Part shown: positions 1 through 64,000 of the stretch, in pieces
How positions within the stretch are numbered: position 1 is the stretch's first letter
Layout of the letters: each line of letters opens with the position of its first letter
DNA from: Promethearchaeota archaeon
GTDB taxonomy: Archaea; Asgardarchaeota; Lokiarchaeia; Sigyniarchaeales; SOKP01
Reading direction: 5' to 3'
Assembly (NCBI GenBank): GCA_030599585.1
Contig: JAUVNS010000007.1
Coordinates: 160,001 to 224,000 of the forward strand
Length of the DNA stretch: 64,000 nt
Program-made: the position numbers and the translations under genes
Notes under the pieces: generated by a model
Told to the model about the DNA's origin: nothing
Database searches by the model: none
Seen by the model: the letters and a program-made list of their open reading frames with translations, nothing else

Positions 1-19
1 CTTCTTCTTCATCATTTTT

Positions 20-805
20 TTATCCTTTTCTATTTATTATTTTTATAATTCCTACTACACTTAAAACAACAATCCCTACAATTATAGGTGGGGCAAATAT
101 AGGTTGAATTCCCTGTAATTCCTTAACGATGCAAAAATCTCCCCCGTATTTGATTAAATAAGATTCTAGTACTCCCGTCATAGTATATTTAATCGTTAAT
201 GTAAAAATTTCTAAGGTAGGATAATCCAACGTAAGGGTTATCCCTTTCCCATTTACCACCGCATTAATATTTATTTCTGAATATGGATATGGATATGGAT
301 ATTCAAAAAAGTAGTTCTGCTCTAAATAATAAATAAAAGAATCCCAATCCAAATCAGCAGGAATAAAGTATGGACCATAATAAATAGAGTTAAGATAGAG
401 GTTTGGTTCTAAATCTTGATTATAATCCTCTCTATAAGTATAAATCGAAATACTCTCTATAGACTCGCTCTTAGTCCATTCTCCTCCGCTATATTCTGTA
501 GTTTGAAAAAAGTTAACTTCAAATTCCACCTCTGAATAACTCGAATCATAAAGATCTGGAATTTTTTCAATATCGTTAACGATAATCTTAACACCCTCAA
601 TGTCAATATCATCCATAAAAATCTGATTTGTATCAGCTACTAATTTTTGATAATTTAACATGTCCACGCCTATTCTCCATGTAAATTCATCTCCTTCTTG
701 AATCTTGATATAATCATTATAATCTCTTGAAGCTATACTAAAATTTATAATTGAAATAAAAAAGAGGAGTAAAACAAAGCAAGTAAGGTTATTTTTATGT
801 TTCAT
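20..805 (-). CDS. Secreted/surface protein with N-terminal signal peptide and C-terminal membrane anchor (hypothetical)
   Basis: Basic + hydrophobic N-terminus (MKHKNNLTCFVLLLFFISII), acidic Tyr-rich body, C-terminal TM followed by basic tail (IIVGIVVLSVVGIIKIINRKG). Overlaps the upstream gene by 11 nt. Confidence 0.7.
   Translation of the reverse strand: MKHKNNLTCFVLLLFFISIINFSIASRDYNDYIKIQEGDEFTWRIGVDMLNYQKLVADTNQIFMDDIDIEGVKIIVNDIEKIPDLYDSSYSEVEFEVNFFQTTEYSGGEWTKSESIESISIYTYREDYNQDLEPNLYLNSIYYGPYFIPADLDWDSFIYYLEQNYFFEYPYPYPYSEININAVVNGKGITLTLDYPTLEIFTLTIKYTMTGVLESYLIKYGGDFCIVKELQGIQPIFAPPIIVGIVVLSVVGIIKIINRKG
281..302. repeat. Short hexamer tandem repeat (ATATGG)x3+ encoding YPYPYPY
   Basis: atatggatatggatatggatat seen directly; in-frame within ORF 20..805. 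Confidence 0.7.
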
Positions 806-1718
806 TATAAAATCCTCGTTTTTTAATTTTTATTTTATAAATAATGTAGCCTATGACAAGACCCGCAAGATCAGAAAGGTTGAAAACTATATATGGCATA
901 TAAAGGAAAGTATAAATTGCCCATAAACCAAACTTGAATAAAATAATAAACCCTAATAATATTTTCCCATTAATTCTAATAGGATAGATAATTCTCCAAT
1001 TTTTAGAGGGATATACAAAAACAGTATAAGAAATAATTCCTATTATCCCACTTGAGGCAAATCCCGTACAAAAAATTACCATACCATTAATAGGATATTG
1101 TTGAATTATTGAAACTCTTAGTAAAATATATAAAAATGCGGAAAGAAGAACACTTAAGAGGAAAATACTTATAAATAATTTCTTTCCAAATACATTCTCA
1201 GCTTTTCTTATAATATCATAATATACAAAGAGGATGATGATGGTAAATGCTAAACCAATATAATCACGGATAAAGAAAAAATCAAAAAGGATTATAGAAG
1301 AAGAGGAAATAAATGGAGAAGTTAAAATTGTAATTAATGAAAAAGGCAAATTAGAAATGCTAAAAGACAATTCCTGCGGAAAAAATATGAATGCAAAAGA
1401 AAGTACTGTTATTAATATGATTAATGAGTTTGTTAATAAGGCTTTCTCGGACTTACTTGGTATTTCTCTTTGGAATTTTTTTTGATTATTATATCTTTTT
1501 TGGTAGCTTCTTCTTTCACGCAATTGATAATTGGATCGACTAGATGAAGGATATTTTATAGAAGGTCTAACTTTTGGAACTACTGGTGTTTGGATTATTA
1601 TAAAAGTACACTCGTGGTTCTCTGGTAAGCGGTGTTCCAAACAATGTTTTCCACCGCAATACTTGCATTTAAATGGGAATTTATCTATTTTAACTCCACA
1701 AAACTCACAATAAGTCAA
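795..1718 (-). CDS. AN1-type zinc finger fused to rhomboid-superfamily membrane domain (probably inactive, Derlin-like)
   Basis: CEFC..FKCKYCGGKHCLEHRLPENHEC is an AN1 zinc finger, followed by about 6 TM helices. TM4 reads GFASSG and TM6 reads SDLAGLVIG, with Asp where rhomboids have the catalytic His. Confidence 0.75.
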   Translation of the reverse strand: MTYCEFCGVKIDKFPFKCKYCGGKHCLEHRLPENHECTFIIIQTPVVPKVRPSIKYPSSSRSNYQLRERRSYQKRYNNQKKFQREIPSKSEKALLTNSLIILITVLSFAFIFFPQELSFSISNLPFSLITILTSPFISSSSIILFDFFFIRDYIGLAFTIIILFVYYDIIRKAENVFGKKLFISIFLLSVLLSAFLYILLRVSIIQQYPINGMVIFCTGFASSGIIGIISYTVFVYPSKNWRIIYPIRINGKILLGFIILFKFGLWAIYTFLYMPYIVFNLSDLAGLVIGYIIYKIKIKKRGFYNET

Positions 1719-1939
1719 ACTTTTTCACTATGTAAATTTTTGACTTTTATCTTTTTAAGTATATTATCTATTTATATTCAATTCATTTATAAATCTTTTT
1801 CTTGAATTTAATTTTCTATCTCTAAGCTTATTTACCCCTTCTAATCCCATAATAAATAAGCAGAACGTCTAACATTTTAAAGAATCGAAACTTTCTAATA
1901 AATAATCATAAAAATATTTGAAAGAAATAGTGTAATAGT

Positions 1940-3199
1940 TTGCCCGACTCAAAATTTTATATAGATTTGGATAGTGAATATTGTGCTCATAATTATCATC
2001 CTATACCTGTTGTGATTTCTAAAGCAGAAGGCGTGTGGGTTTACGATCCAGAAGGAAATAAATATTTAGATTGCTTATCTGCCTATTCCTCTCAAAATGC
2101 GGGTCATTGTCATCCAGAAATTGTAAAAGCGTTAAAAGAACAAGCCGATAAAGTTACTTTAACGTCTCGTGCTTTTTATAACGATGTGATGGGTCCTTTT
2201 TTAAAAAAACTATGTGAAATAGTAGGACCGCATATCAACGATCCAAAAAATTCAGGAATAATGGCTCTGCCAATGAACACTGGAACCGAAGCAGTGTCAA
2301 CTGGTCTGAAAGTTGCTAGAGCTTGGGGTTATATTAAGAAGAAAATTCCTAAAAACGAAGCAAAAATAATTATCTGTAGAGATAATTTTCACGGGAGATC
2401 AATCACTATTGTGGGTTTTAGTACGGATATTGAGGCTGTAAGATACTACGGTAATTTTGGTCCTTACACTCCCGGTTTTGTTACGATCCCTTATGGGGAT
2501 GCTGATGAATTAGAAAATACTATTTTAGAAATCGGTGCTGAAAATGTAGCGGCGTTTCTATTCGAACCTATTCAAGGAGAAGCAGGGGTTAATGTACCTC
2601 CAGAAGGTTTCCTTAGAAAAGTTAGAGAAATATGCACAAAATACAATGTTCTAATGATCGCTGACGAGATTCAAACGGGTTTCGGAAGAACAGGAGAATT
2701 ATTTGCTTGTGATCACGAAAGTGTAAAACCTGACGCGATTCTACTTGGTAAAGCGTTAGGTGGAGGCGTTTACCCTGTTTCTGCCGTAGTTACTACAAGA
2801 GACATTATTGGTCCTGACGTAATTAAACCAGGAACTCACGGAAGCACATTTGGTGGAAATCCTTTAGCTTCGGCTGTCGCTCTGAAATCCTTAGAAATTC
2901 ATATTGACGATCATTTAGCGCAGCGGTCAAAAGAATTTGGAGCCTATTTCTTGGATGGTCTTAGTAAAATAGCAGAAAAGAAAACTATCGTACCTATTAA
3001 AGAAGTTAGAGGGAAAGGATTGTTGATGGCGATTGAGTTTGAATCCGACGCAAGACACATAGTAGAATTATTTAAAGATAATGGAGTTTTAGCAAAACAT
3101 ACTCATTCTACAACTATTCGTTTTGCACCTCCGCTAATAATTACTAAGGATCAAATCGATTGGGCTCTTAAAATTATCGAAGATGTTCTAATAGTTTAA
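1940..3199 (+). CDS. rocD: Ornithine--oxo-acid aminotransferase (class III PLP)
   Basis: AHNYHPIPVV, YLDCLSAYS, FEPIQGEAG, ADEIQTGFGRTG, LGKALGGG (PLP Lys), HGSTFGGNPL. Confidence 0.92.
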   Translation: MPDSKFYIDLDSEYCAHNYHPIPVVISKAEGVWVYDPEGNKYLDCLSAYSSQNAGHCHPEIVKALKEQADKVTLTSRAFYNDVMGPFLKKLCEIVGPHINDPKNSGIMALPMNTGTEAVSTGLKVARAWGYIKKKIPKNEAKIIICRDNFHGRSITIVGFSTDIEAVRYYGNFGPYTPGFVTIPYGDADELENTILEIGAENVAAFLFEPIQGEAGVNVPPEGFLRKVREICTKYNVLMIADEIQTGFGRTGELFACDHESVKPDAILLGKALGGGVYPVSAVVTTRDIIGPDVIKPGTHGSTFGGNPLASAVALKSLEIHIDDHLAQRSKEFGAYFLDGLSKIAEKKTIVPIKEVRGKGLLMAIEFESDARHIVELFKDNGVLAKHTHSTTIRFAPPLIITKDQIDWALKIIEDVLIV

Positions 3200-3222
3200 A
3201 AGTTCTGCCGTTTAATTATGCT

Positions 3223-4146
3223 TTACATCTTTTTATTATCTTCTATAAAAAAATGAGTACCTGCTTTACCTTCGAGTGCTTTAGTTATTTTTTCTATTGA
3301 TGTAATAATAGCTTGTTCACCACCAGATTCAAGGAAATTTATTACGGCTTGTATCTTAGGACCCATACTTCCCGGAGGAAAATGTCCTTGCTTTAGATAA
3401 TCTTTAGCATCTGCAGTTGAAACCTTATCGAGGTATTTATAATCGACTCTACCGTAGTTCAAGGCTACTTTTTCGACATCTGTAGCAATTATTAAGATAT
3501 CTGCGCCTATCTGTTCTCCTAATTTTGCACTAGCTAAATCTTTGTCTATAACAGCTTCAACGCCTTGAAAGCGAGGACCTTCAGCAATAACGGGAACGCC
3601 ACCGCCACCACATGAAATAACGATAAAATTCTCCTGCATTAACTTTTTAATTTCTCGAGATTGAACTATCCTTATTGGTTTTGGTGAAGGAACTACGCGT
3701 CTCCATCCTTTTGACGTTTTCACGTATCCAGGGCGCTTTCTTTTGTATGCCGGCCCAATTGGTTTTGTAGGGTGAGTAAACGCTTTATCATTAGGGTCAA
3801 CTTCAACATAAGTTAAAACAGTTAAGAAATATTTTTCCAGATCAGTACCAAGTCGCGTGAGTTCTTCATCTAGGGTAGATTCAATTAAAAAACCTATTTG
3901 TCCTTGAGTTTCAGCGACTAATATCTGCAAAGGCATTCTTGTGATTTCATCAGACGCTTCTTGTTGAAGAAGTAGCGCACCTACTTGAGGGCCATTACCA
4001 TGTACAATAATAATATTATAATTTTCTGATAATTTAGCAATTTGCTTTATAGGTGCTTGCAAGTTATTAATCATCTGCTCGGGCGTTCCTCTTTCTCCCG
4101 GTTTTATGAGAGCATTTCCTCCAAGCGCAACAATTAGCGTTTTCAT
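3223..4146 (-). CDS. arcC: Carbamate kinase
   Basis: VALGGNAL, HGNGPQVG, PTKPIGP, WRRVVPSP, EAVIDKD, GSMGPK. Confidence 0.95.
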   Translation of the reverse strand: MKTLIVALGGNALIKPGERGTPEQMINNLQAPIKQIAKLSENYNIIIVHGNGPQVGALLLQQEASDEITRMPLQILVAETQGQIGFLIESTLDEELTRLGTDLEKYFLTVLTYVEVDPNDKAFTHPTKPIGPAYKRKRPGYVKTSKGWRRVVPSPKPIRIVQSREIKKLMQENFIVISCGGGGVPVIAEGPRFQGVEAVIDKDLASAKLGEQIGADILIIATDVEKVALNYGRVDYKYLDKVSTADAKDYLKQGHFPPGSMGPKIQAVINFLESGGEQAIITSIEKITKALEGKAGTHFFIEDNKKM

Positions 4147-4269
4147 TCAAGAGAACCTTTACGACAAACGATATAAAAGCAAATGAAAAATAATAATATT
4201 TTACTTTTTATTTAAAGCTTTTCTCTTCAATATGGTACAATATTATTCATCAAATGAAAAGAAAAAATT

Positions 4270-5202
4270 TTAAAATTTATCTCGTAAGAAGAGCATAATT
4301 GCTTTTTGGCTATGCAATCTGTTTTCTGCCTGATCGAATACATACGATTGAGGACCATCTATAACTTCAGCAGTTTGTTCATAACCTCTTTTAGCTGGCA
4401 AACAGTTCATAAAAATTGCGTCTGGTTTAGCAGCTTCCATTATCTGTGAGTTGACTTGGAATGGTGCGAAAATTTTCCGTCGTTCTTCTTCTTTATCAAC
4501 TGGGATACCATATGACATCCAGGAGTCGGTATAGATTACATCAGAATCTCTCGCAGCATTATAGGCATCATGAATAATATTTACATATGCCCCAGTTTCT
4601 TTTGATATTTGAGAGACTTCATCAAGAACTTCTTGTTCAGGCGTATATTCTGATCCTACGGGACAGGCAACATCTAATTCTAAACCAAAAATTGCAGCAA
4701 TCCGCATTAAATCGTATGTTACGTTATTATACGCATCTCCGAAATAACTTATTTTAAGATTTTCCAAACTTCCTAATTTCTCTTTTATAGTTAAGAAATC
4801 TCCCATCATTTGGCACGGATGCGCGAAATCATCCAGCATGTTGATAACCGGCACTTCAGCGTGTTGAGCTAAATCTAACATGTCGTGTCTTTTAAACAAT
4901 CTTGCTGCTATTATATTTACGAACCTTGAGGCCGTTTTTGCTGTATCGTGGATATTTTCTTTTTTACCGAGTGGAGAATCCTTAATTGAATAAAAAATAG
5001 CATGACCTCCTAATTGCTGCATCCCTACTTCAAAAGATATTCTTGTCCTTAAGGAGGGTTTCTCAAATATCATTAAAAGTGTTTCTCCTTTAAGTGCGGA
5101 GTCAAAAAGATGAGGATTTAGTTTAATCTCTGAAGCTTTATTAATTATTTTCTCGATTTCCGCCTTCGAAAGGTCAGAAATTTTTAATAAATGTCGAACC
5201 AT
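4270..5202 (-). CDS. arcB: Ornithine carbamoyltransferase (catabolic, NCLP variant)
   Basis: KPSLRTR carbamoyl-phosphate motif, HPCQ, DSWMSY, FMNCLPA, AENRLH; next to arcC. Confidence 0.9.
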   Translation of the reverse strand: MVRHLLKISDLSKAEIEKIINKASEIKLNPHLFDSALKGETLLMIFEKPSLRTRISFEVGMQQLGGHAIFYSIKDSPLGKKENIHDTAKTASRFVNIIAARLFKRHDMLDLAQHAEVPVINMLDDFAHPCQMMGDFLTIKEKLGSLENLKISYFGDAYNNVTYDLMRIAAIFGLELDVACPVGSEYTPEQEVLDEVSQISKETGAYVNIIHDAYNAARDSDVIYTDSWMSYGIPVDKEEERRKIFAPFQVNSQIMEAAKPDAIFMNCLPAKRGYEQTAEVIDGPQSYVFDQAENRLHSQKAIMLFLRDKF

Positions 5203-5242
5203 TTTAACATCAATGAATCTATCAGATAATACTTTATATTTT

Positions 5243-6409
5243 TTACTTTAAATCTTCTATTTTATGATTATCGCGACCGTGAGCAAGTTCTTTTAACATC
5301 TCTTGATCTTTTAAACTTAATTTTTCTGTAATTACACGGCTTAGGAGTTCACCGAGTCCAGGTCCAAGCATGAAACCTTGGCCGCACATACCCACTGCGT
5401 TAATGTATCCTTCAATATTGTCGATTTTTCCAATTATAGGATTTCCGTCTGGAGTCATGGGATACAATCCTCTCCATGTTCTTCTAATTTTAATGTTTTT
5501 TAATCGCGGCAGTAAATTAACCATTCTTTTTGTAATTTGTGGCAAGAACGAGCTAGTTTCGCGACGATCTATACCGGGAATGTTAGGTTCTGGTGTAAGA
5601 CAAAAAATAATTTTACCTTCTTTATTTTGATAGAAATAATAATTTTTTGAGTTTCCAAACTTCTCATCTGTAGCAGGTTTGATGTCAATAACCATCGTAG
5701 AAAAGAATTTTTTAACGGGCTCCGTAATTCCGGCTTCATGGCTTTCTGGAAAAACAGGTAAATCAATATTTATCATATTACCAATGTCTTTAGCGTGAGC
5801 TCCTGTTGCGTTAATTATTGTCTGAGCTTTATATTCCGCTTTATTGGTTTTTACGCCAGTGATTTTTTTATCTTTTGTAGTGATGTCAATTACTTCTTCG
5901 CTAAAGTTATACTCTGCTCCAAATTCCCTTGATTTACGATAAAAAGCATGAAGTGCTAACAAAGGAGAGGAATTTCCATCTTCAGGACTATACGTACCGC
6001 CCAATAAATTGTCGTTATTTATTCCAGGAACTAATTCTTTGATTTTATCAGCATTTACATAATCTATATTTAACCCATATTCTTTTTGTTGTCGAACCGT
6101 ATTTTTTAATATTTGTTCGTGTTCGTTAGTAAACGCGAGAAAACAATAACCACCTTGTTCCCACCATATATCGTCTTCATACAATTCTTTCCAAGAAGCA
6201 AAAATTTCTATTGATCTTTGACATAACCAAATCTTGCTTTTAAGCGAATGAGTTGCCCTAATCCCTCCAATAGCGTGCTTATTATCTCCCTGAGCCACAG
6301 AAGGCAAACTATCAAGAACTAGCGTTTTAAGCCCAGTTTTTGCCGTAGCTAAAGCAGTTGGGACGCCTACACTACCAGCCCCTATGATGATAACATCGAA
6401 TTCCGTCAA
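5243..6409 (-). CDS. FAD-dependent oxidoreductase, sarcosine oxidase beta / dye-linked L-proline dehydrogenase beta family
   Basis: IIGAGSVG dinucleotide motif, WRGLYPMTPDGNPIIG, GMCGQGFMLGP (DAO family). Confidence 0.8.
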   Translation of the reverse strand: MTEFDVIIIGAGSVGVPTALATAKTGLKTLVLDSLPSVAQGDNKHAIGGIRATHSLKSKIWLCQRSIEIFASWKELYEDDIWWEQGGYCFLAFTNEHEQILKNTVRQQKEYGLNIDYVNADKIKELVPGINNDNLLGGTYSPEDGNSSPLLALHAFYRKSREFGAEYNFSEEVIDITTKDKKITGVKTNKAEYKAQTIINATGAHAKDIGNMINIDLPVFPESHEAGITEPVKKFFSTMVIDIKPATDEKFGNSKNYYFYQNKEGKIIFCLTPEPNIPGIDRRETSSFLPQITKRMVNLLPRLKNIKIRRTWRGLYPMTPDGNPIIGKIDNIEGYINAVGMCGQGFMLGPGLGELLSRVITEKLSLKDQEMLKELAHGRDNHKIEDLK

Positions 6410-6411
6410 GA

Positions 6412-8496
6412 CTATTTACCTCCTTTCTTTGTTTTTATTCCCGCGAAAGCGCCCATAGGAACTTCTACAAATAACGGTCGTTTTGTTCCTGGAATAATCT
6501 TTTCTTGTTTTATTCCTTCTTCTCGGAAAATTCTATTAATTAGCGAGGTACAAGTTTTTCCACCACATGCCCCCATCCCAGCCTTAGTTAATGCTTTTAA
6601 TTCGTTAAAATCACGCACTCCATAGCGAATCCATTTTCGTATCTCTCCTACCGAAACTCTTTCGCATCTACACACGATAATATCATCATCGGTGTATGGT
6701 TGCTGATAGAAGTCCATTTCCTCAGTATAACCTGATTTTATAAGTTTAATACCAACAGCAATCTTAGCAATTTCTGAAGGCAACCTAACTGAAACTAGTT
6801 GGGTTTTAGGAAATTCTTTTAGAAATCGTGCTCGAGTAACTTCATACTCCCCTAATTCCCCATCGTTACTAACAACCATGACAGTTCGACCAACTTCAAT
6901 TTTTTCTGAAGTTAATTCTAAAGGAAAAGTAACTACTGGAGAATCTTTGTCTTTTCTATAATCCACTAAAGTGATAGCTAATCCCGGACAGACCGATACA
7001 CATTTTCCACAGCCAATACAATCTTGGTCGTCGGTAAAATACGGCAATTGAGTAATTAAATCGTCAATCGTTTTGATTTGTTCTTGAGGACACACGCTCG
7101 TACAAGGATTGCACGGTATTTCTTGATTACAATGAAATAATGGAAAGATACCTTCTTTCTTATCTATTACTTCCGTCTGAACAGGATCTGGAGGTTTTGC
7201 TTTCATTAAATTAGCGAAATCTTCTAACTCTTCAAGATTCTCCGAAATAGATATTCCCATTTCTTTTAAGATTTTTAACGCTTCAATTTTCCCGGTAAAG
7301 ATTGCTGCAGAAGCTTCAGCTATTTCTTGAGCGTCACCCGCAATCCATACTTTCATATCATACTGCTGCGCTTTATGGTAAAACTCATCGACAGGATCTA
7401 ATCCGACTGCGATTAAAAGAGTATCACACGCAAATGTTTTTTCGGAGCCGGGTTCAATTTCCCAGCTATCCGTTAGCTTTCCAATAGTAATGGATTCGAG
7501 TTCATCTTGACCGTTTGCAGATATAACCGTATGATTCGTATAGATTGGAACACCTAACCGTTTTAATTTGTCTTCGTGAACTCTGTATCCACCACATTGG
7601 GACATAGCTTCAACTAAACCCACAACATTTATCCCAGCTTGTATCGCGTGGTATCCTGCTATTAACCCGACATTACCTCCACCAACAATAAACACATTTT
7701 CCGCTGCTTTTATCAAATCTCGATTGACTAAAGTTTGAAAAGCACCAGCGCCATACACTCCAGGAAGCGTGTTGCCGGGAAAGACGAGCATCTTTTCTCT
7801 TGCTCCAGTTGCGATTAATAAATACTTAGGATTAATTAAAACATATTCGTCCATGTCCTTAATAAGCCCAACTAAGCCATCACTAAAAATCGCTATAACT
7901 ATACTGTTGACCCAAATCTTTACTGATTTAAGATTGGATACTATTTCTCCGAGTATATTTCCTATATCTATACCGCGTGTACCCGCATAAACATCTTCTT
8001 GAGAACCAAAAAATTTATGAGTTTGAAGGACTAATTTACCGCCTAATCTTGATTTATCGTCCACTAAAATAACATCAATATTATTTTCTCCTAAAATTTT
8101 TGTAGCAGAAAGTCCTGCGGGACCTCCTCCTATTACGAGAATGTCGGTATTTATTATTTGTATATCTCTAACTTCAACATGATCATCTTCCGAAGGTAAT
8201 TCTGGTAAATCATTACAACTTTCAATCGTCATACCTTCAGATAATGGAGTCATACATGCTTTAACTGGAACTCCATCGGCGATTACATTACACTGGGAAC
8301 ACTGGCCATTCGCGCAAAAAAGTCCCTGCGGACTGCGATCTTTTACATGATGACCAAAAATTTTAATTTTATTTAAAAATAGAGCGGAAGATATAACCAT
8401 CCCCTCGAATCCGTATAGAAGGTTCCCGTCAAATCTGAATTTTATTTTCTTCTTATCGGGAATTTCCAGAATGGGGTGCTTAGTTATGTTTTCCAT
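6412..8496 (-). CDS. Multidomain Fe-S flavoprotein (2Fe-2S + pyridine-nucleotide oxidoreductase + 2x4Fe-4S + BFD-like 2Fe-2S); sarcosine oxidase/proline dehydrogenase alpha-like
   Basis: FCANGQCSQC..C, GGGPAG, GGGNVG, CNPCTSVCP, CIGCGKCVSVCP, C-terminal CRCE..GMGACGGKTC. Confidence 0.82.
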   Translation of the reverse strand: MENITKHPILEIPDKKKIKFRFDGNLLYGFEGMVISSALFLNKIKIFGHHVKDRSPQGLFCANGQCSQCNVIADGVPVKACMTPLSEGMTIESCNDLPELPSEDDHVEVRDIQIINTDILVIGGGPAGLSATKILGENNIDVILVDDKSRLGGKLVLQTHKFFGSQEDVYAGTRGIDIGNILGEIVSNLKSVKIWVNSIVIAIFSDGLVGLIKDMDEYVLINPKYLLIATGAREKMLVFPGNTLPGVYGAGAFQTLVNRDLIKAAENVFIVGGGNVGLIAGYHAIQAGINVVGLVEAMSQCGGYRVHEDKLKRLGVPIYTNHTVISANGQDELESITIGKLTDSWEIEPGSEKTFACDTLLIAVGLDPVDEFYHKAQQYDMKVWIAGDAQEIAEASAAIFTGKIEALKILKEMGISISENLEELEDFANLMKAKPPDPVQTEVIDKKEGIFPLFHCNQEIPCNPCTSVCPQEQIKTIDDLITQLPYFTDDQDCIGCGKCVSVCPGLAITLVDYRKDKDSPVVTFPLELTSEKIEVGRTVMVVSNDGELGEYEVTRARFLKEFPKTQLVSVRLPSEIAKIAVGIKLIKSGYTEEMDFYQQPYTDDDIIVCRCERVSVGEIRKWIRYGVRDFNELKALTKAGMGACGGKTCTSLINRIFREEGIKQEKIIPGTKRPLFVEVPMGAFAGIKTKKGGK

Positions 8497-8531
8497 CTAG
8501 AATCAAGTTGAATAATTAATTATTATTGATA

Positions 8532-10712
8532 TTACTGATAAGGAGTTATAATATCAATTATTTTATGAAAATCGATTCCTAACTTTTTCACAGTCTCTAT
8601 AGTGGGACAACCGTTTTTACTCCAGCCTCGTTCAATGTAAACCGCATCTTGGAGCTTGGTATACTGTTCTTCTCTGTGTTTACGAAGAATTTTGATTTTT
8701 TCTTCTGTAGATTTACCTTCAATATCATTCTTCATCTCCTTTAACTGAGTATCGTATCTTTCTGCTCGACTTTCGTATTCAAGTGGCGTGACAGGTCCAA
8801 CAGCCCTATATGGTAAATTAGAATCGTGTTCTCGAAGACCTTTACCCTGTCTGATGTTAAATATTCTTTGAAAGTTATACACTCGTTCTGACATTAAAAG
8901 AAGATCGTCTATTGTCGATTCTCGCCCTGTAACTGCTGAGAAATATTCTGTATACCATTTTACGTGATCAGGAATTTTAGCGCGGACTAGTTCCCCCGTT
9001 TTAGGGTCTTTGATAGGGTAATCTGCTTGACTTGTTGGTTGGATATCGTTCCAAGGTAGTTTACATAAACCGCATAATCCAAACCAAGTTCTCCATATTG
9101 GGAAATACTGTAGAGCTTTAGCTTTATCCTGAAATGTTGGAATCGAATTTCGAATAACATCATCAAATATAAGCCATGCTTCGTCGTGTTGTGGACCCTT
9201 ATTTGCTAATCCATACCCACCTTGTTGTGCCAACGATTCTTTGGTTACATACTCAGAAAATTCTAATCCCTTGTGTTCCATACCGATATCTTGAACAAAT
9301 TGCGGATCTGCCCCATAGTTTTCGACAAAATATTGTTTCATCTGTTTAATGCCCTTACCAACGATAACTCCAAAGCCTTCCCCTTTAGCCATTTGATGAA
9401 TTAACTCAACTGCAGCTTCAACACTTCCAAAGTTTAATTCCAAACCTCCGGTTTTTTCTTTGTTTAAAATACCCGCCTCAAAACACTCCATTACGAACGC
9501 TATCCCTGTACCAACTGATATAGTATCTAAACCGTAAGTATCGCAATAGAAATTTACTTCTAAAACCCATTGTGGGTCCCATACGCCCCAATTTGAGCCA
9601 CAACCCGCTATTGTCTCGTATTCTGGACCATCAACAATTAATTTTTGCCCTTTAAAAGGACCTGTGCGAACTTCGTATCCCTCTGAATAGTGGGAACAAC
9701 TTACAGTGCATCCAATCCAACATCCATCTCCTCCTTCTTTTCCAGAGTAAATACCCCTCATAATTTCTCTATTGTAGGGAATGTCTTTCCCTCGAATTTC
9801 TCGATGAGCTCCGAAACGAAAGTTTTCGGTTGGTAAAAGATCTGTAACATTCATAATATCAGGAAGATGCCCCGTTCCAACTCTGCGCATTTCGTTCTGC
9901 ACAGGATCAAGTTTAATTATTTCTTGAGTGTGTGCTCTCCCTATTTTTCTAGCTTCTTCTAAATTAGCGGGATTATTCGATCCGACTGAAACTTTTGGAG
10001 AACGACACACCAAAGCTTTAATATTTTTATCAGCAAAAACGGTACCGATTCCCCCTCTTCCAGCTTGTTTGTTTGACGCCCATTTACGACCTGGAACATA
10101 CCACGAAAAGTTTAACAAGCCCCAATTGGTATATTTAGCTGCAGGGCCAGTACTTACAATGGAAACTCGTTGTTTATCACGATCATCTTCTGCGTAATGT
10201 TCTGTGAGCTGCTGGGTCAATTCATGAGAGAAATTTGATAATTCTTCAGATTCTTCAATGCTTTTGATTTGAATAAGACCCTTAACGCCATCAATAAGCA
10301 CAATAACTTCTTGTTGAGACTTCCCTTGAATTTCAAGCGCATCGAACCCTGAGAATTTTAAATACGGTCCGAAATAACCGCCCACATTAGAGTCAACTAT
10401 CATATCTGTCAAGGGAGATATTGTCGTAACTATTGATTTTCCCGATCCTGGATAAAAGATATTTCCTCCTAACGGTCCTGAAGAAATACATATTTCGTTT
10501 TCAGGATCGTTCCATTTTACTATTTTATCTTGCGGGAGTCCATTCCACATAAGCCAAAGGTCGAAACCTTTCCCTCCAATAAAATTCTCTTTCATCCCAT
10601 CGGTAACTGGCTTTATCTGAATCTCGTTATTAGTGAGATTAATATAGAGAGTTCTGTTAGTATACCCTCTTTGGACTTCGTGAATACCATATTTCATTTC
10701 TGCCAAAATCAT
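8532..10712 (-). CDS. aor: Aldehyde:ferredoxin oxidoreductase (tungstopterin AOR family)
   Basis: FIGGKG, DSNVGGYFG, AGRGGIG, CWIGCTVSC, GPEYET, CDTYGLDTIS, CGLCKL. Confidence 0.88.
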   Translation of the reverse strand: MILAEMKYGIHEVQRGYTNRTLYINLTNNEIQIKPVTDGMKENFIGGKGFDLWLMWNGLPQDKIVKWNDPENEICISSGPLGGNIFYPGSGKSIVTTISPLTDMIVDSNVGGYFGPYLKFSGFDALEIQGKSQQEVIVLIDGVKGLIQIKSIEESEELSNFSHELTQQLTEHYAEDDRDKQRVSIVSTGPAAKYTNWGLLNFSWYVPGRKWASNKQAGRGGIGTVFADKNIKALVCRSPKVSVGSNNPANLEEARKIGRAHTQEIIKLDPVQNEMRRVGTGHLPDIMNVTDLLPTENFRFGAHREIRGKDIPYNREIMRGIYSGKEGGDGCWIGCTVSCSHYSEGYEVRTGPFKGQKLIVDGPEYETIAGCGSNWGVWDPQWVLEVNFYCDTYGLDTISVGTGIAFVMECFEAGILNKEKTGGLELNFGSVEAAVELIHQMAKGEGFGVIVGKGIKQMKQYFVENYGADPQFVQDIGMEHKGLEFSEYVTKESLAQQGGYGLANKGPQHDEAWLIFDDVIRNSIPTFQDKAKALQYFPIWRTWFGLCGLCKLPWNDIQPTSQADYPIKDPKTGELVRAKIPDHVKWYTEYFSAVTGRESTIDDLLLMSERVYNFQRIFNIRQGKGLREHDSNLPYRAVGPVTPLEYESRAERYDTQLKEMKNDIEGKSTEEKIKILRKHREEQYTKLQDAVYIERGWSKNGCPTIETVKKLGIDFHKIIDIITPYQ

Positions 10713-10845
10713 AGATTTTCACTCAATTTATTTAAGATTATAATATTAAAAACATGACTTTAAACTATGGTTGATTTAATGAGACTTTAGAATTAAATAT
10801 TATTTAACTAAGTTTAAAAAAGGATTGTAAAAAATAGAAATAATT

Positions 10846-11409
10846 TTAAATCATTCTAGCTAACTCATTAGCCCAATTACGAATCTCATCCCAATTTCTT
10901 GAATCGTAAACTCCTGGCTCTGTTTCTTTAATTCCTGCCGGGAGGAAATTGTCTTTTTCTGACTCTAAGAATTTTTGATAAATTTTACCTATCTGATTAT
11001 AATCCCAGATACCACCAAACATAGTCATCGAGATTGGATTCAAATTATATTTAGAAGCTTTATCCTCAAGATATTTTTTGGAAATTCTAATAATTTCATC
11101 ATGTTCTCCTTTATATTCCATGAGCGCTCGCGCTCCTGAAGACACGAAGATTGCTACTTTCATTTTCTTGAGCTCACCGCTAAACTTGTTTAAAAATGCT
11201 TTAGCTTTACTCGTCCACATTTCCATTTTCATTCCACTCCCAATTATAACAAGTTCAAATTTTGAGATATCTTTGATCTTCTCTTCTTTGAGATTTACAA
11301 CTCTTACCTCAAATCCTTTACCTTGAAGAACTTTAGCAATTTCTTCCGAGGTACTAGTTGTCGCTCCATAACGAGTACCATATGCAATTAATATATTGGT
11401 TTTTTCCAT
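10846..11409 (-). CDS. Flavodoxin-domain protein (HemG/Flavodoxin_5-like)
   Basis: IAYGTRYGAT FMN loop; C-terminal DSRNWDEIRNWA. Confidence 0.82.
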   Translation of the reverse strand: MEKTNILIAYGTRYGATTSTSEEIAKVLQGKGFEVRVVNLKEEKIKDISKFELVIIGSGMKMEMWTSKAKAFLNKFSGELKKMKVAIFVSSGARALMEYKGEHDEIIRISKKYLEDKASKYNLNPISMTMFGGIWDYNQIGKIYQKFLESEKDNFLPAGIKETEPGVYDSRNWDEIRNWANELARMI

Positions 11410-11524
11410 TTTTTTTCCCTCTTTAAAAATTAGGACAATTGGACTATGATTAAATAATCAAACAAAGCTTCTTAATCTTACAACAAAAATTTATAATTAA
11501 AAAATTAGGTAGAATAAAAAATTA

Positions 11525-12865
11525 TTATTTAAGATATTTTGTTATAAATTTATCTAAAGTTTCTTCAATTGTTGGGCTGTTAACGGCTTCTATATCGTAC
11601 GAAACTCTAATAATAGGCTTATTGCTATTAATTAATTTTTCAAGATCGATCGGGCTACCATCAATTATAAATTCACATTCTGCTTTATTGAGTGTTTCTT
11701 CCATGTCTTTAATCTGTTGGTCGTTGTATCCCATAGCTGGAACAATCTGTGTGATCTGTGGAAACTCTTCAAAGACTTTTTTCATTGTACCTACAATGTA
11801 CGGTTTAGGATCAACGATAATAGCACCACTATTGGTTGCTGCGACAAAACCGGCACCGTAAGACATGCTTCCGTGAGTCAAAGTTGGACCATCTTCTACA
11901 ACGATCACTTTCTTACCCTTCAAATCGTGGTTTCCTTCAATAGTTACGACCGAATTAGTATAAATTTTCGCCGCAAGAGGGTTTAATTCTTTTAGATTAG
12001 CTTCAACAATTTTAACATCTTCAGGTTTAGCATTATTCATTTTATTAATTACAAATGCGTCAGCAGATCGAGCGTTCACTTCACCGGGATGGTATTTCAT
12101 TTCGTGACCGGGTCTCAATGGATCCACTACGATAAAGAGTAAATCTGGAACGTAAAACGATAGCTCGTTGTTTCCACCATCAAAAATAATTACATCCGCT
12201 TCTTTTTCTGCCTCTCTAACAATTTTTTCGTAATCTACTCCGGAGTAAATCACAAGTCCCTGCTCGATATATGGTTCATATTCCTCTCGTTCTTCAATTG
12301 TACAGTTGTATTTATCTAAATCTTCATACTTCTCAAAACGCATGACATTTTGCTTTATTAAATCCCCATAAGGCATAGGTTCTCGTACTGCTACAACTTT
12401 ATACCCCTTACTCATTAAATACCTGTAAGTTGCTCGAGAGACCTGACTTTTACCACATCCAGTTCTAACTGCACATATAGCTACAACAGGCTTATTAGAT
12501 TTAATTTGTGTAAACTTTCCCGAAATTAATCGATAATTCGCCCCAGCAGATAGCACCCGAGAACCCTTATGCATTAATTCTTCGTGCGAAACATCAGAAT
12601 AGGCAAACACCACTTCATCTATCTGATGATGTTTAATTATTTCTTCAAGGTGTTCTTCGGGAAGCATTGGGATGCCTTTTGGATATAAATTACCTGCTAA
12701 TTCCGCAGGGTATTTCCTTTCCGCCCCCTCAATTGTTCCTACATTCTGTTCTCCAGCGATAGTGAATGCGATAACCTCGTATTCTTCGTTGTCTCGAAAA
12801 ACAGTGTTAAACACGTGGAAGTCCATTCCTAAAGCTCCAATAATAACAACTTTCTTTTTCTGCAT
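11525..12865 (-). CDS. arcE: Arginine synthetase (ArcE)-like P-loop protein (cyclic 2,3-diphosphoglycerate synthetase-like family)
   Basis: YPAELAG.LYP.GIP, FAYSDVSH, P-loop AVRTGCGKS, TIEEREEYEP, DGGNN, EDGPTLTHG, PAMGY; clustered with arcB/arcC/rocD. ATG at 12865 preferred over TTG at 12874. Confidence 0.78.
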   Translation of the reverse strand: MQKKKVVIIGALGMDFHVFNTVFRDNEEYEVIAFTIAGEQNVGTIEGAERKYPAELAGNLYPKGIPMLPEEHLEEIIKHHQIDEVVFAYSDVSHEELMHKGSRVLSAGANYRLISGKFTQIKSNKPVVAICAVRTGCGKSQVSRATYRYLMSKGYKVVAVREPMPYGDLIKQNVMRFEKYEDLDKYNCTIEEREEYEPYIEQGLVIYSGVDYEKIVREAEKEADVIIFDGGNNELSFYVPDLLFIVVDPLRPGHEMKYHPGEVNARSADAFVINKMNNAKPEDVKIVEANLKELNPLAAKIYTNSVVTIEGNHDLKGKKVIVVEDGPTLTHGSMSYGAGFVAATNSGAIIVDPKPYIVGTMKKVFEEFPQITQIVPAMGYNDQQIKDMEETLNKAECEFIIDGSPIDLEKLINSNKPIIRVSYDIEAVNSPTIEETLDKFITKYLK

Positions 12866-12998
12866 ATGATACAAACCATTCTAATAGTATTCTTTACTTT
12901 CTTATGTTAATTAATTTGGGATATGTAATAATAGTTATTGAAAGTATTACGGGAATGACAACCCATTCATTAATTTTTGTAAACCTATTGTAGGAATG

Positions 12999-14117
12999 CT
13001 AATCATTAATTACCAGAGGTGGGAGATATATTTCTCTTAGCTCTGTTTGTTCTAATATTCTAGCATTTTCGGAACAATGGTGAACACAGACTCCACAACC
13101 TATACATTTATTTTTATCATCATATGCAATCCCATCAATCAATGAAACTGCCTCGATCGGGCATTTATCGACACAGATTCCGCAACCAACACACTTGTTT
13201 TCATCTACTTTCGCAATGTAGGATGTCAAAGTATGAAATGATAAAATTCCTCTATAATAAGTCTGAAAAAGAATGCAACAACACTTACAACAATTACATA
13301 TAGCGTTTTCTTTTTGATCGAGACTAAATTCATCATGAAAAGTCTTATGAACAAGCCCTTCTTCTTCGGCTTCTAATAATATTCTCTTAGCTTCATCTTT
13401 AGACACAGGTTTACCCAAACCATGATCTATAAAATATCGACCCATATTTCCAAAATGAAAGCATCTAAATCTATCACTTGCTGTTTTACAAGTTTCACCT
13501 AATAAACTCTTTTGAAGCTTACATGGACACTCCGAAAGAGATATAATTTCTTGTTCATCTATGATCCTCGAAGCTTCATGTAAAGGTAATACTGTTTCCT
13601 GTGGAACAGATATTTCCTTTTCAATCGGAATAATTCGTGCAAAAATTGGCAATCTCTCTTTGAAAATTGGTAATAATCCCTCATAATTCGCTTGAACCAT
13701 TTCAGTCGTTTCCTTAAACATTTTTTCAAAAATTTTAGCCAATTTTTGCTTCTGTTCAAATGGTCGGTCTCCGATGAGGGAATATTCAAATATATCTGCA
13801 ACCGGCGGCAATAGACGATATTCCATCATATTACTACCTTCAATTGGCTTATCCATAATGATTCCATTATCCATTAAGGAATCTAATATTTCTTTTAATC
13901 TGGTATCATTTAATTCAGTTTTTTCTTTTAACTCTTGAAAAGTCAATATGGGTTTTCTAAAATTAAGCAAAAATTTGACTTCTTCTTCATTCAAAAGAGT
14001 TTTTAAGATTTCAACTAATGTCTCGTTAGCTTGAAAGAGAGGATTCCCGCTTGCCCTTACAATTAATTTAGCAGCTTTATACCAAACCTTTTCTGACATA
14101 ATTAACTCTATCCACAA
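12999..14117 (-). CDS. 4Fe-4S binding protein with N-terminal HTH-like region and Cys-rich cluster
   Basis: ECPCK..C..C, ICNCCKCCC, CVGCGICVDKCP, CIGCGVCVHHC. Confidence 0.78.
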   Translation of the reverse strand: MWIELIMSEKVWYKAAKLIVRASGNPLFQANETLVEILKTLLNEEEVKFLLNFRKPILTFQELKEKTELNDTRLKEILDSLMDNGIIMDKPIEGSNMMEYRLLPPVADIFEYSLIGDRPFEQKQKLAKIFEKMFKETTEMVQANYEGLLPIFKERLPIFARIIPIEKEISVPQETVLPLHEASRIIDEQEIISLSECPCKLQKSLLGETCKTASDRFRCFHFGNMGRYFIDHGLGKPVSKDEAKRILLEAEEEGLVHKTFHDEFSLDQKENAICNCCKCCCILFQTYYRGILSFHTLTSYIAKVDENKCVGCGICVDKCPIEAVSLIDGIAYDDKNKCIGCGVCVHHCSENARILEQTELREIYLPPLVIND

Positions 14118-14259
14118 GAGATTAATAATATATCTATCTCTTTTTAATTAATATTTATAGCTATAGTTTCTTTAACTCTTCCCATTTTTAAAAATTAAAA
14201 CCATTTTTCGCTATTACATCTCGATACCAAAGAGAGCTAAAGAGAGATTTATAATGATT

Positions 14260-14667
14260 TTAGTATTGTATAATTGCTAGATCTTTAATTCTTTCAAAAT
14301 GATTTACATTTTTAGTTATTATTTTCTTTATCCCATTTGATAACATAATACCCGCAATAAGGATGTCGTTGTCATCAATTCTCTGACCTTGGGATTCTAA
14401 ATTATCGTAGATTTCAGCTGCCATTTCAGCTTCCTTATATCCTAAAGGGAAGATTTCCATGCTGCTAATAAAGTCTGTCCATATTTTATAAAGCTGATTG
14501 TATCTATTTGTGGATAATTTTCTTTTGGTGCGCTCTAAGCCAATATTGATTTCATACACCGTAATTGCTGTAATATGAATTAAATCTTCTTGTTTAGAGA
14601 TACTTTTTTTAATTTCTTTATTACCATTAAGGTAATCAACACATGCAGATGTATCTAATATGATCAT
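14260..14667 (-). CDS. vapC: VapC PIN-domain toxin
   Basis: IILDTS, ITVYE, DDNDILIAG, ITKNVNHF; ATGA overlap with the antitoxin gene. Confidence 0.9.
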   Translation of the reverse strand: MIILDTSACVDYLNGNKEIKKSISKQEDLIHITAITVYEINIGLERTKRKLSTNRYNQLYKIWTDFISSMEIFPLGYKEAEMAAEIYDNLESQGQRIDDNDILIAGIMLSNGIKKIITKNVNHFERIKDLAIIQY

Positions 14668-14903
14668 TTAATCTCACCGATTTCGGAGTTTTTCCACCTA
14701 CGACCGGGACGATTCGTAATATCATTCCAAATTTCACTTTTTTCTTTTGCCGAAAGGTTCCATGTTCCGAAGGTCTTTTCCATCTTCAGTTTTTGAATTT
14801 TTAGCAATCGTAAGAAAAGTTCAGAAAAGCTTTCGTTCTCCCTTTTAATTTTCATTAATTTCTTATATACGTCTTCAGTAATACTAATATTTTTGGATGT
14901 CAT
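14664..14903 (-). CDS. vapB: Archaeal VapB-type antitoxin
   Basis: MTSKNISITEDVYKKL..IKRENESFSEL pattern. True start probably ATG at 14903, not 14927. Confidence 0.85.
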   Translation of the reverse strand: MTSKNISITEDVYKKLMKIKRENESFSELFLRLLKIQKLKMEKTFGTWNLSAKEKSEIWNDITNRPGRRWKNSEIGEIK

Positions 14904-14934
14904 ATGTATATATGTATACATACACATATTTAAG
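14902..14934 (-). promoter_or_regulatory. Putative vapBC promoter with palindromic operator
   Basis: Perfect 12-bp palindrome TATGTATACATA (14911-14922) flanked by ATATGT/ACATAT; TATA-like TTAAATA about 24 nt upstream of the vapB ATG. Confidence 0.55.
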
Positions 14935-15008
14935 GATTTATTATAAACAATTCTTTATCCTTACCGATTCAAATATAGAGAAATAGAATAGAAAAAAGAA
15001 AAAGGATA

Positions 15009-17255
15009 TTATAATGCATCGAGCGCAGTATTAAAAGTCTCGCTCGGACGCATCATTTTCTCGGTAATTTCATCATCAGGTTTATAATAACCTTTCAAAT
15101 CTACCGGTGTCCCTTGAACAGCGAGTAACTCTTCGGTAATTTTGGCTTCATTTTCTGTCAATACTTGGGCAAGAAGTGCAAATCGGGCTTTCATATCAGC
15201 ATCCTTATCTTGAGTAGCGAGAGCTTGAGCCCAATACATTGTTAAATAGAACTGGCTGCCGCGATTGTCTATTTCATTGACTTTTCGGGAGGGAGATTTA
15301 TTTTCATTCAAATATTTCTCAACCGCCTGATCTAATGTTTCCGCCAGCAATATAGCTTTAGAATTATTTAATCGTCGACCAAAGTGTGTGAATGAATTTG
15401 CTAATGCAAGAAATTCACCCAATGAATCCCATCGCAAGTGATTTTCGCTTATAAATTGTTTAACGTGTTTTGGCGCACTTCCACCGGCTCCAGTCTCGAA
15501 TAATCCTCCTCCTGCCATTAATGGAACAGTTGAGAGCATTTTTGCACTGGTGCCAACTTCAAGGATTGGAAACAGATCAGTAAGATAATCTCGTAATACA
15601 TTACCAGTAACTGCGATAATATTCTTTCCTTCACTAATTGATTCACATGCATTTCGGGTAGCATCTTCCAGGTTCATTATTTTTATATCTAAACCGGCAG
15701 TGTCATGGTCTTTCAGATAAAGATTCACTTTCTTTATCAATTCAGCATCGTGGGCTCGGTTTTCATTCAACCAGAATATAGTTGGGTAACTGGTGAGTTT
15801 AGCTCGCTTTACCGCCAATCCAACCCAATCTTGGATCGGTAAGTCTTTAGTTTGGCACATGCGGAAGAAATCTCCTTCTTCAACAGGGCGTTCCAATAAA
15901 ATTTCACCATTTTCTGCCACTACACGAACATTTCCTTTGCTTTTTAATTCAAAAGTTTTGTTATGAGATCCATATTCTTCAGCTTTTTCAGCCATTAAGC
16001 CTATGTTTTGTACGGTTCCCATTGTTGTAACATCAAAGGCTCCATGCTCTTTACAATAATCAATGGTGATTTGGAAAACACTGGCATAGCTCGAATCGGG
16101 AATGACAAATTTAGTATCATACGCTTTTCCATCGGGACCCCACATTTGACCGCCGTTCCGAATTGCTGCCGGCATTGATGCATCGATAATCACATCGGAG
16201 GGGACATGTAAATTGGTTATCCCTTTATCAGAATCTACCATCGCTAATTTTGGCCGAGTCGCATAGCAAGCCTCGATATCATCTGCAATTTCCTTTTGCT
16301 TCTCAGAGGATAATTCTTTAATTTTAGCGTATAGTTCACCCAGACCATTTCGGGGGCTAATTGCAAGCTGTTTGAAGGTTTCTGCATATTTTTCATATAT
16401 TTCTTTGAAATAGATCGATACAACGTGGCCGAATATGATTGGATCGGAGACCTTCATCATGGTTGCCTTAAGATGAACTGAGAATAAGATATCCTGTTCT
16501 TTAGCATCTTTGACCTGTTCTTCCAAGAAAAATCTAAGCAATTTCTTGCTCATTATGGAAGCATCTATGATTTCACCTGGAATTAAAGCCAATTTGTCCT
16601 TCAAAACTGTTTTTTTATCCGTAGTGTCGATAAATTCAATTGTTGAATCTCCTGCCGTTTGTTCCGTAATGGTAGCTGAGATTTCGGTTGATCGTAAGTC
16701 GCCTTCCTGCATGGTGGTTACATGAGATTTGGAGTCTTTTGTCCAAATACCCATGGAATGTGGATTTTTTTTCGCAAAATTTTTGACCGGTCCTGGAACT
16801 CTCCTATCTGAATTTCCCATACGGGTTACTGGGTTTACAGCACTTCCCTTCACAATATTAAATTTCTTCAAGATCGCCTTTTCTTCATCGGTTTCCGGAT
16901 CAATTGGATAATTGGGGACATTATATCCCTTTTCTTGGAGTTCTTTAACAGCTGCATTAATTTGTGGGATTGAAGCACTAATATTTGGAAGTTTAATGAT
17001 ATTAGCTTCGGGTTTTTTGACCAATTCTCCAATCTCATTCAAATCATTGGATTGTTTTTGTTCTTCTGTCAAATATTCCGGGAAATTTGCAAGAATTCGA
17101 CCCGCTAGAGAAATATTCCTTGTTTCTACGGGGATTCCTGCTACACTAGCGAATTTTTTCACAATTGGGAGGAAAGAGTAGGTGGCTAACCGTGGGGCTT
17201 CATCCACAATTGTGTAGATTATTTTTTCATTCGATTGACTCATGAGTTTCATCAC
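15009..17255 (-). CDS. icd: Monomeric NADP-dependent isocitrate dehydrogenase
   Basis: [61 protein letters not shown]; about 745 aa. Confidence 0.95.
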
Positions 17256-17569
17256 ATTTTGAATAAATTAATAGTTGTTTTTAATCCTAATAAGGTTATT
17301 TTATCGTTCATACATATTGCCTTTTTTTTGTAATTTTAAAAAAATTATTTTCTATGTATGTGAATTTCTAATCTCTTAAAAAGTGAACTGATTAATTTAC
17401 TCCCACAAATATCCCCTAACTGAATTAGGAACTATAAGCAATTTCTATTTAATCCCCAAAAAAGAGCTTGGAATTATGTATATTGATGAATACCGATGTT
17501 TAAAATTAAGTAATTATTATAAAATCTTAACCTATAAAATCGTCTAGCTTTTCATTAGGAAAATATAAG

Positions 17570-18343
17570 ATGTTGATACTCATATTAATTACCTGTTTTG
17601 CCATATTTGGCGGAATAATGATTGGAATTTATTTGATCAAATATAGAAGGCTCCCTATTGACGATTGGAAACCGGGTGCCGCATGGACACGAGCACTAAT
17701 CTATTTTTCCTTCTGTAATATTTTTACTGCTGCTTCTGGAACGCTTGAACAAATATTTAGTAGACCCTTATTCACTGCAGAACAAATCTCAAACCTCTTT
17801 TGGATATTTTATTTAATATTTTGCTTTATATTTGTTTTTATTGCATATGCGATCATTTGGCCCCGCAGTACTCTTACTTTTGACCGAAAATATTATCTTG
17901 GCTCAGAAATTGTGTTTGGTGTTATTTGGGGTTTTAGTACTGGGGGAATTCTTCTTTCGTTTTATCACCTTTGGAGTATGACAGGTATTCCTCCATGGGT
18001 TTCTTACATTTTAAGCCTTAGTTGCATTAGCGCGTGGCAGTATTTCATACACGCTTATTTCTGGGATATTTATGTTAGTCCCGAGCATGACACGCCTAAA
18101 TCGATTCTAATTAAAACTTTTGCCTGCCACATTCCCAATACAATAATTAGTTTTAGTTTTCTCACTATTTGGGGTAATTATGCTATATTTATCTTTCTCT
18201 TCATTATAGCATTGCTCTCATCAACTATTGCCCAAAGATTTCCCGCTCCATGGGCTAAAGGTAACTTTCACGCTCCTATGTTCAAACCTGGAATCTTTGG
18301 TTTACCTTTAGGTTCAGGGTATGAAGTGAAAAAGGAAACTTGA
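17570..18343 (+). CDS. Hypothetical multi-pass membrane protein
   Basis: About 7 hydrophobic segments; FWDIYVSPEHD segment; no family recognised. Confidence 0.7.
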   Translation: MLILILITCFAIFGGIMIGIYLIKYRRLPIDDWKPGAAWTRALIYFSFCNIFTAASGTLEQIFSRPLFTAEQISNLFWIFYLIFCFIFVFIAYAIIWPRSTLTFDRKYYLGSEIVFGVIWGFSTGGILLSFYHLWSMTGIPPWVSYILSLSCISAWQYFIHAYFWDIYVSPEHDTPKSILIKTFACHIPNTIISFSFLTIWGNYAIFIFLFIIALLSSTIAQRFPAPWAKGNFHAPMFKPGIFGLPLGSGYEVKKET

Positions 18344-18415
18344 TCGAATTGCTCAACCTATAAATTTTTTATATTAAAAAGAAAAAAGTAAAAAATATTT
18401 TAGATATTATCTAAA

Positions 18416-20251
18416 CTAATCTGTGAATAGAATTTCATCCCACGGTTGACGATATAAACCTGCTCTTTGGCGTTTTTGGTCGAACACATGTCCCATCATT
18501 CCAATTGACCTTCCAAGCACGAAAAGACCGTTCAATGCTTCACTATGGATGACATCTTCAATTTCTTCTTGAGTGAAATCTAGATTTTCGAGTAAGTCTA
18601 AAAACGTAATTCCGACACATCCATCAACATTTAGTATAAGATTATTTCTTTTAGACGTAGTAAGTTTCTCAACTTCAAGAGCGTAATCAAGATGAGGATG
18701 TTTTTCAAAGTTTTTAAGCACAAACTCCTTTAACAATTGAACGCGTACATCAGGATTTTGAACTGATTTTATTCTGTGTCCAATTCCAGGGATGTTAATT
18801 TGCACTACATTCTTCATGTAACCCATAAATTCTAATGGATTCATTCCTTTTTGTAAAGCTTCCCTGAAATATTTAGCTGCGTTCGAAATTGCTCCACCGA
18901 ATCTCGGACCGATTGTGAGGATACCTGAAGCAAGAGACGACATAAGATCTTTGCCTGCACGTGCGGTGATTATTGCGTTATGAGCTCCTGAAACTGCTGG
19001 ACCGTGGTCGGCCGTTAACTTGATGACAATTTCAATAAACTCTTGGGCAAACTCAGGTAATTCTTTCTTAAACCACAATAAACCGATTACATATCCTATC
19101 GATTTTTTATCTTTAATTATTGTGTCTAATCCGATTCCAGCAAATGTAGGAACATCTCCTCTGTCATCTGAAATGGTAACCACTACATCAGTGGGCCTCC
19201 TAACTTTTCCCAATCGAACAGCTGTGTTATAATCCATTGGAATTGCTGGGGGTTCAAAGTCTTCAATAGGTTGAATTATCCCTTCTTGTTTTAGTTTATC
19301 GAATGTTTTCCTAATTTCTTTGTCAAAGTCTTCGTAAGATTCTGGCACGATAGCTCCTGCCTCTTTTAAAGCTCGATTTTTTGCGTCAGCAGTCTCCATC
19401 GAACTGTCAGCCATAGCGCCCGCGTGCCCAAATTGTAATCCCTTTGGCAAAATTTTGGCCGCTGTCCCGGTTACCCATACAACAATTGGCTTTGTTATTT
19501 TCCCGTCTTTCAAAGCGTCCACTATCGCATATTCGTCAGTTCCACCAATTTCACCTAAAGCTACCAACATTTTTATTTTAGGATTAGCTTCGTATCTCAT
19601 AAGATGATTGATTAATCTCGAACCAGGATATCTATCACCGCCGATAGCTATGCCTTCATACACACCATCGGTTGTTTGACTTATCATAAAATTCATTTCG
19701 TTACTTAAGCCACCTGATTTTGAAACGAAACCAACTGAACCTGGCCGATATAATTTAGAAAGTGTAATATTTTCCAAGGTTCCCGCTGTATTTCCAATTT
19801 TAAAAGCCCCTGCCATTATTCCTCCTACAGTAGCTGGACCAATAATATTCTTCTTCTTCTCTTCTGCGATTTTTATCAATTCTCGACTCTGTCTTTCAGG
19901 GATACCTTCAGCTATAATAACTACTGTGCGAATTGTATCAGATTCAAGAGCTTCTTTACTAGTTTCGTACGAAGATCTAAAAGAAGCAAAGTTTATCATT
20001 ACATCAGCGTTAGGGTGTTTTTTCATTGCTAGATTAAGCGTTTTATAAATAGGTATTACAATTTCTTTATACCCGTAAAAAACCTTGTGATAACTAATGG
20101 CAGCAGTTTGAGTAGGTCTAATTATTGCGGCTACTGATTGTTTTTCTCTTTTACTTACAAAATCAAAATCAAGCATTCTCTGAATAGGGTTCCTCTGAAA
20201 TCCGTAGATAATCGCTTGTGTATTCCTATTAAAAAGTTCATAGTCTTCCAT
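18416..20251 (-). CDS. aclA: ATP-citrate lyase large subunit (CoA-binding + citryl-CoA lyase domains)
   Basis: GPATVGG, KSGGLSNE, QFGHAGA (phospho-His), ADHGPAVSGAHN, IGPRFGGA, GIGHRIKS, NVDG; 611 aa. Confidence 0.93.
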   Translation of the reverse strand: MEDYELFNRNTQAIIYGFQRNPIQRMLDFDFVSKREKQSVAAIIRPTQTAAISYHKVFYGYKEIVIPIYKTLNLAMKKHPNADVMINFASFRSSYETSKEALESDTIRTVVIIAEGIPERQSRELIKIAEEKKKNIIGPATVGGIMAGAFKIGNTAGTLENITLSKLYRPGSVGFVSKSGGLSNEMNFMISQTTDGVYEGIAIGGDRYPGSRLINHLMRYEANPKIKMLVALGEIGGTDEYAIVDALKDGKITKPIVVWVTGTAAKILPKGLQFGHAGAMADSSMETADAKNRALKEAGAIVPESYEDFDKEIRKTFDKLKQEGIIQPIEDFEPPAIPMDYNTAVRLGKVRRPTDVVVTISDDRGDVPTFAGIGLDTIIKDKKSIGYVIGLLWFKKELPEFAQEFIEIVIKLTADHGPAVSGAHNAIITARAGKDLMSSLASGILTIGPRFGGAISNAAKYFREALQKGMNPLEFMGYMKNVVQINIPGIGHRIKSVQNPDVRVQLLKEFVLKNFEKHPHLDYALEVEKLTTSKRNNLILNVDGCVGITFLDLLENLDFTQEEIEDVIHSEALNGLFVLGRSIGMMGHVFDQKRQRAGLYRQPWDEILFTD

Positions 20252-20252
20252 T

Positions 20253-21548
20253 TTAAATCCCTCCCGCTTCTTCTGCTTGTTTAATTAAATCTACAACTCT
20301 CGTCATGTGTGTGTATCGATCATACACTTCAATTGGAATACCAGTCTCCTCTCCAACTTGCTTCATGAGTTCTAAACCTTGTTTTTCGTTAGGTCCACCT
20401 CTTCGAACATATATTTTGACTTTTGCCTTTTTCAGTTTTTCAACAGAATTCCTGATTGCGCTGACAATTCCCTCAAATGTGGCTCTCACATTTGTAAAAT
20501 TAGCAATTCCCCCACCAATTATGAGGTACTTTGATCTCCCTGCGGGATCAGGAGTTTCTGTTATGAGATCTATGATGGTTTGAGCGTATATTTCGGTGTA
20601 TTCTCGTGATGGATTCCCCGAATATTCTCCATAATTCCCTAACTCTTTTCCAAATCCTAAGTCTACGATCGTATCCGTGTAGATAACTGAAGCCCCTCCA
20701 CCAGCAACCATAGTCCAAACTCGACCAACTGGATTCAAAATCTTTAATTTAAGAGACGCACCTGTTTTCTCGTCTAATTCCCGAATATACGCTTCTTTTT
20801 CTGACATAGTTTGTCCAAAAGCAGCTGGAAATTCAATCGGGTTATTAGAATTTCCCCATGTATCAGCGTGAAGAAACATAGCAGTATCATCTAATCTAGC
20901 TTTAACATCTAATGGAACAACTTGGTTATCTTGAGTAATTGCGAAGGGATTGATTTCAAGAAAAGTAAAATCTTGATCGACAAAAACTTGATAAAGCCCT
21001 TTCATGAAAGGAATTAAAACTCCTTTAAAATCTCCTAAATCCGGCAGTTTACTCTCTAAATCAAAAGTTTTAATATCAGTTCCAATCGGTATTGTTATGT
21101 GAATAACCTTATCCCAGTTTTCCTCAACGAAAATTCCTCCTTCAAAACTGAAATGAATGACATCGCCATCCCGTTCGGTTGTAATTGAAACATAATATTC
21201 CTTTTCGTGAGGAATGAAAGGTTCTACAAGTAAACGCTTCAATGCGCCCCTAACATTTCCAATTTCGCAGACTCTGTCTAAATTGCTATAACAGAAATCT
21301 TTCATTTCATCGCAACTTGCATCTAGTAAGAGTAGGTTTGCTTTCCCTCTTTTTCCAAAAAGTTGATCGGGTTTAACAACTACTTTTTCTGTATTTATCC
21401 ATGGATTTTCTGAGATTGCTTTCTCTAAGTCAGTCTCGCAGTCAATGACGACTAATTTGTTATGATATTTAAAATCCGGATAATATTTTGGTAATTCGCT
21501 CGCTATGAGCTTTTTAGCATCATACTCATAAATATTTTTTTGAGCCAA
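20253..21548 (-). CDS. aclB: ATP-citrate lyase ATP-grasp/citrate-binding subunit
   Basis: KPDQLFGKRGK, MVAGGGASVIY, NYGEYSG, GGGIANFT, RRGGPN; 1 nt from aclA. Confidence 0.93.
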   Translation of the reverse strand: MAQKNIYEYDAKKLIASELPKYYPDFKYHNKLVVIDCETDLEKAISENPWINTEKVVVKPDQLFGKRGKANLLLLDASCDEMKDFCYSNLDRVCEIGNVRGALKRLLVEPFIPHEKEYYVSITTERDGDVIHFSFEGGIFVEENWDKVIHITIPIGTDIKTFDLESKLPDLGDFKGVLIPFMKGLYQVFVDQDFTFLEINPFAITQDNQVVPLDVKARLDDTAMFLHADTWGNSNNPIEFPAAFGQTMSEKEAYIRELDEKTGASLKLKILNPVGRVWTMVAGGGASVIYTDTIVDLGFGKELGNYGEYSGNPSREYTEIYAQTIIDLITETPDPAGRSKYLIIGGGIANFTNVRATFEGIVSAIRNSVEKLKKAKVKIYVRRGGPNEKQGLELMKQVGEETGIPIEVYDRYTHMTRVVDLIKQAEEAGGI

Positions 21549-21837
21549 TTTTCTCTCTTTCTCTTATTTTATTTTTAATATTATGTCAAAGATTTATAAT
21601 AATGTTTAAACTCATTATAATAAAAATTTTACTTACTTGATTAATATGGGATTCTTTTCCCTTTTGTAGGGCAATTGCATCAAATTTTTCAATGATTTAT
21701 ATGATGTGAATTATAGCGGATTTGATTTTGAGCTCAACTGGGCACTTTATAGATAATAAGCAAATAATTTATATGAACAACATGATAATAATATCCTAAA
21801 TACTTAGAACAATAAAACTAAAAGAGGGATTGCAACA

Positions 21838-23193
21838 TTGCATTACGATTTAATAATTATTGGCGCAGGTACATCTGGTTTTCCGTCAGCTAAAATCGCT
21901 GCTGGGTATGGAAAGAAAGTTCTTTTGTTAGGCGATGGTGCCTTAGGGGGAAAATGTATAGAAAACGGTTGTATCCCGGCTAAAGCGATGATATATGCTG
22001 CTCATCTGTATAAACTCGCACTTAAAGCGAAGAATTTTGGTGTCGAAGTAAAAGATGTAACATTGAATCTTAAGAAAGTGCTAGAATACACCAATAAATT
22101 GGTACGTGATGCAATAGAAGATAATGAAAAACAAATAGCGGAATTCAAGAGTGTTAACTACATAAAGGAAAGGGGCCATTGCATAAGCGACTCCTCTGTA
22201 GAAGTAGGAAATGAAGTTCATACAACAACCAATATCTTAATTTCTACTGGAACTAAACCATTTATCCCTCCCATTGAAGGCATTGATGATGTTGATTATT
22301 TAACTCACGAAACTATATTCAATATCGAGAAGATTCCGAAATCAATAGTGTTTGTAGGAGGCGGATTTATATCTTTGGAATTTGCGAATGTATTCAACAA
22401 TTTTGGCAGTAAAGTCTACATAATTGATACAAACCCACTCCCTATTTTTGCAGCGGATGAAGCTATATCATCAGCAATAAAAACATATTATGAAGAGGAT
22501 GGTATAATCTTTTATTGTAACTCGCGCACCTCAAAAGTATCAAAAATATCAGATAAAATTCTCGTGGAAACAAACAAGGGAGATAAAATCGAAGTAGAAA
22601 AAGTCATGCTATCAACGGGTTTTTTAGCCCATACAGAAGGGCTTAATTTAGAAGCAGCCGGTGTTGAAACAGATGCGAGGGGAAATATCATCGTTAATGA
22701 ATTTCTTCAGACTTCTAAACCTAGCATCTACGCGATTGGAGATATTTTAGGTAAAACGCAATTTACACATATGGCTTTACGGGAATCTAAAATTGTTATT
22801 CATAATATGTTCAATGAAGATAAGATTCCGGTTACTTTTAAAAATATACCCTACGCCGTGTTTACAGATCCTCCTATTGGTTCTGTAGGAAAAACGGAGC
22901 AACAATTAAGAAAGGAGGGTGTTGATTACAATGTTGTTCAAACCGTTTTTCCAAAAAATTCTCGTGCACATTTAATGAGACTTAAGCGTGGCATTATGAA
23001 ATTACTTTATAATAACGAGGACCAAATACTTGGATGCCATATTATTGGGGAAGGAGCAGATATTTTAATCCATGAAATTGTCCCTCTTATTCATTTACCG
23101 AAAGGAATGCAGACTTTTCGAAAGTTAATACATGCACACCCAACTCTATCTGAGTTGTATAGAAATCTGCAGGAGCAAATCGGTTTTTTCTAA
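21838..23193 (+). CDS. lpdA: Dihydrolipoamide dehydrogenase-family pyridine nucleotide-disulfide oxidoreductase
   Basis: GGKCIENGCIP redox disulfide, GGGFISLE, AIGD, HAHPTLSE. Confidence 0.75.
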   Translation: MHYDLIIIGAGTSGFPSAKIAAGYGKKVLLLGDGALGGKCIENGCIPAKAMIYAAHLYKLALKAKNFGVEVKDVTLNLKKVLEYTNKLVRDAIEDNEKQIAEFKSVNYIKERGHCISDSSVEVGNEVHTTTNILISTGTKPFIPPIEGIDDVDYLTHETIFNIEKIPKSIVFVGGGFISLEFANVFNNFGSKVYIIDTNPLPIFAADEAISSAIKTYYEEDGIIFYCNSRTSKVSKISDKILVETNKGDKIEVEKVMLSTGFLAHTEGLNLEAAGVETDARGNIIVNEFLQTSKPSIYAIGDILGKTQFTHMALRESKIVIHNMFNEDKIPVTFKNIPYAVFTDPPIGSVGKTEQQLRKEGVDYNVVQTVFPKNSRAHLMRLKRGIMKLLYNNEDQILGCHIIGEGADILIHEIVPLIHLPKGMQTFRKLIHAHPTLSELYRNLQEQIGFF

Positions 23194-23194
23194 T

Positions 23195-23542
23195 TTATTC
23201 TTCGAGATTTTCTAATGGAATCCAACCTATTTTTCCACTTTCATTTTCAATCTTTGCCCATCCACTTTCTCTTTCTTTAATTTTGACAAATTCTCCCTTT
23301 GATACTGAGATTTCAAAAGAATTATAAGCACGGATAAACTGAAACTCTTCAAATGAATCCTTTACTGGAGTAACGAAGGCTTTAGGGACCCAACCGAAAA
23401 TTCCATCCTTATTTTTGCAATAAAGCCATCCTTCCCATTGAGTAGGTTTTTCTTTACCATTGACTATTTCACCCTTTTCAGCTTGAAAAGGAATTAATAC
23501 ATCTGAGTGATGAGATTTGATCACTTTTACTTTTTTTATCAT
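23195..23542 (-). CDS. Tandem SH3-like domain protein
   Basis: Two repeats: KGE..EGWLYC..GWVPKAFV and KGE..SGWAKI..GWIPLENL. Confidence 0.75.
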   Translation of the reverse strand: MIKKVKVIKSHHSDVLIPFQAEKGEIVNGKEKPTQWEGWLYCKNKDGIFGWVPKAFVTPVKDSFEEFQFIRAYNSFEISVSKGEFVKIKERESGWAKIENESGKIGWIPLENLEE

Positions 23543-23555
23543 TGTAATTCTTAAT

Positions 23556-24416
23556 TCAATAGAGTTCTTTAATCATTTTTGGAACATCCCAAGGAGTATC
23601 AGCAATTAAGGCACCTGCTTTTTGAAGAGCTTTTATCTTACCTTGAGCCGTACCAAAATCTCCTGAGATAATTGCTCCCGCATGTCCCATTCTTTTTCCT
23701 TCTGGAGCGCTTTTTCCAGCAATATATGCTATTATGGGTTTAGAGACGTGCTCTTTGATATATTCTGCAGTTTTTTCTTCTTCGTCACTTCCAATTTCAC
23801 CTATAAGAACAATCGCTTTAGTTTTTGAATCGTCTGAGTAATATGCTACAGCTTCTTGCATAGGTGTTCCTCTCACAGGGTCTCCACCTATCCCTATATA
23901 TGCTGAAACACCGATATTTTCGTCTCCAACTGCTTTTGTTATCTCATAAGATAAAGTTCCACTTTTTGAAATTATTGCCACATCCCCATAATGACACATA
24001 TTACCTGGCATTATTCCTAATTTAATCTTATCCGGAATCAGCATCCCTGGACAATTCGGACCGATTAAATTTAAATCTTTTTCCTTGGCTTTCTCAACAA
24101 GCTTAATCATATCAAACACGGGAACATTCTCGGTTATAATAACAGTCATGGTGATTCCAGCATTTAAGCTTTCCATGGCTGCTGCTAATGTAAATCTAGC
24201 GGGAACAAAAATAATACTTGTATCTGCACCTGTTTCTTTTCTTACTTCTTTCATTTCGTTAAAAACGGGTATGCCGTATACCTCTTGGCCACCCTTTCCA
24301 GGTGTCACACCTGCGACAATACTAGTTCCATATTCAACCATCAATTTTGTGTGAAACATCCCTTGCGTTCCAGTGATACCTTGCACAACAACTTTTGAAT
24401 TTTCGCTAATATACAT
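23556..24416 (-). CDS. sucD: Succinyl-CoA synthetase alpha subunit
   Basis: VQGITG, GVTPGKGG, IGPNCPG, SKSGTLSYE, GIGGD, MGHAGA. Confidence 0.95.
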   Translation of the reverse strand: MYISENSKVVVQGITGTQGMFHTKLMVEYGTSIVAGVTPGKGGQEVYGIPVFNEMKEVRKETGADTSIIFVPARFTLAAAMESLNAGITMTVIITENVPVFDMIKLVEKAKEKDLNLIGPNCPGMLIPDKIKLGIMPGNMCHYGDVAIISKSGTLSYEITKAVGDENIGVSAYIGIGGDPVRGTPMQEAVAYYSDDSKTKAIVLIGEIGSDEEEKTAEYIKEHVSKPIIAYIAGKSAPEGKRMGHAGAIISGDFGTAQGKIKALQKAGALIADTPWDVPKMIKELY

Positions 24417-24420
24417 TTTA

Positions 24421-25542
24421 TTAACTTAACACCTCCTCCAATTTTTCTACAGCTTCCATAACGTCTTGAAACGCTTCGATACCCGCTTCCTTAAGTAGAG
24501 TAATTCCTTCTTTCTCTTTGGTTCCTGTTAATCGTATAACCATCGGTGGAGCGTCTGAGAAATTGTTTAAAGCTTCAATAATTGCTTGAGCTACTATATC
24601 ACAACGCGTTATACCTCCGAAAATATTAACTAAAACCGCTTTTGGGTTTAATTTAAAGATTAATTCCAAAGCCTTATACACTCTTTCTTTACTAGCACCA
24701 CCTCCAACATCTAAGAAGTTCGAAGGGTGTAATCCTAATTCAGATAGTACATCTAATAAAGCCATTGTGAGCCCGGCTCCATTTGCTAAGATACCAATAT
24801 TCCCCGATAATTCAACAAAGGAAAATCCAGCTTGTTTCGAAAGTTTTTCTAGTACGGATAATTTTTTTTCCTCCAATTTTTGAACGATTGGCTGCCTAAA
24901 CGCAGCGTCGTCGTCCAAAATCATCTTTCCATCTACTGCAAATAGCCCAGAGGGTGTTAATACAAGAGGATTAATTTCTACCAGTTGTGCCTCTAACTTC
25001 AAAGTTATTTCCCATAATTTCATAAATATTTGTGAAGCCGTATCAATCTGTTTGCCATTAAATCCCAATTGCCGCGCCACTTTACCTGCTAATTCTTCAG
25101 AAATCCCTTCTTGAAGGGAGAAGCTCTCCTTTAATATTGCATCTGGAATTGTTTTCGCAACTTCTTCAATATCAATCCCCCCTTCTTTGCTAGCAATTAG
25201 GTAAAATTGTCTCCCAGAGGTATCTAAGGCTATAGAGCAATAATACTCGTGTTCTATTGTTACGAGTTCTTCAATAAGGATTGCTTCAACCTGAAACCCA
25301 GCAATATTTCTGTTAAAGTATTCTTTACAGAGAGAAATAGCCTCTTCCTTTGTTTGAGCAATTTTTATTAAACCCGCTTTTTTTCTACTTCCAATAGCGA
25401 TTTGTGATTTAACAATTGCAGGGAATGAAAAACTTTTAACTTTTTCTTCAACATTTTCTCCCCTTACAATTAACACGTTCTTAACTATAGGAATATTAAA
25501 CATGCTAAAAATTTCCTTGCTTTCGTATTCGAGCAATCTTAT
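24421..25542 (-). CDS. sucC: Succinyl-CoA synthetase beta subunit
   Basis: LEYESK, KSQ, EGGIDIEE, EINPL, NGAGLTMA, NFLDVGGG, NIFGGITRCD. Start is either TTG 25536 or ATA 25542, which has the better-spaced GGAGGT. Confidence 0.92.
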   Translation of the reverse strand: MRLLEYESKEIFSMFNIPIVKNVLIVRGENVEEKVKSFSFPAIVKSQIAIGSRKKAGLIKIAQTKEEAISLCKEYFNRNIAGFQVEAILIEELVTIEHEYYCSIALDTSGRQFYLIASKEGGIDIEEVAKTIPDAILKESFSLQEGISEELAGKVARQLGFNGKQIDTASQIFMKLWEITLKLEAQLVEINPLVLTPSGLFAVDGKMILDDDAAFRQPIVQKLEEKKLSVLEKLSKQAGFSFVELSGNIGILANGAGLTMALLDVLSELGLHPSNFLDVGGGASKERVYKALELIFKLNPKAVLVNIFGGITRCDIVAQAIIEALNNFSDAPPMVIRLTGTKEKEGITLLKEAGIEAFQDVMEAVEKLEEVLS

Positions 25543-25549
25543 GATAATG

Positions 25550-25555
25550 ACCTCC
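25550..25555 (-). promoter_or_regulatory. Shine-Dalgarno GGAGGT upstream of sucC
   Basis: Minus strand reads ttcaaGGAGGTcattatcATAAGATTGCTC. Confidence 0.6.
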
Positions 25556-25752
25556 TTGAAAGAAAATTTGGTTGAATCTCATAGAGAAAAAGATTCAAAT
25601 TAGACTCAAATTAAAAATCGCTTAGTAATTAATAAAACTTATTCTAATATTATATAATTTAAATCGATCCCTTATTTTGTGTTTTTGGGAGAATATCTTA
25701 ATAAATAATAGAATGGATAAAATAATATCAAAAACGAACTCTGAAAAAAAAG

Positions 25753-27177
25753 ATGAAAACCTCAAATAATGATGTGAATCCGGCACAATCTGAAGAACCA
25801 AGTCTGATAAAGATGATTTTGTTTTCATCCGGATATTTTTTAAATACATTTTTAATGATAGCTTTTAATAGTTATGTCTGGACATTCTATGAAGGAGAGC
25901 TTGGTTTAATCGGCATAACCGCTTTATGGCCAATATATATGGCAATCGCAAATGCTATATACATAATATTTAGTATGTTAATTAACCCCGTTATAGGGTA
26001 TCTTACAGATAAACCCTTCAAATGGACAATGAAGCGAGGGTTTCACACACCATGGATCATTATTGGAGGGATTCTTACTATTATCTTATTTTTCTTCCTA
26101 TTTACACCCCCTCAAGTATCAGGGATTGAAAGTGCGTTGCCCATTCTAATATATTATATTATAATCGTACTCTTATACGATACATCGTATTCTCTTCTTC
26201 AAACCCATTCTTTTGGAGCTTTCGCTGCACACTTTAGGGGAGACGCAACACGGCGAAAAGGAGGGATTTTGACTCAAATTTTTACCTTTCTAGCAAATTT
26301 CGCAGCAATTACGGTCTGGTCTTTAGTTATTATTCCTGGAAATCCGACATCGTTCACAATCGCTGCATTTTTCAGTATTATTATACTTTTATGCTCATTC
26401 TTGGTATTTATACCTGGATCCAAGGAATCTAAAGCGATAAAAGATAGATTTATTGTAGGATATGACAACCTTGATAAAATTTCTTTTTTAAAAATATTGA
26501 AGATAGCTATAAAGCAGAAAAATTTTATGTTGGCTATATTTTCTTATCTCACATTTATGATTTCGTTTGGACTTATGAGCATGAATACAGTCAACTATAT
26601 TGACGACGTTCTACAAGAGGGACAATACATAAGAAGTATAGGTTCTATTTTAATGCTTTTATCTTCATTTGTAACAATGCCTATTTGGGCTCGCTTAGCT
26701 AAAAGAATAGGCCATCCGAATACTTACGCAATAGGTTTAGCTTCCTACGGAGTAAGTCTATTATTGAACCTTTTTATTGTGAATGCATTTCAATTCTATT
26801 TAATTAGCATCCTAAGTGGAGTATCAGGATCATTGTTCTTGATTATGTTATCGCCCGTTTTTGCAGATTGTTACGATGAAATCGCTGTGAAAACAAAAAA
26901 ACATCACCAGGCTACTTTGATTGGGATTAGAAATTTATTTGTTCGTCTTTCTGTAATGGTTCAGAGTTTTGTTATAGCAATTATTCATGCACTTACATTT
27001 TATAATCCGATAGATGTTTCTCACCAAGACAATGCCTTAGTAGGTCTTCGAATTATTCAGGGATTAATTCCGTTCTCTGTTTGTATTCTGGGTGCGCTAA
27101 TCTTTTATAAATGGTATGATCTGAAAGATATCAAAAAACAAGAAGTTACTCGTAAATTACGGGAATTGGGTTTGTGA
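25753..27177 (+). CDS. MFS transporter, glycoside-pentoside-hexuronide (MFS_2) family
   Basis: About 12 TMs, NPVIGYLTDK, RGFHTPW, ADCYDE, C-terminal WYDL. Confidence 0.85.
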   Translation: MKTSNNDVNPAQSEEPSLIKMILFSSGYFLNTFLMIAFNSYVWTFYEGELGLIGITALWPIYMAIANAIYIIFSMLINPVIGYLTDKPFKWTMKRGFHTPWIIIGGILTIILFFFLFTPPQVSGIESALPILIYYIIIVLLYDTSYSLLQTHSFGAFAAHFRGDATRRKGGILTQIFTFLANFAAITVWSLVIIPGNPTSFTIAAFFSIIILLCSFLVFIPGSKESKAIKDRFIVGYDNLDKISFLKILKIAIKQKNFMLAIFSYLTFMISFGLMSMNTVNYIDDVLQEGQYIRSIGSILMLLSSFVTMPIWARLAKRIGHPNTYAIGLASYGVSLLLNLFIVNAFQFYLISILSGVSGSLFLIMLSPVFADCYDEIAVKTKKHHQATLIGIRNLFVRLSVMVQSFVIAIIHALTFYNPIDVSHQDNALVGLRIIQGLIPFSVCILGALIFYKWYDLKDIKKQEVTRKLRELGL

Positions 27178-27222
27178 TTTCTCTTAATATTGATAATTTC
27201 TCAGAGGGCATTTTTAAGTAAA

Positions 27223-28662
27223 CTAGTTGAATAAAAATGCAAGTAAAAATAGACCAATGGAAAGAATACTAGAGATTAGAAGATTATGATTATAAGTTCT
27301 ATATTTTTCACAATCGAAACAAACTCGTTTTGTTCGTACATTATCTATTCGAATTTTATGATTTTTTGTTCTCCGCCATTCCATCTTACCTATAACTAGC
27401 TTATCTTCACATCCTTCTAAAGGACCAATTTCGCACTTCATCACAATACCAGAAATGTGCTTCTTTTTACGGATTATATTAGCCCCAGAGGTAAAATTGC
27501 CAGCTGAAAACACTGCTAATTTGTTGAAATCAATTTCATTACCTTTTTTATTCTCAACAACATCTGGAACCTTTATTATTGGTTGAAGAACATGGGAATG
27601 GTGAGCAAAAATGATATCCCATTTATGTTCAGTATTAGGTAAAATAAGCCTATTAAATCGTCTTCTTACCCATTGTTGAAAACATGTATAATCTTGTATA
27701 TTTCCAGTTAGAAGTGCTCTTGCATCTAATTGGACTCTCCTCCTCACATATTTCTCGTTTTCGAAGCCCCAATGGGGGAAAAGGATGTTAAATTTATTGT
27801 TATCATGAGGATTAGGTGCAAGATTGGGAGTATTATATTTTAAGGTGTATTTCCATGTTTTTTGATTACTCCATTCTGTAGCACTAAATATATTTATATC
27901 ATTATTTTGACTATGGATAAAAGATACATCCCCCCGACCAAATACGTCAAATTTAGATCGACTTTGTATCCTATGTAAGGAATGGTTATATGGTACACTT
28001 CCAAAATCTTCGCTGTGATTATTGCTTGAACACAGCAACCATTTGGCATTAGGGTTTAACAAGCTTGCTAATTTTTTGAGAATACTTCCTGGATGAGCTT
28101 GTTTTGTAATTGGGCAGGATTTATCAGAAATTATCCCTTCCAAATTACCAATTATTAAATTAACATCGTTAAAGAAGCAATAAATGTCAGGATGAAATTT
28201 TAGGTCAAATTTTTTCATTTTCATTATATCTCCAACGAATCCTATTTTGCATTTTGTTCTAGTTATATTATTTATAGTATGGGTATAAATCTCTGATTTA
28301 CGATTTAAGATGTATGGACCTGGTAAAAATATTACATCATCCCTAATTTTGTATTTCCATGCTCTTATAAGCTCTCTTCCAACACTTAGAAAAAGGAGTA
28401 TTGCTAGAATTAAAAAGATGATGCGAACATATCTAATCATGAAATTACTAAAAAGACGTAAAAATATTATTATAAGAATACCCACTGCCGCAAATCCCGG
28501 TAATGCCAGATGTTTAAAAAAGTAATACACTGTCTCGTCTATCTCATAAGGACTAAGCCCGCAATTATCTGGTCTTATAATTTTATTATCACCACCGCAT
28601 AATCCTACCGGTTGTCTATAATAATCGCCTAAAAGATCACCATTGGAAGTAAATAACTGCAT
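27223..28662 (-). CDS. CapA/PGA_cap-family metallophosphoesterase with N- and C-terminal TM helices
   Basis: GFVGDIM, GNLEG, SNNHSEDFG, PHWGFE, HHSHV, FSAGNF. Confidence 0.75.
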   Translation of the reverse strand: MQLFTSNGDLLGDYYRQPVGLCGGDNKIIRPDNCGLSPYEIDETVYYFFKHLALPGFAAVGILIIIFLRLFSNFMIRYVRIIFLILAILLFLSVGRELIRAWKYKIRDDVIFLPGPYILNRKSEIYTHTINNITRTKCKIGFVGDIMKMKKFDLKFHPDIYCFFNDVNLIIGNLEGIISDKSCPITKQAHPGSILKKLASLLNPNAKWLLCSSNNHSEDFGSVPYNHSLHRIQSRSKFDVFGRGDVSFIHSQNNDINIFSATEWSNQKTWKYTLKYNTPNLAPNPHDNNKFNILFPHWGFENEKYVRRRVQLDARALLTGNIQDYTCFQQWVRRRFNRLILPNTEHKWDIIFAHHSHVLQPIIKVPDVVENKKGNEIDFNKLAVFSAGNFTSGANIIRKKKHISGIVMKCEIGPLEGCEDKLVIGKMEWRRTKNHKIRIDNVRTKRVCFDCEKYRTYNHNLLISSILSIGLFLLAFLFN

Positions 28663-28726
28663 TTTGTTTCCACTTCTTTTTTTTTTGTATTAATATTTAA
28701 GATTTTAAAATTGTTTTTAAGAAATA

Positions 28727-30106
28727 TTACCCGAATAGTTCTAGGAAAATTACCGTAACTAGCAATAGGATTCCAAGAATTACATAATAAAATCTTGACC
28801 TACCGGATATGCCATCACCAATTTTAACAATTTTAGTTTTTTGTTGACTATTTGGGACTTTTTCATTAAAAGTATTCTGCAAATTAACTACACCTACAGC
28901 AAACTCTTTAGGATAATTAGTTAAACGACCAATTTCGCACCTCATGATTATGCCATGGATGTGTTTTTTCTTCCGTAGAAAATTAACTCCCGAAGTAAAA
29001 TTACCACCAGAGAAGGCTACTAATTTCTTTATTACGAGGTTATTACCATCGAGTCCTTTTAAGGGTCTTCCATCTGGTTTCATCAATTTATCCTTTACTA
29101 CCATTACTGGCTGACGCACGTGAGGATGATGACCGAATATTAGACCCCATTTTTTATCCCCAGCAGTTAAGAGCTCTCTTCCCTTATCTTGAATGCTTGT
29201 CCTCACATATCGCTCGTTTTCGTATCCCCAATGAGGATAGAGAATATTAAATTTGCTTTTACTATAATTACGCTCTGGCTCAGAATCAATAAATCTAGAG
29301 ATGCATTTCCAATTTTTTTGGTTACTCCATTTTGTCCCAGTAGATATACAATAATCGCTATCAAAAAAAACCTTGGGTACGTCAAAACGACCGAAATTAT
29401 TGAATTTTTTCTGATTCTGTGGGTCATTAGGCTCTTGTATTATTTTAATTGAATCATTAAATTTACTATTGCCAAAATCTATGCTGTGGTTATTGCTTAC
29501 ACACATAAGCCATTTGGATTTATTTTGTAATAAGCTCGCTAATGGAGTTAGAATTTCTTCTGGGTGTGCTTGCTGAGTTAAGTGTGGTTTTTTATCAATT
29601 ACAATTCCTTCGAGATTACCAACAATGAAATCAACATCTCTGAAAAATTTTTTAATAAGACTATCAAATGTAAGTTTATATTTCCTCATCATCATCATAT
29701 CTCCCACAAATCCTATTGAAAGAGAAGGTTTTATTATTGGATTTAAAGTGAATATTCCGGGTTTCAAAACTTTACTTTCAGGAATGGCAAATCTATTTGC
29801 TCTTCTCTTTTCCCAATAAAAAATAATAATTAATAAATTTCCGACATACATTAAACCAAAACTTATTAGTTGAGTTATTAAATTTACATATAACTCGAAT
29901 AAAACAACAAAAATGATAATGGCAGCGATCCCTCCTGGTAATACCAACATCCTAAAGATATAATATAAAGTTTCTTTTGCATCGTAAGGACTTATACAAA
30001 GCCAATCAATTTTATCTGAGGGCTCGCAAGGAGGAACTAGATCAGAATTATTTCTATAATATGTATCTAAATCATTCGTACCTTCCTTATCATGAGTAAT
30101 TTTCAT
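28727..30106 (-). CDS. CapA/PGA_cap-family metallophosphoesterase (tandem paralogue)
   Basis: GFVGDMM, GNLEG, SNNHSIDFG, PHWGYE, GHHPHV, FSGGNF. Start at ATG 30106 aligns with the paralogue's N-terminus (ORF track extends to 30250). Confidence 0.75.
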   Translation of the reverse strand: MKITHDKEGTNDLDTYYRNNSDLVPPCEPSDKIDWLCISPYDAKETLYYIFRMLVLPGGIAAIIIFVVLFELYVNLITQLISFGLMYVGNLLIIIFYWEKRRANRFAIPESKVLKPGIFTLNPIIKPSLSIGFVGDMMMMRKYKLTFDSLIKKFFRDVDFIVGNLEGIVIDKKPHLTQQAHPEEILTPLASLLQNKSKWLMCVSNNHSIDFGNSKFNDSIKIIQEPNDPQNQKKFNNFGRFDVPKVFFDSDYCISTGTKWSNQKNWKCISRFIDSEPERNYSKSKFNILYPHWGYENERYVRTSIQDKGRELLTAGDKKWGLIFGHHPHVRQPVMVVKDKLMKPDGRPLKGLDGNNLVIKKLVAFSGGNFTSGVNFLRKKKHIHGIIMRCEIGRLTNYPKEFAVGVVNLQNTFNEKVPNSQQKTKIVKIGDGISGRSRFYYVILGILLLVTVIFLELFG

Positions 30107-30316
30107 TATTTTCTTCCTGATATTGTGATTATTGATGAATATTCGATAATTATGTATACTGCCAGCTTGTTTTATATATCTTACTTTTTTGTATATGATT
30201 TTAAATCTAACATTCAATCTATTTCTATTGGAAAATAGGCATGATATCAAAAATTATAAAAAATCTTAACCTATTTTTAAAGTATACAGTTCTAATTTTT
30301 TAGGTATGAAGCTCTC

Positions 30317-30784
30317 ATGAATGTTACTGTGATATATGAGGAAACACTTCAAATTTCTCTTAGTCAAGCTTTCAAACTCTCAATGCAGTGGTTAAGCAGC
30401 CAACATAAAGCAAAAATTAAAAAATCTACACCTCCTACTTTCATCGAAGCTAAACAGGGGACTATGATGACGAATACTGGTCACGATCCAAATTGGAAAA
30501 AACGTATTCGGATTAATCTATACGATTTAAATAATGGTAAAACACTGATACGAGTAGAAGCAAGTCCTCTCTCACGAAATATCTTGAGGGTTGAAAAACT
30601 AAAAAAGTCTTGGTTTGACGGTCTTTTTTCCCATCTGTTTACATTGCTTAGAACAATAGAAGAAACTACACCTCTAGAGGTTCTTTCAACAAATAAAGAC
30701 GCTAAATTATTATGTTATAATTGTGGAAATAAGATTGATAAAGAAACCAAAATTTGTCCGAATTGTGGAATTGATGTAGCTTAA
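30317..30784 (+). CDS. Zinc-ribbon domain protein
   Basis: C-terminal CYNCG..CPNCG. Confidence 0.75.
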   Translation: MNVTVIYEETLQISLSQAFKLSMQWLSSQHKAKIKKSTPPTFIEAKQGTMMTNTGHDPNWKKRIRINLYDLNNGKTLIRVEASPLSRNILRVEKLKKSWFDGLFSHLFTLLRTIEETTPLEVLSTNKDAKLLCYNCGNKIDKETKICPNCGIDVA

Positions 30785-31009
30785 AGAGAATATAACTGCT
30801 TGTTGTTAACAAACTTTTCTTATTCAAATCGCTATTTAGAAATAACTGATCCCTCAATGATGAATGGAGATTTAATCTAATATATTTATAAACTATAAAA
30901 AAAGTCTTTTTAATTATGAAATTCCGTCCTAAATATAACCTCATTATAAAATTATTTAGTGTACTTTAAAATAGAAATCTAGACCAATTAATTTCAGCTG
31001 TGAAAATTA

Positions 31010-32749
31010 ATGGAAAATAAAAATCATATTGATAACATCTCAATTGTCCTCTGTGGTGCAGCGGGTCAAGGGATTCAGACGGTAGAGGCTTTACTTACAA
31101 AAACATTGAAAAAATCAGGATTTTACGTGTTTGCAACAAGGGAATATATGAGTCGCGTCAGAGGTGGCGTTAATTCCACAACTATTCGTGTTGCATCTAA
31201 ACCTGTGCGAGCTTTTATTGATCGAATTGATATCTTAATTCCGCTAAACGAAGAAGCAGTCCCTCATCTCAAAGAGAGAATATCCTCTCACACACTAATT
31301 ATAGGCGAGAAACGATATATTGATGTCATACCGGACCTTAATAGCGAAAAGGTTGAAATCCCTTTTGAAGAATTATCAAACAATATTGGTGGAAGAATTT
31401 ACGCTAATATTATTGCTCTTGGAGTTATAATATGTATGCTTAAAGCAAACATTAACATTTTACATACCTTAATTACTAAAAACTTTAAGATAAAAGGAGA
31501 ACCCGTTATTGAGAATAATATTAAAGCTGCAAACAAAGGATATGAAACAGCGGAAGTGTTGATAAATAATCGCACACTTAAGGGAGAATTTGAAATCGAA
31601 AGGGTTCCTGAAGTAGTGAATGATTACATTATAGATGGAAAACAAGCTATTGGTTTAGGTGCGATTGCTGGCGGTTGTAATTTCGCTTGTTTTTACCCCA
31701 TGGCGCCATCTACTGGTATAGCGACATTTCTTGCGCAACACGCGCTTGAGTTCGATATGATTGTGGATCAGTCGGAAGACGAACTAAGCGTGATTAATAA
31801 AGCGTTAGGGGCGTCTTATGCTGGTGCTCGAGCGTTTGTATCAACTGCTGGAGGGGGTTTCTCTTTAATGTCTGAAGGAGTCAGTTTAGCCGGTATGACG
31901 GAGTTACCGATTGTTATTGTAGTAGGAATGCGTCCTGGACCTGCGACCGGAATGCCAACAAGAACTTGCCAAGAAGATGTTGAACTTGTTTTGTATGCCG
32001 GGGCGGGCTTTTTTCCAAAAGTGATTTTTGCTCCAGGTTCTATTGAAGATGCCTTTCTGCTTACACAAAGAGCGTTCAATATAACTCAAAAATATCATGT
32101 TCCTGTATTTATTTTACCAGATCAATATTTAGTAGATTCCTACTATAATATTAACTCGCTAAATATAGGTGCTCTTGAAATTCATAAGAACCTAGTTAAA
32201 ACGGATGCAAGCTACGAAAGGTATAAGTTCACAGATAGTGGAATTTCTCCTCGAGGTGTTCCGGGATATGGTGATGGACTCGTTGATGCTGATTCTCATA
32301 CTCATACTGAAAGCGGCGAAATCACCGAAGATCCAATTCTCCGAAAAAAATCAGTCCAGAAACGGTTTAAGAAATTAGGACTTCTGAGAAAAGAAGCAAT
32401 ACCCCCTGAATTCATAGGTAATGAAGACTATAAATACTTAGTTGTTAGTTGGGGTAGTAATTACTATTTAATCAAAGAAGCGTTAGAAAAACTTGATAGA
32501 GACGATGTAGGATTCTTGTTCTTCAAACAGATATATCCCGTTCATAAAATTGTTTTTGATTACCTTACTAGGGCGGAAGTAAAGATAGCTATCGAACAAA
32601 ATCCAACTGGTCAATTTGCCAAACTGTTAGAAAATGAAACACACATCAACATGAATCACAGGATTTTAAAACATAGTGGATACACATTTTCAGTCGAGGA
32701 AATACATGAAAGATTAAAAAAAGTAATAGAGGGTGATGAAAATATCTAG
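31010..32749 (+). CDS. korA: 2-oxoacid:ferredoxin oxidoreductase alpha (gamma-alpha fused) subunit
   Basis: GAAGQGIQT, EYMSRVRGG, YPMAP, QSEDE, GGGFSLM.E, RPGPATGMPT. Confidence 0.9.
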   Translation: MENKNHIDNISIVLCGAAGQGIQTVEALLTKTLKKSGFYVFATREYMSRVRGGVNSTTIRVASKPVRAFIDRIDILIPLNEEAVPHLKERISSHTLIIGEKRYIDVIPDLNSEKVEIPFEELSNNIGGRIYANIIALGVIICMLKANINILHTLITKNFKIKGEPVIENNIKAANKGYETAEVLINNRTLKGEFEIERVPEVVNDYIIDGKQAIGLGAIAGGCNFACFYPMAPSTGIATFLAQHALEFDMIVDQSEDELSVINKALGASYAGARAFVSTAGGGFSLMSEGVSLAGMTELPIVIVVGMRPGPATGMPTRTCQEDVELVLYAGAGFFPKVIFAPGSIEDAFLLTQRAFNITQKYHVPVFILPDQYLVDSYYNINSLNIGALEIHKNLVKTDASYERYKFTDSGISPRGVPGYGDGLVDADSHTHTESGEITEDPILRKKSVQKRFKKLGLLRKEAIPPEFIGNEDYKYLVVSWGSNYYLIKEALEKLDRDDVGFLFFKQIYPVHKIVFDYLTRAEVKIAIEQNPTGQFAKLLENETHINMNHRILKHSGYTFSVEEIHERLKKVIEGDENI

Positions 32750-33602
32750 TGAAGAATTTGATTTAGATGAGGTTGAGATATCCTGGTGTCCTGGATGCGG
32801 TAATTATAGCGCTTTAAAAGTAATGAAAGAAGCTTTAACTGATTTAGGGATTAAACCGCATGAATTTGTGTTAGTTTCTGGCATAGGACAAGCTGGAAAG
32901 TTTCCACATTTTATAAAGGCTCAAAGTTTTAACGGTTTACATGGTCGGTATCTATCTGCAGCGTTGGGAATAAAAGCGTCTAATCCCGAGCTCACTGTAA
33001 TTGCGGTAAGTGGCGATGGGTGCACCTTAAGTGAGGGCGGTAATCATTTTTTGCATACGATCAGATACAATCCTGATATTGTAAATGTATTGCACAATAA
33101 TCAAGTTTATGGTTTGACGAAAGGCCAAGCATCACCGACGAGTCAATTAGGATTTAAAACAAAAATTCAAGTATTTGGAGTTATAAACGAGCCCTTTAAC
33201 GCACTGGCAGTTGCAATTTCTCTTAACGCATCCTTCGTAGCAAGAGCTTTTGTTGGTGACTTAGATAAAACAAAAGAATTACTAAAAAAAGCAATTAATC
33301 ATAAAGGATATGCCCTAATCGATTTATTATGCCCTTGTGTTACTTTTAATCGGGTAAATACGTATCAATGGTATAAAGAACATAGTTACTACATTGATGA
33401 TGCTCATGATCCTTTTGACCAAATGAAAGCCATGAAAGTAGCGTTAGATACTAGTCGTTTAGCATTAGGAATTTTATACAAGAATCCAAATAGGCGACCT
33501 TACAGCGAAAATGTTCGTATTTATAACGAAGATAAACGACCTTTACATCAAAGGGACCTAGATAAAGAGAAATTCAGCCAATTACTTGAAAGCCTTAGAT
33601 AA
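32733..33602 (+). CDS. korB: 2-oxoacid:ferredoxin oxidoreductase beta subunit
   Basis: WCPGCG, LHGR, GDG..NN TPP motif, YGLTKGQASPT, CPCVTFN. Confidence 0.9.
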   Translation: MMKISSEEFDLDEVEISWCPGCGNYSALKVMKEALTDLGIKPHEFVLVSGIGQAGKFPHFIKAQSFNGLHGRYLSAALGIKASNPELTVIAVSGDGCTLSEGGNHFLHTIRYNPDIVNVLHNNQVYGLTKGQASPTSQLGFKTKIQVFGVINEPFNALAVAISLNASFVARAFVGDLDKTKELLKKAINHKGYALIDLLCPCVTFNRVNTYQWYKEHSYYIDDAHDPFDQMKAMKVALDTSRLALGILYKNPNRRPYSENVRIYNEDKRPLHQRDLDKEKFSQLLESLR

Positions 33603-33729
33603 GCGTATAAATTTAAGTTTTAAATTCTAATTTTATATTTATTTCATATTTAGATACCAAATTCTAAGCGTATTTTTTTATAGATTATTAGTAAAATCTT
33701 TTTATTCAATATAAGAATATTACATTTTA

Positions 33730-35442
33730 ATGAGAGTCGAAGAATTTGATGTAGTTGTAATAGGCGCCGGTTTAAGTGGCTTGAGAGCGGGTTTAGAGCT
33801 ATCGAAAAAATGGAACACTGCAGTTATTAGCAAAGTCTATCCTGTCCGGAGCCATTCAGGAGCAGCTCAGGGTGGAATAAACGCTGCTTTGGGTAATTTA
33901 GAAGAAAGCAAAAACGACACGCCAAAAGGACATGCGTTTGACACAGTAAAAGGTTCAGATTATCTTGCTGATCAAGATGTAGTTATGTTTATGTGTAAAG
34001 AAGCACCTAAGATTGTAGTTGAGTTCGAAAGCATGGGGGCACCATTTTCGAGATTAGAATCTGGTCTTATTGCTCAGCGTCCCTTTGGTGGAGCTGGTTT
34101 TCCTCGAACTTGTTATGCGGGGGATCGTACAGGACACGCCTTACTCCACACTTTAAATGAACAGAGCGTTCGAAGTGGCGTAGAGTTTTTCAACGAATAT
34201 TTTTTAATAGACTTAATTGTTGTCAACGAAAAAATCACAGGAGTAATTACATTAGATATAACCAAAGGAGAACTCGTAATTTTCCGAGCTTCGTACGTTA
34301 TATTAGCAACAGGAGGATTTGGAAGGATTTTTAAACATTCTACAAATGCCTTAATTAACACGGGAGATGGTGTAGGTGCTGCGTTTCGAGCGGGAGTTCC
34401 CATGCAAGATGTTGAATTCGTACAATTTCACCCAACCACGCTATATGGTACAAACATATTAATAACTGAAGGTGCGCGTGGAGAAGGTGGTTATTTATTC
34501 AACACAAAAGGAGAACGTTTTATGAATAAGACCGCTCCAAAAGCAATGGAACTTGCTCCACGAGATATTGTCGCAAGAGCTAACGATATAGAAGTCCTTG
34601 AGGGGAGAGGTTTTGAAAACGCTTACGTTCATTTGGACCTTACTCATCTAGGCGCTGACCGAATAAAAGAAAGGTTACCGGGAATAAGAGATATCTCTAT
34701 TTTCTTTGCTGGAGTAGATCCCATTGAAGAACCAATACCCGTGCAACCTGGACAACATTACTCAATGGGTGGGATCGGGACAAAATATAAGGGTATATAT
34801 GGAGAAACAGATCTCCCAGGATTATATACAATTGGCGAGTGTTCTTGTCTTTCTGTTCATGGTGCTAATCGTTTAGGGGGAAATTCTTTGTTAGAAACGG
34901 CTGTATTTGGTCGTTATCTTGGAAGAAAGCTATTAGAAATTGGCTTGCCTAAAAAAGTATCCTTAAGCGATGTGAAAAGTGCTGAAGATAAAGCTATTGA
35001 TGATGTTGAAAATCTTTTGAAAAGCTGGGATAACAATAAAGGTAAAAAACCAATAGAGATCAAGGATATGATGGGCGAGACTATGAACAAGAATGTTGGA
35101 GTTTTTAGAACTCACGATGATCTGAAAAAAGCGAACGAAATACTTGTTGGGTTACAAAAAGATTTTTTGGATGTCCAAGTTTCCACCGAAGATCGAAAAT
35201 TTAATTATGGATTACTTCGAAATCTAGAACTCAGATGTCTTTTAGATATTGCAGAGGCTACTGCGTATGCTGCTTTATGGAGGAAAGAAAGCAGAGGTGG
35301 ACACTATCGTTGGGATTACGACTCTCGTGATGACGATAATTTTCTTAACCATTCGATGATATATCGGGTAAAAGATGGCTTAGATTTGAAAACTAAACCT
35401 GTTATAGTAGGAATTTTTGAAGTAAAAGAGAGGAAATACTAA
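33730..35442 (+). CDS. sdhA: Succinate dehydrogenase/fumarate reductase flavoprotein
   Basis: RSHSGAAQGG (covalent FAD His), QFHPT, TEGARGEGG, LAPRD, HYSMGG, HGANRLGGNSL. Confidence 0.93.
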   Translation: MRVEEFDVVVIGAGLSGLRAGLELSKKWNTAVISKVYPVRSHSGAAQGGINAALGNLEESKNDTPKGHAFDTVKGSDYLADQDVVMFMCKEAPKIVVEFESMGAPFSRLESGLIAQRPFGGAGFPRTCYAGDRTGHALLHTLNEQSVRSGVEFFNEYFLIDLIVVNEKITGVITLDITKGELVIFRASYVILATGGFGRIFKHSTNALINTGDGVGAAFRAGVPMQDVEFVQFHPTTLYGTNILITEGARGEGGYLFNTKGERFMNKTAPKAMELAPRDIVARANDIEVLEGRGFENAYVHLDLTHLGADRIKERLPGIRDISIFFAGVDPIEEPIPVQPGQHYSMGGIGTKYKGIYGETDLPGLYTIGECSCLSVHGANRLGGNSLLETAVFGRYLGRKLLEIGLPKKVSLSDVKSAEDKAIDDVENLLKSWDNNKGKKPIEIKDMMGETMNKNVGVFRTHDDLKKANEILVGLQKDFLDVQVSTEDRKFNYGLLRNLELRCLLDIAEATAYAALWRKESRGGHYRWDYDSRDDDNFLNHSMIYRVKDGLDLKTKPVIVGIFEVKERKY

Positions 35443-35459
35443 AAAGAGTGTGATTAAAA

Positions 35460-36218
35460 ATGAGCGAGAAACAAAAATTTTTGGTGTATCGAAATTTAGG
35501 AAATGGATCCGTTCGATACGAAAGATATGAAATACCCCTTTCAAAAGGTATGAGTATATTAGATGCTCTTTTTTACATTCAAGATTACTACGACTCTACC
35601 TTCGCTTTTCGCTATGCGTGTAGAGGGGCAATTTGTGGTAGTTGCGGAATGACCATTGATAAAGTTCCTATGTTGGCTTGTAGAACTCAAGTGACAACCG
35701 TTAAAACTTCTAAAAAACCTATTAATCTACCAGAAGTAGTTTTTGGAGATACATCAGATTGGGATCAAGAAAACGAGATTTTAATCGAACCATTACCAAA
35801 TATGAACGTTATAAAAGATTTAGTAGTAGATATGGAACCATTCTGGAAATTTTATCGCGAGATTGAGCCTTACTTCACTAATGAATGGAACGAGACTGCC
35901 CCGGAATCTTCACAATCCCCAAACGATATGAAAACAATAGAAAGGTTAGTCTATTGTATATTGTGTGGAATATGTTGGATGTGCCCTGTAAACGCAAAAA
36001 ATCCTAAATATCTAGGTCCAGCTCAGTTAGCGAAATCAGATAGATTTATCCGAGATTCTAGAGTTGACAGCGAGAAACAGGATAAAATTCTTTCACGAGT
36101 TTTACAAGATGATGCTGTTCCCGCTTGTGAAAAATTCTTCGTATGTAATCGCGTATGTCCTAAAGGAGTTATGCCTGGTACTGCAATAAAGGACATTCGA
36201 GACAATTGGATGAGTTAA
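35460..36218 (+). CDS. sdhB: Succinate dehydrogenase/fumarate reductase Fe-S subunit
   Basis: CRGAICGSC..LAC, IKDLVVD, CILCGICWMCP, CEKFFVCNRVCP. Confidence 0.9.
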   Translation: MSEKQKFLVYRNLGNGSVRYERYEIPLSKGMSILDALFYIQDYYDSTFAFRYACRGAICGSCGMTIDKVPMLACRTQVTTVKTSKKPINLPEVVFGDTSDWDQENEILIEPLPNMNVIKDLVVDMEPFWKFYREIEPYFTNEWNETAPESSQSPNDMKTIERLVYCILCGICWMCPVNAKNPKYLGPAQLAKSDRFIRDSRVDSEKQDKILSRVLQDDAVPACEKFFVCNRVCPKGVMPGTAIKDIRDNWMS

Positions 36219-36390
36219 AAATAAGCTTCATTTCCATTATTTAATTTTTAAAACTGAAAACATTAATGTGGATGTAATAGAAGATATCTATAAACAATTT
36301 AAAGAGCAAATGTTTATATATTAGACTTTGCCTATAATTATTTATAATCATATCTAAAGCGAAATTTAATTTTATACAGGAAGATTTGTA

Positions 36391-37215
36391 ATGAATAAAA
36401 GTCAGAATTTTATGAATTGGAATAATCCCGGAATAGCATTGATCACAGGGGCTTCTAGTGGGATTGGAGCTTCATATGCTCGATTATTATCAGCCCAAGG
36501 TTTTGAAACAATTCTAGTTGCAAGAAGAAAAGAACGGTTGGAAGACCTAGCTCGAGAACTTGAGCATAACACGTCTAATAAAGCAGCAGTAGTAGTTGCT
36601 GATCTATCTAAATTAGAGGATATTAATTCTGTAACTGAGAAAATTAAGGGGTTAAATAATATCGATGTATTAGTTAATAACGCGGGATTTGGAACTAGAG
36701 GTTATCTTGAAAATCTACCCTTAAATGCTATTAAAGAAATGATGTTTGTACATAATATTGCCCCTGTATTTTTCAGTAGGGCTGTTTTGCCTGGTATGAT
36801 TAAGCAGAATCGTGGAGTTATTATAAATGTATCATCAATGAGAGCTTTCATGGCTAGACCTCAGGATGTTATGTACGGTTCAACTAAGAATTTTTTAAAT
36901 AGGTTTTCAGAAATACTCCAGCTTGAATTACATGATACAAAGGTAAAAATTCAAGCTGTTTGTCCGGGATATACTCGCACAGAAATCTTTAACGGAAAAT
37001 ATCTTAAGGATTTTGATGTTTCTTCAATTCCTGAGGAAATGTGGATGTCTGTAGACGAAGTAGTTGAACTCTCTTTAAACGCGTGTCAAAATAAGGAAGT
37101 CGTGTTTATTCCTGGAGATGCAAACCAAAAATTCATTGAATTGTATACAAATCCTAAATTGGGGAAAAGAACGCGAGAAAACATGACAAAAATGAAGATT
37201 ATTCCAAGAAAATAA
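36391..37215 (+). CDS. Short-chain dehydrogenase/reductase
   Basis: TGASSGIG, NNAG, YGSTK (YxxxK), CPG. Confidence 0.9.
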   Translation: MNKSQNFMNWNNPGIALITGASSGIGASYARLLSAQGFETILVARRKERLEDLARELEHNTSNKAAVVVADLSKLEDINSVTEKIKGLNNIDVLVNNAGFGTRGYLENLPLNAIKEMMFVHNIAPVFFSRAVLPGMIKQNRGVIINVSSMRAFMARPQDVMYGSTKNFLNRFSEILQLELHDTKVKIQAVCPGYTRTEIFNGKYLKDFDVSSIPEEMWMSVDEVVELSLNACQNKEVVFIPGDANQKFIELYTNPKLGKRTRENMTKMKIIPRK

Positions 37216-37265
37216 AGCAAATAATAGAATAAAACAAAATATAACCTTTTTTATTTTAAACCTCA

Positions 37266-39044
37266 TTATTCCACTTTTTTTGTGGAAGCAGCTGTTTTAT
37301 CAGGGTCAACGATTATTTCTACAATGGAAGGTTTGCCCGAGCGAATAGCGTTTTGCAGTGCTTGGTCCAGTTTATCTGGTGTATTAACTCTTATTCCAAA
37401 TCCTCCACATGATTCAGCAAATTGGGCAAAATTTGGGTTGGGGAATTCAACGCCAAATATGGGGTAACCATCACGTACTAATTCCTTTTTAATGTTCTTC
37501 AACACGCTATCGTTAAACACTATAGCAATAATATTTAATTTTTCTCTCACAGCAGTGGTAAAATCAGCCATTAACATACCAAAACCACCATCTCCAGCCA
37601 CACAAACTACTTGTCTATCGGGGAAGTCTAACTTTGCAGCTAAAGCTGCTGGTAAGGCGAAACCCATACTTGCCATATTAGCATTTAGGTAAGGTCTATG
37701 CCCTTCACAAAGGAATTTCTTGTAGAACCAATATGTGTGGTCTCCTACATCTACGGTTATAATCGCATCGTGATCTAAATGTCTCCTTAATGCTTGTATC
37801 ACAAAGCCTGGATTGATGGGAACAGAAAAGTCCTTCGATTCTTTTTCTAATTCTTCCATATGTCGAAGCTTCATGTCAAAGACTTGGAACAAGAAGTCTT
37901 TATTTTCTTCTTTTTCTTCGATTAATGGTACTAATTTTTCCAAAACTCGATGCCCATCTCCAACCAGTCCTACATCTACATCAAAAGTCTTTCCGATCCT
38001 TGTTGGATCCTTGTCAATTTGCACAAACTTTACTCCCGGCGATACCAGATTTGCTTGTCTAAAACCAGAACCAATAATAATAATTAAATCGCAGTCTCTG
38101 ATAGCCTTGGCAGCATATTTTGTTCCTATAGAACCTAATACACCTAAGGAATATTGATACGTTTCATAAACGACCCCTTTAGCCCGAGAAGTAGTGGCAA
38201 TTGGGGCTTTAAGTTTTCTAGATAATTCCATAAGCAATTCTCCAGAAAATCTGGAACCCCATCCTCCGAAAATTACAGGTCTATTACACCTATTAATTAA
38301 ATCCGCAGCTTTTTGAATATCTTGTTCAGCAGAAACTGATTCGCTACCAAAAATCCTCTTATCTGGGTCAATAATGGCATCGTCCAATTTATCAGCTAAT
38401 ACATCTGTAGGACAACTCAATACTGACAATCCCGGTTTTTTTAGAGCATACTTGGCTGCCATCATAGTCAATTTAATCGCTTGATTTGCTCTAGCTACGG
38501 TTTCAGCATATTCAGCGAAAGGACGAAATAAAGAGATTTGAGATATTTCTTGAAATGCCTCACTTCCAAGATATACTTCAGCTATTTGACCGACAAGTGC
38601 TAATACTGGACTTCTATCAGTAGCCGAATCCATCAATCCCGTGATTAAATTTGTTGCGCCAGGACCAGCAATAGACATACACACTCCTAATTTACCCGTT
38701 ATTTTTCCATGAGCCGAGGCCATAAAGGCTGCTGTTTCTTCATGTCGAGTCAAAATAAAATCTATTTTATCGTTTTTCCTTATAGCATTGAGAAGGGGTA
38801 GATTAGAATCACCAGGTATACCATATACATGTGTAACTCCGAACGCTACTAATTGTTCAATAATTTTTTCTGCAACATTAGTATCAATATTATCATCTCC
38901 TTTACTCACACCTTCAGCAACAAAAGCTGATTTAGGAGCACCACAAACGGGACAATTCCATGAGTCAGGTAAATCATCGAACTTTTTATCTTCATTTTTC
39001 TCATCGTAAATGTAATTACACACAGAACATCTATATTTAGCCAT
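37266..39044 (-). CDS. Rubredoxin-fused ThDP enzyme (pyruvate oxidase/acetolactate synthase family)
   Basis: N-terminal [16 protein letters not shown] rubredoxin; [33 protein letters not shown] at 39044 preferred. Confidence 0.87.
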
Positions 39045-39262
39045 TAAATTCACCTTAGTCAATCATATAAAATTAGATATTATTAAAGTCAGATTTAATA
39101 AGAAATAAATCTAGGGTCTATAATTTTAAAATTCATCCTTTAAATTCTAAATTTTATTCCTTTTAAAAGTTAAATTAGATATGTTTAATTCGAATTAAAC
39201 TTCAATTAAGAAGATTACTTTATTAATTAAATTTATTTAGCTATAGGTGTTAATAATAAATT

Positions 39263-39568
39263 ATGGATAAATTAAGTCATACAGAAGGAACTTTATTTAA
39301 ACTTATTTACCTATTGCTAGTAGGCGTTGGTTTTTTAATAGTTTCTTTTATGTGTTTTCTTTATATTATCCCTGGGTTTTGGACTTGTGGAAGTGCTTGT
39401 GAATACTGGTGGTCTTGGCTTATCGATTTCCCCAGACAAGAGATTTGTATTTTAATGTGTGTTTCAAGAAACTCTTTATATAAACCATTCTTCTTGATCG
39501 GATTGGTAGTCGTTACATTTACTTTCTTAGTGGGATTCTACCGTTTGTATCAAAGAATTAGACGGTGA
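39263..39568 (+). CDS. Small two-TM membrane protein with Cys-rich loop (hypothetical)
   Basis: Two hydrophobic segments flanking CGSAC..EICILMC. Confidence 0.6.
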   Translation: MDKLSHTEGTLFKLIYLLLVGVGFLIVSFMCFLYIIPGFWTCGSACEYWWSWLIDFPRQEICILMCVSRNSLYKPFFLIGLVVVTFTFLVGFYRLYQRIRR

Positions 39569-39702
39569 TGTTAGTAAATATATTTTTCTAAATAATTAAA
39601 AGCTGTGGAATGCTAATATTTTAAATAGATTAGAGTTTTATGCAACAAAAAAATTAGATATGTAATTAAATATACTCATAATCAAAGAGTTGTGCTATAA
39701 AG

Positions 39703-41160
39703 ATGACAGATTACCAAATTAACGATAAATGGATACTCGAAAGAGTCTCCTCTCAAAGTAATAGTTTTAGTGGATGGATGACAGATCTTTTAAAAGTAGT
39801 TGAACAAATAAATCCAGAAGTTTATGAAGATCTCAAAAAGGATAAGGATTTTTCATCCCTTAAAGACTTGGATAAAAAATTAACTCACGCTCAACAACAA
39901 ATAGAAAATATGGGGCGTTTTGGGAATTATATAAATAAAATGGGGGCTAAAGTGTCTAATTGGGTAATTAAAAAAGTTGAGAAAGAATTCAAAGAATCAT
40001 TGGTAGATATCGAGCTTGATTTGGATATTGATCTCATTACTGGTAAGCGAAAAGATTTGTCATCTGCTCTTTACGATGTGTCAAAAGAGAGGGGAGTTGA
40101 TTCAAAAGGATTATTATATCTAATAAAAGCTCTCCCAGATCTTGAGGCCTTTTTGTATAGTACAAGCGTAAAAAAGTACTATCGGGACCATACTGAGCAC
40201 GCTCTTCGGGTAGCAGTCTTAGGTGATTTCCTTTTAGAGCAAGATATTGGTCAAGGATCGATAGGAGGAATTATTTCTGAATTAACAGGTATTGATAAAG
40301 CTTATCTTAAAGATAAGTTATGGTGGATTACAGGGTTAATTCACGATATCGGGTACCCGTTAGGAAAAATGACAACAGCAGTTAACTATTCTTTAGTGAA
40401 TCAATTGTTGAAGTGTTATCCGACCTTGGATTTGGAATTTATTCCATTTGAAATTTCATTATCTTGGAAAGGTAACCAAGAGGAATACTTAAAAATTTTA
40501 GAAGAAGGTCTTTCTAAGGAAGCACGCGCTCTTTTAAGAAAAGGAGTAAGCTATGATAGTAATAACACTTTACCTCAAAAGTCGTATGTCTATCTGAGAA
40601 GTGAAAAAGGCCATTCTGAATTTAATTATCGGAGCAATATTATATTAGATCACGGAATAATCTCTGCACTTTCTCTTCTAAATGGACTTGGTACTCCTGA
40701 AGAACTTAAAAAGAATGACGAATTTAAAGGATATATTTTAGCGGCAAAGGCGATAGCTTTGCACAATTTTAAAGGTCAACTAAAAGAATTTACTTTTGAT
40801 AATCATCCACTTGGCTTTTTTCTTATGTTAATTGACGAATTACAAGAGTGGGGGAGACCTGTTCCAATCCAAGTTCGGGATACATACTTCACAACTGATC
40901 TAAAAAAAGTAACGCTTATTGATGAAGTTTTATTAAATGTAGACGAATTTTCATGGTTGTTTCAATTTAAAAATCAGAAAGCCAAAGACCTTATGAAATT
41001 TGATTTTAATATGTTCTCAATTGAAAAGCAAAAAACGTTTGCAAGATTAAATCGTGGAGATAGTTTCTCTGAAACAATAATCAATCTTCAAGACATTAAG
41101 ATCGATAAAGGAACTAAAAAGGAAGGAGAAATAATAAATCAGTCAACAATTATTATCTAG
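39703..41160 (+). CDS. HD-domain metal-dependent phosphohydrolase-like protein
   Basis: RDHTEHALRV, IHDIGYP, DHG, ALHN, LIDELQEWGR. Confidence 0.72.
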   Translation: MTDYQINDKWILERVSSQSNSFSGWMTDLLKVVEQINPEVYEDLKKDKDFSSLKDLDKKLTHAQQQIENMGRFGNYINKMGAKVSNWVIKKVEKEFKESLVDIELDLDIDLITGKRKDLSSALYDVSKERGVDSKGLLYLIKALPDLEAFLYSTSVKKYYRDHTEHALRVAVLGDFLLEQDIGQGSIGGIISELTGIDKAYLKDKLWWITGLIHDIGYPLGKMTTAVNYSLVNQLLKCYPTLDLEFIPFEISLSWKGNQEEYLKILEEGLSKEARALLRKGVSYDSNNTLPQKSYVYLRSEKGHSEFNYRSNIILDHGIISALSLLNGLGTPEELKKNDEFKGYILAAKAIALHNFKGQLKEFTFDNHPLGFFLMLIDELQEWGRPVPIQVRDTYFTTDLKKVTLIDEVLLNVDEFSWLFQFKNQKAKDLMKFDFNMFSIEKQKTFARLNRGDSFSETIINLQDIKIDKGTKKEGEIINQSTIII

Positions 41161-41241
41161 CAATAAAACACAATCCAATAGTTTTTTATTTAACGTGGTT
41201 TTATTTTTCTAAATATTGGATTTTATACCGTGATGTAAAAG

Positions 41242-42117
41242 ATGGCTATAAGTGATAATATTGATCTCACAATCAAATTAAAAGACGGAAGGGCGCTTGG
41301 TTATATCGATATAGGGAACAAGGATGCAAAATCGGTTGTATTTCATTTTCACGGTTTTCCTGGATCTCGCCTTGAGGCAATGCTTCTAGCTGATAGAGCT
41401 ATTAAAAAAAATATTAGGCTTATTAGTATAGATAGACCGGGAATAGGACTTTCAGATTTTAAAAAGAATCGCACGCTTTTAGATTGGCCTGATGATGTTG
41501 TTGAATTAGCCGATGCTTTAGGGATAGATAACTTTGCTGTTGAAGGGATATCAGGAGGAGGTCCATATGCTGCAGCCTGTGCTTATAAAATCCCTGAGCG
41601 ATTAACATCTTGTGGGATAATAAGTGGAGTAGCTTCAAAAGATCTAGAAATTGAAAAAAAAAATAAAATATTTTCTATCATTCGATTATTTCCTTGGTTA
41701 TTCAAGTTGGTTATGTGGTTTAAATCTCGTGGTATGAAGGATTTAGAAAAAGCAGAAAAGAACTTGAAGAAAGCTTTATTAAAATTTCCAGAGGCTGATA
41801 GAAGAGTATTGGATGATCCTCAAATTCTTTCTAAGTTTATTAAAGAAAGTGCTGAAGCATTTCGCCAAGGAAGTAAAGGAGCATATCAAGAAGGGAAAAT
41901 TTACGCAAAATCGTGGGGTTTTAACCTTGAAGATATATCTCCAAACCTTAAAGTGTATATATGGCATGGAGAGGTGGATGATGCTGTACCCGTAGCTATG
42001 GGTCGCGGGATGTGTAAGTTAATCCCTAATTGTGCAGGGGAATTTTATCCCGACGAAGGACACTATTCTACGATTTTAAACTATTACGAAGATATTATCG
42101 AAGCTTTAACTTCTTAA
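41242..42117 (+). CDS. Alpha/beta hydrolase
   Basis: HGFPGSR, GISGGG nucleophile elbow, WHGEVD, EGH. Confidence 0.88.
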   Translation: MAISDNIDLTIKLKDGRALGYIDIGNKDAKSVVFHFHGFPGSRLEAMLLADRAIKKNIRLISIDRPGIGLSDFKKNRTLLDWPDDVVELADALGIDNFAVEGISGGGPYAAACAYKIPERLTSCGIISGVASKDLEIEKKNKIFSIIRLFPWLFKLVMWFKSRGMKDLEKAEKNLKKALLKFPEADRRVLDDPQILSKFIKESAEAFRQGSKGAYQEGKIYAKSWGFNLEDISPNLKVYIWHGEVDDAVPVAMGRGMCKLIPNCAGEFYPDEGHYSTILNYYEDIIEALTS

Positions 42118-42245
42118 ATCTCCTAATTTCTTAGTTTGTTAATTTTAGAACCTTGAAATTCATTTATTGAATATTAGTATAAACTTTTTTTATGAACCTA
42201 TTTCTAATAACCTTATAAGTAAACATTTTATGGTTGTTTTAAACT

Positions 42246-43625
42246 TTGAAATACCGAATAGAAAAAGATGTTTTAGGCGAAGTAGAAGTTCCAATTGACG
42301 TATATTGGGGAATTAATACTCAAAGAGCTGTTCAGAATTTCCAAATTAGTGGTAAGAAATTCCCTAACATATTTATCATGTCGTTAGCACAACTTAAAAA
42401 AGCGTGTCTATTAGCAAATATGGAGTTGGGGTTAATCGATAAAGAACTTGGAGCTGCGATCTTACAAGCCGTTGACGAGATCTTAAACGAAGAGAAACAC
42501 TTAGATCAATTTCCAATTGATATCTATCAAACTGGAAGCGGGACTCAAACAAACATGAACATGAACGAAGTCTTAGCTAATAGAGCCTCTCAAATCTTAG
42601 GATCTCCTATGGGCAAAAAACATCCAGTCCATCCTAATGATCACGTAAATAAAAGCCAATCTTCTAACGATGTTATCCCAAGTACGATGCATATATCAAC
42701 TGTGCAAATGATCCAAAAATTAATTCCAGTATTAAACAGTTTAAAAGATGTTCTCTCTACTAAAATTGAAGAATTCGAAGATATTATCAAAGTAGGAAGA
42801 ACTCATTTACAAGATGCTATCCCAATACCACTATCGTTAGAGTTTAAAGTGTACAAAAAACAAATTGAAATTAATATTGAGCGATTAAAACATGTAATAG
42901 ATGAATTATTATTCATCCCAATAGGTGGTACAGCTTTAGGGACAGGTTTGAATGCTCAAAAAGATTTTGACAAACTCACCGTATCCCACCTCTCAAAAAT
43001 AACTTCGCTATCCATTAAACTCAATCCAGTAAAAGCAGAAGGAATATCTTCACATAATACTATAGCTTACGCTAGCAGTAGTTTAAGACTTTTAGCATTA
43101 TCACTTTTAAAAATGGCAAACGATATACGATGGATGGGTAGTGGTCCAAGAGCGGGTCTTTCAGAATTAATTCTACCACAAAATGAACCAGGATCGTCTA
43201 TAATGCCTGGAAAAATTAACCCCACCCAATCTGAAGCTTTAATTCAAGTTTGTCTTCAAGTGATTGGAAATGATTCTGTCGTTACAAGTGGAGAAATGTA
43301 TGGAAGCATTTTGGATTTAAACATGAGTAAACCAGTTATGATCGTAAATGTTCTTGAATCCATTGACATTTTAATCGGTGGAATTAATTCTTTTACTGGC
43401 CACTGTTTAGTAGACTTAAAAGCAAACGCGGAACAAATCGATTCGAACTTAGAGCAAATGTTAATGCTTGTTACTAACCTTACACCGATAATAGGTTATG
43501 ACAAATGTTCTGAAATTGCCCAACGGGCTTATAACGAAGGTAAATCGTGTAAAGTAGTAATTAAAGAGATGGGTTTAAAAATCGATAATTTGGACGAACT
43601 TTTAGATCCTAAGAATATGGTGTAG
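42246..43625 (+). CDS. fumC: Class II fumarate hydratase
   Basis: QTGSGTQTNMN, HPNDHVN, GRTHLQDA, GSSIMPGKINP. Confidence 0.93.
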   Translation: MKYRIEKDVLGEVEVPIDVYWGINTQRAVQNFQISGKKFPNIFIMSLAQLKKACLLANMELGLIDKELGAAILQAVDEILNEEKHLDQFPIDIYQTGSGTQTNMNMNEVLANRASQILGSPMGKKHPVHPNDHVNKSQSSNDVIPSTMHISTVQMIQKLIPVLNSLKDVLSTKIEEFEDIIKVGRTHLQDAIPIPLSLEFKVYKKQIEINIERLKHVIDELLFIPIGGTALGTGLNAQKDFDKLTVSHLSKITSLSIKLNPVKAEGISSHNTIAYASSSLRLLALSLLKMANDIRWMGSGPRAGLSELILPQNEPGSSIMPGKINPTQSEALIQVCLQVIGNDSVVTSGEMYGSILDLNMSKPVMIVNVLESIDILIGGINSFTGHCLVDLKANAEQIDSNLEQMLMLVTNLTPIIGYDKCSEIAQRAYNEGKSCKVVIKEMGLKIDNLDELLDPKNMV

Positions 43626-43645
43626 GAGAATATAGAGGTGAAAGT

Positions 43646-44701
43646 ATGACATTAGAAGAAATGACATTAACTAAGGTTCGAGAGGAAGCTAAGAAGAAAC
43701 TCATGGGAGTCTGTGGAGTATATAAAATATGCGATGGAGATGCAATGCGAATCTGTCAAGGTCAAAGCTATGGAAGACCACTTGGATTTGGTGGAATTGG
43801 GAGCGGGGCTTCTTTTAATAACAATGTTCTAGCTTTGAAAAAATTGAAGCTAAAAATGAAAACAATCGGAGATCATTTTGAAGCAGATACTACATATGAT
43901 TTTTTTGGTAGAGAACTATCAATGCCAATAATGGGGGCGAGTATAGCAGGAATAAATAGTTTTGGTGGAGAAAAGGTAATTTCAGAGAAGGAATTCTGCC
44001 GTTCAGTGGTTCTTGGTTGTAAAGATGCGGGAACAATAGGTTGGCGGGGTGACACTTATACATATTCGCTTGATGAGTCTTATGGAATTGACGCAATTGT
44101 TGAAGCTAATGGACTTGGTGTGAAAATCGTGAAACCAAGAGAACAAAAAGTAATCATAGACTTCTTTAAAAAAGCTGAAAAAGCGGGAAGTGTAGCTGTT
44201 GGAGTAGATATTGATGGGTGTGGGTCTTATGCTATGGCTACTCACAATAAACCTGTCTTTAATAAAAATTTTGATGATCTTAAAGAATTAGTATCATCGA
44301 CGACATTACCCGTAATCATAAAAGGAATTATGAGTTTAGATGATGCTGTTGCCGCAAAAGATGCAGGGGCAGCTGCAATAGTTGTCTCTAATCATGGGGG
44401 GAGAGTTTTAGATCATACTCCTGGAACTGTAGAAGTTCTTCCTGAAATTGTTGCTGAACTTGAGGGAAAAACTCGAATAATCATAGACGGGGGATTTCGA
44501 ACTGGATACGATATTTTGAAAGCACTTGCCCTTGGTGCTGAATCTGTATTAATCGGGCGAGATATCGTTAGAGCTGCTGTTGGAGCTGGAATAGAAGGTG
44601 TTAGACTTCAAATGGAACATCTACAGAAAACTCTAGCAAAGGCGATGAAAATGACAAATTGTAAGGATTTAACAGAAGTTAATAGATTCATTCTATATTA
44701 A
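43646..44701 (+). CDS. FMN-dependent alpha-hydroxy-acid dehydrogenase/oxidase family
   Basis: IIKGIM, VSNHGGRVLD, DGGFRTG.D, ALGA; Cys-containing N-terminal segment. Confidence 0.87.
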   Translation: MTLEEMTLTKVREEAKKKLMGVCGVYKICDGDAMRICQGQSYGRPLGFGGIGSGASFNNNVLALKKLKLKMKTIGDHFEADTTYDFFGRELSMPIMGASIAGINSFGGEKVISEKEFCRSVVLGCKDAGTIGWRGDTYTYSLDESYGIDAIVEANGLGVKIVKPREQKVIIDFFKKAEKAGSVAVGVDIDGCGSYAMATHNKPVFNKNFDDLKELVSSTTLPVIIKGIMSLDDAVAAKDAGAAAIVVSNHGGRVLDHTPGTVEVLPEIVAELEGKTRIIIDGGFRTGYDILKALALGAESVLIGRDIVRAAVGAGIEGVRLQMEHLQKTLAKAMKMTNCKDLTEVNRFILY

Positions 44702-44727
44702 TTTTTTAATATCTCTTATTCTATCAC

Positions 44728-44805
44728 AAGCTTAAGAAATATTTATTATACCACTCTACTTTAAGGTATTAATAGGATTTAACAAGCAAATAAGGTATTT
44801 TAATC
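44728..44805 (+). promoter_or_regulatory. Conserved upstream element of citrate synthase copy 1
   Basis: AAGCTTAAGAAATAT..TACTTTAAGGTA..TAGGATTTAAcAAGCAAaTAAGGTA; shared with 47566-47642. Confidence 0.7.
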
Positions 44806-46053
44806 GTGAAAGAAGATAAGAGAAAAATTGGTGAAGATTATAGTGATGCTGAATCCGAGCTCAGCGAGCTAGATCACCCAAAAATACATAAAGGTTTGGT
44901 TGGACTCTATGTGGATGAGAGTTTGATTACATATATTGATGGAGAAAATGGAAAATTATACTATCGTGGTTATCCTGTTAAAGAATTATGTGAGAATTCC
45001 ACTTTTGAGGAAGTTGCTTATTTGCTTATATTTGGAAAACTTCCTAGCAATTCTGAGTTTAAAGAGTTTAAAGATTTATTAATAAAAGAAAGAAATATTC
45101 CAGATAATATCATTAGTCTTCTAAAAAGTTTTCCAAGGAACACTACAAGGATTGAACTCCTAAGAACTGCAATCTCTGCTCTTTCATTGTATGATCCAGA
45201 TGATTATGATTATACTGAACCAGCCAATATTAGGAAAGGGCTTAGAATTGTTGCCAAAATGCCAACTTTATTAGCATTTGCTCATAGGATTCAAACTAAT
45301 TTGCCTCTTGTAGAACCTTCTGAAGATCTTTCTCATTCTGCAAATTATTATTATATGATGACGGGAAAAATACCAACCACGGATTTTGAACAAGCCTTTG
45401 ATGATGTATTAATCTGTCATGCAGATCATTCTATTAATTCTTCAACATTCTCTTGTCGTGTAACCGTCTCAACACTTTCAGATATTTATAGTGGTATTAC
45501 AAGTGCTATAGGTACACTGAGAGGCCCTCTGCACGGTGGGGCAAATGAGGCGGTCATGAAATATATGGTTAATGAGATAAAAAGAAAAGAATTTGTTATT
45601 CCTTGGGCAGAGAAAAAATTTGGAAGAAAAGAAAAAATTATGGGATTTGGACATAGAGTATACAAAACTTGGGACCCAAGAGCTAAAATTTTAAGAGGTC
45701 TATCAATGGGTTTTTATAAGAAAGCTCTAAATGGGGAATTAATTGATAAAATTCCTAATAATGGACATGACATCCACGATGAGGTTGATTATATCGTAGA
45801 AATGACTGAGATTCTCAATGATTATGTAATCAAAACTAAGAATATATATCCTAATGTAGATTTATATTCCGCAGGATTATTGCATATATTAGGAATTCCT
45901 ACAGCATCTTTTACACCATTATTCGCAGCAAGTAGATCGGCAGGATGGGTTGCTCACGCCATAGAACAACTTAAAGATAACAAACTAATCAGGCCTAGGC
46001 TTCGATATATTGGTGAACTAGATAAAAAATACGCGAAAATTGAAGAGAGATAA
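44806..46053 (+). CDS. gltA: Citrate synthase / 2-methylcitrate synthase (copy 1)
   Basis: LYYRGY, HADH, GPLHGGANE, MGFGHRVYK, PNVD, LIRPR. Confidence 0.88.
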   Translation: MKEDKRKIGEDYSDAESELSELDHPKIHKGLVGLYVDESLITYIDGENGKLYYRGYPVKELCENSTFEEVAYLLIFGKLPSNSEFKEFKDLLIKERNIPDNIISLLKSFPRNTTRIELLRTAISALSLYDPDDYDYTEPANIRKGLRIVAKMPTLLAFAHRIQTNLPLVEPSEDLSHSANYYYMMTGKIPTTDFEQAFDDVLICHADHSINSSTFSCRVTVSTLSDIYSGITSAIGTLRGPLHGGANEAVMKYMVNEIKRKEFVIPWAEKKFGRKEKIMGFGHRVYKTWDPRAKILRGLSMGFYKKALNGELIDKIPNNGHDIHDEVDYIVEMTEILNDYVIKTKNIYPNVDLYSAGLLHILGIPTASFTPLFAASRSAGWVAHAIEQLKDNKLIRPRLRYIGELDKKYAKIEER

Positions 46054-46121
46054 GTAAATTAAATGAATATAATTGTTACCAATCTCTATCTATCAAAGGC
46101 AAGCGTATTAAGTGTAGAATT

Positions 46122-47489
46122 TTGAATCAGCCCATTACTCGATCTAAAGATGAGAAATCATCTAAAGTTATAACAAGAACCCCAGATTTTAATTCGATGA
46201 TCCGAATTACTTTTTGGAACGGGTTAGGCTTTATCTTCTTCACATTTATTAAATCTTATGTCGTAATTTATTTTTTTGGAGGTTCTGGATTTGATTTAGG
46301 AATAATTATGGCATTGCAACCCTTAGCAAGACTCTTTTCAATGCCCTTAATTGCTTATTTAACAGATCGAGCTTCAAAGAAACGATTAGTCTTGATTGGT
46401 TCCGTAGGTCGAACAATAGCTTACATATTTTACTGGTTCTCACTTGTCGTTAATGATCTTTATTTATTTGGCGCAGGAACATTAATTCAAGGATTACTTG
46501 TTGGATTTTTCTGGCCGCCTTTTTATTCCTTGATTTCAGAGAAATCATTTAAAGGTAGTAGAACTCAAGCATTAGCAACAGGAAGAGGAAAAATGATTGG
46601 ATATGGATTTGTAATTGGAGCTTTAATTAGTATTCCTATTTTTGCTTTTTTTAGCTTTATAATGCCTGAGAATATTCCATTAATCTATAGCCCACTTCTG
46701 ATATTTGCCTTTATCAATTTAATTGCGGGACATCGTTTTTATTTGAAAGTAGACGAAAATCTCACTTTTGAAAAATATATCACTTCATTAGACGGTCATA
46801 ACATTAAACTTCCGGTTTTAAACGAGAATAAAACTACTGATGTCGGGACAAAAGAAGCTCATGAGACTAAATCGAATAGGTTTTTCAATATCGGTTTTAT
46901 CACTTTAATCATTGCAATATTAGTAACTTCTATTAGTGGAACAATCTATTCACCTTTCGTTTCAGCTTACTTAATTGAAAACTTGTTAATCGGCTTTACT
47001 GAGACAATTATTCCCATTGTCGTCATGATCGTCTATTTTCCTGCCCAAGTTTTTTCACAATTACTCGTATCAAAAGTAGGGAAATTACTTGACCATATAT
47101 CTCCCACTAAAAGTATCGTAACAATCAACCTGTTTAAATCTTTATTAATATGGCTTCTTGTTTTTACATTCACACCATACGATTTCGCGATAATTCTGAT
47201 TTTCTTGTATTTGGCATTAGAATCTAACACATACTTCATCCAAGCAATAATGAGTAGAATTTCAATTAAACATAGAGGAAAGATGTTTGGCTTGAACATT
47301 TGGATTGATCAATTAGGAAGGGTAATCGGACCATTAATTGGTGGAATTTTATGGGATTCATTGTCATATAGCGCTCCATTTATAGTCTCCATTTTTATTG
47401 GATTAGGCCTTATACCGATTTTTATTATCGCAATTAAAAAATTGAACTTTCATTTAGTTGAACAAGTTGAAAGAGATAAAAAAAAATAA
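46122..47489 (+). CDS. MFS transporter
   Basis: About 12 TMs, YLTDRASKK loop motif, RGKMFG, GPLIGG. Confidence 0.85.
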   Translation: MNQPITRSKDEKSSKVITRTPDFNSMIRITFWNGLGFIFFTFIKSYVVIYFFGGSGFDLGIIMALQPLARLFSMPLIAYLTDRASKKRLVLIGSVGRTIAYIFYWFSLVVNDLYLFGAGTLIQGLLVGFFWPPFYSLISEKSFKGSRTQALATGRGKMIGYGFVIGALISIPIFAFFSFIMPENIPLIYSPLLIFAFINLIAGHRFYLKVDENLTFEKYITSLDGHNIKLPVLNENKTTDVGTKEAHETKSNRFFNIGFITLIIAILVTSISGTIYSPFVSAYLIENLLIGFTETIIPIVVMIVYFPAQVFSQLLVSKVGKLLDHISPTKSIVTINLFKSLLIWLLVFTFTPYDFAIILIFLYLALESNTYFIQAIMSRISIKHRGKMFGLNIWIDQLGRVIGPLIGGILWDSLSYSAPFIVSIFIGLGLIPIFIIAIKKLNFHLVEQVERDKKK

Positions 47490-47565
47490 AATCTAAATGA
47501 GTTTCAAATTCTAGCATTGTTTATTGTATCGTTTCTCTTATTTGTTTTCAAAATTAATGATTTAA

Positions 47566-47642
47566 AAGCTTAAGAAATATATATCTTTCTTTTTTACTTT
47601 AAGGTAGTTTTAGGATTTAATAAGCAACTAAGGTAACTAATT
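47566..47642 (+). promoter_or_regulatory. Conserved upstream element of citrate synthase copy 2
   Basis: AAGCTTAAGAAATAT..TACTTTAAGGTA..TAGGATTTAAtAAGCAAcTAAGGTA; homologous to 44728-44805. Confidence 0.7.
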
Positions 47643-48890
47643 ATGAAAAAAGATACTCGTAAAATAAAAGAAGATTATATAGCAGAAGGACCTCAACTCT
47701 GCAATCTTGATAGATCAAAAACATATAAGGGATTGGTCGGAATTTATGTTGATGAAAGTTTAATTACTTTGATTGATGGGGAAAAGGGTAAGTTATATTA
47801 TAGAGGATATCCACTTAAGGATTTGGTAAACAATTCAAGTTTCGAAGAAGTCGCTTACCTCTTAATCTATGGAAATTTACCAACCGTTTCTGAACTCGAA
47901 ATATTTAAGAACGAGCTGATAAAAGAGCGCACTATCCCAGACAGCATCGTGACAATTTTAAAAAGTTATCCTCGGAATACTACTCGAATTGAATTGTTAA
48001 GGACTTCGGTTTCTGCGTTGTCTCTTTATGATGCTGACGATTATGTCTATACAGAAGAAGCAAACATTAGAAAGGGAATTAGGATAATAGCTAAAATACC
48101 AACAATTCTCGCGTTTGCTCATAGAATTCAAGAAAACCTATCATTAGTAGAACCATCAGAAGACCTTTCTCATGCTGGAAATTACTATTATATGATGACT
48201 GGAAAGAAACCAAGCAAGGATTTTGAGAGAGCTTTCGATAAAATTCTCATTTGTCACGCAGACCATTCGATAAATTCATCTACTTTCTCATGTCGAGTAA
48301 CTGTATCTACATTATCTGATATATATAGTGGAATAACAAGCGCTATTGGAACTCTTAGAGGGCCACTACATGGTGGTGCGAACGAGAGAGTAGTTAGATT
48401 AATGCTCGAAGAGATTAAAAAAAAAGAAAATGTTATTCCTTGGGTCAAAAATAAGCTGGAGAATAAAGAAAAGGTCATGGGTTTCGGTCATCGTGTCTAT
48501 AAGACGTGGGATCCACGCGCTATTATCCTCCGAGCTTTGTCTAAAGAATTTTGGGAAAAAGAAGAGAGTGGAAAGATTGATAAAATCCCTGACCAAGAAC
48601 ATGAAGCACATCGTGGAGATATTGATAATATTTTTCAGATGACTGAAATGCTCACTGATTATATTATCAAAACAAAAAATATTTACCCGAATGTAGACTT
48701 ATATTCTGCGGGATTACTTCACGTTTTAGGAATACCAACGCCATTATTCACGCCGTTATTTGCAGCGAGTAGATCCGCAGGATGGGTTGCTCACGCTCTT
48801 GAACAGCTCAAGGACAATAAATTGATTAGACCAAGACTTCGATATATTGGTGAGTTAGATAAAAAATACGTAAAAATTGAAGAAAGGTAA
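47643..48890 (+). CDS. gltA: Citrate synthase / 2-methylcitrate synthase (copy 2)
   Basis: Same motifs and same length (415 aa) as copy 1; abuts acnA. Confidence 0.88.
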   Translation: MKKDTRKIKEDYIAEGPQLCNLDRSKTYKGLVGIYVDESLITLIDGEKGKLYYRGYPLKDLVNNSSFEEVAYLLIYGNLPTVSELEIFKNELIKERTIPDSIVTILKSYPRNTTRIELLRTSVSALSLYDADDYVYTEEANIRKGIRIIAKIPTILAFAHRIQENLSLVEPSEDLSHAGNYYYMMTGKKPSKDFERAFDKILICHADHSINSSTFSCRVTVSTLSDIYSGITSAIGTLRGPLHGGANERVVRLMLEEIKKKENVIPWVKNKLENKEKVMGFGHRVYKTWDPRAIILRALSKEFWEKEESGKIDKIPDQEHEAHRGDIDNIFQMTEMLTDYIIKTKNIYPNVDLYSAGLLHVLGIPTPLFTPLFAASRSAGWVAHALEQLKDNKLIRPRLRYIGELDKKYVKIEER

Positions 48891-51572
48891 GTGGATAACA
48901 TGAACGAAATCGAAATTCAGAAAAAATTCAGGGAAGAAATTAATAATAAAGACGGTATTGCATCAATTTACAATCTTAAAAAATTAAAAACGCTTGGTTT
49001 TGGAGATATAGATAAATTACCATATTCTTTAAGAATATTGCTTGAGAATGTTATTCGTAATTTAGATGGAGAAGTTGTAACAGAAGCAAATTTCCTTGCA
49101 CTCTCCACATGGGTGCCAAATCAAAAGGAAAAAAAAGAAATTCCATATATTCCTTCAAGAGTATTACTTCAAGACTTTACTGGCGTGCCCGCCGTTGTTG
49201 ATCTCGCAGCTTTAAGATCAGCTATAAAAAGAGCAGGAAAAGATCCTGATACAATTAATCCTCTTATCCCCGTAGATTTAGTCATTGACCATTCAATCCA
49301 AGTTGATTATTATGGGACTAACGACGCACTAAAATTGAATGAAGAGAAGGAATTTGAGCGCAACTATGAGCGATATGTATTTTTAAAATGGGCTCAAACA
49401 GTTTTTAACAACTTTCGTGTAGTTCCTACAAGTAGAGGTATATGTCATCAAGTAAATTTAGAATATCTTGCCTCTGTTGTTCAATTAAGGGAAGATAAAG
49501 GAGAGTTATATGCATTCCCCGATACATTAGTAGGTACTGATTCACATACTACAATGATTAATGGATTAGGAGTTTTGGGATGGGGTGTTGGTGGAATTGA
49601 GGCTGAAGCAGTCATTTTAGGGCAGCCATACTATATGAATATTCCCGAAGTAGTTGGTGTTAAATTAATTGGTGAACCTCAAGATGGAATTACTGCTACT
49701 GATGTAGTCCTCACTATTACTCAAATTCTTAGAGCCCACGGTGTAGTTGGTAAGTTTGTTGAATTCTATGGGCCAAGTCTTGACAAGTTAAGGCTACCAG
49801 ATCGAGCTACGATTGCAAATATGGCTCCTGAATACGGTGCTACAATGGGATTTTTTCCTGTAGATGATAAAACCATAGACTATCTTATTTTGAGTGGTCG
49901 CGAAAAAGAGCACATTGAATTTGTAAGGGAATATTTAAAAAAAGTAGGTCTGTATTATGCTCCATCTACATCAACTCCAAATTTTAGTGAAACCTTAGAA
50001 ATTAATTTAACTGAGATAGAGCCTAGTTTAGCAGGACCAAAGAGACCACAAGATAGAATTTCTCTTAAAGATATGAGAAAAGAATTTATCAATCAACTAA
50101 AAACTTCTTATACCAAATCAGACGAAGTAGACTTAATAGCTGGTATTGATTCCGGCACCCTTAAACATGGGTCAGTTGTTATAGCGGCAATCACCTCATG
50201 CACAAATACTTCCAATCCTTCAGTTATGGTTGGAGCAGGAATGATTGCGAAAGCTGCTGTCGATAAGGGTTTAAAAGTCAAAAAACATGTTAAAACCAGT
50301 TTTGCTCCCGGATCTCGAGTTGTTAGAGATTATTTAGAAAGCGCTGGATTATTACCTTATCTTGAAGAATTAGGATTTAATATTGTTGGTTATGGTTGTA
50401 CTACTTGCATTGGAAATAGTGGACCACTCTCTAGTGATATAATTAAAAAAATCGAGGATAAAAATCTCACAGTTGCTTCAGTTCTTAGCGGGAATCGCAA
50501 TTTCGAAGGCAGAATCAGTCCTTACACAAAAGCAAATTACTTAGCATCACCCCCCTTAGTAGTTGCTTACGCAATAGCAGGTACTATTGCAATTGATCTT
50601 GAAAATGAATCCTTAGGTCTAGATTCAGAGGGAAATCCCGTATTCTTAAAAGATATTTGGCCATCTCATAAAGAATGTCAACAAATTTACATGAGTAACG
50701 TCAACCCAGATCAATTTACTAAAGAATATGGAGAAATTTTTAAAGGGTGGGAATTATGGAATAATTTAAAACCTCCAACAGAGAATGTCTATAAATGGGA
50801 AGAACAATCTACTTATGTAAGAGAGCCTCCTTTTTTCATGAATTTTCCCCTAGATACTCCTCCCTTAAAGGACATAGAAAGCGCAAAAATTCTTGCAATT
50901 TTAGGTGAAAGTGTAACTACCGACCATATTTCTCCAGCAGGAGCAATACCTGAAGAAATGCCTGCAGGGCGTTATCTAATTTCAAAAGGAATCGAACCTG
51001 AAGATTTCAATTCTTTTGGCTCTAGAAGGGGCAATCACGAGGTAATGATGAGGGGAACATTTGGAAACATACGAATCAAGAATTTACTTGTCGATAAAGA
51101 AGGTGGTTGGACACTTTATCATCCTACGGGAGAAATAATGCCATTATATGATGCAGCTATGAAATACATTGCTTCTGAAACGCCATTGATAGTTATTGCT
51201 GGAAATGATTACGGAATGGGGAGTTCTCGAGATTGGGCAGCTAAAGGTACCCAACTACAAGGAGTAAAAGCAGTTATCGCTGAATCGTTCGAAAGAATTC
51301 ACAGAAGCAATCTTGTAGGAATGGGCGTTTTGCCCTTAGAATTCAAAAAAGGAGAATCTGCAACAACTTTAAAACTAAAGGGAAATGAAACAATTACTAT
51401 CTCTGGAATAAAGAATATTAAGCCTTTCTCTGATCTGACAGTGAGAGTGAAAAAAGAAAATGGAGACATTTTTACATTTGATGTAGTCGTAAGACTTGAT
51501 AGTGAGGTAGATATTGAATATTACCAAAATGGCGGAATATTACATACAGTTCTAAGGAAAATGTTAAATTAG
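48891..51572 (+). CDS. acnA: Aconitate hydratase AcnA (IRP-like)
   Basis: LQDFTGVPAVVDLA, DHS, GICHQVNLE, DSHTT, SCTNTSN, GCTTCIGNSG, TTDHISP, GSSRDWAAKG. Confidence 0.95.
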   Translation: MDNMNEIEIQKKFREEINNKDGIASIYNLKKLKTLGFGDIDKLPYSLRILLENVIRNLDGEVVTEANFLALSTWVPNQKEKKEIPYIPSRVLLQDFTGVPAVVDLAALRSAIKRAGKDPDTINPLIPVDLVIDHSIQVDYYGTNDALKLNEEKEFERNYERYVFLKWAQTVFNNFRVVPTSRGICHQVNLEYLASVVQLREDKGELYAFPDTLVGTDSHTTMINGLGVLGWGVGGIEAEAVILGQPYYMNIPEVVGVKLIGEPQDGITATDVVLTITQILRAHGVVGKFVEFYGPSLDKLRLPDRATIANMAPEYGATMGFFPVDDKTIDYLILSGREKEHIEFVREYLKKVGLYYAPSTSTPNFSETLEINLTEIEPSLAGPKRPQDRISLKDMRKEFINQLKTSYTKSDEVDLIAGIDSGTLKHGSVVIAAITSCTNTSNPSVMVGAGMIAKAAVDKGLKVKKHVKTSFAPGSRVVRDYLESAGLLPYLEELGFNIVGYGCTTCIGNSGPLSSDIIKKIEDKNLTVASVLSGNRNFEGRISPYTKANYLASPPLVVAYAIAGTIAIDLENESLGLDSEGNPVFLKDIWPSHKECQQIYMSNVNPDQFTKEYGEIFKGWELWNNLKPPTENVYKWEEQSTYVREPPFFMNFPLDTPPLKDIESAKILAILGESVTTDHISPAGAIPEEMPAGRYLISKGIEPEDFNSFGSRRGNHEVMMRGTFGNIRIKNLLVDKEGGWTLYHPTGEIMPLYDAAMKYIASETPLIVIAGNDYGMGSSRDWAAKGTQLQGVKAVIAESFERIHRSNLVGMGVLPLEFKKGESATTLKLKGNETITISGIKNIKPFSDLTVRVKKENGDIFTFDVVVRLDSEVDIEYYQNGGILHTVLRKMLN

Positions 51573-52601
51573 ATCGCTTAATCTAAAATGTTGATATTCA
51601 TTTTTCTCTTGAGTAGCTGGGAAAAATTTCAAATCTATATCCTCACCTTCTTTCATTTCTACTAATGCAGTGCCATTTGTTTGGAATCTATTTCCAGTTT
51701 CTCGAAACTTTACAAACACCGAATCATCAGAAAGAACTCGAAGTAATCCTTCAGCATTCTTTTCTACATTATAAAGTAATTTAAGTCCACCTTCTAGCCT
51801 TTCCTTGGAAATAGATCCTTCCCCAATAGGAAAGTTCTTTGGACTAAAACCTTCTGAAATATAATGATTCGTATGAAAAAATCGATCCGTAATATCTGTC
51901 CTATAAGAAGCATTACCAGTAGTCTCTAGATTTACCGCAACATTTGTTTTTAAAGAACTTATGTTGTAGTTAGCTCCGCCAGAACGCGGGTTATATCTTT
52001 GGGCTGCAAAAAGTGCATCCTCAATAGTTTTCTGTTCAAGCATATTTCTTCCAAGAAAAATACGAGATATACCTACGCTTTTTGCAGGATCTGGTAATGA
52101 ATTACAACAAAAAAAGATTCCATGAGAATTAAATCCAAACGACATTCCAGGTAAGATTCCGGGATATGAATACGCGAAGAAAGAGGTCCCATTTTCTAAT
52201 TCTTCGTATAAGAAATACGCATTTTTACCCATAATTGGATGCGCATCTTCATTATGAGCAATTAAAGTATTTCTTTCAAATTTAAAAATCCCTGTTGAAC
52301 AATTATCTGCTCTTGGCATGTGTTTATAATTATGAATGAAAATATCGCGAAATTCTATTCCAGATCCTTCGGCATAACCCTTGAGCTCTTCCATGTATTG
52401 TGGAAAATATTTCTCTGAAATGTTCTTTACTTTGTTTAATCTCTCGGGATTTTTTTCGTCCCATTCTTTATTTTCTTTAAAAGCAGGTAAATTGTCTAAA
52501 GTATTCTTTATTCGATCCCTAAAGTGCTGTCCAATTTGAAATCCGATTTCGTAATTGGTTCCACTAACTCTTAAAAACGGAAGTGTATCTTGAGTATTCA
52601 T
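51564..52601 (-). CDS. Peptidase C45 / Ntn-hydrolase (acyl-CoA:6-APA acyltransferase-like)
   Basis: GTNYEIGFQIG, autoprocessing Cys in NCST, AHNED, GFNSHG, HTNHY. Confidence 0.82.
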   Translation of the reverse strand: MNTQDTLPFLRVSGTNYEIGFQIGQHFRDRIKNTLDNLPAFKENKEWDEKNPERLNKVKNISEKYFPQYMEELKGYAEGSGIEFRDIFIHNYKHMPRADNCSTGIFKFERNTLIAHNEDAHPIMGKNAYFLYEELENGTSFFAYSYPGILPGMSFGFNSHGIFFCCNSLPDPAKSVGISRIFLGRNMLEQKTIEDALFAAQRYNPRSGGANYNISSLKTNVAVNLETTGNASYRTDITDRFFHTNHYISEGFSPKNFPIGEGSISKERLEGGLKLLYNVEKNAEGLLRVLSDDSVFVKFRETGNRFQTNGTALVEMKEGEDIDLKFFPATQEKNEYQHFRLSDLI

Positions 52602-52770
52602 ATTATGAAAAAAGTAAGCTGATTTTTAATTATTATAATTATTTATCCAATTAAATAAAATATTTTTTATAAAATTATTCAAATGGATAATATAATATTT
52701 TAAGTAATATCGGGATTTAAAAAAAAAAGAATGCTTAGAACCAAAATTAAAAATTGAGTTATATTGATAA

Positions 52771-52926
52771 TCTAACATACTAAATATTAACGAAGGTTGG
52801 GGGATTGACCAATTCAAAAAGAGAAGCGTTAAGTATCTCACTCACAACATAATATATACAGTACAAGAAAATATTTATGAACCTAATATGCACATGGATG
52901 ATGTGGCGGTACAAATAAAAAAATAA
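52771..52926 (+). pseudogene. Probable 3' remnant of a molybdopterin (DMSO-reductase family) catalytic subunit gene
   Basis: Frame translated by hand: SNILNINEGWGIDQFKKRSVKYLTHNIIYTVQENIYEPNMHMDDVAVQIKK*. Resembles the C-terminal molybdopterin-dinucleotide-binding domain, is preceded by a stop, and ends 14 nt before a DmsB-like gene. Confidence 0.5.
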
Positions 52927-52940
52927 GAGGATGCAGAAAT

Positions 52941-53525
52941 ATGAGCAAAAATAAACATTTCGGTATGGTAATTGATCAAGAAAGATGTATTGGATGCGAG
53001 GCGTGTAGCTTAGCTTGTCGGATTGAAAATAATTCAACGGAATTCTGGATTAAAGTTGAAACTCAAGGAGGAAAAGCAAAAAATACTCCAGCTGGCAAAT
53101 ATCAAAATCTAACTTTAAATTATCTCCCCAAATTATGCAATCATTGTTCAAATCCGCCGTGTGTTGAAGTTTGTCCCGTTGATGCGCTTCAAAAACGAGA
53201 TGATGGGCCAGTAGTATTAGATCAGAATTTATGCACAGGTTGTAAAGCTTGTATTAAAGCATGTCCATACGATGTTATTGTTTTCGATGAAAAAAGTAAT
53301 CATGCTGAAAAATGTAATTTATGCGTTCATCGAATTGATAAGGGTCTCGAACCTTTTTGCGTTATTTGTTGCGAGGGACAAGCTATGTATTTTGGTGATT
53401 TGAACGATCCAACTAGTGAAGTTTCCCAACTTCTTTTAAAGAGGATCAATTTTCAATTAAAGCCAGAAGAGCTAACGAATCCTTCGATCCATTATCTTCC
53501 ACCTAAACCAAAAAGAGAACTGTAA
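52941..53525 (+). CDS. 4Fe-4S dicluster electron-transfer subunit (DmsB/NrfC-like)
   Basis: CIGCEACSLAC, CNHCSNPPCVEVCP, CTGCKACIKACP, KCNLC..PFCVICC. Confidence 0.9.
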   Translation: MSKNKHFGMVIDQERCIGCEACSLACRIENNSTEFWIKVETQGGKAKNTPAGKYQNLTLNYLPKLCNHCSNPPCVEVCPVDALQKRDDGPVVLDQNLCTGCKACIKACPYDVIVFDEKSNHAEKCNLCVHRIDKGLEPFCVICCEGQAMYFGDLNDPTSEVSQLLLKRINFQLKPEELTNPSIHYLPPKPKREL

Positions 53526-53590
53526 AAAATAATATATTAAAGAAGGAGAATGTCTTTTAAAAAAAAAAATTGAGATAAATTTTTAGTTTA

Positions 53591-54286
53591 TTATTCTCTC
53601 TTCTTGAAAAAGCGACTATAGGATGTATATTGCCACAACATATAAACAATTGTTCCTATTATCATGAGCATTCCAAGCATTGGGGCAATCTCTCCGAAGA
53701 AGATCACTGGCATGTAGAAAAAATACGAAACAAAAATGTAAATTCCAATTCTAACTAATTGTTTGTCATCAACCGCTTTTGCGTCTCGATATATTAATAT
53801 TGAAAGTGCTATTCCTTGTATCAGCCATGGTATGTTTCGGAATACTAACCATTCGTAAGGAGCTGATTGAGCTGTCCATTGATTTTGAGGAAATACAAAT
53901 ATTATCAATCCAACTATTCCGATACCAATTAATACTTTAAACAGTAAATTCTTCGGATGATTAAACTGTACCCGCCAAGCATCTGTGAAAAACATAAATA
54001 GAAAGATTAAACCAACCGCTTCTAAGAGAGATCCGATTCCTGAAATAGCATAGCTCATTTCTCCCTCTCCAGAGAAAAAAACGATTAGTCGAGCACCTAC
54101 ATGCCCTAAATCACCTATAAATAACATTATAAATGCTAATCGTATTCTTTTTGCTGTCGTGATTTCTTTCTGATTTACCTTTTTCAGGTTTTTTGACATC
54201 AGAATTACAATTGCACAGATATATATTAAATAGATAACACTGAATGTTATCTCCATTATAACTTGAGGTTCCGCCATAATTGTCAC
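53591..54286 (-). CDS. Hypothetical 7-TM membrane protein
   Basis: Seven hydrophobic segments; GDLGH and RNIP motifs. Confidence 0.72.
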   Translation of the reverse strand: MTIMAEPQVIMEITFSVIYLIYICAIVILMSKNLKKVNQKEITTAKRIRLAFIMLFIGDLGHVGARLIVFFSGEGEMSYAISGIGSLLEAVGLIFLFMFFTDAWRVQFNHPKNLLFKVLIGIGIVGLIIFVFPQNQWTAQSAPYEWLVFRNIPWLIQGIALSILIYRDAKAVDDKQLVRIGIYIFVSYFFYMPVIFFGEIAPMLGMLMIIGTIVYMLWQYTSYSRFFKKRE

Positions 54287-54430
54287 CGAATTTCGTGTTC
54301 TTAAAATCTATCTAATTTTCATAAATATATACATTTCTATTCTTGAAGAAATAATCGTAATAAACGGGCAAAGGAGTTAAGGATTTCAAGCAAACTCGAA
54401 AATTGATGCTCGTAATGAAAAAAAAGAATA

Positions 54431-55015
54431 TTAAGTATTAAGTTTTTGGAGCAAGTAAGCCATGTTTTTACCTAAATTTTGAAAAGTAGCTATACCTTCT
54501 CTGTCTTCCATAATTTTTTCAGGGTTTAAAACATTTGGATTTACACCTAAATTCCAATAGCTACTACCAACTACAAACATCTGGTTAATTAGGAAAAAAT
54601 AATTTATACTTGAAAAAACATGAGTTGCTCCTGCTCTTCTGACCGATACTACAGCGGCACCAACTTTATGTTTTAACAGGCTATCGTTTACTTTACTTAC
54701 AAGACCTGCTCTTTCGATTAAAGCTTTCATTCTTGTGGTAGTATCTGCAAAATAAGTAGGTGATCCTAATATTATCCCATCAGCATTGAGCATCTTTTCT
54801 AAATACTCATTTAATTTGTCAGTTTTGACACTACATCTCTTATCTTGATTTTCAACGCATCGATAACATGAGATACATCCCTGGATTTTATCCATACCCA
54901 TCCAAACATATTCAGTCTCAATTCCGGCACTCTTCAATTCGTCCATTACCACATTTAAACATATGGCGGTATTACCCTCACTCCTTGGACTTCCATTAAA
55001 AACAACTACTTTCAT
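54431..55015 (-). CDS. Iron-sulfur flavoprotein (Isf) / flavodoxin-like FMN reductase
   Basis: NGSPRSEGNT, CISCYRC..C, GSPTYF, RRAG. Confidence 0.88.
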   Translation of the reverse strand: MKVVVFNGSPRSEGNTAICLNVVMDELKSAGIETEYVWMGMDKIQGCISCYRCVENQDKRCSVKTDKLNEYLEKMLNADGIILGSPTYFADTTTRMKALIERAGLVSKVNDSLLKHKVGAAVVSVRRAGATHVFSSINYFFLINQMFVVGSSYWNLGVNPNVLNPEKIMEDREGIATFQNLGKNMAYLLQKLNT

Positions 55016-55167
55016 ATTTTAACATCTACTAATTAGTATTTTTTATTAACTATTGTATAATTTAATAACTTTCTTCTTCAATTTCTTAATATTGACTTCT
55101 ATTCGTCTTCATTAGCAATAACTGGAATGTCAATAATCTTAATTATTTCCAAACATAAATATTTCTT

Positions 55168-55830
55168 TTAATCTAGTATTCTGAACTCAATCTCCCGTCC
55201 TTTATTATTAAAGCATTTTATACTGTGTAAATTATACGGAGAAGCGATAATAAAATTGAATTGTTTTGTTTTAAAAACATGATTAATATCAGTAAGAGAA
55301 GGATTAGGATTTCCAGAAGGATGGGAATGAATAGATCCCTTGAGAGTTGAATCAAAGCCCAACCTACTAGGAATAAAAAGTCCAGAAGTGTTAGAGGTAA
55401 TTGCTCCTGGAGGTAATATAAATTCTATCGCAATTCCATCAATGATTCTTAGAAGTCCTAATATTTCTCTCGGATGTTGATTTTTACATAACGCAAAAAG
55501 TCCATTAAGTAATTCTTTTTTAATTTTTATTTCTTTAGAATCCAAATTATTAATGAAAGTTAATATTTCATCAATGAGATCGACAATAGAAGGAGGATTT
55601 TTTTTTTCCCATCGATTTAATAAAGGAATAATTTTATCAACTTTTCGATAAACGCGGTCATCTTTACTAATTAAATTAACAATTGGTTTTTTTGGGTAAT
55701 TTTTGAAGTTGATTTTCAAAAAAAATTTATCTCTTAAAGGAATTTTTACATGAGAAATACGAGCGTCCTCAAGAATTGCATTAGGATAAAATTCAATTAT
55801 CTTTTGATATTGATCTTCAATAATTTTCAT
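55168..55830 (-). CDS. JAB/MPN+ (JAMM) metalloisopeptidase with N-terminal UBC/UEV-like domain
   Basis: C-terminal PRE..HSHPSGNPNPSLTD JAMM motif; N-terminal LKINFKNYPKKP..LNRW..PPSIVDLIDEI resembles the E2 fold without Cys. Confidence 0.78.
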   Translation of the reverse strand: MKIIEDQYQKIIEFYPNAILEDARISHVKIPLRDKFFLKINFKNYPKKPIVNLISKDDRVYRKVDKIIPLLNRWEKKNPPSIVDLIDEILTFINNLDSKEIKIKKELLNGLFALCKNQHPREILGLLRIIDGIAIEFILPPGAITSNTSGLFIPSRLGFDSTLKGSIHSHPSGNPNPSLTDINHVFKTKQFNFIIASPYNLHSIKCFNNKGREIEFRILD

Positions 55831-55844
55831 AACAATCCCTAAAA

Positions 55845-56606
55845 TTATTCTAATTTGCCAAGATATATTTCGGTATCGTATTCAATTCTAATAATTCCAT
55901 TCCGTTGGTGCTTGTTAAACAAATCTTCCAATTCAAGTATCATTTTTGGGAAAATAGGATTATCAACTAAAGGAATATAAGATGAAGAAAGGACTCTACC
56001 TTTAAAACTGGTAAAACTTAAATCTTGAAAATTATCAAATGTTTCTTTTTGGTAATTAAAGAAGAGATCAACATTTTTCTCATTTTTCCTTACTTCTTTA
56101 TAATCTATACCGTATTTTAAAATGAAATTTTCATAGCTACTATTAAACTCTGCTCCGGATTTTCCACGATTGTTCCAAATTAACGCTACATTTCCATTCG
56201 GTTTTAATATTCTTTTAAATTCTCTCTTAGACTCCTCTACATCGAACCAATGAAAAGCTTGTCCAGCAGTGATAAGCTCTACAGAATTCTCTTCTAATCC
56301 CGTGGACTCAGCCGAACCGTCAAGACTTGTAAAATTTGGATATCCTTGGAGGGTTTTTTCAGCTGCTTCTCTCATATCTTTATTAGGTTCAATACCATAA
56401 ACCTCGTTTCCGTTATCCAAGAATAGTTTAGCGAGAATTCCTGTACCTGAACCTATATCGGCGATTACAGCATCTTCTGCTAAATTTTTTTTCCCTTTTA
56501 GAAATTCTATAATTTTTAGTGGGTAGCTTGGTCGGTATTTGATATAGTTTTCTACTCTGGAAGAAAATCTCTTCTTCGGTTCAATAGCATATTTCCTATT
56601 GCTCAT
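55845..56606 (-). CDS. Class I SAM-dependent methyltransferase
   Basis: YRPSYP, ADIGSGTG, GQAFHWF. Confidence 0.9.
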   Translation of the reverse strand: MSNRKYAIEPKKRFSSRVENYIKYRPSYPLKIIEFLKGKKNLAEDAVIADIGSGTGILAKLFLDNGNEVYGIEPNKDMREAAEKTLQGYPNFTSLDGSAESTGLEENSVELITAGQAFHWFDVEESKREFKRILKPNGNVALIWNNRGKSGAEFNSSYENFILKYGIDYKEVRKNEKNVDLFFNYQKETFDNFQDLSFTSFKGRVLSSSYIPLVDNPIFPKMILELEDLFNKHQRNGIIRIEYDTEIYLGKLE

Positions 56607-56713
56607 TGAATCTCGATAACACTTAATTGAATTAATTATTTTCTAAAAATCTTTAAATACCATTAGATCATAGTATTGTCTGTAAATGAATAGCTAATTT
56701 TACATTATTATTT

Positions 56714-57814
56714 TTGGTGTTATCCATGGTTGAAAAAAAAAAAATAGAGTCAATTCCGAGTAATACACCTATTGAAAATGTTCCAGTTGATTATTACCCA
56801 CAAGGCTGTGGAAATTGGTATGAAATCGAGGAAGACATTGATGCTGGAAAAAAAATGTTTTTCAGAGATAGCAAACACGGGACTGGAGATTCAGAAAATA
56901 CGATTGTTTTTGTTCATGGCAACCCTGAGTGTTCGTACACATATAGAGGTGTTATAAAGCACTTAGTTAGCACAGCTAAAAAACCTATTAGGATTGTAGC
57001 AATGGATCACATTGGTTTTGGTTTATCTGATCAGGCTTCTTTTGAGATGGTTTGCATGGATCACGCTCAAAATTTGGGTCAATTAATACGACATTTGAAT
57101 TTACGAAATGTTACTTTTATCATCCACGATTGGGGTGGCCCAATCGGTGTTGGAGCGTTTTTAAAATTACCCGAACGCATATCAAATTTAGTGATATTAA
57201 ATAGTACTGTTTTTCCAATACCACTTACAGGATTAACATTTAAGAATTATCCCCTGAAGCGATTACCATGGAGTAAGTTACCAAAAACAATACCTAATAA
57301 TTATTGGGGAGCGTTTTCATCGTTTGCTATTTTTTATACTCTTGAAAACCCTGATGATTTATTAACAAACATGCCAACCATGCTTGCCAACGCAAAAGAG
57401 AAGGGTACGCTAATGGAAAACGAGAGCGTTAGTCAAAGGATATTTAGAGAACAATTCCAATCTAAACCGAATACATTAAGCTCAAAACGCTTAGTTCTTC
57501 AAACACCATTATGGGGTCACGGAAATATATATAAAGAACCAGCATTAGGAGAACGCGATACAACTCCCTTTTATCGCTTTATACAGGACAATATTAGTAA
57601 TCTTTGGGGTCCTGATGGCCAAAATATCGGTGTTCGGGCGGTTATTGGCAAAAAGGATCCATTAGCAAAAGAGGAAGTCTTACAGCAATGGGTTGATCAT
57701 CTTCCTCAACTTGAAGGTCACATAAAGATTTTTGAAAACAGAAACCATTTTATTGAAGAATTTGAACCGGAAGCGATTGCTAATGCCATTATCGATGTAG
57801 CAAGGTTAAAATAA
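56714..57814 (+). CDS. Alpha/beta hydrolase, haloalkane dehalogenase/OleB-like
   Basis: HGNP, DHIGFGLSD, HDWGG (Asp nucleophile), NHFIEE. Confidence 0.82.
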   Translation: MVLSMVEKKKIESIPSNTPIENVPVDYYPQGCGNWYEIEEDIDAGKKMFFRDSKHGTGDSENTIVFVHGNPECSYTYRGVIKHLVSTAKKPIRIVAMDHIGFGLSDQASFEMVCMDHAQNLGQLIRHLNLRNVTFIIHDWGGPIGVGAFLKLPERISNLVILNSTVFPIPLTGLTFKNYPLKRLPWSKLPKTIPNNYWGAFSSFAIFYTLENPDDLLTNMPTMLANAKEKGTLMENESVSQRIFREQFQSKPNTLSSKRLVLQTPLWGHGNIYKEPALGERDTTPFYRFIQDNISNLWGPDGQNIGVRAVIGKKDPLAKEEVLQQWVDHLPQLEGHIKIFENRNHFIEEFEPEAIANAIIDVARLK

Positions 57815-57844
57815 GTAAAAAAATGAAAAAAATAAATAATAAAA

Positions 57845-59764
57845 TTAACTGTGTTTTTGTTTTATAAACGGAAGTTTTCCTCCCGCTTTTAGAACATTAA
57901 TCTCTGTTACGCTTAAAGAATGAGTTAAATTAATTTCAGTACCTTTAGAGAGATTTTTTAATGCTACATTCCCTGATTCTATCGTAGTTAGATCGATTTC
58001 TAAGTTATCTCCTTGTTCAACCTTAGCATAATCATCTGTATTTGCAAATGTTAATGGTACGATACCAAAGTTTACAAGGTTAGCTAGATGGATTCGAGCA
58101 AACGATTTCACTATAACTGCTTTAAGTCCGAGATATTTTGGTGCTATAGCTGCGTGTTCTCTACTTGAACCTTGACCATAGTTTTCTCCTCCAACAATAA
58201 AACCACCATTCTTTTCTAAAGATCTCTCTGGAAAAGTTGAGTCTACCAGATTGAAGACAAATTTACTGATTTCAGGAATATTAGATCTTAAAGGCAAAAT
58301 TTTAGCCCCTGCTGGCATTATATGATCGGTAGTAATATCATCTTCGACTTTAAGAAGAAGTTCCCCTTCTAATTTGTTTGGTAAAGGATTGAATTCTGGT
58401 AAGGGCTTTATATTAGGTCCACGGACGATTTCAATAGATTCTTGACCTGCCTTTGGTGGAATGATCATATTATCGTTAACCATAAATTTTTCTGGCATTA
58501 TTATCTCTGGAAATTTGCCAAAAGATCTTGGATCAGTAATCTTGCCATGAATTGCAGATACAGCCGCAGTTTCGGGGCTTACTAGATATGCTTGAGCGCT
58601 TTTAGTTCCAGATCTTCCAAGAAAATTTCTATTAAAAGTTCTTAATGTAACGGCATCAGTTTTTGGCGCCAGTCCCATACCAATACAAGGACCGCATGCG
58701 TTTTCTAGAATTCTTGCTCCCGCTTCAATTAAATATGCCATCTCGCCAGATGTTATCATGTGATCAACAACTTGACGAGAACCAGGTGAGACGGTTAAGA
58801 CAGTATGTTCATTAACAGTTTTTCCTTTTAAGATATTAGCAGAGATTTTAAGATCTCTTAAGGTTGAGTTCGTACAACTCCCAATGCAAACTTGATCAAC
58901 TTTTAATCCTTCTATTTCCTTTACAGTTTTTATATTGCCCGGGCTATGTGGCGTGGCTACAAGAGGGACAAGTTCGCTCAGATTTATTTCTATTGTTTCG
59001 TCATAGACTGCATCTTCATCTGGTTCTAAAAGAACCCATTGATCCCCTCTTTCTTGAGATACTAAGAATTCTTTTGTAATATCGTCAGATGGAAATATCG
59101 AGGTTGTGGCTCCCGTTTCAGTTCCCATGTTGGTTATTGTACCTCGCTCAGGTACACTTAGAGTCTTAATTCCTGGGCCAGTGTATTCCAATACTTTATT
59201 AACTGCACCTTTAACACCAATTCTCCTTAAGACTTCGAGAATCACGTCTTTTGCTGCCACAAAATCAGGTAGTTTCCCGGTAAGAAGTACGTTTACAACC
59301 TTAGGCATTTTTAAATGAAAAGATTCTCCTGCCATCGCAGCTGCTACATCTAATCCACCGGCGCCTATAGCTATCATACCTACACCTCCACCAGTCGGAG
59401 TGTGGCTATCGCTCCCTAATAAAGTTTTTCCAGGGCGTGCAAAGCGTTCCAAATGCAGCTGGTGGCAAATACCATTTCCTGGGCGTGAAAAATAAAGCCC
59501 GTATTTAGCAGCAATACTTTGTAGATATCTATGATCGTCGGGATTTTTAAAATCAGTCTGTAAAGTATTGTGATCTACATAACTGACCGATAACTCAGTC
59601 TGAATGTGAGATATACCTATCGCTTCGAATTGCAAATAAGCCATAGTACCCGTAGCATCTTGGGTTAAGGTTTGGTCAATTTTTATACTAATATCTGTTC
59701 CACGTTCTGATTTACCATCAACCAAGTGCTCTTCTATTACTTTTTCAGTTAAAGTTTTCCCCAT
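57845..59764 (-). CDS. Second aconitase-family hydratase (short, ~640 aa archaeal/Aquifex-type)
   Basis: TQDATGTMA, YVDHN, GICHQ, DSHT, GSCTN, CGPCIG, TTDHI, GSSREHAA. Confidence 0.9.
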   Translation of the reverse strand: MGKTLTEKVIEEHLVDGKSERGTDISIKIDQTLTQDATGTMAYLQFEAIGISHIQTELSVSYVDHNTLQTDFKNPDDHRYLQSIAAKYGLYFSRPGNGICHQLHLERFARPGKTLLGSDSHTPTGGGVGMIAIGAGGLDVAAAMAGESFHLKMPKVVNVLLTGKLPDFVAAKDVILEVLRRIGVKGAVNKVLEYTGPGIKTLSVPERGTITNMGTETGATTSIFPSDDITKEFLVSQERGDQWVLLEPDEDAVYDETIEINLSELVPLVATPHSPGNIKTVKEIEGLKVDQVCIGSCTNSTLRDLKISANILKGKTVNEHTVLTVSPGSRQVVDHMITSGEMAYLIEAGARILENACGPCIGMGLAPKTDAVTLRTFNRNFLGRSGTKSAQAYLVSPETAAVSAIHGKITDPRSFGKFPEIIMPEKFMVNDNMIIPPKAGQESIEIVRGPNIKPLPEFNPLPNKLEGELLLKVEDDITTDHIMPAGAKILPLRSNIPEISKFVFNLVDSTFPERSLEKNGGFIVGGENYGQGSSREHAAIAPKYLGLKAVIVKSFARIHLANLVNFGIVPLTFANTDDYAKVEQGDNLEIDLTTIESGNVALKNLSKGTEINLTHSLSVTEINVLKAGGKLPFIKQKHS

Positions 59765-60061
59765 AATAACTTTTAACCAATATCAATTTAGTTTTATTTT
59801 TTATTTTATTATTTTATTGAAAGTCTTAATTTAATCTATTTGTGAACAAAATAGATACAAGTTATCTAAAATGAAAATGTTATTAAACTTTTCCTTTGAT
59901 AAGTTAGGTGATTTGCCCACTTTTCTCCCTTTAAACAAGGAGTTTAAAAAAAAATATCGTGTTGGATGATTCTCGTACTTTCACAAACAAAATCTTTAAC
60001 TTTATTAACTAATCTAACTAATTAATTTCTAGGCAAAAGCTTCAAAAAAATAAAAAATACG

Positions 60062-60559
60062 GTGGCTATTATTAGTCAAATTGAAGACCAAGAAAAAACG
60101 GGCATTGATGTTAGAGCAAATGACTTAATAAGAGAAACTAAAGTATTAACCATAGCACGATTAGCAATAATGTTAGTAGATTTATTTGGACTTGACGAAC
60201 CATTTAAAAAAGTGGGAAAACATAGCGGTCAGGAAATCGAAATGTATTTCACCGAATTAGATGGATATATTACCTTCATTCTCGCATCCGAAAGAGAGAA
60301 TTTTGATTGTGTTGCAGAAAAAGCTAACAGTCCAATTGCGAGACTTATTATAACTGTCGAAGAAGATAAAATCTTAAACCTTATTAGTAGCATTATTCGC
60401 TCTAAAAACAACCTTTTCAGTTTAATTAAATTCTTGAAATACATAATCCCTGGTAAAGCAAAAATTAAAGGATCTTATGTAGCCGCCATTAAGTTAATTA
60501 GGTGTCTTATGATTGGAAAACATGATGTTTATAGTTACAACGGAGGATCATTTGCGTGA
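60062..60559 (+). CDS. Hypothetical protein, possibly SCP2 (lipid-carrier)-like fold
   Basis: C-terminal IIPGKAKIKGS..AAIKL resembles the SCP2 GKxKxxG signature; GTGA overlap with the next gene. Confidence 0.55.
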   Translation: MAIISQIEDQEKTGIDVRANDLIRETKVLTIARLAIMLVDLFGLDEPFKKVGKHSGQEIEMYFTELDGYITFILASERENFDCVAEKANSPIARLIITVEEDKILNLISSIIRSKNNLFSLIKFLKYIIPGKAKIKGSYVAAIKLIRCLMIGKHDVYSYNGGSFA

Positions 60560-61704
60560 GCTTAAAAAACGATCATTTTCTCCAGATTTCAGACTCAATA
60601 ACTAATCCCTACATAACAGAATGGCTAGCAGAAGGTAAAAAAGTTTTAGGATACTATTGTACTTATATCCCGGATGAACTCTTATACGCGGCGAATTTAC
60701 TACCATATCGAATACGAGCAACCGGGAATACAGAAACGAATCTGGCGGATGTATATATGGTACGATTTACGTGCTCTTTTGTTCGCGCAACATTTGACAT
60801 GGCTTTAAGAGGTATCTATGATTTTTTAGACGGAATTTTAATTTGTAATTCCTGCGATCACTCTCGCCGAATGTTTGAACTTTTTGATTTAAAAATTTTT
60901 GGAAGAAAAGACTTTCCTAAACCAGCTTCCCAATTTTACTATTCTATACCTCATGTTATTACGGATGAAGGCTTTGAATGGTATTATACCGAGATACAAG
61001 AATTAAAAACTGAGTTAGAAGAAAAATATAATCTAGAAACTATAACTAAACAAGATTTAATTGAAACTATTAACATCTACAATAAGAATCGTGACCTTTT
61101 ACGGGAAATACACGAAATGAGAGTTATTGACGCCCCCAAAATTACCGGTAGTGAAGCTTTGCAAATATCAATGTCGAACAATTCAATTCCCAAAGAAGCT
61201 GCTAACCGGGAATTAGAACGAATTGTCAACTCCTTGAAAGAAAGCGAAGGCATTAAATCCAATGCTAAAAGAATCATGCTTGTTGGAAGTGAAGTTGACA
61301 GCACTGATTTTACTGGATTAATAGAAGATTCTGGGGCTCTCATTGTTTCTGATTTTTTATGCTTTGGAACTCGCAATTTTCTGGATGATGTCCACTTAGG
61401 TTTCAACCGCGATCCACTAAAAAGCATAGTAGAGCGAGTGTATTTCAGAATGTCTTGTCCTAGAATGATGGACGATCACGAACGGCGTTTAGAATTTGTG
61501 AAAACTGAAATTAAAAGAGCAAAGGTTGATGGAGTCATCTTACAAAGAATAAACAATTGCGACCTACACGGTTGCGATAATATGCTATACGTTCACGAAT
61601 TAAAGGATTTAGAGATTCCCGTATTGAATTTAGATCGCGAATTTTACCAAGCAGATACCACTAGACTTCAAACAAGAATAGAAGCCTTTTTAGAAATGAT
61701 TTAG
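60556..61704 (+). CDS. 2-hydroxyacyl-CoA dehydratase / benzoyl-CoA reductase family subunit
   Basis: GYYCTYIP.E, CSF, NSCDH, LCFG.R, CPRM, CDLHG, TRIEAFLEMI. Confidence 0.87.
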   Translation: MSLKNDHFLQISDSITNPYITEWLAEGKKVLGYYCTYIPDELLYAANLLPYRIRATGNTETNLADVYMVRFTCSFVRATFDMALRGIYDFLDGILICNSCDHSRRMFELFDLKIFGRKDFPKPASQFYYSIPHVITDEGFEWYYTEIQELKTELEEKYNLETITKQDLIETINIYNKNRDLLREIHEMRVIDAPKITGSEALQISMSNNSIPKEAANRELERIVNSLKESEGIKSNAKRIMLVGSEVDSTDFTGLIEDSGALIVSDFLCFGTRNFLDDVHLGFNRDPLKSIVERVYFRMSCPRMMDDHERRLEFVKTEIKRAKVDGVILQRINNCDLHGCDNMLYVHELKDLEIPVLNLDREFYQADTTRLQTRIEAFLEMI

Positions 61705-61745
61705 ATTAGAATAATTTTAGAATAAAATAAAATACTAAGTGTGAA

Positions 61746-63038
61746 GTGGTGAATATTACAGCTAAGAATGAAACTAGGATTGTCCCTTATCAAATGTTAT
61801 TAGACGCGATGGAGACTACCTACGAATTAGTAGAAAATATCCTTCCCGAAACAGGAATCCCTTCTTTAAGAATAGGATTGGAAGAAATGATACCTGTAGT
61901 TAGGAGAGATATTGAAAAAGCTCGAGAAGGCTTGCCTATCGTTGGATACCACTTTGCATTCCAAGCCGATTATCTTAAATGTTTTGATTGCGTACCTATA
62001 TGCATCGAAGGAGTTTCCTATTTTTTAGGAACTCTTTTAATGAATGGTGTTGAAAAATATTATGATGTAATAGGAAATTGGGGTCATCCCTTTCATACAT
62101 GTTCGGCACAAAAAGGAGCAATGGGGATGAGTTTAGAAAACTTGTATCATTTTGACGCAATGATCACTCCAACAGCACCGTGCGATTCCACATGCGCGTC
62201 TTATCCTTTTTTCAAATTTGAAAAAAAAATTCCTTTAATAATTGCCGATATGCCTTTTCTTCATGATGAAAAAAGTTACAAATATTACGGTGAGCAATTA
62301 AAGCTAAGTCTTCATAGTCTGGGGGAGGTAATTGGTCAAGAACCCGATTTTGATAAAATGAGAAAAGCTTTAGAAGTAGAGAATGAAGTGTCTAAATTAA
62401 GAATGGAATTGTTTGACTTAATAAAAGCTGTTCCAAGCCCAATTGAGAACATATTTAATCCTATTTCAGCTGCATCAACGATAATTATTTCTGGAACTCC
62501 TGAAAACATTTCGTTTTATCGTAGGATACTCGATATCGCAAAATCTAGATACAAGAACAAAGAACATCATGGAGGTGAAGAAAAAATAAGATCGATCTGG
62601 CCTTACATGCTTACTTTCTTTGATATTTCTTTATGTGAATGGTTAGACCGAAAAATGGGCATGAGTGTTTTACTCGATATCTTTAACTATAATTTATCAG
62701 ATCCCGTTGATACCAAAGCTGATTTAGATTCTCTATTTTATGAAATGGCCAGAAAGGCTATGGGATGGCCAATGATAAAACAATCAACTGAGTTCTATTA
62801 CCCCTTCTTAGACGATTGTATTAGAATGGCTAAAGATTTTAGCGCTGATTGCTTCATTTATACACAGAGTATTGCGTGCAAGCAATTTGGAGGCGTACCG
62901 CAGCTGCTAAGGGAAGCTCTCATGGACGAAGTAGGAATCCCTATGTTGGTAATTGATTTTGATGTTGGAGACGCCAGAATAACGTCGGCAAAGGCTATTA
63001 AAGACAAAATATCGATGTTTGTTCAGACTTTACTATAG
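61746..63038 (+). CDS. 2-hydroxyacyl-CoA dehydratase family second subunit
   Basis: HTCSAQK, APCDS, ACKQ, GIPML.IDFDVGD.R. Confidence 0.85.
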   Translation: MVNITAKNETRIVPYQMLLDAMETTYELVENILPETGIPSLRIGLEEMIPVVRRDIEKAREGLPIVGYHFAFQADYLKCFDCVPICIEGVSYFLGTLLMNGVEKYYDVIGNWGHPFHTCSAQKGAMGMSLENLYHFDAMITPTAPCDSTCASYPFFKFEKKIPLIIADMPFLHDEKSYKYYGEQLKLSLHSLGEVIGQEPDFDKMRKALEVENEVSKLRMELFDLIKAVPSPIENIFNPISAASTIIISGTPENISFYRRILDIAKSRYKNKEHHGGEEKIRSIWPYMLTFFDISLCEWLDRKMGMSVLLDIFNYNLSDPVDTKADLDSLFYEMARKAMGWPMIKQSTEFYYPFLDDCIRMAKDFSADCFIYTQSIACKQFGGVPQLLREALMDEVGIPMLVIDFDVGDARITSAKAIKDKISMFVQTLL

Positions 63039-63109
63039 TTGAGAGGTTTCAATTATATTAATATTTTAAGAAGTTTTTTGTAATTTATAACGAATAAAGA
63101 GGAATTTTA

Positions 63110-64000
63110 ATGCTCTATCCACAAAGAAATAGTAATCGTCATTTTATAGACCTATCTGGATTTTGGGATTTTCTATTAGACCACGATGATAAAGGGGTTG
63201 GAGAAAATTGGACCAAGGGTTTTGATAATGGATGTCCAATAGCTGTACCTGCCAGTTGGAACGATCAATTTGCTGACGACCGAGATTTTTTAGGACCTGC
63301 CTGGTATCAAATGAAATTTACAATACCTTTGGAATGGGATAAAAAGAAAATCTTGATAAGGTTTGGTTCGGTTAATTACCTTACTAATGTATGGTTAAAT
63401 GGAGAGGTGGTAGGACATCACGAAGGAGGGCATCTACCTTTTGAGTTTGAGATATCTGATAAGATCGTGCCCGAAGATAATTTACTCGTAGTTAGAGTAG
63501 ATGGAAGATTATCAGATAATCATGTGCCACCTCGGGGGCGTCCAATGAACAATCCGCATACAAATTTTGATTTTTATCCCTTTTGCGGAATTCATCGGCC
63601 AGTGTTGCTTTACGCTATTCCCAAAGAAGGATTAAGAGACATAACTGTTAAAACATCTATAAAAGATACCACGGGAATATTAGATGTTACAATAGAAACT
63701 ATTGGTTTAGATGATGTCCATATGAATCTTTCTCTAAAAGGATTTGGTTCAGAAATAACTAATACATCGAAAAATCAGCAAAATATTCAAAAAATAACTT
63801 TAGAAGTAAAACAAGCGAAGTTTTGGGATACGGAAACCCCTAATTTATACGATCTAACAGTTGACATCGTTAAAGAAAATGCTATAATCGATTCTTATTC
63901 GCTTAAAGTAGGAATTCGGACTATAGAAGTGAAAGGAGATAAGCTGTTATTAAATGGTAAACCCATTTATCTAACAGGATTTGGACGTCACGAGGATTTT
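63110..64000 (+). CDS. uidA: Beta-glucuronidase, GH2 (partial; runs off the window end)
   Basis: Not in the ORF track. Translated by hand: MLYPQRNSNRHFIDLSGFWDF..AVPASWNDQ..HEGGHLPF..FDFYPFCGIHRPV..GKPIYLTGFGRHEDF. Confidence 0.85.
   Translation, partial: MLYPQRNSNRHFIDLSGFWDFLLDHDDKGVGENWTKGFDNGCPIAVPASWNDQFADDRDFLGPAWYQMKFTIPLEWDKKKILIRFGSVNYLTNVWLNGEVVGHHEGGHLPFEFEISDKIVPEDNLLVVRVDGRLSDNHVPPRGRPMNNPHTNFDFYPFCGIHRPVLLYAIPKEGLRDITVKTSIKDTTGILDVTIETIGLDDVHMNLSLKGFGSEITNTSKNQQNIQKITLEVKQAKFWDTETPNLYDLTVDIVKENAIIDSYSLKVGIRTIEVKGDKLLLNGKPIYLTGFGRHEDF

Follow-up and report, generated by a model that had tools for sequence, protein, structure and literature searches.

An Asgard archaeal gene for a predicted rhomboid pseudoprotease that carries an AN1 zinc finger

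Rhomboids bind transmembrane (TM) helices in a membrane-embedded, laterally open cavity. The rhomboid pseudoproteases, among them the Derlins, iRhoms, TMEM115 and UBAC2, have been treated as a eukaryotic theme, and the iRhoms are specific to eukaryotes. A 2025 review of the superfamily leaves archaea unmentioned (PMC12615303). In Derlins, a WR motif in loop L1 is needed for client binding, and a cytosolic C-terminal SHP box recruits Cdc48/p97 (PMC12615303). A described archaeal architecture is that of the AN1-finger rhomboid protease RhoII (HVO_0727) of Haloferax volcanii (PMC4343526, PMC9263693). Here we analyse a gene at the left end of a 64,000-nucleotide stretch of a Loki-type Asgard archaeal genome (the window), the product of which joins an AN1 finger to a rhomboid fold. 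Literature searches on Asgard rhomboids, Derlins and AN1 proteins, and on prokaryotic or archaeal rhomboid pseudoproteases, returned no description of the family to which this protein belongs.

The gene and its surroundings are laid out in Table 1. The TTG start is backed by the homologues, which share the same M-[TS]-Y-C-E beginning. The AN1 finger matches Pfam PF01428 with an E value of 1.9e-9 and 37.9 bits (cut-off 27.9), and its zinc ligands, C4, C7, C18, C21, C26, H29, H35 and C37, do not vary across the alignment of the family. A zf-AN1 finger was defined by the ligand pattern C-X2-C-X(9-12)-C-X(1-2)-C-X4-C-X2-H-X5-H-X-C together with a score over the gathering threshold, and the window protein fits this definition. 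Because a basic linker comes next, with 14 K+R vs 3 D+E in residues 40-95, the finger is predicted to be cytosolic. The sequence-only reading that preceded this work had described an AN1 finger, a basic linker and a rhomboid-like body of about six TM helices; the Pfam score, the residue counts and the structural comparison with GlpG given below bear out all three.

Table 1. Coordinates of the features in the window
Feature	Position	Strand	Remarks
AN1-finger pseudo-rhomboid gene	795..1718	-	307 aa; TTG start at 1718, stop at 795-797
AN1 zinc finger	1602..1709	-	Residues 4-39; all eight Cys/His ligands
Basic linker	1446..1601	-	Residues 40-91; poorly conserved, partly disordered, predicted helix 62-84
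Six-TM rhomboid-fold domain	816..1445	-	Residues 92-301; from helices, Foldseek and structural alignment
TM4 motif GFASSG	1047..1064	-	Residues 219-224; Ser222 (1053-1055) in the catalytic-Ser column
TM6 motif D283-L-A-G286-L-V-I-G290	849..872	-	Asp283 (870-872) in the catalytic-His column; GxxxG kept
AT-rich intergenic region	1719..1939		5' of the pseudo-rhomboid gene, divergent from rocD; within the block of about 94% identity
ORF2	20..805	-	261 aa; 11-nt overlap between its start and the stop of the pseudo-rhomboid gene
ORF3 (466 aa) start	1..15	-	ATG at 15; 4-nt gap from the ORF2 stop; remainder beyond the left edge of the window (L090:6616-8001)

Searches of the window protein against Pfam and NCBIfam found the AN1 finger alone, and Pfam Rhomboid (PF01694) gave no match at E<=1. 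The rhomboid assignment therefore draws on three things: the fold, the family profile and those relatives that match PF01694. The AlphaFold2 model (pLDDT 76, pTM 0.64) has six TM helices, and the top 30 Foldseek matches for it were all GlpG. When the model was aligned with VIA-align, E. coli GlpG gave a Z score of 14.6 (rmsd 3.0 A over 165/181 residues), followed by Derlin-1 at 12.7, iRhom1 at 11.9 and Der1 at 10.6. Z scores above 10 were obtained only for chains of the rhomboid superfamily and for one designed rhomboid-like fold, and the next unrelated chain scored 5.1. At the level of sequence, 12 of 36 family members match PF01694 at E<=1, 95 of the 110 more distant matches to the family profile are PF01694 proteins, and in a profile search of 1.84 billion proteins the next-best relatives were ordinary rhomboids. 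Within the limits of a predicted structure, membership of the rhomboid superfamily is thus confirmed at the level of the fold.

The residues on which rhomboid catalysis depends have been lost in the family. In the column of the catalytic His, all 56 Asgard homologues aligned have an acidic residue, Glu in 34 and Asp in 22, the window copy among the latter. This agrees with the sequence-only reading, which had noted SDLAGLVIGY (residues 282-291) at TM6, with Asp in place of the catalytic His and G286xxxG290 retained, and had asked whether the exchange was peculiar to this genome; since an acidic residue recurs in all 56 homologues, it is not a decay private to this genome. The same reading took GFASSG at TM4 for a degenerate active-site motif. 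The motif is where it was placed, and the alignment identifies Ser222, rather than Ser223, as the residue in the nucleophile column. That column holds Trp in 40 of the 56 sequences, Ser in six, Thr and Phe in three each, Tyr in two, and Ile and Ala in one each; in orthologues 80-94% identical to the window protein, Ser222 is replaced by Thr. The His and Asn of TM2 (HxxxN, the oxyanion hole) are missing from all Asgard members with Asp or Glu in the His column, and are present in active archaeal AN1-rhomboids. The membrane domain of the window protein contains no His at all, and so there is no alternative Ser-His dyad. All of the catalytic residues being gone, the gene encodes, on the evidence of these alignments, a presumptively non-catalytic rhomboid-fold membrane protein, that is, a pseudoprotease. 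To that extent the sequence-only reading holds: an Asgard archaeon encodes a catalytically dead protein of rhomboid fold, with an AN1 finger predicted to lie in the cytosol.

It is very improbable, in our judgement, that the protein is instead an active intramembrane protease working with unconventional residues, for example Ser223-Gly224 in a shifted register together with Asp283. The paralogue's own clade (copies 80-94% identical) keeps A-[ST]-S-G in TM4, so that Ser223-Gly224 is conserved, and a few family members retain G-L-A-S-G-A. Such a mechanism would, however, have to operate in a membrane domain without His, with the TM2 His and Asn lost, in a family with Trp at the nucleophile column in 40 of 56 sequences. 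We know of no Ser-Asp intramembrane protease mechanism.

In the phylogeny, all 59 dead Asgard forms make up one clade (SH-aLRT 100) that is nested among active AN1-rhomboids of Halobacteria, Hadarchaeota, Archaeoglobi, Aenigmatarchaeota and Nanohaloarchaea, and that lies apart from the two plain rhomboids of this genome. The cultured Promethearchaeum syntrophicum MK-D1 has a dead AN1-rhomboid of the Q type. As far as a tree of sequences can show, the window protein descends from archaeal AN1-finger rhomboid proteases of the RhoII type. These are its nearest sequence relatives, and in them, too, an AN1 finger at the N terminus is joined by a linker to a rhomboid core of six TM helices, but they keep H..HxxxN in TM2, GASG in TM4 and AHL.G in TM6, all of which have been lost in the window protein and in all 56 of the Asgard members with Asp or Glu. 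The Asgard-wide core copy of the family lies directly downstream of a gene for an AN1-Peptidase_M50 protein (AN1-site-2 protease, S2P) in 50 of the 51 loci having upstream sequence, with a median gap of 168 nt. This genome has its core pair on contig 32, while contig 28 carries a further dead paralogue, the third; with three paralogues in a single genome, the dead family is still diversifying. The core and window copies belong to the same family and share the domain order and the acidic residue for His, but they are only 35% identical within this genome, and the window copy sits on a long branch and is not beside an S2P gene. Its stem branch amounts to 1.95 substitutions per site within the family. 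Among the 24 other genomes of the genus, one has a close orthologue (87% identity), and the others with a match have copies at <=43% identity only, so that the paralogue is present in 2 of the 25 species sampled. To judge from these comparisons, the window gene is a recent, fast-evolving, lineage-specific paralogue that has left the S2P pairing.

The label Derlin-like, which the protein had been given on sight of its sequence, finds no support beyond analogy. Of Der1, Derlin-1 and GlpG, GlpG is the closest both by structure (14.6 vs 12.7 and 10.6) and by sequence: the family profile, run against PDB sequences, found GlpG alone, though Der1 and Derlin-1 chains were in the set. At E<=1 the DER1 HMM (PF04511) matched 0 of 36 family members and nothing anywhere in this genome. 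Ten DER1 matches were found among the distant profile matches; in the two that were inspected, DER1 was only a weaker secondary match on an active bacterial-type rhomboid. At the positions aligned with the WR motif of loop L1, the window protein has I-T and the family [HYW]-T, with Arg never there. The last predicted helix of the window protein spans residues 277-301 of 307, and the protein ends about 6 residues on; family members end about 10 residues past TM6. With some 6-10 residues after TM6, there is no tail able to bear an SHP motif. The GxxxG of TM6 is present, as G286-L-V-I-G290 in the window protein and as G-G-I-L-G in the core family. Taken together, the DER1 HMM, the missing WR motif and SHP tail, the GlpG-only PDB profile and the position of the tree branch inside the archaeal AN1-rhomboid proteases speak against a Derlin identity. 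What the window protein shares with the Derlins (Der1, Dfm1, Derlin-1/2/3) is a rhomboid fold without catalytic residues, the TM6 GxxxG and a cytosolic extension that could recruit partners. It differs in that its cytosolic module is an N-terminal AN1 finger, and in the sequence ancestry of its family with archaeal proteases.

A role in the manner of the Derlins had also been proposed, namely that of a single-chain dislocation adaptor which would thin the membrane and hand its clients over through the AN1 finger to Cdc48/PAN and the 20S proteasome, a proto-ERAD arrangement. The AN1 profile of the family does match the solved fingers of the Cdc48-associated Cuz1 (5ij4) and of ZFAND5 (7qxw, 9bui), and the genome has genes for E2 enzymes, for ubiquitin-like proteins and for five to six CDC48_N proteins. 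By structure the protein matches Derlin-1 strongly, and eukaryotic dead rhomboids act in quality control (PMC12615303). These points are countered by the DER1, WR, SHP and PDB-profile results above. In addition, among the loci examined no Cdc48, PAN, proteasome or ubiquitin gene adjoins the window copy, the core copies or the contig-28 copy, so that gene context shows no link of the kind proposed, and conservation within the protein is lowest in the linker, where a binding motif would have to sit. We consider such an adaptor unlikely.

The pseudo-rhomboid gene heads a tight operon with two lineage-specific genes for what are predicted to be type-I single-pass surface proteins, and the gene spacing points to co-transcription. 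ORF2 has an N-terminal signal or TM helix and a C-terminal TM anchor, and its homologues are limited to the same narrow clade, always alongside this paralogue. ORF3 combines a signal peptide with a large ectodomain, and I-P-G-F stands ahead of its C-terminal TM anchor; despite this motif, the TM helix and a basic tail, it matched no PGF-CTERM model. Neither ORF2 nor ORF3 gave anything credible against Pfam and NCBIfam. Structure prediction for ORF2 reached a pLDDT of 32, and ORF3 had no usable match in the ESM Atlas. Kinship of ORF2 with an AN1-ectodomain protein on contig 20 was considered and dropped, there being no similarity (E 0.3). A search of window positions 1-3000 against Rfam returned nothing. 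Two species share the three-gene block, which lies between rocD and a DMT-RAM transporter gene, at about 94% identity and the flanking genes at 60-82%, and the operon appears to move between species.

These gene arrangements bear on a further explanation, in which the paralogue, like the core copy, would regulate the AN1-site-2 protease, whose gene lies elsewhere in the genome, or present substrates to it, with ORF2 and ORF3 as the substrates of that protease. The near-constant pairing of the core family with the AN1-S2P gene and the AN1 module common to both are in its favour, as is the fact that ORF2 and ORF3 are single-pass proteins, the type that intramembrane proteases cut. The window copy, however, no longer lies near the S2P gene, and divergence has affected both its AN1 finger and its linker. 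A partnership of this kind is improbable.

The window gene is maintained, with an intact ORF in at least five variants of 80-94% identity. Against the orthologue in L001, dN/dS for the window gene is 0.61 overall, with about 1.9 in the linker, 0.49 in the membrane domain and 0.30 in the AN1 finger; its dS is just 0.10, which inflates the ratio. The core copy has values of 0.21-0.29, and flanking genes of 0.04-0.08. The overall and linker values mean weak constraint or fast change of the protein. The zinc ligands, E174, G178 and GxxxG are kept in the window copy, and a near-invariant Pro ahead of the acidic residue and one Gly of LP[DE]LGG are changed. One might see in the gene a relaxed, decaying duplicate that has no separate function and is turning into a pseudogene. 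The long stem branch, the presence in only 2 of 25 species, the raised dN/dS and the two altered motif positions fit that account, but the intact frames and retained residues do not, nor does a dN/dS below 1 in both folded domains. Translational coupling to ORF2 and the unusual conservation of the block between two species also speak against decay, which we regard as unlikely.

The reading that we prefer, and hold to be probable, is that the window protein is a non-cutting receptor for transmembrane clients, given that it is a dead rhomboid, descended from AN1-rhomboids and in an operon with two surface proteins. The conserved scaffold (Glu174 and Gly178 at the end of TM2, and the GxxxG of TM6) would still form a laterally open cavity, lined by the invariant acidic residue rather than by a Ser-His dyad, and the TM anchors of clients would be bound there and not cut. 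For the window copy the clients would most likely be the two co-translated surface proteins, ORF2 and ORF3. The cytosolic AN1 finger may then tie the complex to some partner in the cytosol that serves to assemble, stabilise or turn it over. From the operon and the domain layout we infer that clients are bound, which proteins they are and that the finger has a partner. The logic would be iRhom- or Dfm1-like, independently reached.

A family of dead rhomboids extends across the Asgard archaea, each with an AN1 finger, a module found in eukaryotes in the surroundings of Cdc48 and the proteasome, and the family offers a concrete protein for testing whether ERAD-type membrane-protein quality control predates the ER. 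The re-deployment of one copy into a small surface-protein operon supplies natural candidate clients. The source of excitement, a specific evolutionary link to the Derlins, is unsupported. That Asgard AN1 dead rhomboids at large, this paralogue among them, use the finger to bring in Cdc48/PAN and the 20S proteasome and so extract or dispose of single-pass membrane proteins, a pre-eukaryotic ERAD-like dislocation, is in our estimate decidedly unlikely; were it true, the Derlin solution could descend from this system, or archaea could have arrived at theirs independently.

Two further known systems come close to the window protein. iRhom1/2, in their dealings with ADAM17, are likewise dead rhomboids that bind the TM helix of a type-I client and have a cytosolic N-terminal regulatory region, and iRhom1 is among the better structural matches. 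They differ from the window protein in having a large luminal iRhom homology domain between TM1 and TM2 and a seventh TM helix, whereas in the model of the window protein TM1 (94-112) and TM2 (150-177) are only about 37 residues apart and the TM helices number six. Client binding in the window protein is suggested by operon structure. YqgP (GluP) of Bacillus subtilis is said, in work by Began et al. from 2020 that PMC9263693 cites, to be an adaptor for FtsH. It differs in being catalytically active, in its N-terminal domain and in having FtsH rather than S2P as its partner. Like the window protein it is a prokaryotic rhomboid with a cytosolic N-terminal domain, and in presenting membrane proteins to another protease, YqgP is a precedent for an adaptor role that is independent of cleavage.

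The sequence-only reading had described an AN1 zinc finger joined to a rhomboid-like body, and this description was confirmed. The sole Pfam match in the protein was the AN1 finger (residues 4-39, scoring over the gathering threshold with E 1.9e-9), an NCBIfam scan of the protein gave no match, and the zinc ligands were invariant (8/8) across the family alignment. The TTG start is credible, since the same M-[TS]-Y-C-E position begins about 40 homologues. The finger is followed by a basic linker (residues 40-95; 14 K+R versus 3 D+E) and six transmembrane (TM) helices in an AlphaFold2 model built from a 36-sequence alignment (pLDDT 76, pTM 0.64). Foldseek ranked GlpG first with this model, and VIA-align gave a Z of 14.6 for GlpG (rmsd 3.0 Å, 165 residues), 12.7 for human Derlin-1, 11.9 for iRhom1 and 10.6 for yeast Der1, with unrelated chains at 5.1 or less. 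The Foldseek rank and the gap in Z between GlpG and unrelated chains make the modelled rhomboid fold secure. No RNA families were found in window positions 1-3000, and short plus-strand ORFs overlapping the gene were without support.

For the active-site comparison, 80 genomic loci were fetched and aligned. In AN1-rhomboids from Halobacteria, Hadarchaeota, Archaeoglobi, ANME-2, Aenigmatarchaeota and Nanohaloarchaea the H..HxxxN (TM2), GASG (TM4) and AHL.G (TM6) motifs are intact; every Asgard member of the family is without them. In a 56-sequence membrane-domain alignment (A2), the catalytic-His column held Glu (34) or Asp (22), and the catalytic-Ser column held Trp (40), Ser (6), Thr (3), Phe (3), Tyr (2), Ile (1) or Ala (1); no column of the 56 sequences held a conserved His. 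The His-to-Asp change is thus not peculiar to one genome, as decay would have it, the position being acidic in 56/56 Asgard sequences. At these two catalytic positions the window protein carries Asp283 and Ser222 (the latter being Thr in orthologues 80-94% identical to it), and an alternative Ser-His dyad is absent, its membrane domain containing no histidine at all. Glu174...Gly178 at the end of TM2 and the GxxxG of TM6 are kept. Judged from sequence, loss of catalytic residues with retention of structural motifs is the usual pseudoenzyme signature, and absence of the catalytic motifs from every Asgard family member argues that the protein was rightly taken for a pseudoprotease. Rhomboid pseudoproteases are a known kind, to which the window protein belongs. 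The AN1-rhomboid protease architecture has already been published for haloarchaea (PMC4343526); our literature search found no paper on archaeal dead rhomboids or Asgard AN1-rhomboids.

In a maximum-likelihood tree (IQ-TREE, LG+C20, 79 rows), the dead Asgard forms all fell in a single clade (SH-aLRT 100, stem 1.99) of 56 D/E-type sequences, with Asp or Glu in the catalytic-His column, and 3 Q-type sequences, with Gln there, the Q-type being sister to the D/E type. The clade nests among active archaeal AN1-rhomboids and lies well apart from the genome's two ordinary rhomboids. Q-type members include cultured Promethearchaeum syntrophicum MK-D1, so the dead-rhomboid family is experimentally reachable. 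A membrane-domain-only profile matched 514 of 1.84 billion representatives at E<=1e-3. A Pfam scan covering 110 more distant proteins out of the best 150 of these matches returned PF01694 rhomboids in 95, AN1 in 36 and DER1 in 10; in the two DER1-positive proteins inspected, DER1 was a weaker second match and the HHN/GASG/AHLGG motifs were intact. Searches with the DER1 HMM were negative, both for the family (0/36 members at E<=1) and across the 4.85-Mb genome. Both features listed as Derlin hallmarks (PMC12615303), the loop-1 WR motif and an SHP-bearing tail at the C-terminus, are missing from the window protein. Family profiles run against PDB sequences found AN1 fingers and GlpG, nothing else, and GlpG was likewise ahead of both Derlins in the structural comparison. 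The proposal of a Derlin-like, proto-ERAD component is therefore unsupported, and there is no Derlin homology beyond superfamily level. Tree nesting, lack of a DER1 match and absence of the hallmarks together point to independent catalytic loss within the RhoII-type archaeal lineage. Among the profile matches, some more distant AN1 dead rhomboids, P0084 and P0114 for example, score higher with DUF1751 (PF08551, a eukaryotic integral membrane protein family) than with Rhomboid (35.1 vs 28.9 and 31.9 vs 24.4 bits); this preference may reflect just clan-level similarity, since active bacterial rhomboids cross-match DUF1751 too.

In 50/51 Asgard loci with upstream sequence, a gene for an AN1-site-2 protease (AN1-S2P; AN1 plus Peptidase_M50, HExxH) lies directly upstream of the pseudo-rhomboid on the same strand (median gap 168 nt), in the conserved order AdoMet synthetase ... 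[AN1-S2P][AN1-pseudo-rhomboid], HypB/CobW-type GTPase, LSm. The sole exception is the locus in MAG ABR02 (L001) that holds the window-gene orthologue. Identity between the window copy and the core, AN1-S2P-paired copy of its own genome is 35%, and the window copy has a stem of 1.95 substitutions in the tree. A close orthologue (87%) was present in 1/24 other species genomes of the genus; the other genus genomes with a match held copies at most 43% identical to it. The window gene is thus a young side-branch of the dead-rhomboid family, in an unusual operon. This genome uses the AN1 finger repeatedly as a cytosolic module, with six membrane proteins carrying it: three dead rhomboids, the S2P fusion and two others. 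The contig-28 dead rhomboid has a very long branch in the tree; its contig also carries genes for a ubiquitin-like protein and an E2 (C28:99420-101489), not adjacent but about 20 kb away.

Coordinates of the features (G000, the genome of the window; C, its contigs; L, fetched loci, L090 being the region left of the window)
Feature	Location	Strand	Remarks
AN1 pseudo-rhomboid ORF	window 795..1718	-	307 codons, TTG start
ORF2	window 20..805		261 aa; start overlaps pseudo-rhomboid stop by 11 nt
ORF3	window 1-15 + L090:6616-8001	-	466 aa; ATG at window position 15, 4 nt past ORF2 stop; runs left of window
Three-gene block (pseudo-rhomboid, ORF2, ORF3)	window 1-1990 + G000:C26:158411-160000 (L090:6411-8001)		~3.6 kb; from ~1.59 kb left of window start to window position 1990
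Core pair	G000:C32:80452-82504 (L085:691-2755)		AN1-S2P (326 aa, Peptidase_M50, HEFGH) + pseudo-rhomboid (310 aa)
Third dead AN1-rhomboid	G000:C28:79133-79990 (L084:766-1623)		285 aa; G-L-A-S-G-G in TM4, Asp in His column
AN1 + TM + ~200-aa ectodomain + C-terminal TM	G000:C20:27606-28736 (L086:1492-2622)		376 aa
AN1 + multi-TM body	G000:C8:14200-15036 (L088:781-1617)		278 aa; no recognised family
Q-type dead rhomboid	L060:6001-7023 (P. syntrophicum MK-D1); also L066, L079		Gln for catalytic His, Ser lost

Both ORF2 and ORF3 combine a signal-type helix at the N-terminus with a TM anchor at the C-terminus, and no known domains were found in either. Just five ORF2 homologues, all 82-95% identical, were present in 5.8 billion clusters; one is on a 7,679-bp contig, and one paralogue copy is also recorded on a 7,679-bp contig. 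ORF3, a lineage-specific secreted protein, has I-P-G-F ahead of a C-terminal TM helix and basic tail, a candidate resemblance to the archaeosortase PGF-CTERM signal that no NCBIfam model matched. The three-gene block is low in GC (about 26-30%) and shares about 94% DNA identity with L001, non-coding 1719-1939 included; the syntenic flanking genes are 60-82% identical. Between the two genomes dS was 0.10-0.12 in the block; for rocD, carbamate kinase, OTC and the FAD oxidoreductase it was 1.0-1.5. Each break-point lies some 50-60 nt into a flanking gene (rocD on one side, a DMT-RAM transporter gene on the other), counted from its 5' end. The simplest reading of these sequence comparisons would be a recent allelic exchange of a three-gene surface-protein cassette between two well-diverged species. 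Because dS is low in the block, its dN/dS values are noisy: the pseudo-rhomboid has 0.61 overall (0.30 in AN1, 1.9 in the linker, 0.49 in the membrane domain) and ORF2 has 0.45, compared with 0.04-0.08 for flanking genes and 0.21-0.29 for the core copy.

With fold, dead site, ancestry, paralogy and operon structure established, a mechanism can be proposed. The rhomboid scaffold would still bind transmembrane helices in a thinned membrane patch, in a cavity now lined by an invariant carboxylate plus, in most members, Trp, and would do so without cleaving. The positive-inside linker would place the AN1 finger in the cytosol, where it would join the complex to a soluble partner. A link to Cdc48 or the proteasome through this finger is possible: the genome encodes 5-6 CDC48_N proteins, ubiquitin-like proteins and E2s, and eukaryotic AN1 proteins work with that machinery, going by the names of PDB entries matched by the family profile. 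Gene context and motifs, however, lend this link no support here, and the linker, which would have to carry any binding motif, is the fastest-evolving part. As for partners of the binding scaffold, the conserved neighbour gene argues that the core copy is paired with the AN1-S2P protease, and the tight operon suggests that the single-pass surface proteins ORF2 and ORF3 may be clients of the window copy. In sum, the window protein shares the architecture and lineage of RhoII-type archaeal AN1-rhomboids but not their catalytic motifs, it is like the Derlins, with their WR motif and SHP tail, at superfamily level only, and with its putative ORF2 and ORF3 clients it may form an iRhom/ADAM17-like or Dfm1-like arrangement.

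Follow-up and report, generated by a model that had tools for sequence, protein, structure and literature searches.

The window, a stretch of 64,000 nucleotides from a Promethearchaeota genome (100% complete, 8.9% contamination), contains a cluster of nine genes. The first-pass annotation had described a co-oriented minus-strand run with a convergent ornithine aminotransferase (OAT) gene, and domain and profile matches confirmed all nine genes with the families and coordinates assigned to them (Table 1). The AOR, alpha, beta and OTC genes are separated by gaps of 35, 2 and 40 bp, respectively, which suggests co-transcription of this core.

Table 1. Coordinates and family evidence for the genes of the cluster (positions refer to the window)
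Gene product	Position	Strand	Evidence
OAT (RocD)	1940..3199	+	TIGR01885 520.6 bits, cut-off 378.4; convergent on cluster
Carbamate kinase (ArcC)	3223..4146	-	TIGR00746 369.1 bits, cut-off 358.25
OTC (ArcB/ArgF)	4270..5202	-	TIGR00658 361.9 bits, cut-off 280.85
Beta subunit, DAO-family FAD flavoprotein, proline-dehydrogenase-like	5243..6409	-	PF01266 8.6e-58
Alpha-type fused Fe-S flavoprotein	6412..8496	-	Fer2_4, Pyr_redox_2, 2x[4Fe-4S], BFD-like
AOR-family oxidoreductase, 726 aa	8532..10712	-	PF01314 4.8e-93, PF02730 1.2e-45
Flavodoxin-like (Flavodoxin_5)	10846..11409	-	PF12724 5.4e-16
ArcE-like P-loop protein	ORF 11525-12874, likely 11525..12865	-	Family relatives
Protein with C-terminal 2x[4Fe-4S]	12999..14117	-	Fer4 families only, residues 274-352

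Arginine genes and conservation of the cluster

The ArcE-like protein, probably translated from the ATG at 12865 (446 aa, as in its homologues), gave no match in Pfam, NCBIfam or PDB, and its family was assigned via relatives. These are annotated as 'GTPase' or 'cyclic 2,3-diphosphoglycerate synthase', the same names as reported for TK2200 homologues (Michimori et al. 2024, PMC11032458), and family members from lineages named in that paper are ~51% identical to the Lokiarchaeial protein. In a first set of 80 loci, the relatives adjoined carbamate kinase in 13 and OTC in 15 cases; in a second set the values were 13/80 and 8/80. We propose that the protein, a relative of cDPG synthase, belongs to the arginine synthetase family and that it would catalyze the conversion of arginine, ADP and Pi to citrulline, NH3 and ATP. 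The two ATP per arginine claimed earlier depend on this protein, in which six positions invariant in 159 other family members are replaced; up to two ATP would be formed provided that it acts as the Thermococcus ArcE does.

The order ArcE-like/(flavodoxin)/AOR/alpha/beta/OTC/carbamate kinase/convergent OAT was found in at least 12 other Promethearchaeota (Lokiarchaeial) assemblies with AOR identities from 67 to 94%, which is more than chance. The expected linkage of the AOR and flavoprotein genes to arc genes was thus found in related genomes, where carbamate kinase is kept at the same place and OAT lies convergent behind it in at least seven loci. Conservation covers the core of the run described earlier. 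The flavodoxin gene, found between the ArcE-like gene and AOR in ~5 of 13 cluster-bearing related loci, is a variable accessory gene for a possible electron acceptor, and the 4Fe-4S protein (N-terminal 270 aa without family match) lies outside the conserved unit, having no homologue in any of 80 AOR-centred related loci. Among 41 genomes of the family, 15 contain the ArcE-like, beta and OAT genes together, and the AOR is encoded in each of the 17 ArcE-positive genomes. Apart from the cluster, the AOR gene occurs in roughly half of the family; its orthologue is present in 16 of the 41 that have neither ArcE-like protein nor flavoenzyme nor OAT, and in the other Asgard families examined the AOR stands alone (18 loci); its role can therefore not be confined to the cluster.

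A juxtaposition without function would require that a mobile AOR + flavoenzyme module, common to Desulfobacterota, was inserted into the arc operon of one Lokiarchaeial ancestor and then inherited passively. Module transfer fits the 50-59% identity of the fused alpha and the beta subunit to AOR-adjoining Desulfobacterota genes; ABC exporter genes, unknown ORFs and a PIN gene also interrupt the cluster at several positions in different genomes, and the cluster-bearing genomes all belong to one family and are therefore not independent. Arguing against passive inheritance, the order holds down to 67% AOR identity with gaps of 2-40 bp, and the ArcE-like, beta and OAT genes were gained or lost jointly across genera. 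The coincidence of two GSA sources in a genome with no other GSA sink would be unlikely as well, and we consider such a chance insertion highly improbable.

Flavoenzyme, AOR and the canonical dehydrogenases

Among solved structures, 1y56_B (PH1364 of P. horikoshii) is by far the best match to the beta subunit, aligned over the full length with an E value of 1.7e-52; the scores were 182 bits for the solved proline dehydrogenase versus 82 bits for SoxB. The alpha subunit is composed of an N-terminal [2Fe-2S] Fer2_4 domain, an FAD-binding Rossmann fold, a second nucleotide-binding Rossmann fold, 2x[4Fe-4S] and a BFD-like [2Fe-2S] domain, with the cysteine motifs and GxGxxG motifs (near residues 121 and 271) present in the translation. 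Its solved relatives are SoxA (2gag_A) and PH1363 (1y56_A, 1.4e-18). Desulfobacterota beta orthologues that adjoin an AOR gene are 50-53% identical to the Lokiarchaeial subunit, and the fused alpha corresponds to three separate genes in Clostridia. Alpha and beta are predicted to form a heteromeric proline-dehydrogenase-like flavoenzyme, with proline as the probable substrate.

The AOR belongs to the aldehyde oxidoreductases with a tungsten or molybdenum bis-pterin cofactor, but aligned to solved AOR and FOR proteins with only 153-175 bits. It retains the [4Fe-4S] cysteines together with a glutamate and a histidine aligned to residues of P. furiosus AOR that we take to be Glu313 and His448, and thus is of the aldehyde-oxidizing type. 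Phylogenetic analysis, suggested in the first-pass annotation, placed it in a distinct, tight and uncharacterized clade (55-94% identity overall, 55-60% between archaea and bacteria) with members from Asgard, Bathyarchaeia, Desulfobacterota, Chloroflexota and Bacillota. A long branch splits this clade from the eight further AOR paralogues of the source genome.

The neighborhoods of the AOR in several unrelated phyla point to GSA/P5C. The gene follows proC/GntR regulator/alpha/beta in Desulfobacterota, and in Clostridia it is part of the series sigma-54 regulator/SNF transporter/split alpha/beta/polyferredoxin/AOR/proA/proB/proC. In Anaerolineae (Chloroflexota) the order is polyferredoxin/AOR/class-III aminotransferase; the aminotransferase of locus L046 is a true OAT (574 bits), and L055 has a 54%-identical homologue. 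proC and/or the prolyl-tRNA synthetase gene (proS) lie near the AOR in Bathyarchaeia and Acidobacteria, and proline-dehydrogenase-like genes stand beside AOR orthologues in three lineages. Among 80 loci with a Clostridia-type beta subunit, which is only ~35% identical to the Lokiarchaeial one, an AOR orthologue lies directly downstream of beta in 51, and a canonical P5C dehydrogenase occupies its position behind the same five-gene operon in three (L328, L333 and L337; 810-828 bits on TIGR01236 for L328 and L337).

Arginine deiminase, arginase and P5C dehydrogenase, noted earlier as missing from the window, are absent from the whole source genome, in which no PutA-type proline dehydrogenase (Pro_dh family) was found either. 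The genome contains only a DDAH-like protein and an agmatinase. Its two ALDH-family genes, one MMSDH and one unspecific, score below every P5C dehydrogenase model (best 117 bits versus 613.6 for TIGR01236), and none of 25 sampled family genomes gave a P5C-dehydrogenase-like match at E ≤ 1e-100. A literature search found no paper that ties an AOR to GSA/P5C. Judged from sequence and gene context, the AOR of the cluster is a strong candidate for a glutamate-5-semialdehyde:ferredoxin oxidoreductase used in place of the NAD route. The earlier assignment of this activity is independently supported by the bacterial proline-dehydrogenase-like, pro and OAT neighbors and by the P5C dehydrogenase found at the position of the AOR; the AOR genes outside clusters limit this support. 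As to replacement, the AOR would stand in for the NAD-dependent P5C dehydrogenase missing from the source genome. However, Wukongibacter and Anaerosolibacter encode a true TIGR01236 P5C dehydrogenase in addition to flavoenzyme + AOR operons, and such a dehydrogenase accompanies the AOR in ~12 Asgard genomes of other families; thus, the AOR is not always a replacement.

This coexistence, together with the AOR genes that lack a GSA-producing partner (16/41 family genomes, 18 loci in other Asgard families), would also be expected if the AOR oxidized other or a wider range of aldehydes from amine catabolism. It could act on omega-semialdehydes in general (those of succinate, glutarate or aminoadipate), or remove formaldehyde released by a sarcosine or N-methyl-amino-acid dehydrogenase, which the SoxAB-like alpha/beta pair might be; the adjacency to arc genes would then reflect shared regulation of amino acid breakdown rather than a step dedicated to GSA. 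The pair indeed also matches SoxA/SoxB, and alpha is devoid of the folate-binding half of SoxA, so that free formaldehyde could be formed. Most aminotransferase partners in Anaerolineae are PRK05769-type enzymes of unknown substrate that miss the OAT model cut-off, and FOR-like enzymes accept several C1-C6 aldehydes (PMC12096430). In contrast, the proC, proA/proB, prolyl-tRNA synthetase, OAT and P5C dehydrogenase neighbors indicate proline/GSA and none of them sarcosine, GABA or lysine, the beta subunit is closer to proline dehydrogenase than to SoxB, and the eight other AOR paralogues are available for general aldehyde removal. Another physiological aldehyde is, on balance, rather unlikely.

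Run in reverse, the AOR would reduce glutamate to GSA with reduced ferredoxin as an ATP-free substitute for ProB/ProA, and the cluster would be mainly biosynthetic, leading from GSA to proline via ProC, and to ornithine and arginine via OAT, OTC, carbamate kinase and a reversible ArcE-like protein. AORs are able to reduce acids with strongly reduced ferredoxin, and at -6.8 kJ/mol the ArcE reaction lies close to equilibrium. Most cluster-bearing genomes are devoid of proA (15/17) and argG (13/17), both of which are present in cluster-free relatives; the source genome has proC and no proA, and the AOR of Bathyarchaeia is flanked by proC and prolyl-tRNA synthetase. Genus g4 combines argC with the ArcE-like gene and lacks argG, a pattern for which biosynthetic use was considered possible (PMC11032458). 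Against this direction, proA-positive genomes encode the AOR just as often (17/22), so that it does not complement proA, and the flavoenzyme is of the dehydrogenase type, followed by a catabolic P5C dehydrogenase in sister operons that stand under a sigma-54 regulator and include a transporter. Thermodynamics disfavor both acid reduction and reversal of the OAT reaction. Moreover, the source genome holds argC, argD and argG, which by the logic of the ArcE paper leaves the ArcE-like protein for breakdown. A mainly biosynthetic role is therefore improbable, although the only OTC over the cut-off (whole-genome search) in this argC-, argD- and argG-bearing genome is the one inside the cluster, which leaves room for flux in either direction.

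Proposed route and known systems

We favor, with a probability of roughly 0.6, the reading that the cluster is a hub in which arginine, ornithine and proline are converted to glutamate via GSA/P5C, with the AOR as GSA oxidase. The ArcE-like protein, OTC and carbamate kinase would convert arginine to ornithine, CO2 and 2 NH3, and OAT would form GSA and glutamate from ornithine and 2-oxoglutarate. Proline would be oxidized to P5C by the alpha/beta Fe-S flavoenzyme. GSA and P5C are in equilibrium, and the aldehyde form (GSA) would be oxidized to glutamate by the AOR. The electrons would probably be transferred to a low-potential carrier, which may be ferredoxin, the Fe-S chain of alpha or, where it is encoded next to the AOR, the flavodoxin.

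The arginine branch resembles the arginine synthetase pathway of T. kodakarensis (ArcE TK2200 + ArcB + ArcC) in that a cDPG-synthase-related P-loop protein is encoded near OTC and carbamate kinase, the genome lacks arginine deiminase and the product ornithine feeds proline metabolism; Lokiarchaeota are among the reported ArcE holders (Michimori et al. 2024, PMC11032458). It differs in the six replaced residues of the ArcE-like protein and in that the arc genes enclose the AOR and the proline-dehydrogenase-like pair and face OAT. Across 160 other ArcE-family loci, such an arrangement did not turn up; a single AOR match was obtained among them.

With P. furiosus FOR (1B25/1B4N) and AOR (1AOR), the Lokiarchaeial AOR shares the two-domain AOR/WOR fold, the [4Fe-4S] cysteines and Glu/His. 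A role of FOR in basic amino acid catabolism was reportedly discussed by Roy et al. in 1999. Tungsten enzymes have a precedent for semialdehydes, since FOR has its lowest Km for the C5 compound glutaric dialdehyde, and its true substrate has been suggested to be a semialdehyde (review PMC12096430). The Lokiarchaeial protein is longer (726 versus about 605-620 aa), distant in score, and falls into a separate clade with a set of genomic partners that indicates GSA; this clade is not among the characterized ones in the 2025 review (PMC12096430).

Both flavoenzyme subunits match the L-proline dehydrogenase PH1363/PH1364 of P. horikoshii (1Y56), with FAD and Fe-S predicted; in contrast, the Lokiarchaeial alpha is a single 694-aa fusion with Fer2_4, 2x[4Fe-4S] and BFD-like domains, and the pair is encoded beside an AOR. 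The heteromeric dye-linked L-proline dehydrogenases of Thermococcales include an alpha-beta-gamma-delta type. The RocD-RocA/PutA route proceeds via the same intermediates with an orthologous OAT (TIGR01885), and Clostridia sister operons pair a TIGR01236 P5C dehydrogenase with the same flavoenzyme genes, whereas the source genome has neither an ALDH-type P5C dehydrogenase nor a PutA-type proline dehydrogenase. If the proposed route is correct, oxidation of the aldehyde would produce reduced ferredoxin in place of the NADH formed in the RocA/PutA route.

Layout and conservation of the arginine cluster

The window lies at C26:160001-224000 of the source genome G000 (4.85 Mb, 52 contigs, 100% complete, 8.9% contamination), and its genes have their closest relatives in MAGs of the Promethearchaeota/Lokiarchaeia. 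Every gene named in the first-pass annotation was recovered by ORF listing and family scans. From the AOR-family gene through those for the two subunits of a proline-dehydrogenase-like flavoenzyme (alpha, beta) to the OTC gene, the intergenic gaps measure 35, 2, and 40 bp.

Features of the window, followed by features of other loci; scores are for family profiles
Feature	Position	Strand	Match or remark
AN1 zinc-finger protein, 307 aa	795-1718	-	no other family matches
Ornithine aminotransferase (OAT)	1940-3199	+	TIGR01885 520.6 (cut-off 378.4)
Carbamate kinase	3223-4146	-	TIGR00746 369.1 (cut-off 358.25)
OTC	4270-5202	-	TIGR00658 361.9 (cut-off 280.85)
DAO-family flavoprotein (beta)	5243-6409	-	
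Fe-S flavoprotein, 694 aa (alpha)	6412-8496	-	
AOR-family protein, 726 aa	8532-10712	-	PF02730, PF01314
Flavodoxin	10846-11409	-	
ArcE-like P-loop protein, 446/449 aa	11525-12865/12874	-	no Pfam/NCBIfam match
Protein with C-terminal di-cluster ferredoxin domain	12999-14117	-	
VapC-type PIN toxin and overlapping 87-aa upstream ORF	14260-14667, 14664-14927	-	PF01850; NF047863 below cut-off
Monomeric isocitrate dehydrogenase (IDH), two-subunit ATP-citrate lyase (ACL), lipoamide-dehydrogenase-like protein, SucCD	15009-25536		PF03971 (IDH); beside cluster
Small SH3-domain protein	23195-23542	-	
DDAH-like (dimethylargininase family) protein	G000:C28:63417-64190 (L011:1183-1941)	-	294 bits (cut-off 450)
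Two ABC exporter genes, closest relative	L013:12307-15959		ABC_membrane, ABC_tran
Polyferredoxin	L058:9498-9932		
TupA-like tungstate-binding protein, Anaerosolibacter carboniphilus	L194:7148-8359	-	243 bits (cut-off 400)

In AOR-centred loci drawn from species-representative genomes, the order ArcE-like/(flavodoxin)/AOR/alpha/beta/OTC/carbamate kinase/convergent OAT was found in at least 12 Lokiarchaeial assemblies, with AOR identities spanning 67-94% and unrelated genes inserted here and there. The proposed linkage of the AOR and flavoprotein genes to the arc genes in related genomes was thus confirmed. The flavodoxin gene is only sometimes conserved with the cluster, and the 4Fe-4S protein was rejected as a member of the unit, its position never being kept. 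In the closest relative (L013, AOR 94% identical) the two ABC exporter genes stand between AOR and alpha. The flavodoxin gene of L013, L014, and L016 comes after one for a TetR-like regulator. The PIN toxin gene, for which the overlapping ORF may encode the antitoxin, is located with that ORF between the cluster and the IDH gene; homologues occur at varying places in the related clusters L016, L017, and L028. In a distant relative (L026), genes for ACL and an isocitrate/isopropylmalate dehydrogenase lie upstream of the ArcE-like gene, so that this adjacency is present in at least one distant relative. The AN1 zinc-finger and SH3 proteins have eukaryote-like domains typical of Asgard genomes.

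Among 41 genomes of the family, the ArcE-like protein, beta, and a true OAT co-occur: 15 genomes have all three, and 21-22 have neither member of any pair. AOR is present in all 17 ArcE-positive genomes and in a further 16 of the 41 that contain none of ArcE-like, beta, and OAT; in other Asgard families, AOR stood alone in 18 loci examined. The occurrence of AOR thus extends beyond contexts that produce GSA (glutamate-5-semialdehyde), which weakens its assignment to this substrate. Cluster-bearing genomes mostly lack proA (15/17) and argG (13/17), and cluster-free relatives have both. The gene content of the cluster-bearing lineages suggests auxotrophs for arginine and proline that subsist on imported arginine; in genus g4 (argC present, argG absent), ArcE might be biosynthetic. 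A role of AOR as a proA substitute was rejected because AOR is equally frequent with and without proA.

Family assignments of the cluster proteins

AOR contains both family domains at full length (PF02730, AFOR_N, 1.2e-45; PF01314, AFOR_C domains 2 and 3, 4.8e-93). In the alignment with 1aor_A, the C..C...C motif of the [4Fe-4S] cluster, the Glu of PEYE, and the His of 'GpqH' match the Pf AOR residues; the fourth [4Fe-4S] cysteine falls in a stretch unaligned to 1aor_A. This second-shell Glu/His pair is that of clades which oxidise aldehydes; the BamB/YdhV type is Cys-ligated instead. By sequence it is a member of the AOR/WOR family with a predicted bis-pterin W/Mo cofactor. The best PDB scores were 175 (1aor, AOR), 153 (1b25, FOR), 153 (8c0z, AOR_Aa), 122 (WOR5), and 82 bits (BamB), and neither PDB scores nor NCBIfam models nor the tree revealed a close affiliation with the characterised AOR sensu stricto, FOR, WOR5, GAPOR, or BamB. 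The NCBIfam GAPOR and YdhV-type models matched the N-terminal domain only, far under their cut-offs, and in the tree the protein falls into its own clade, on a long branch from the eight other AOR paralogues of G000. This clade is tight (55-60% identity between archaea and bacteria) and ranges over Loki- and Thorarchaeia, Bathyarchaeia, Desulfobacterota, Chloroflexota, Bacillota, Bipolaricaulota, Bacteroidota, and Calditrichota. A 2025 tungsten-enzyme review (PMC12096430) regards many AOR clades as hypothetical to date and notes that FOR prefers a C5 dialdehyde; in an Asgard study, unclassified AORs were among the most highly expressed genes. Our literature search retrieved no paper joining AOR with GSA or P5C, and nothing of relevance that joins it with proline dehydrogenase, Lokiarchaeota, or Asgard.

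The best solved relative of beta by far is chain B of 1Y56, the beta subunit of Pyrococcus horikoshii L-proline dehydrogenase (E = 1.7e-52, full length), compared with only ~82 bits to SoxB. Alpha matches PH1363 (1y56_A, 1.4e-18) and the N-terminal half of SoxA; its translation contains a Fer2_4 [2Fe-2S] motif, two GxGxxG nucleotide folds, two CxxCxxCxxxCP-type motifs, and a BFD-like [2Fe-2S] motif, domains that in Clostridia are split over three genes. A DAO-type beta and a SoxA-N/NADH-dehydrogenase-like alpha encoded 2 bp apart correspond to the layout of heteromeric L-proline dehydrogenases (PDH1/PDH2). Oxidation of L-proline to P5C is the candidate reaction of this flavoenzyme, with indirect evidence from Clostridia-type homologues that share operons with genes for P5C dehydrogenase, proABC, and SNF transporters.

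For the ArcE-like protein, no relatives were found in the PDB, Pfam, or NCBIfam. Annotations of its homologues read 'GTPase' or 'cyclic 2,3-diphosphoglycerate synthase', as do those of homologues of Thermococcus kodakarensis TK2200, and Lokiarchaeota are among the ArcE holders (Michimori et al. 2024, PMC11032458). Identities of 43-57% (median 51%) were obtained to members from Pyrodictiaceae, Desulfurococcaceae, Thermofilum, Coprothermobacter, Virgibacillus, and Bacillus; family membership was judged on such relatives from lineages named in PMC11032458. The protein keeps 116 of the 141 columns that are ≥95% conserved in the family. All 12 Loki cluster proteins share the replacements R17 to M/Y/N, Q41 to G, P43 to Q, H165 to E, W231 to F, and D237 to E at positions with no or almost no variation among 159 other ArcE-family members; these six exchanges could mean an altered substrate or regulation. 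Carbamate kinase adjoins ArcE-family genes in 13/80 loci in each of two samples, an OTC-like gene in 15/80 and 8/80, and here both stand in the cluster of a genome without arcA. Membership of the ArcE family is clear from the comparison; identical chemistry (Arg + ADP + Pi <-> citrulline + ATP + NH3) is not assured.

The first-pass annotation had noted the lack of arginine deiminase, arginase, and an NAD-dependent P5C dehydrogenase in the window; genome-wide profile matches confirmed the absence of P5C dehydrogenase, PutA, arginine deiminase, and arginase from G000. Its two ALDH-family genes, one for a CoA-acylating methylmalonate-semialdehyde dehydrogenase (over cut-off) and an unspecific one, reached ≤228 bits with the P5C dehydrogenase models (TIGR01236/01237/01238, NF002852; cut-offs 614-660), and none of 25 sampled genomes of the family gave a P5C-dehydrogenase-like match at E ≤ 1e-100. 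Neither a PutA-type Pro_dh nor proA was found in G000, which has one proC and one OCD-family gene. The only arginase-fold protein is an agmatinase, and the search for arginine deiminase returned only the DDAH-like protein, under cut-off. The latter, the sole amidinotransferase-fold protein of G000, could form citrulline by hydrolysis of a guanidino compound.

Neighbourhoods of the AOR clade outside Lokiarchaeia

In Desulfobacterota the order is proC (divergent)/GntR regulator/fused alpha/beta/AOR, and in Clostridia sigma-54 regulator/SNF-family transporter/split alpha/beta/145-aa polyferredoxin/AOR, followed in Anaerosolibacter by proA, proB, and proC. Anaerolineae have polyferredoxin/AOR/class-III aminotransferase, the last being a true OAT in L046 (574 bits; the homologue in L055 is 54% identical), and in Bathyarchaeia and an Acidobacterium, proC and/or prolyl-tRNA synthetase genes lie near AOR. 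GSA/P5C is the sole metabolite common to proline dehydrogenase, OAT, ProA, and ProC. As the informative neighbours converge on GSA/P5C, GSA is the likely substrate of AOR. A polyferredoxin gene (130-160 aa, three Fer4 motifs) stands directly upstream of AOR in Clostridia and Chloroflexota. Loki and Desulfobacterota, in which the fused alpha brings a di-cluster domain of its own, lack this gene. The polyferredoxin was seen in L058 and in 18 other bacterial and archaeal non-Loki loci.

Directly downstream of Clostridia-type beta, an AOR orthologue was found in 51 of 80 loci, and in three (Sporosalibacterium faouarense, a Tissierellales MAG, and a Christensenellaceae MAG) a P5C dehydrogenase takes its place. 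This protein of 543 aa starts 60-90 bp past beta, behind a Fer2_4/Pyr_redox/Fer4/BFD/DAO operon, and the two of the three that were checked on NCBIfam scored 810 and 828 bits with TIGR01236. AOR and P5C dehydrogenase are thus in non-orthologous displacement at a fixed operon position, which also supports proline as the flavoenzyme substrate. The beta subunits of these operons are only ~35% identical to Loki beta, which weakens the argument for the Loki cluster. Alpha/beta were also considered as an opine (octopine/nopaline) oxidase; this reading was set aside because the product would be a keto acid, not an aldehyde, and because it leaves the AOR, proC, proAB, and P5C dehydrogenase neighbours unexplained.

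The genomes of Wukongibacter and Anaerosolibacter encode a true P5C dehydrogenase in addition to flavoenzyme + AOR operons, and about 12 Asgard genomes of other families hold both AOR and P5C dehydrogenase. A strict anti-correlation of the two across Asgard archaea was therefore rejected, and their coexistence indicates that AOR is an alternative to P5C dehydrogenase, not always a replacement. A precedent is reported from Aromatoleum, in which an AOR and an NAD-dependent dehydrogenase for phenylacetaldehyde occur together. In Anaerosolibacter carboniphilus, the TupA-like gene adjoins the canonical P5C dehydrogenase gene, and the same genome has the flavoenzyme + AOR + proABC operon.

Proposed pathway and comparison with known systems

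We favour, with a probability of roughly 0.6, that the cluster AOR converts GSA to glutamate at an arginine/ornithine/proline hub. The ArcE-like protein would transform arginine to citrulline and NH3 (+ATP), OTC would cleave citrulline to ornithine and carbamoyl phosphate, from which carbamate kinase would form ATP, CO2, and NH3, and OAT would yield GSA from ornithine. Alpha/beta would oxidise proline to P5C, and AOR would oxidise GSA to glutamate with ferredoxin, flavodoxin, or the Fe-S chain of alpha as acceptor; glutamate would then enter the route encoded by the neighbouring IDH/ACL/SucCD genes. The steps from arginine to GSA rest on family assignments; we infer the oxidation of proline and GSA, the acceptor, and the direction of flux. 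Flux in the catabolic direction is a tentative reading, since G000 has argC, argD, and argG on another contig, its sole OTC is the cluster gene, and the ArcE reaction is near equilibrium. Acid/aldehyde couples have potentials near -580 mV, so that the aldehyde step can reduce ferredoxin, favouring H2 formation in a syntrophic fermenter.

A further proposal, which we consider improbable, is that AOR and alpha/beta form a single electron-transfer machine. Electrons of very low potential from GSA and of much higher potential from proline would come together in the Fe-S/flavin chain of alpha and would be confurcated onto NAD(P)+, or GSA oxidation and P5C reduction would be coupled in a dismutation. 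Alpha has four predicted Fe-S clusters and a second nucleotide-binding fold. If true, a strict fermenter could oxidise proline without a quinone or another high-potential acceptor.

Should AOR act on GSA as proposed, this would be the first physiological role for a large multi-phylum AOR clade for which we found no described function. It would also give P5C dehydrogenase, which to our knowledge is regarded as a universal step in the breakdown of arginine, ornithine, and proline, an alternative that depends on tungsten and ferredoxin. The proposed reaction would explain how syntrophic, H2-producing Asgard archaea and anaerobic bacteria oxidise these amino acids: the electrons of the aldehyde would leave at ferredoxin potential, which suits H2 formation better than NADH does. 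Combined with the arginine synthetase pathway, the reaction would allow a gain of up to 2 ATP and reduced ferredoxin per arginine before glutamate is used, making arginine an unusually rich fermentation substrate. The bacterial version is present in several Clostridia in culture, namely Anaerosolibacter carboniphilus, Geosporobacter ferrireducens, Alkaliphilus spp., and Acidaminobacter hydrogenoformans, so that the idea is open to direct testing.

The fold of AOR bears no relation to that of the ALDH-type P5C dehydrogenase, and our claim is that it would work like this enzyme without being a member of its family. We rate the system as a known enzyme family set among known pathways, in which the reaction and the pathway architecture are newly proposed.

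What the first reader, a model, noticed from the sequence alone, without database searches (positions are those of the whole stretch)
42246..44701. FMN alpha-hydroxy-acid dehydrogenase behind fumC: candidate for the missing malate dehydrogenase
Malate dehydrogenase is the only TCA step absent from the cluster. The gene 20 nt downstream of fumC (with a GAGGTG SD) and upstream of citrate synthase encodes an L-2-hydroxy-acid-oxidising flavoenzyme, and malate is an L-2-hydroxy acid. The order fumC, this gene, gltA, acnA follows the pathway order. Its N-terminal C-x5-C-x6-C segment may bind an Fe-S cluster. Inference: a non-orthologous malate:acceptor oxidoreductase.
Basis: inference. Interest (0 to 1): 0.7.

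Follow-up and report, generated by a model that had tools for sequence, protein, structure and literature searches.

The report
Candidate flavin/iron-sulfur malate dehydrogenase
Right behind its fumarase gene this Asgard archaeon has an unusual cysteine-bearing flavin enzyme of the lactate/glycolate-oxidase family; its closest relatives lie among citric-acid-cycle genes in many anaerobes, so it is probably an undescribed NAD-independent malate dehydrogenase, but nobody has assayed it.

Summary
fumC (42246-43625) is followed after 20 nt and a GAGGTG by a 351-aa PF01070 protein (43646-44701). Every other TCA step is encoded in the window. The genome has no Ldh_1-type MDH, MQO or malic enzyme. 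One correction: the motif is C23-x5-C29-x7-C37, not x6.

The protein belongs to a distinct "3-Cys" clade. In 28 of 35 sampled loci of that clade, TCA genes (fumC, sdhAB, 2-oxoacid:ferredoxin oxidoreductase, citrate synthase, aconitase) lie within 8 kb. These loci span Asgard archaea, Methanobacteriaceae, Desulfobacteraceae, Myxococcota, Spirochaetota and Fibrobacterota. The sister "4-Cys" clade shows this in 0 of 46 loci. Thirteen of 34 clade-bearing genomes lack Ldh_1, Ldh_2 and MQO. Two of them are cultured TCA-cycle acetate oxidisers, Desulfocicer vacuolatum and Desulfobacter latus.

Against it: the genome has two Ldh_2 (COG2055) genes, the family already proposed in print as the Loki/Thor MDH. 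The enzyme's presence is not complementary to canonical MDH across Asgard genomes. A sister species has deleted the gene but kept fumC and citrate synthase. The substrate, the Fe-S cluster and the electron acceptor are all inferred.

The scan reached the same reading earlier on other Asgard genomes. No description was found in the searchable literature.

The parts
42212..42219 (+). TATA-like CTTATAAG, about 27-34 nt upstream of the fumC TTG start; possible promoter of a leaderless fumC-FMNdh transcript
   Evidence: Read from the sequence.
42246..43625 (+). Class II fumarase (fumC), 459 aa, TTG start giving MKYRIEKD
   Evidence: Pfam Lyase_1 3.2e-95 plus FumaraseC_C. TIGR00979 fumC_II scores 560 bits, against 457 bits for the aspA model TIGR00839. 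Orthologues occur in 105 of 201 Asgard genomes.
43626..43645 (+). 20-nt spacer with the GAGGTG Shine-Dalgarno for the second cistron
43646..44701 (+). 351-aa FMN_dh-family protein (P0001) of the 3-Cys clade; candidate NAD-independent malate:acceptor oxidoreductase
   Evidence: PF01070 at 1.4e-61. AF2 model with pLDDT 86.6 shows a TIM barrel. Foldseek TM 0.72-0.77 to mandelate, long-chain hydroxy-acid and glycolate oxidases. Gene context; tree.
43712..43756 (+). Cys motif C23-GVYKI-C29-DGDAMRI-C37; probable Fe-S (3Fe-4S, or 4Fe-4S with a fourth ligand elsewhere) site
   Evidence: The three Cys are invariant. The sister clade has CxxCxxC(D/N)GxxC at the same place. Residues 24-53 have pLDDT below 50 in the apo model. 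Metal binding was not shown.
44387..44404 (+). S248-N-H250-G-G-R253: catalytic His and carboxylate-binding Arg of the 2-hydroxy-acid oxidase family
   Evidence: Invariant. Aligns to SNHGAR of LOX, HAO1 and Hmo. K226 and D188 are also invariant.
44702..44707 (+). T6 run directly after the stop codon; possible archaeal terminator that would make fumC-FMNdh a two-gene unit
   Evidence: Read from the sequence; inference.
44806..46053 (+). Citrate synthase 1 (consumer of oxaloacetate), next gene downstream
   Evidence: PF00285 at 3.8e-120.
47643..51572 (+). Citrate synthase 2 and aconitase
31010..36218 (+). 2-oxoacid:ferredoxin oxidoreductase alpha/beta, plus anchor-less SdhA/SdhB (fumarate reductase or succinate dehydrogenase)
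   Evidence: The same genes sit in one operon with the FMN enzyme in other lineages.
15009..25536 (-). Monomeric IDH, ATP-citrate lyase alpha/beta and SucCD: the rest of the TCA gene set in the window

Best explanation
P0001 is a member of an uncharacterised clade of the FMN-dependent (S)-2-hydroxy-acid dehydrogenase family. The clade is marked by an N-terminal C-x5-C-x7-C motif. I propose that it interconverts L-malate and oxaloacetate without NAD(P).

Proposed mechanism (inferred): His250 acts as base, Arg253 holds the C1 carboxylate and Lys226 stabilises reduced FMN, as in lactate and glycolate oxidases. The two electrons then leave FMN one at a time through an Fe-S centre held by Cys23, Cys29 and Cys37. 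In many relatives they would pass on through a fused N-terminal rubredoxin to a soluble acceptor.

Here the gene is co-transcribed with fumC, so fumarate -> malate -> oxaloacetate would feed the citrate synthase encoded next.

Shown: family membership, fold, conserved catalytic His/Arg/Lys/Asp, invariant Cys, clade-specific and cross-phylum linkage to TCA genes, and absence of Ldh_1, MQO and malic enzyme in this genome.

Inferred: malate as substrate, the Fe-S cluster, the acceptor and the direction.
For: (1) Family and chemistry. PF01070 scores 208.9 bits. The model is a TIM barrel with TM about 0.75 to mandelate, glycolate and long-chain hydroxy-acid oxidases. K226, H250, R253 and D188 are invariant.

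(2) Context in Asgard genomes. fumC-FMNdh adjacency is seen in 13 loci of two families. FMNdh-CS or FMNdh-ACN is seen in two more families. OFORab-FMNdh is seen in a fifth family. A rubredoxin-fused homologue heads an operon FMNdh-OFORab-fumC-sdhAB in a sixth.

(3) Context outside Asgard. sdhAB-fumC-FMNdh occurs in 8 Methanobacteriaceae/Methanobacteriota loci and one unclassified bacterium. CS and OFORab lie next to the gene in Desulfobacteraceae. CS or ACN lie next to it in Fibrobacterota, Myxococcales and Methanosarcinales. sdhAB and fumC lie next to it in a Treponemataceae genome.

(4) Clade specificity. A quick IQ-TREE splits 81 sequences (SH-aLRT 99) into a 3-Cys clade with 28 of 35 TCA-linked loci and a 4-Cys clade with 0 of 46.

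(5) Missing alternatives. The own genome has no Ldh_1_N, Mqo or malic enzyme. Thirteen of 34 other clade-bearing genomes lack Ldh_1, Ldh_2 and Mqo. These include the isolates Desulfocicer vacuolatum DSM 3385 and Desulfobacter latus AcRS2. Desulfobacter spp. oxidise acetate through a modified citric acid cycle (PMC2702500). From my own memory, not verified here: D. postgatei malate dehydrogenase was reported as NAD(P)-independent.

(6) Co-occurrence. 30 of 36 Asgard carriers also have the fumC orthologue, against about 45% of non-carriers.

(7) Thermodynamic sense (established knowledge). Malate oxidation with NAD+ is strongly endergonic. Flavin, Fe-S or rubredoxin acceptors of higher potential remove that problem, as MQO does in bacteria.
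Against: No assay exists, and the substrate is inferred from neighbours only.

The genome has two Ldh_2 genes. That family is present in 16 of 16 genomes of the genus and 37 of 40 of the family. It is the published candidate for the Loki/Thor MDH.

There is no anticorrelation with canonical MDH: 9 of 36 Asgard carriers, and almost all Methanobacteriaceae carriers, also have Ldh_1.

Five of 15 fumC-positive genomes of the same genus lack the gene. In one of them it is visibly deleted down to its first 30 codons while fumC and CS stay, so it is dispensable there.

One Asgard family (f5) carries it without TCA neighbours.

The positions of GOX Tyr24, Tyr129 and Arg164 are not conserved in recognisable form, so the active site differs from all characterised members. 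No conserved extra basic residue for a second carboxylate could be placed in the active site. R309 is clade-specific, but its position relative to the substrate is unknown.
Confidence: 0.5

Rival explanations
1. It oxidises another L-2-hydroxy acid (L-lactate, glycolate or L-2-hydroxyglutarate). The 2-oxo acid product feeds the neighbouring 2-oxoacid:ferredoxin oxidoreductase or the rubredoxin-fused pyruvate-oxidase-like enzyme. The malate/oxaloacetate step is done by the Ldh_2 (COG2055) proteins.
For: All characterised family members act on monocarboxylic or aromatic 2-hydroxy acids (titles of PDB hits). OFORab is the immediate neighbour in Hodarchaeota, an Asgard f22 genome and Desulfobacteraceae. 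A rubredoxin-POX homologue lies 4.6 kb upstream here and heads the cluster in one bacterium at 62% identity. Ldh_2 is near-universal in this Asgard family and is the published MDH candidate. The gene is dispensable in sister species that keep fumC, CS and Ldh_2. An earlier scan note (e1-5574728) read the pair as an oxidase-type module.
Against: The commonest and tightest partner is fumC (gaps of about 10-30 nt in the two loci read closely: 20 nt here; 13 nt in L062), whose product is L-malate. CS, which consumes oxaloacetate, is the next most common partner. Desulfobacter latus and Desulfocicer vacuolatum carry the gene but have no Ldh_1, Ldh_2 or Mqo. From my own knowledge, they are acetate specialists that do not grow on lactate. 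The own-genome Ldh_2 genes have no TCA neighbours, and their best NCBIfam match is L-sulfolactate dehydrogenase, below its cut-off. No lactate permease lies nearby.
Confidence: 0.3
2. It does not turn over a TCA intermediate itself. Instead it is a redox module (FMN plus Fe-S) that passes electrons to or from the anchor-less SdhAB or the OFOR, or it acts on a non-hydroxy-acid substrate, as some PF01070 members do (type 2 IPP isomerase, MftD).
For: SdhAB here and in relatives has no membrane anchor genes nearby and needs a soluble redox partner. The N-half active-site residues differ from the canonical family. The sister 4-Cys clade is fused to ATP-grasp ligases or HAD hydrolases, which suggests chemistry other than simple hydroxy-acid oxidation there. 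A co-fold of SdhB with this protein gave only weak support: ipSAE 0.45 (runs 0.46, 0.01, 0.45) against a best control of 0.00. That mark was reached by 58 of 80 solved complexes and 2 of 110 mismatched pairs, but scores of 0.60 or under came from only 7 of those 80 solved complexes and from both mismatches that passed. Contact agreement between runs was at least 89% and partner pLDDT at least 88.
Against: The substrate-handling residues His250, Arg253, Lys226 and Asp188 are invariant across the clade. That is hard to explain for a pure electron carrier. Many clusters hold the gene with CS and ACN but without SdhAB.
Confidence: 0.12
3. The linkage to fumC is a lineage-specific accident of gene order with no functional meaning.
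For: Kin share gene order. Several Asgard genomes carry the gene elsewhere (family f5).
Against: TCA linkage, with varying partner genes and orders, recurs in Asgard archaea, Methanobacteriota, Methanosarcinales, Desulfobacterota, Myxococcota, Spirochaetota and Fibrobacterota. It is absent from all 46 sampled members of the sister clade.
Confidence: 0.03

Closest known systems
FMN-dependent (S)-2-hydroxy-acid oxidases/dehydrogenases (PF01070): glycolate oxidase/HAO1, L-lactate oxidase, (4-hydroxy)mandelate oxidase, long-chain hydroxy-acid oxidase, LldD
   Same: Same TIM-barrel fold (TM about 0.75). The C-terminal half aligns at 1e-33 to 1e-44. Catalytic Lys, His, Arg and Asp and the FMN-phosphate motifs are conserved.
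   Different: The N-terminal half is barely alignable. The GOX Tyr24, Tyr129 and Arg164 equivalents are not conserved (Lys160 aligns with Tyr129 in the core Asgard group). There is an extra invariant Cys3 motif. The hosts are strict anaerobes. The gene context is the TCA cycle rather than lactate, glycolate or mandelate use.
Flavocytochrome b2 (yeast L-lactate:cytochrome c oxidoreductase)
   Same: A PF01070 dehydrogenase that passes electrons from FMN to a built-in one-electron carrier domain. This is a working analogue of the Cys3 site, and of the N-terminal rubredoxin domain of many clade members.
   Different: The carrier is a heme b5 domain, not Fe-S or rubredoxin. The substrate is lactate. 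The enzyme is mitochondrial and aerobic.
Malate:quinone oxidoreductase (MQO, PF06039)
   Same: The proposed physiological role is the same: NAD-independent malate oxidation by a flavoenzyme within the TCA cycle. Like MQO in E. coli or Corynebacterium, it can coexist with NAD-MDH.
   Different: MQO is unrelated in fold and sequence, uses FAD, and is a membrane-associated quinone reducer. It is absent from this genome and from all 22 clade-bearing genomes tested.
Ldh_2 / COG2055 malate/L-sulfolactate dehydrogenases (archaeal MdhII/ComC type)
   Same: The competing candidate for the same metabolic step in this genome. Two copies are present, and the family has been proposed as the Loki/Thor MDH.
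   Different: It is NAD(P)-dependent and has an unrelated fold. There is no TCA gene context here. It is present irrespective of fumC.
Sister '4-Cys' clade of the same subfamily (CxxCxxC(D/N)GxxC; Clostridia, Nitrospirota and others; some members fused to ATP-grasp or HAD domains)
   Same: 35-47% identical over the full length, with the same Cys-rich N-terminal segment and the same catalytic residues.
   Different: It has a fourth Cys where this clade has Tyr26. It lacks the G43 insertion, S194 and R309. It was never found next to TCA genes in 46 loci. It is also uncharacterised.

Membership tests
FMN-dependent 2-hydroxy-acid oxidase/dehydrogenase family (PF01070) | Match to the family profile above the curated cut-off | tested here: met
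   208.9 bits against a cut-off of 24.9, in two stretches. The C-terminal half matches strongly and the N-terminal half weakly.
FMN-dependent 2-hydroxy-acid oxidase/dehydrogenase family (PF01070) | (beta/alpha)8 barrel resembling solved members | tested here: met
   AF2 model with pLDDT 86.6 and pTM 0.88. Foldseek E of 1e-24 and TM 0.72-0.77 to Hmo, LCHAO, GOX, LOX and FCB2.
FMN-dependent 2-hydroxy-acid oxidase/dehydrogenase family (PF01070) | Catalytic His and carboxylate-binding Arg (SNHG[AG]R), Lys at flavin N1, and Asp partner of the His | tested here: met
   H250, R253, K226 and D188 are invariant in 24 and in 80 sequences. They align to the same residues of LOX and HAO1.
FMN-dependent 2-hydroxy-acid oxidase/dehydrogenase family (PF01070) | Two active-site Tyr (GOX Y24, Y129) and a second Arg (GOX R164) that hold the substrate | tested here: not met
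   In the profile alignment HAO1 Y132 falls on K160. That position is Q, P or A in other clade members. No Arg aligns with R164/R167. The Y24 region aligns to LGFGG. Alignment confidence in this half is low, so structural equivalents cannot be excluded.
FMN-dependent 2-hydroxy-acid oxidase/dehydrogenase family (PF01070) | Binds FMN and oxidises an L-2-hydroxy acid | not testable with these tools
   Needs protein expression and an assay.
Malate dehydrogenase by function (any fold) | Interconverts L-malate and oxaloacetate | not testable with these tools
   Supported only by gene context and by the lack of other MDH types in 13 of 34 carrier genomes.
NAD-dependent MDH/LDH (Ldh_1) | Rossmann Ldh_1_N domain | tested here: not met
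   P0001 has no such domain, and none is found in the genome.
Malate:quinone oxidoreductase (PF06039) | Mqo FAD domain | tested here: not met
   Not present in P0001 or in the genome.
Iron-sulfur flavoproteins (functional class) | Conserved Cys ligand set for an Fe-S cluster | tested here: inconclusive
   Three Cys are invariant. The sister clade has a ferredoxin-like four-Cys spacing at the same site. The loop is unmodelled in the apo model (pLDDT below 50). Neither metal content nor Zn versus Fe-S can be told from sequence.

The most novel reading that the evidence does not exclude
The clade is a new, fourth kind of malate dehydrogenase (FMN plus Fe-S, NAD-independent). It hands its electrons, directly or through its rubredoxin domain, to the anchor-less SdhAB encoded beside it. 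Together with FumC this would form a soluble, quinone-free malate:fumarate oxidoreductase module (2 malate -> oxaloacetate + succinate) in Asgard archaea, Methanobacteriaceae and some anaerobic bacteria. The same enzyme would be the long-unassigned NAD-independent malate dehydrogenase of Desulfobacter.
Probability: 0.15. Interest if true: 0.85.

Novelty: new variant of a known kind. Interest (0 to 1): 0.68.

Why it matters
If the assignment is right, it adds a new enzyme type for a textbook step of central metabolism. It would close a recurrent 'gap' in TCA reconstructions of Asgard archaea, which matter for models of the metabolism of the archaeal ancestor of eukaryotes. It would also close the same gap for several anaerobes, including cultured Desulfobacter species in which none of the three other MDH families searched here (Ldh_1, Ldh_2, MQO) is encoded. 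It would explain how malate oxidation can run without the thermodynamic burden of NAD+ in organisms without quinone-linked MQO. It would also define a first function for an Fe-S/rubredoxin-linked branch of the 2-hydroxy-acid oxidase family. Cultured hosts and easily expressed homologues exist, so the idea is directly testable.

Tried and rejected
- Canonical MDH, MQO and malic enzyme were searched in the own genome. None was found.
- Phyletic complementarity with Ldh_1 across 201 Asgard genomes was tested and not found: 25% of carriers have Ldh_1, against about 16% of non-carriers. It is not used as support.
- Contexts of three distant relatives (a 4-Mb bacterium, Romboutsia, Methanomassiliicoccales) showed no TCA genes. 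This was later explained in part: Romboutsia carries the 4-Cys motif, while the other two are rubredoxin-fused 3-Cys forms without TCA neighbours.
- I looked for a clade-specific basic residue that could bind malate's second carboxylate. K160 and the WRGDTYTY segment are confined to the core Asgard group and absent from rubredoxin-fused TCA-linked members. R309 is clade-wide, but its spatial position could not be checked because no coordinates are accessible. No claim is made.
- Co-fold of SdhB with the enzyme gave weak support only: ipSAE 0.45 against a best control of 0.00. It is cited only under the electron-partner rival and the novel case.
- Ten literature searches found no description of this clade. 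They also found no accessible text for the recalled NAD-independent malate dehydrogenase of Desulfobacter postgatei. That point remains memory only.
- The possibility that 'fumC' is an aspartase was considered. The fumC_II model scores 560 bits against 457 for aspA, but both are below their cut-offs. Fumarase is kept as the more likely reading.
Full report
**What is there.** The finding's interval holds two co-directional genes. The first, at 42246-43625, is a class II fumarase (Lyase_1 + FumaraseC_C). Its best NCBIfam model is fumC_II at 560 bits, against 457 for aspA, and both are under their strict cut-offs. A 20-nt spacer with GAGGTG follows. The ATG-started ORF at 43646-44701 then encodes a 351-aa protein, P0001, which matches PF01070 (FMN-dependent dehydrogenase) at 1.4e-61.

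A TATA-like CTTATAAG lies about 30 nt before the fumC TTG, and a T6 run directly follows the P0001 stop codon. The pair therefore looks like a two-gene unit.

**The window as a TCA cluster.** The window comes from a 4.85-Mb, 52-contig Asgard (Promethearchaeota-like) genome rated 100% complete with 8.9% contamination. Between 15009 and 51572 it encodes:
- monomeric IDH, ATP-citrate lyase alpha/beta and SucCD;
- a two-subunit 2-oxoacid:ferredoxin oxidoreductase and anchor-less SdhAB;
- fumC, two citrate synthases and aconitase.

Malate dehydrogenase is indeed the only TCA step not represented. The whole genome has no Ldh_1_N, Mqo or malic-enzyme domain. It does have two tandem Ldh_2 genes on another contig.

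**The protein.** Only residues about 195-350 align well to solved L-lactate, hydroxymandelate and glycolate oxidases. A profile of relatives extends the alignment weakly into the N-terminal half. K226, H250, R253 (in SNHGGR), D188 and the FMN-phosphate motifs are invariant. An AlphaFold2 model (pLDDT 86.6) is a TIM barrel, and its best PDB matches are mandelate, long-chain hydroxy-acid and glycolate oxidases at TM about 0.75.

The positions of GOX Tyr24, Tyr129 and Arg164 are not recognisably kept. HAO1 Tyr132 aligns with Lys160 here, and with Gln, Pro or Ala in other clade members.

All three Cys are invariant. The loop 24-53 is the one part of the model with pLDDT below 50, as expected for a cofactor-dependent segment, though this proves nothing.

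**The subfamily and its two clades.** An exhaustive profile-free search found only 187 50%-identity clusters at E<1e-30. Of the 150 best, 68 carry CxxCxxC(D/N)GxxC at the equivalent site and 12 carry the C-x5-C-x7-C form. Relatives include three fused forms: an N-terminal rubredoxin fusion, an ATP-grasp ligase fusion and a HAD hydrolase fusion.

I took 80 loci from one-genome-per-species contigs and typed each for the motif and for TCA genes within 8 kb. A quick IQ-TREE splits them, at SH-aLRT 99, into two clades:
- a 3-Cys clade of 35 rows including the window, of which 28 have TCA neighbours;
- a 4-Cys clade of 46 rows, of which none has TCA neighbours.

Residues that mark the 3-Cys clade are Tyr26 (Cys in the other clade), a Gly43 insertion, Ser99, Ser194 and Arg309.

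**Gene context.** In 201 sampled Asgard genomes, 36 carry an orthologue (at least 59% identity) and 5 carry a more distant rubredoxin-fused form. The contexts by lineage are:
- Two Loki-like families: fumC sits directly upstream in 13 loci, and CS or ACN often sits downstream.
- Two other families: FMNdh-CS(-ACN).
- A fifth family: OFORalpha-OFORbeta-FMNdh. In another genome of that family the gene sits next to cytochrome bd oxidase, with fumC 8 kb away.
- A sixth family: the rubredoxin-fused form heads the operon FMNdh-OFORab-fumC-sdhAB.
- One family carries it without TCA neighbours.

Outside Asgard archaea:
- Seven Methanobacteriaceae/Methanobacteriota loci and one unclassified bacterium have sdhA-sdhB-fumC-FMNdh; an eighth Methanobacteriaceae locus (L091) has sdhAB-FMNdh without a fumC match.
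- Desulfocicer, Desulfobacterium and other Desulfobacteraceae have CS and OFORab beside it.
- Fibrobacteria and Chitinivibrionales have CS-FMNdh.
- A Myxococcales genome and a Methanosarcinales genome have ACN and CS beside it.
- A Treponemataceae genome has sucC, sdhBA and fumC beside it.

The partner genes vary, but the pathway does not. That is the pattern expected of a pathway member, and the step between fumC and CS is malate to oxaloacetate.

**Are other malate dehydrogenases missing?** Partly. Among 34 other genomes of the 3-Cys clade, 14 have Ldh_1. None of the 22 tested has Mqo. Thirteen have none of Ldh_1, Ldh_2 or Mqo. Two of the thirteen are cultured isolates, Desulfocicer vacuolatum DSM 3385 and Desulfobacter latus AcRS2, which do encode class I fumarase and malic enzyme.

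Desulfobacter species oxidise acetate through a modified citric acid cycle (PMC2702500 citing Brandis-Heep 1983). I recall that the D. postgatei malate dehydrogenase was reported as NAD(P)-independent, but I could not retrieve a text that says so. These isolates are the strongest single argument and the best place for an experiment.

- First, Ldh_2/COG2055 proteins are the published candidate for MDH in Loki- and Thorarchaeia (bioRxiv 10.1101/385732). They occur in 16 of 16 genomes of this genus. The own copies have no TCA neighbours, and they score best, though below cut-off, against L-sulfolactate dehydrogenase.
- Second, presence of the FMN enzyme is nested within fumC-positive genomes (30 of 36) but is not complementary to Ldh_1 (9 of 36 carriers have both). 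Many fumC-positive Asgard genomes have neither.
- Third, in the same genus 5 of 15 fumC-positive genomes lack it. In one (fumC 90% identical), only the first 30 codons survive between fumC and citrate synthase, so the enzyme is dispensable there.

These facts fit an enzyme that works alongside another malate dehydrogenase, as MQO does alongside MDH in some bacteria. They fit a different hydroxy-acid substrate equally well.

**Mechanism proposed, and its status.**
- Shown: family, fold, conserved catalytic set, invariant Cys, clade-specific TCA linkage.
- Inferred: L-malate is oxidised at FMN by the His250/Arg253/Lys226 machinery. Electrons leave through an Fe-S centre on Cys23, Cys29 and Cys37 (a fourth ligand is unknown; Cys192 is frequent but not universal). 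In many relatives they pass through a fused rubredoxin to a soluble acceptor.

SdhAB lacks anchor genes and is the most frequent operon partner after fumC. A direct malate-to-fumarate electron path is therefore conceivable. A co-fold of SdhB with the enzyme gave only weak support (ipSAE 0.45; runs 0.46, 0.01 and 0.45; best control 0.00). At such scores, passes are more often wrong than right unless the pairing was likely beforehand.

**Novelty.** No paper describing this clade was found in ten full-text searches. The scan itself has reached the same reading on several other Asgard genomes. One of those notes, claiming relatives in other phyla among cycle genes, gave me the lead that I then tested and confirmed. 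I rate it a new variant of a known enzyme kind. Confidence is about 0.5 that malate/oxaloacetate is the physiological substrate pair, about 0.3 for another 2-hydroxy acid, and about 0.1 for a mainly electron-transfer or other role.

Noticed in passing
window 37266-39062 (-): A pyruvate-oxidase-like TPP/FAD enzyme with an N-terminal rubredoxin domain (598 aa). A 62%-identical homologue heads an sdhAB-fumC-FMNdh cluster in an unclassified bacterium (L079). Rubredoxin fusions to flavoenzymes seem to be a recurring electron-exit device in these anaerobes.
   Followed up: partly
L053:7917-8295 (G071, sister species): A recent deletion of the FMN enzyme gene. Only its first 30 codons (91% nt identity) remain, followed by a stop, between intact fumC and citrate synthase. 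A second relative (G162, L054) has replaced FMNdh-CS-MFS-CS by a 791-aa ORF on the other strand.
   Followed up: partly
G000:C22:28683-30996 (L045:8651-11048): Two tandem Ldh_2 (COG2055) paralogues, 370 and 380 aa. Their best NCBIfam match is L-sulfolactate dehydrogenase, below cut-off. The pair is conserved in tandem in many genomes of the genus, and its function is untested.
   Followed up: partly
window 23195-23542 (-): A 115-aa protein with an SH3 domain (SH3_1/SH3_2), immediately downstream of sucD on the same strand. This is a eukaryote-like domain sitting in a central-metabolism cluster.
   Followed up: no
P0132, P0142, P0147, P0164, P0171 (metagenomic); L101, L102, L104, L111, L129, L137: The 4-Cys sister clade includes proteins of about 750-930 aa in which an ATP-grasp L-amino-acid-ligase-like domain (LAL_C2) is fused in front of the FMN domain, mostly in Spirochaetota. 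A HAD-fused form also exists (P0163). The function is unknown and there is no TCA context.
   Followed up: no
window 39703-41160 (+) and 39263-39568 (+): A 485-aa and a 101-aa ORF with no Pfam or NCBIfam match lie between the rubredoxin-POX gene and the alpha/beta-hydrolase that precedes fumC.
   Followed up: no
L042:5838-8257 (G139): In one Asgard genome (family f22) that also encodes a COX3-like protein, the FMN enzyme is divergently adjacent to cytochrome bd oxidase cydAB. This hints at a link to a respiratory chain in that lineage.
   Followed up: no
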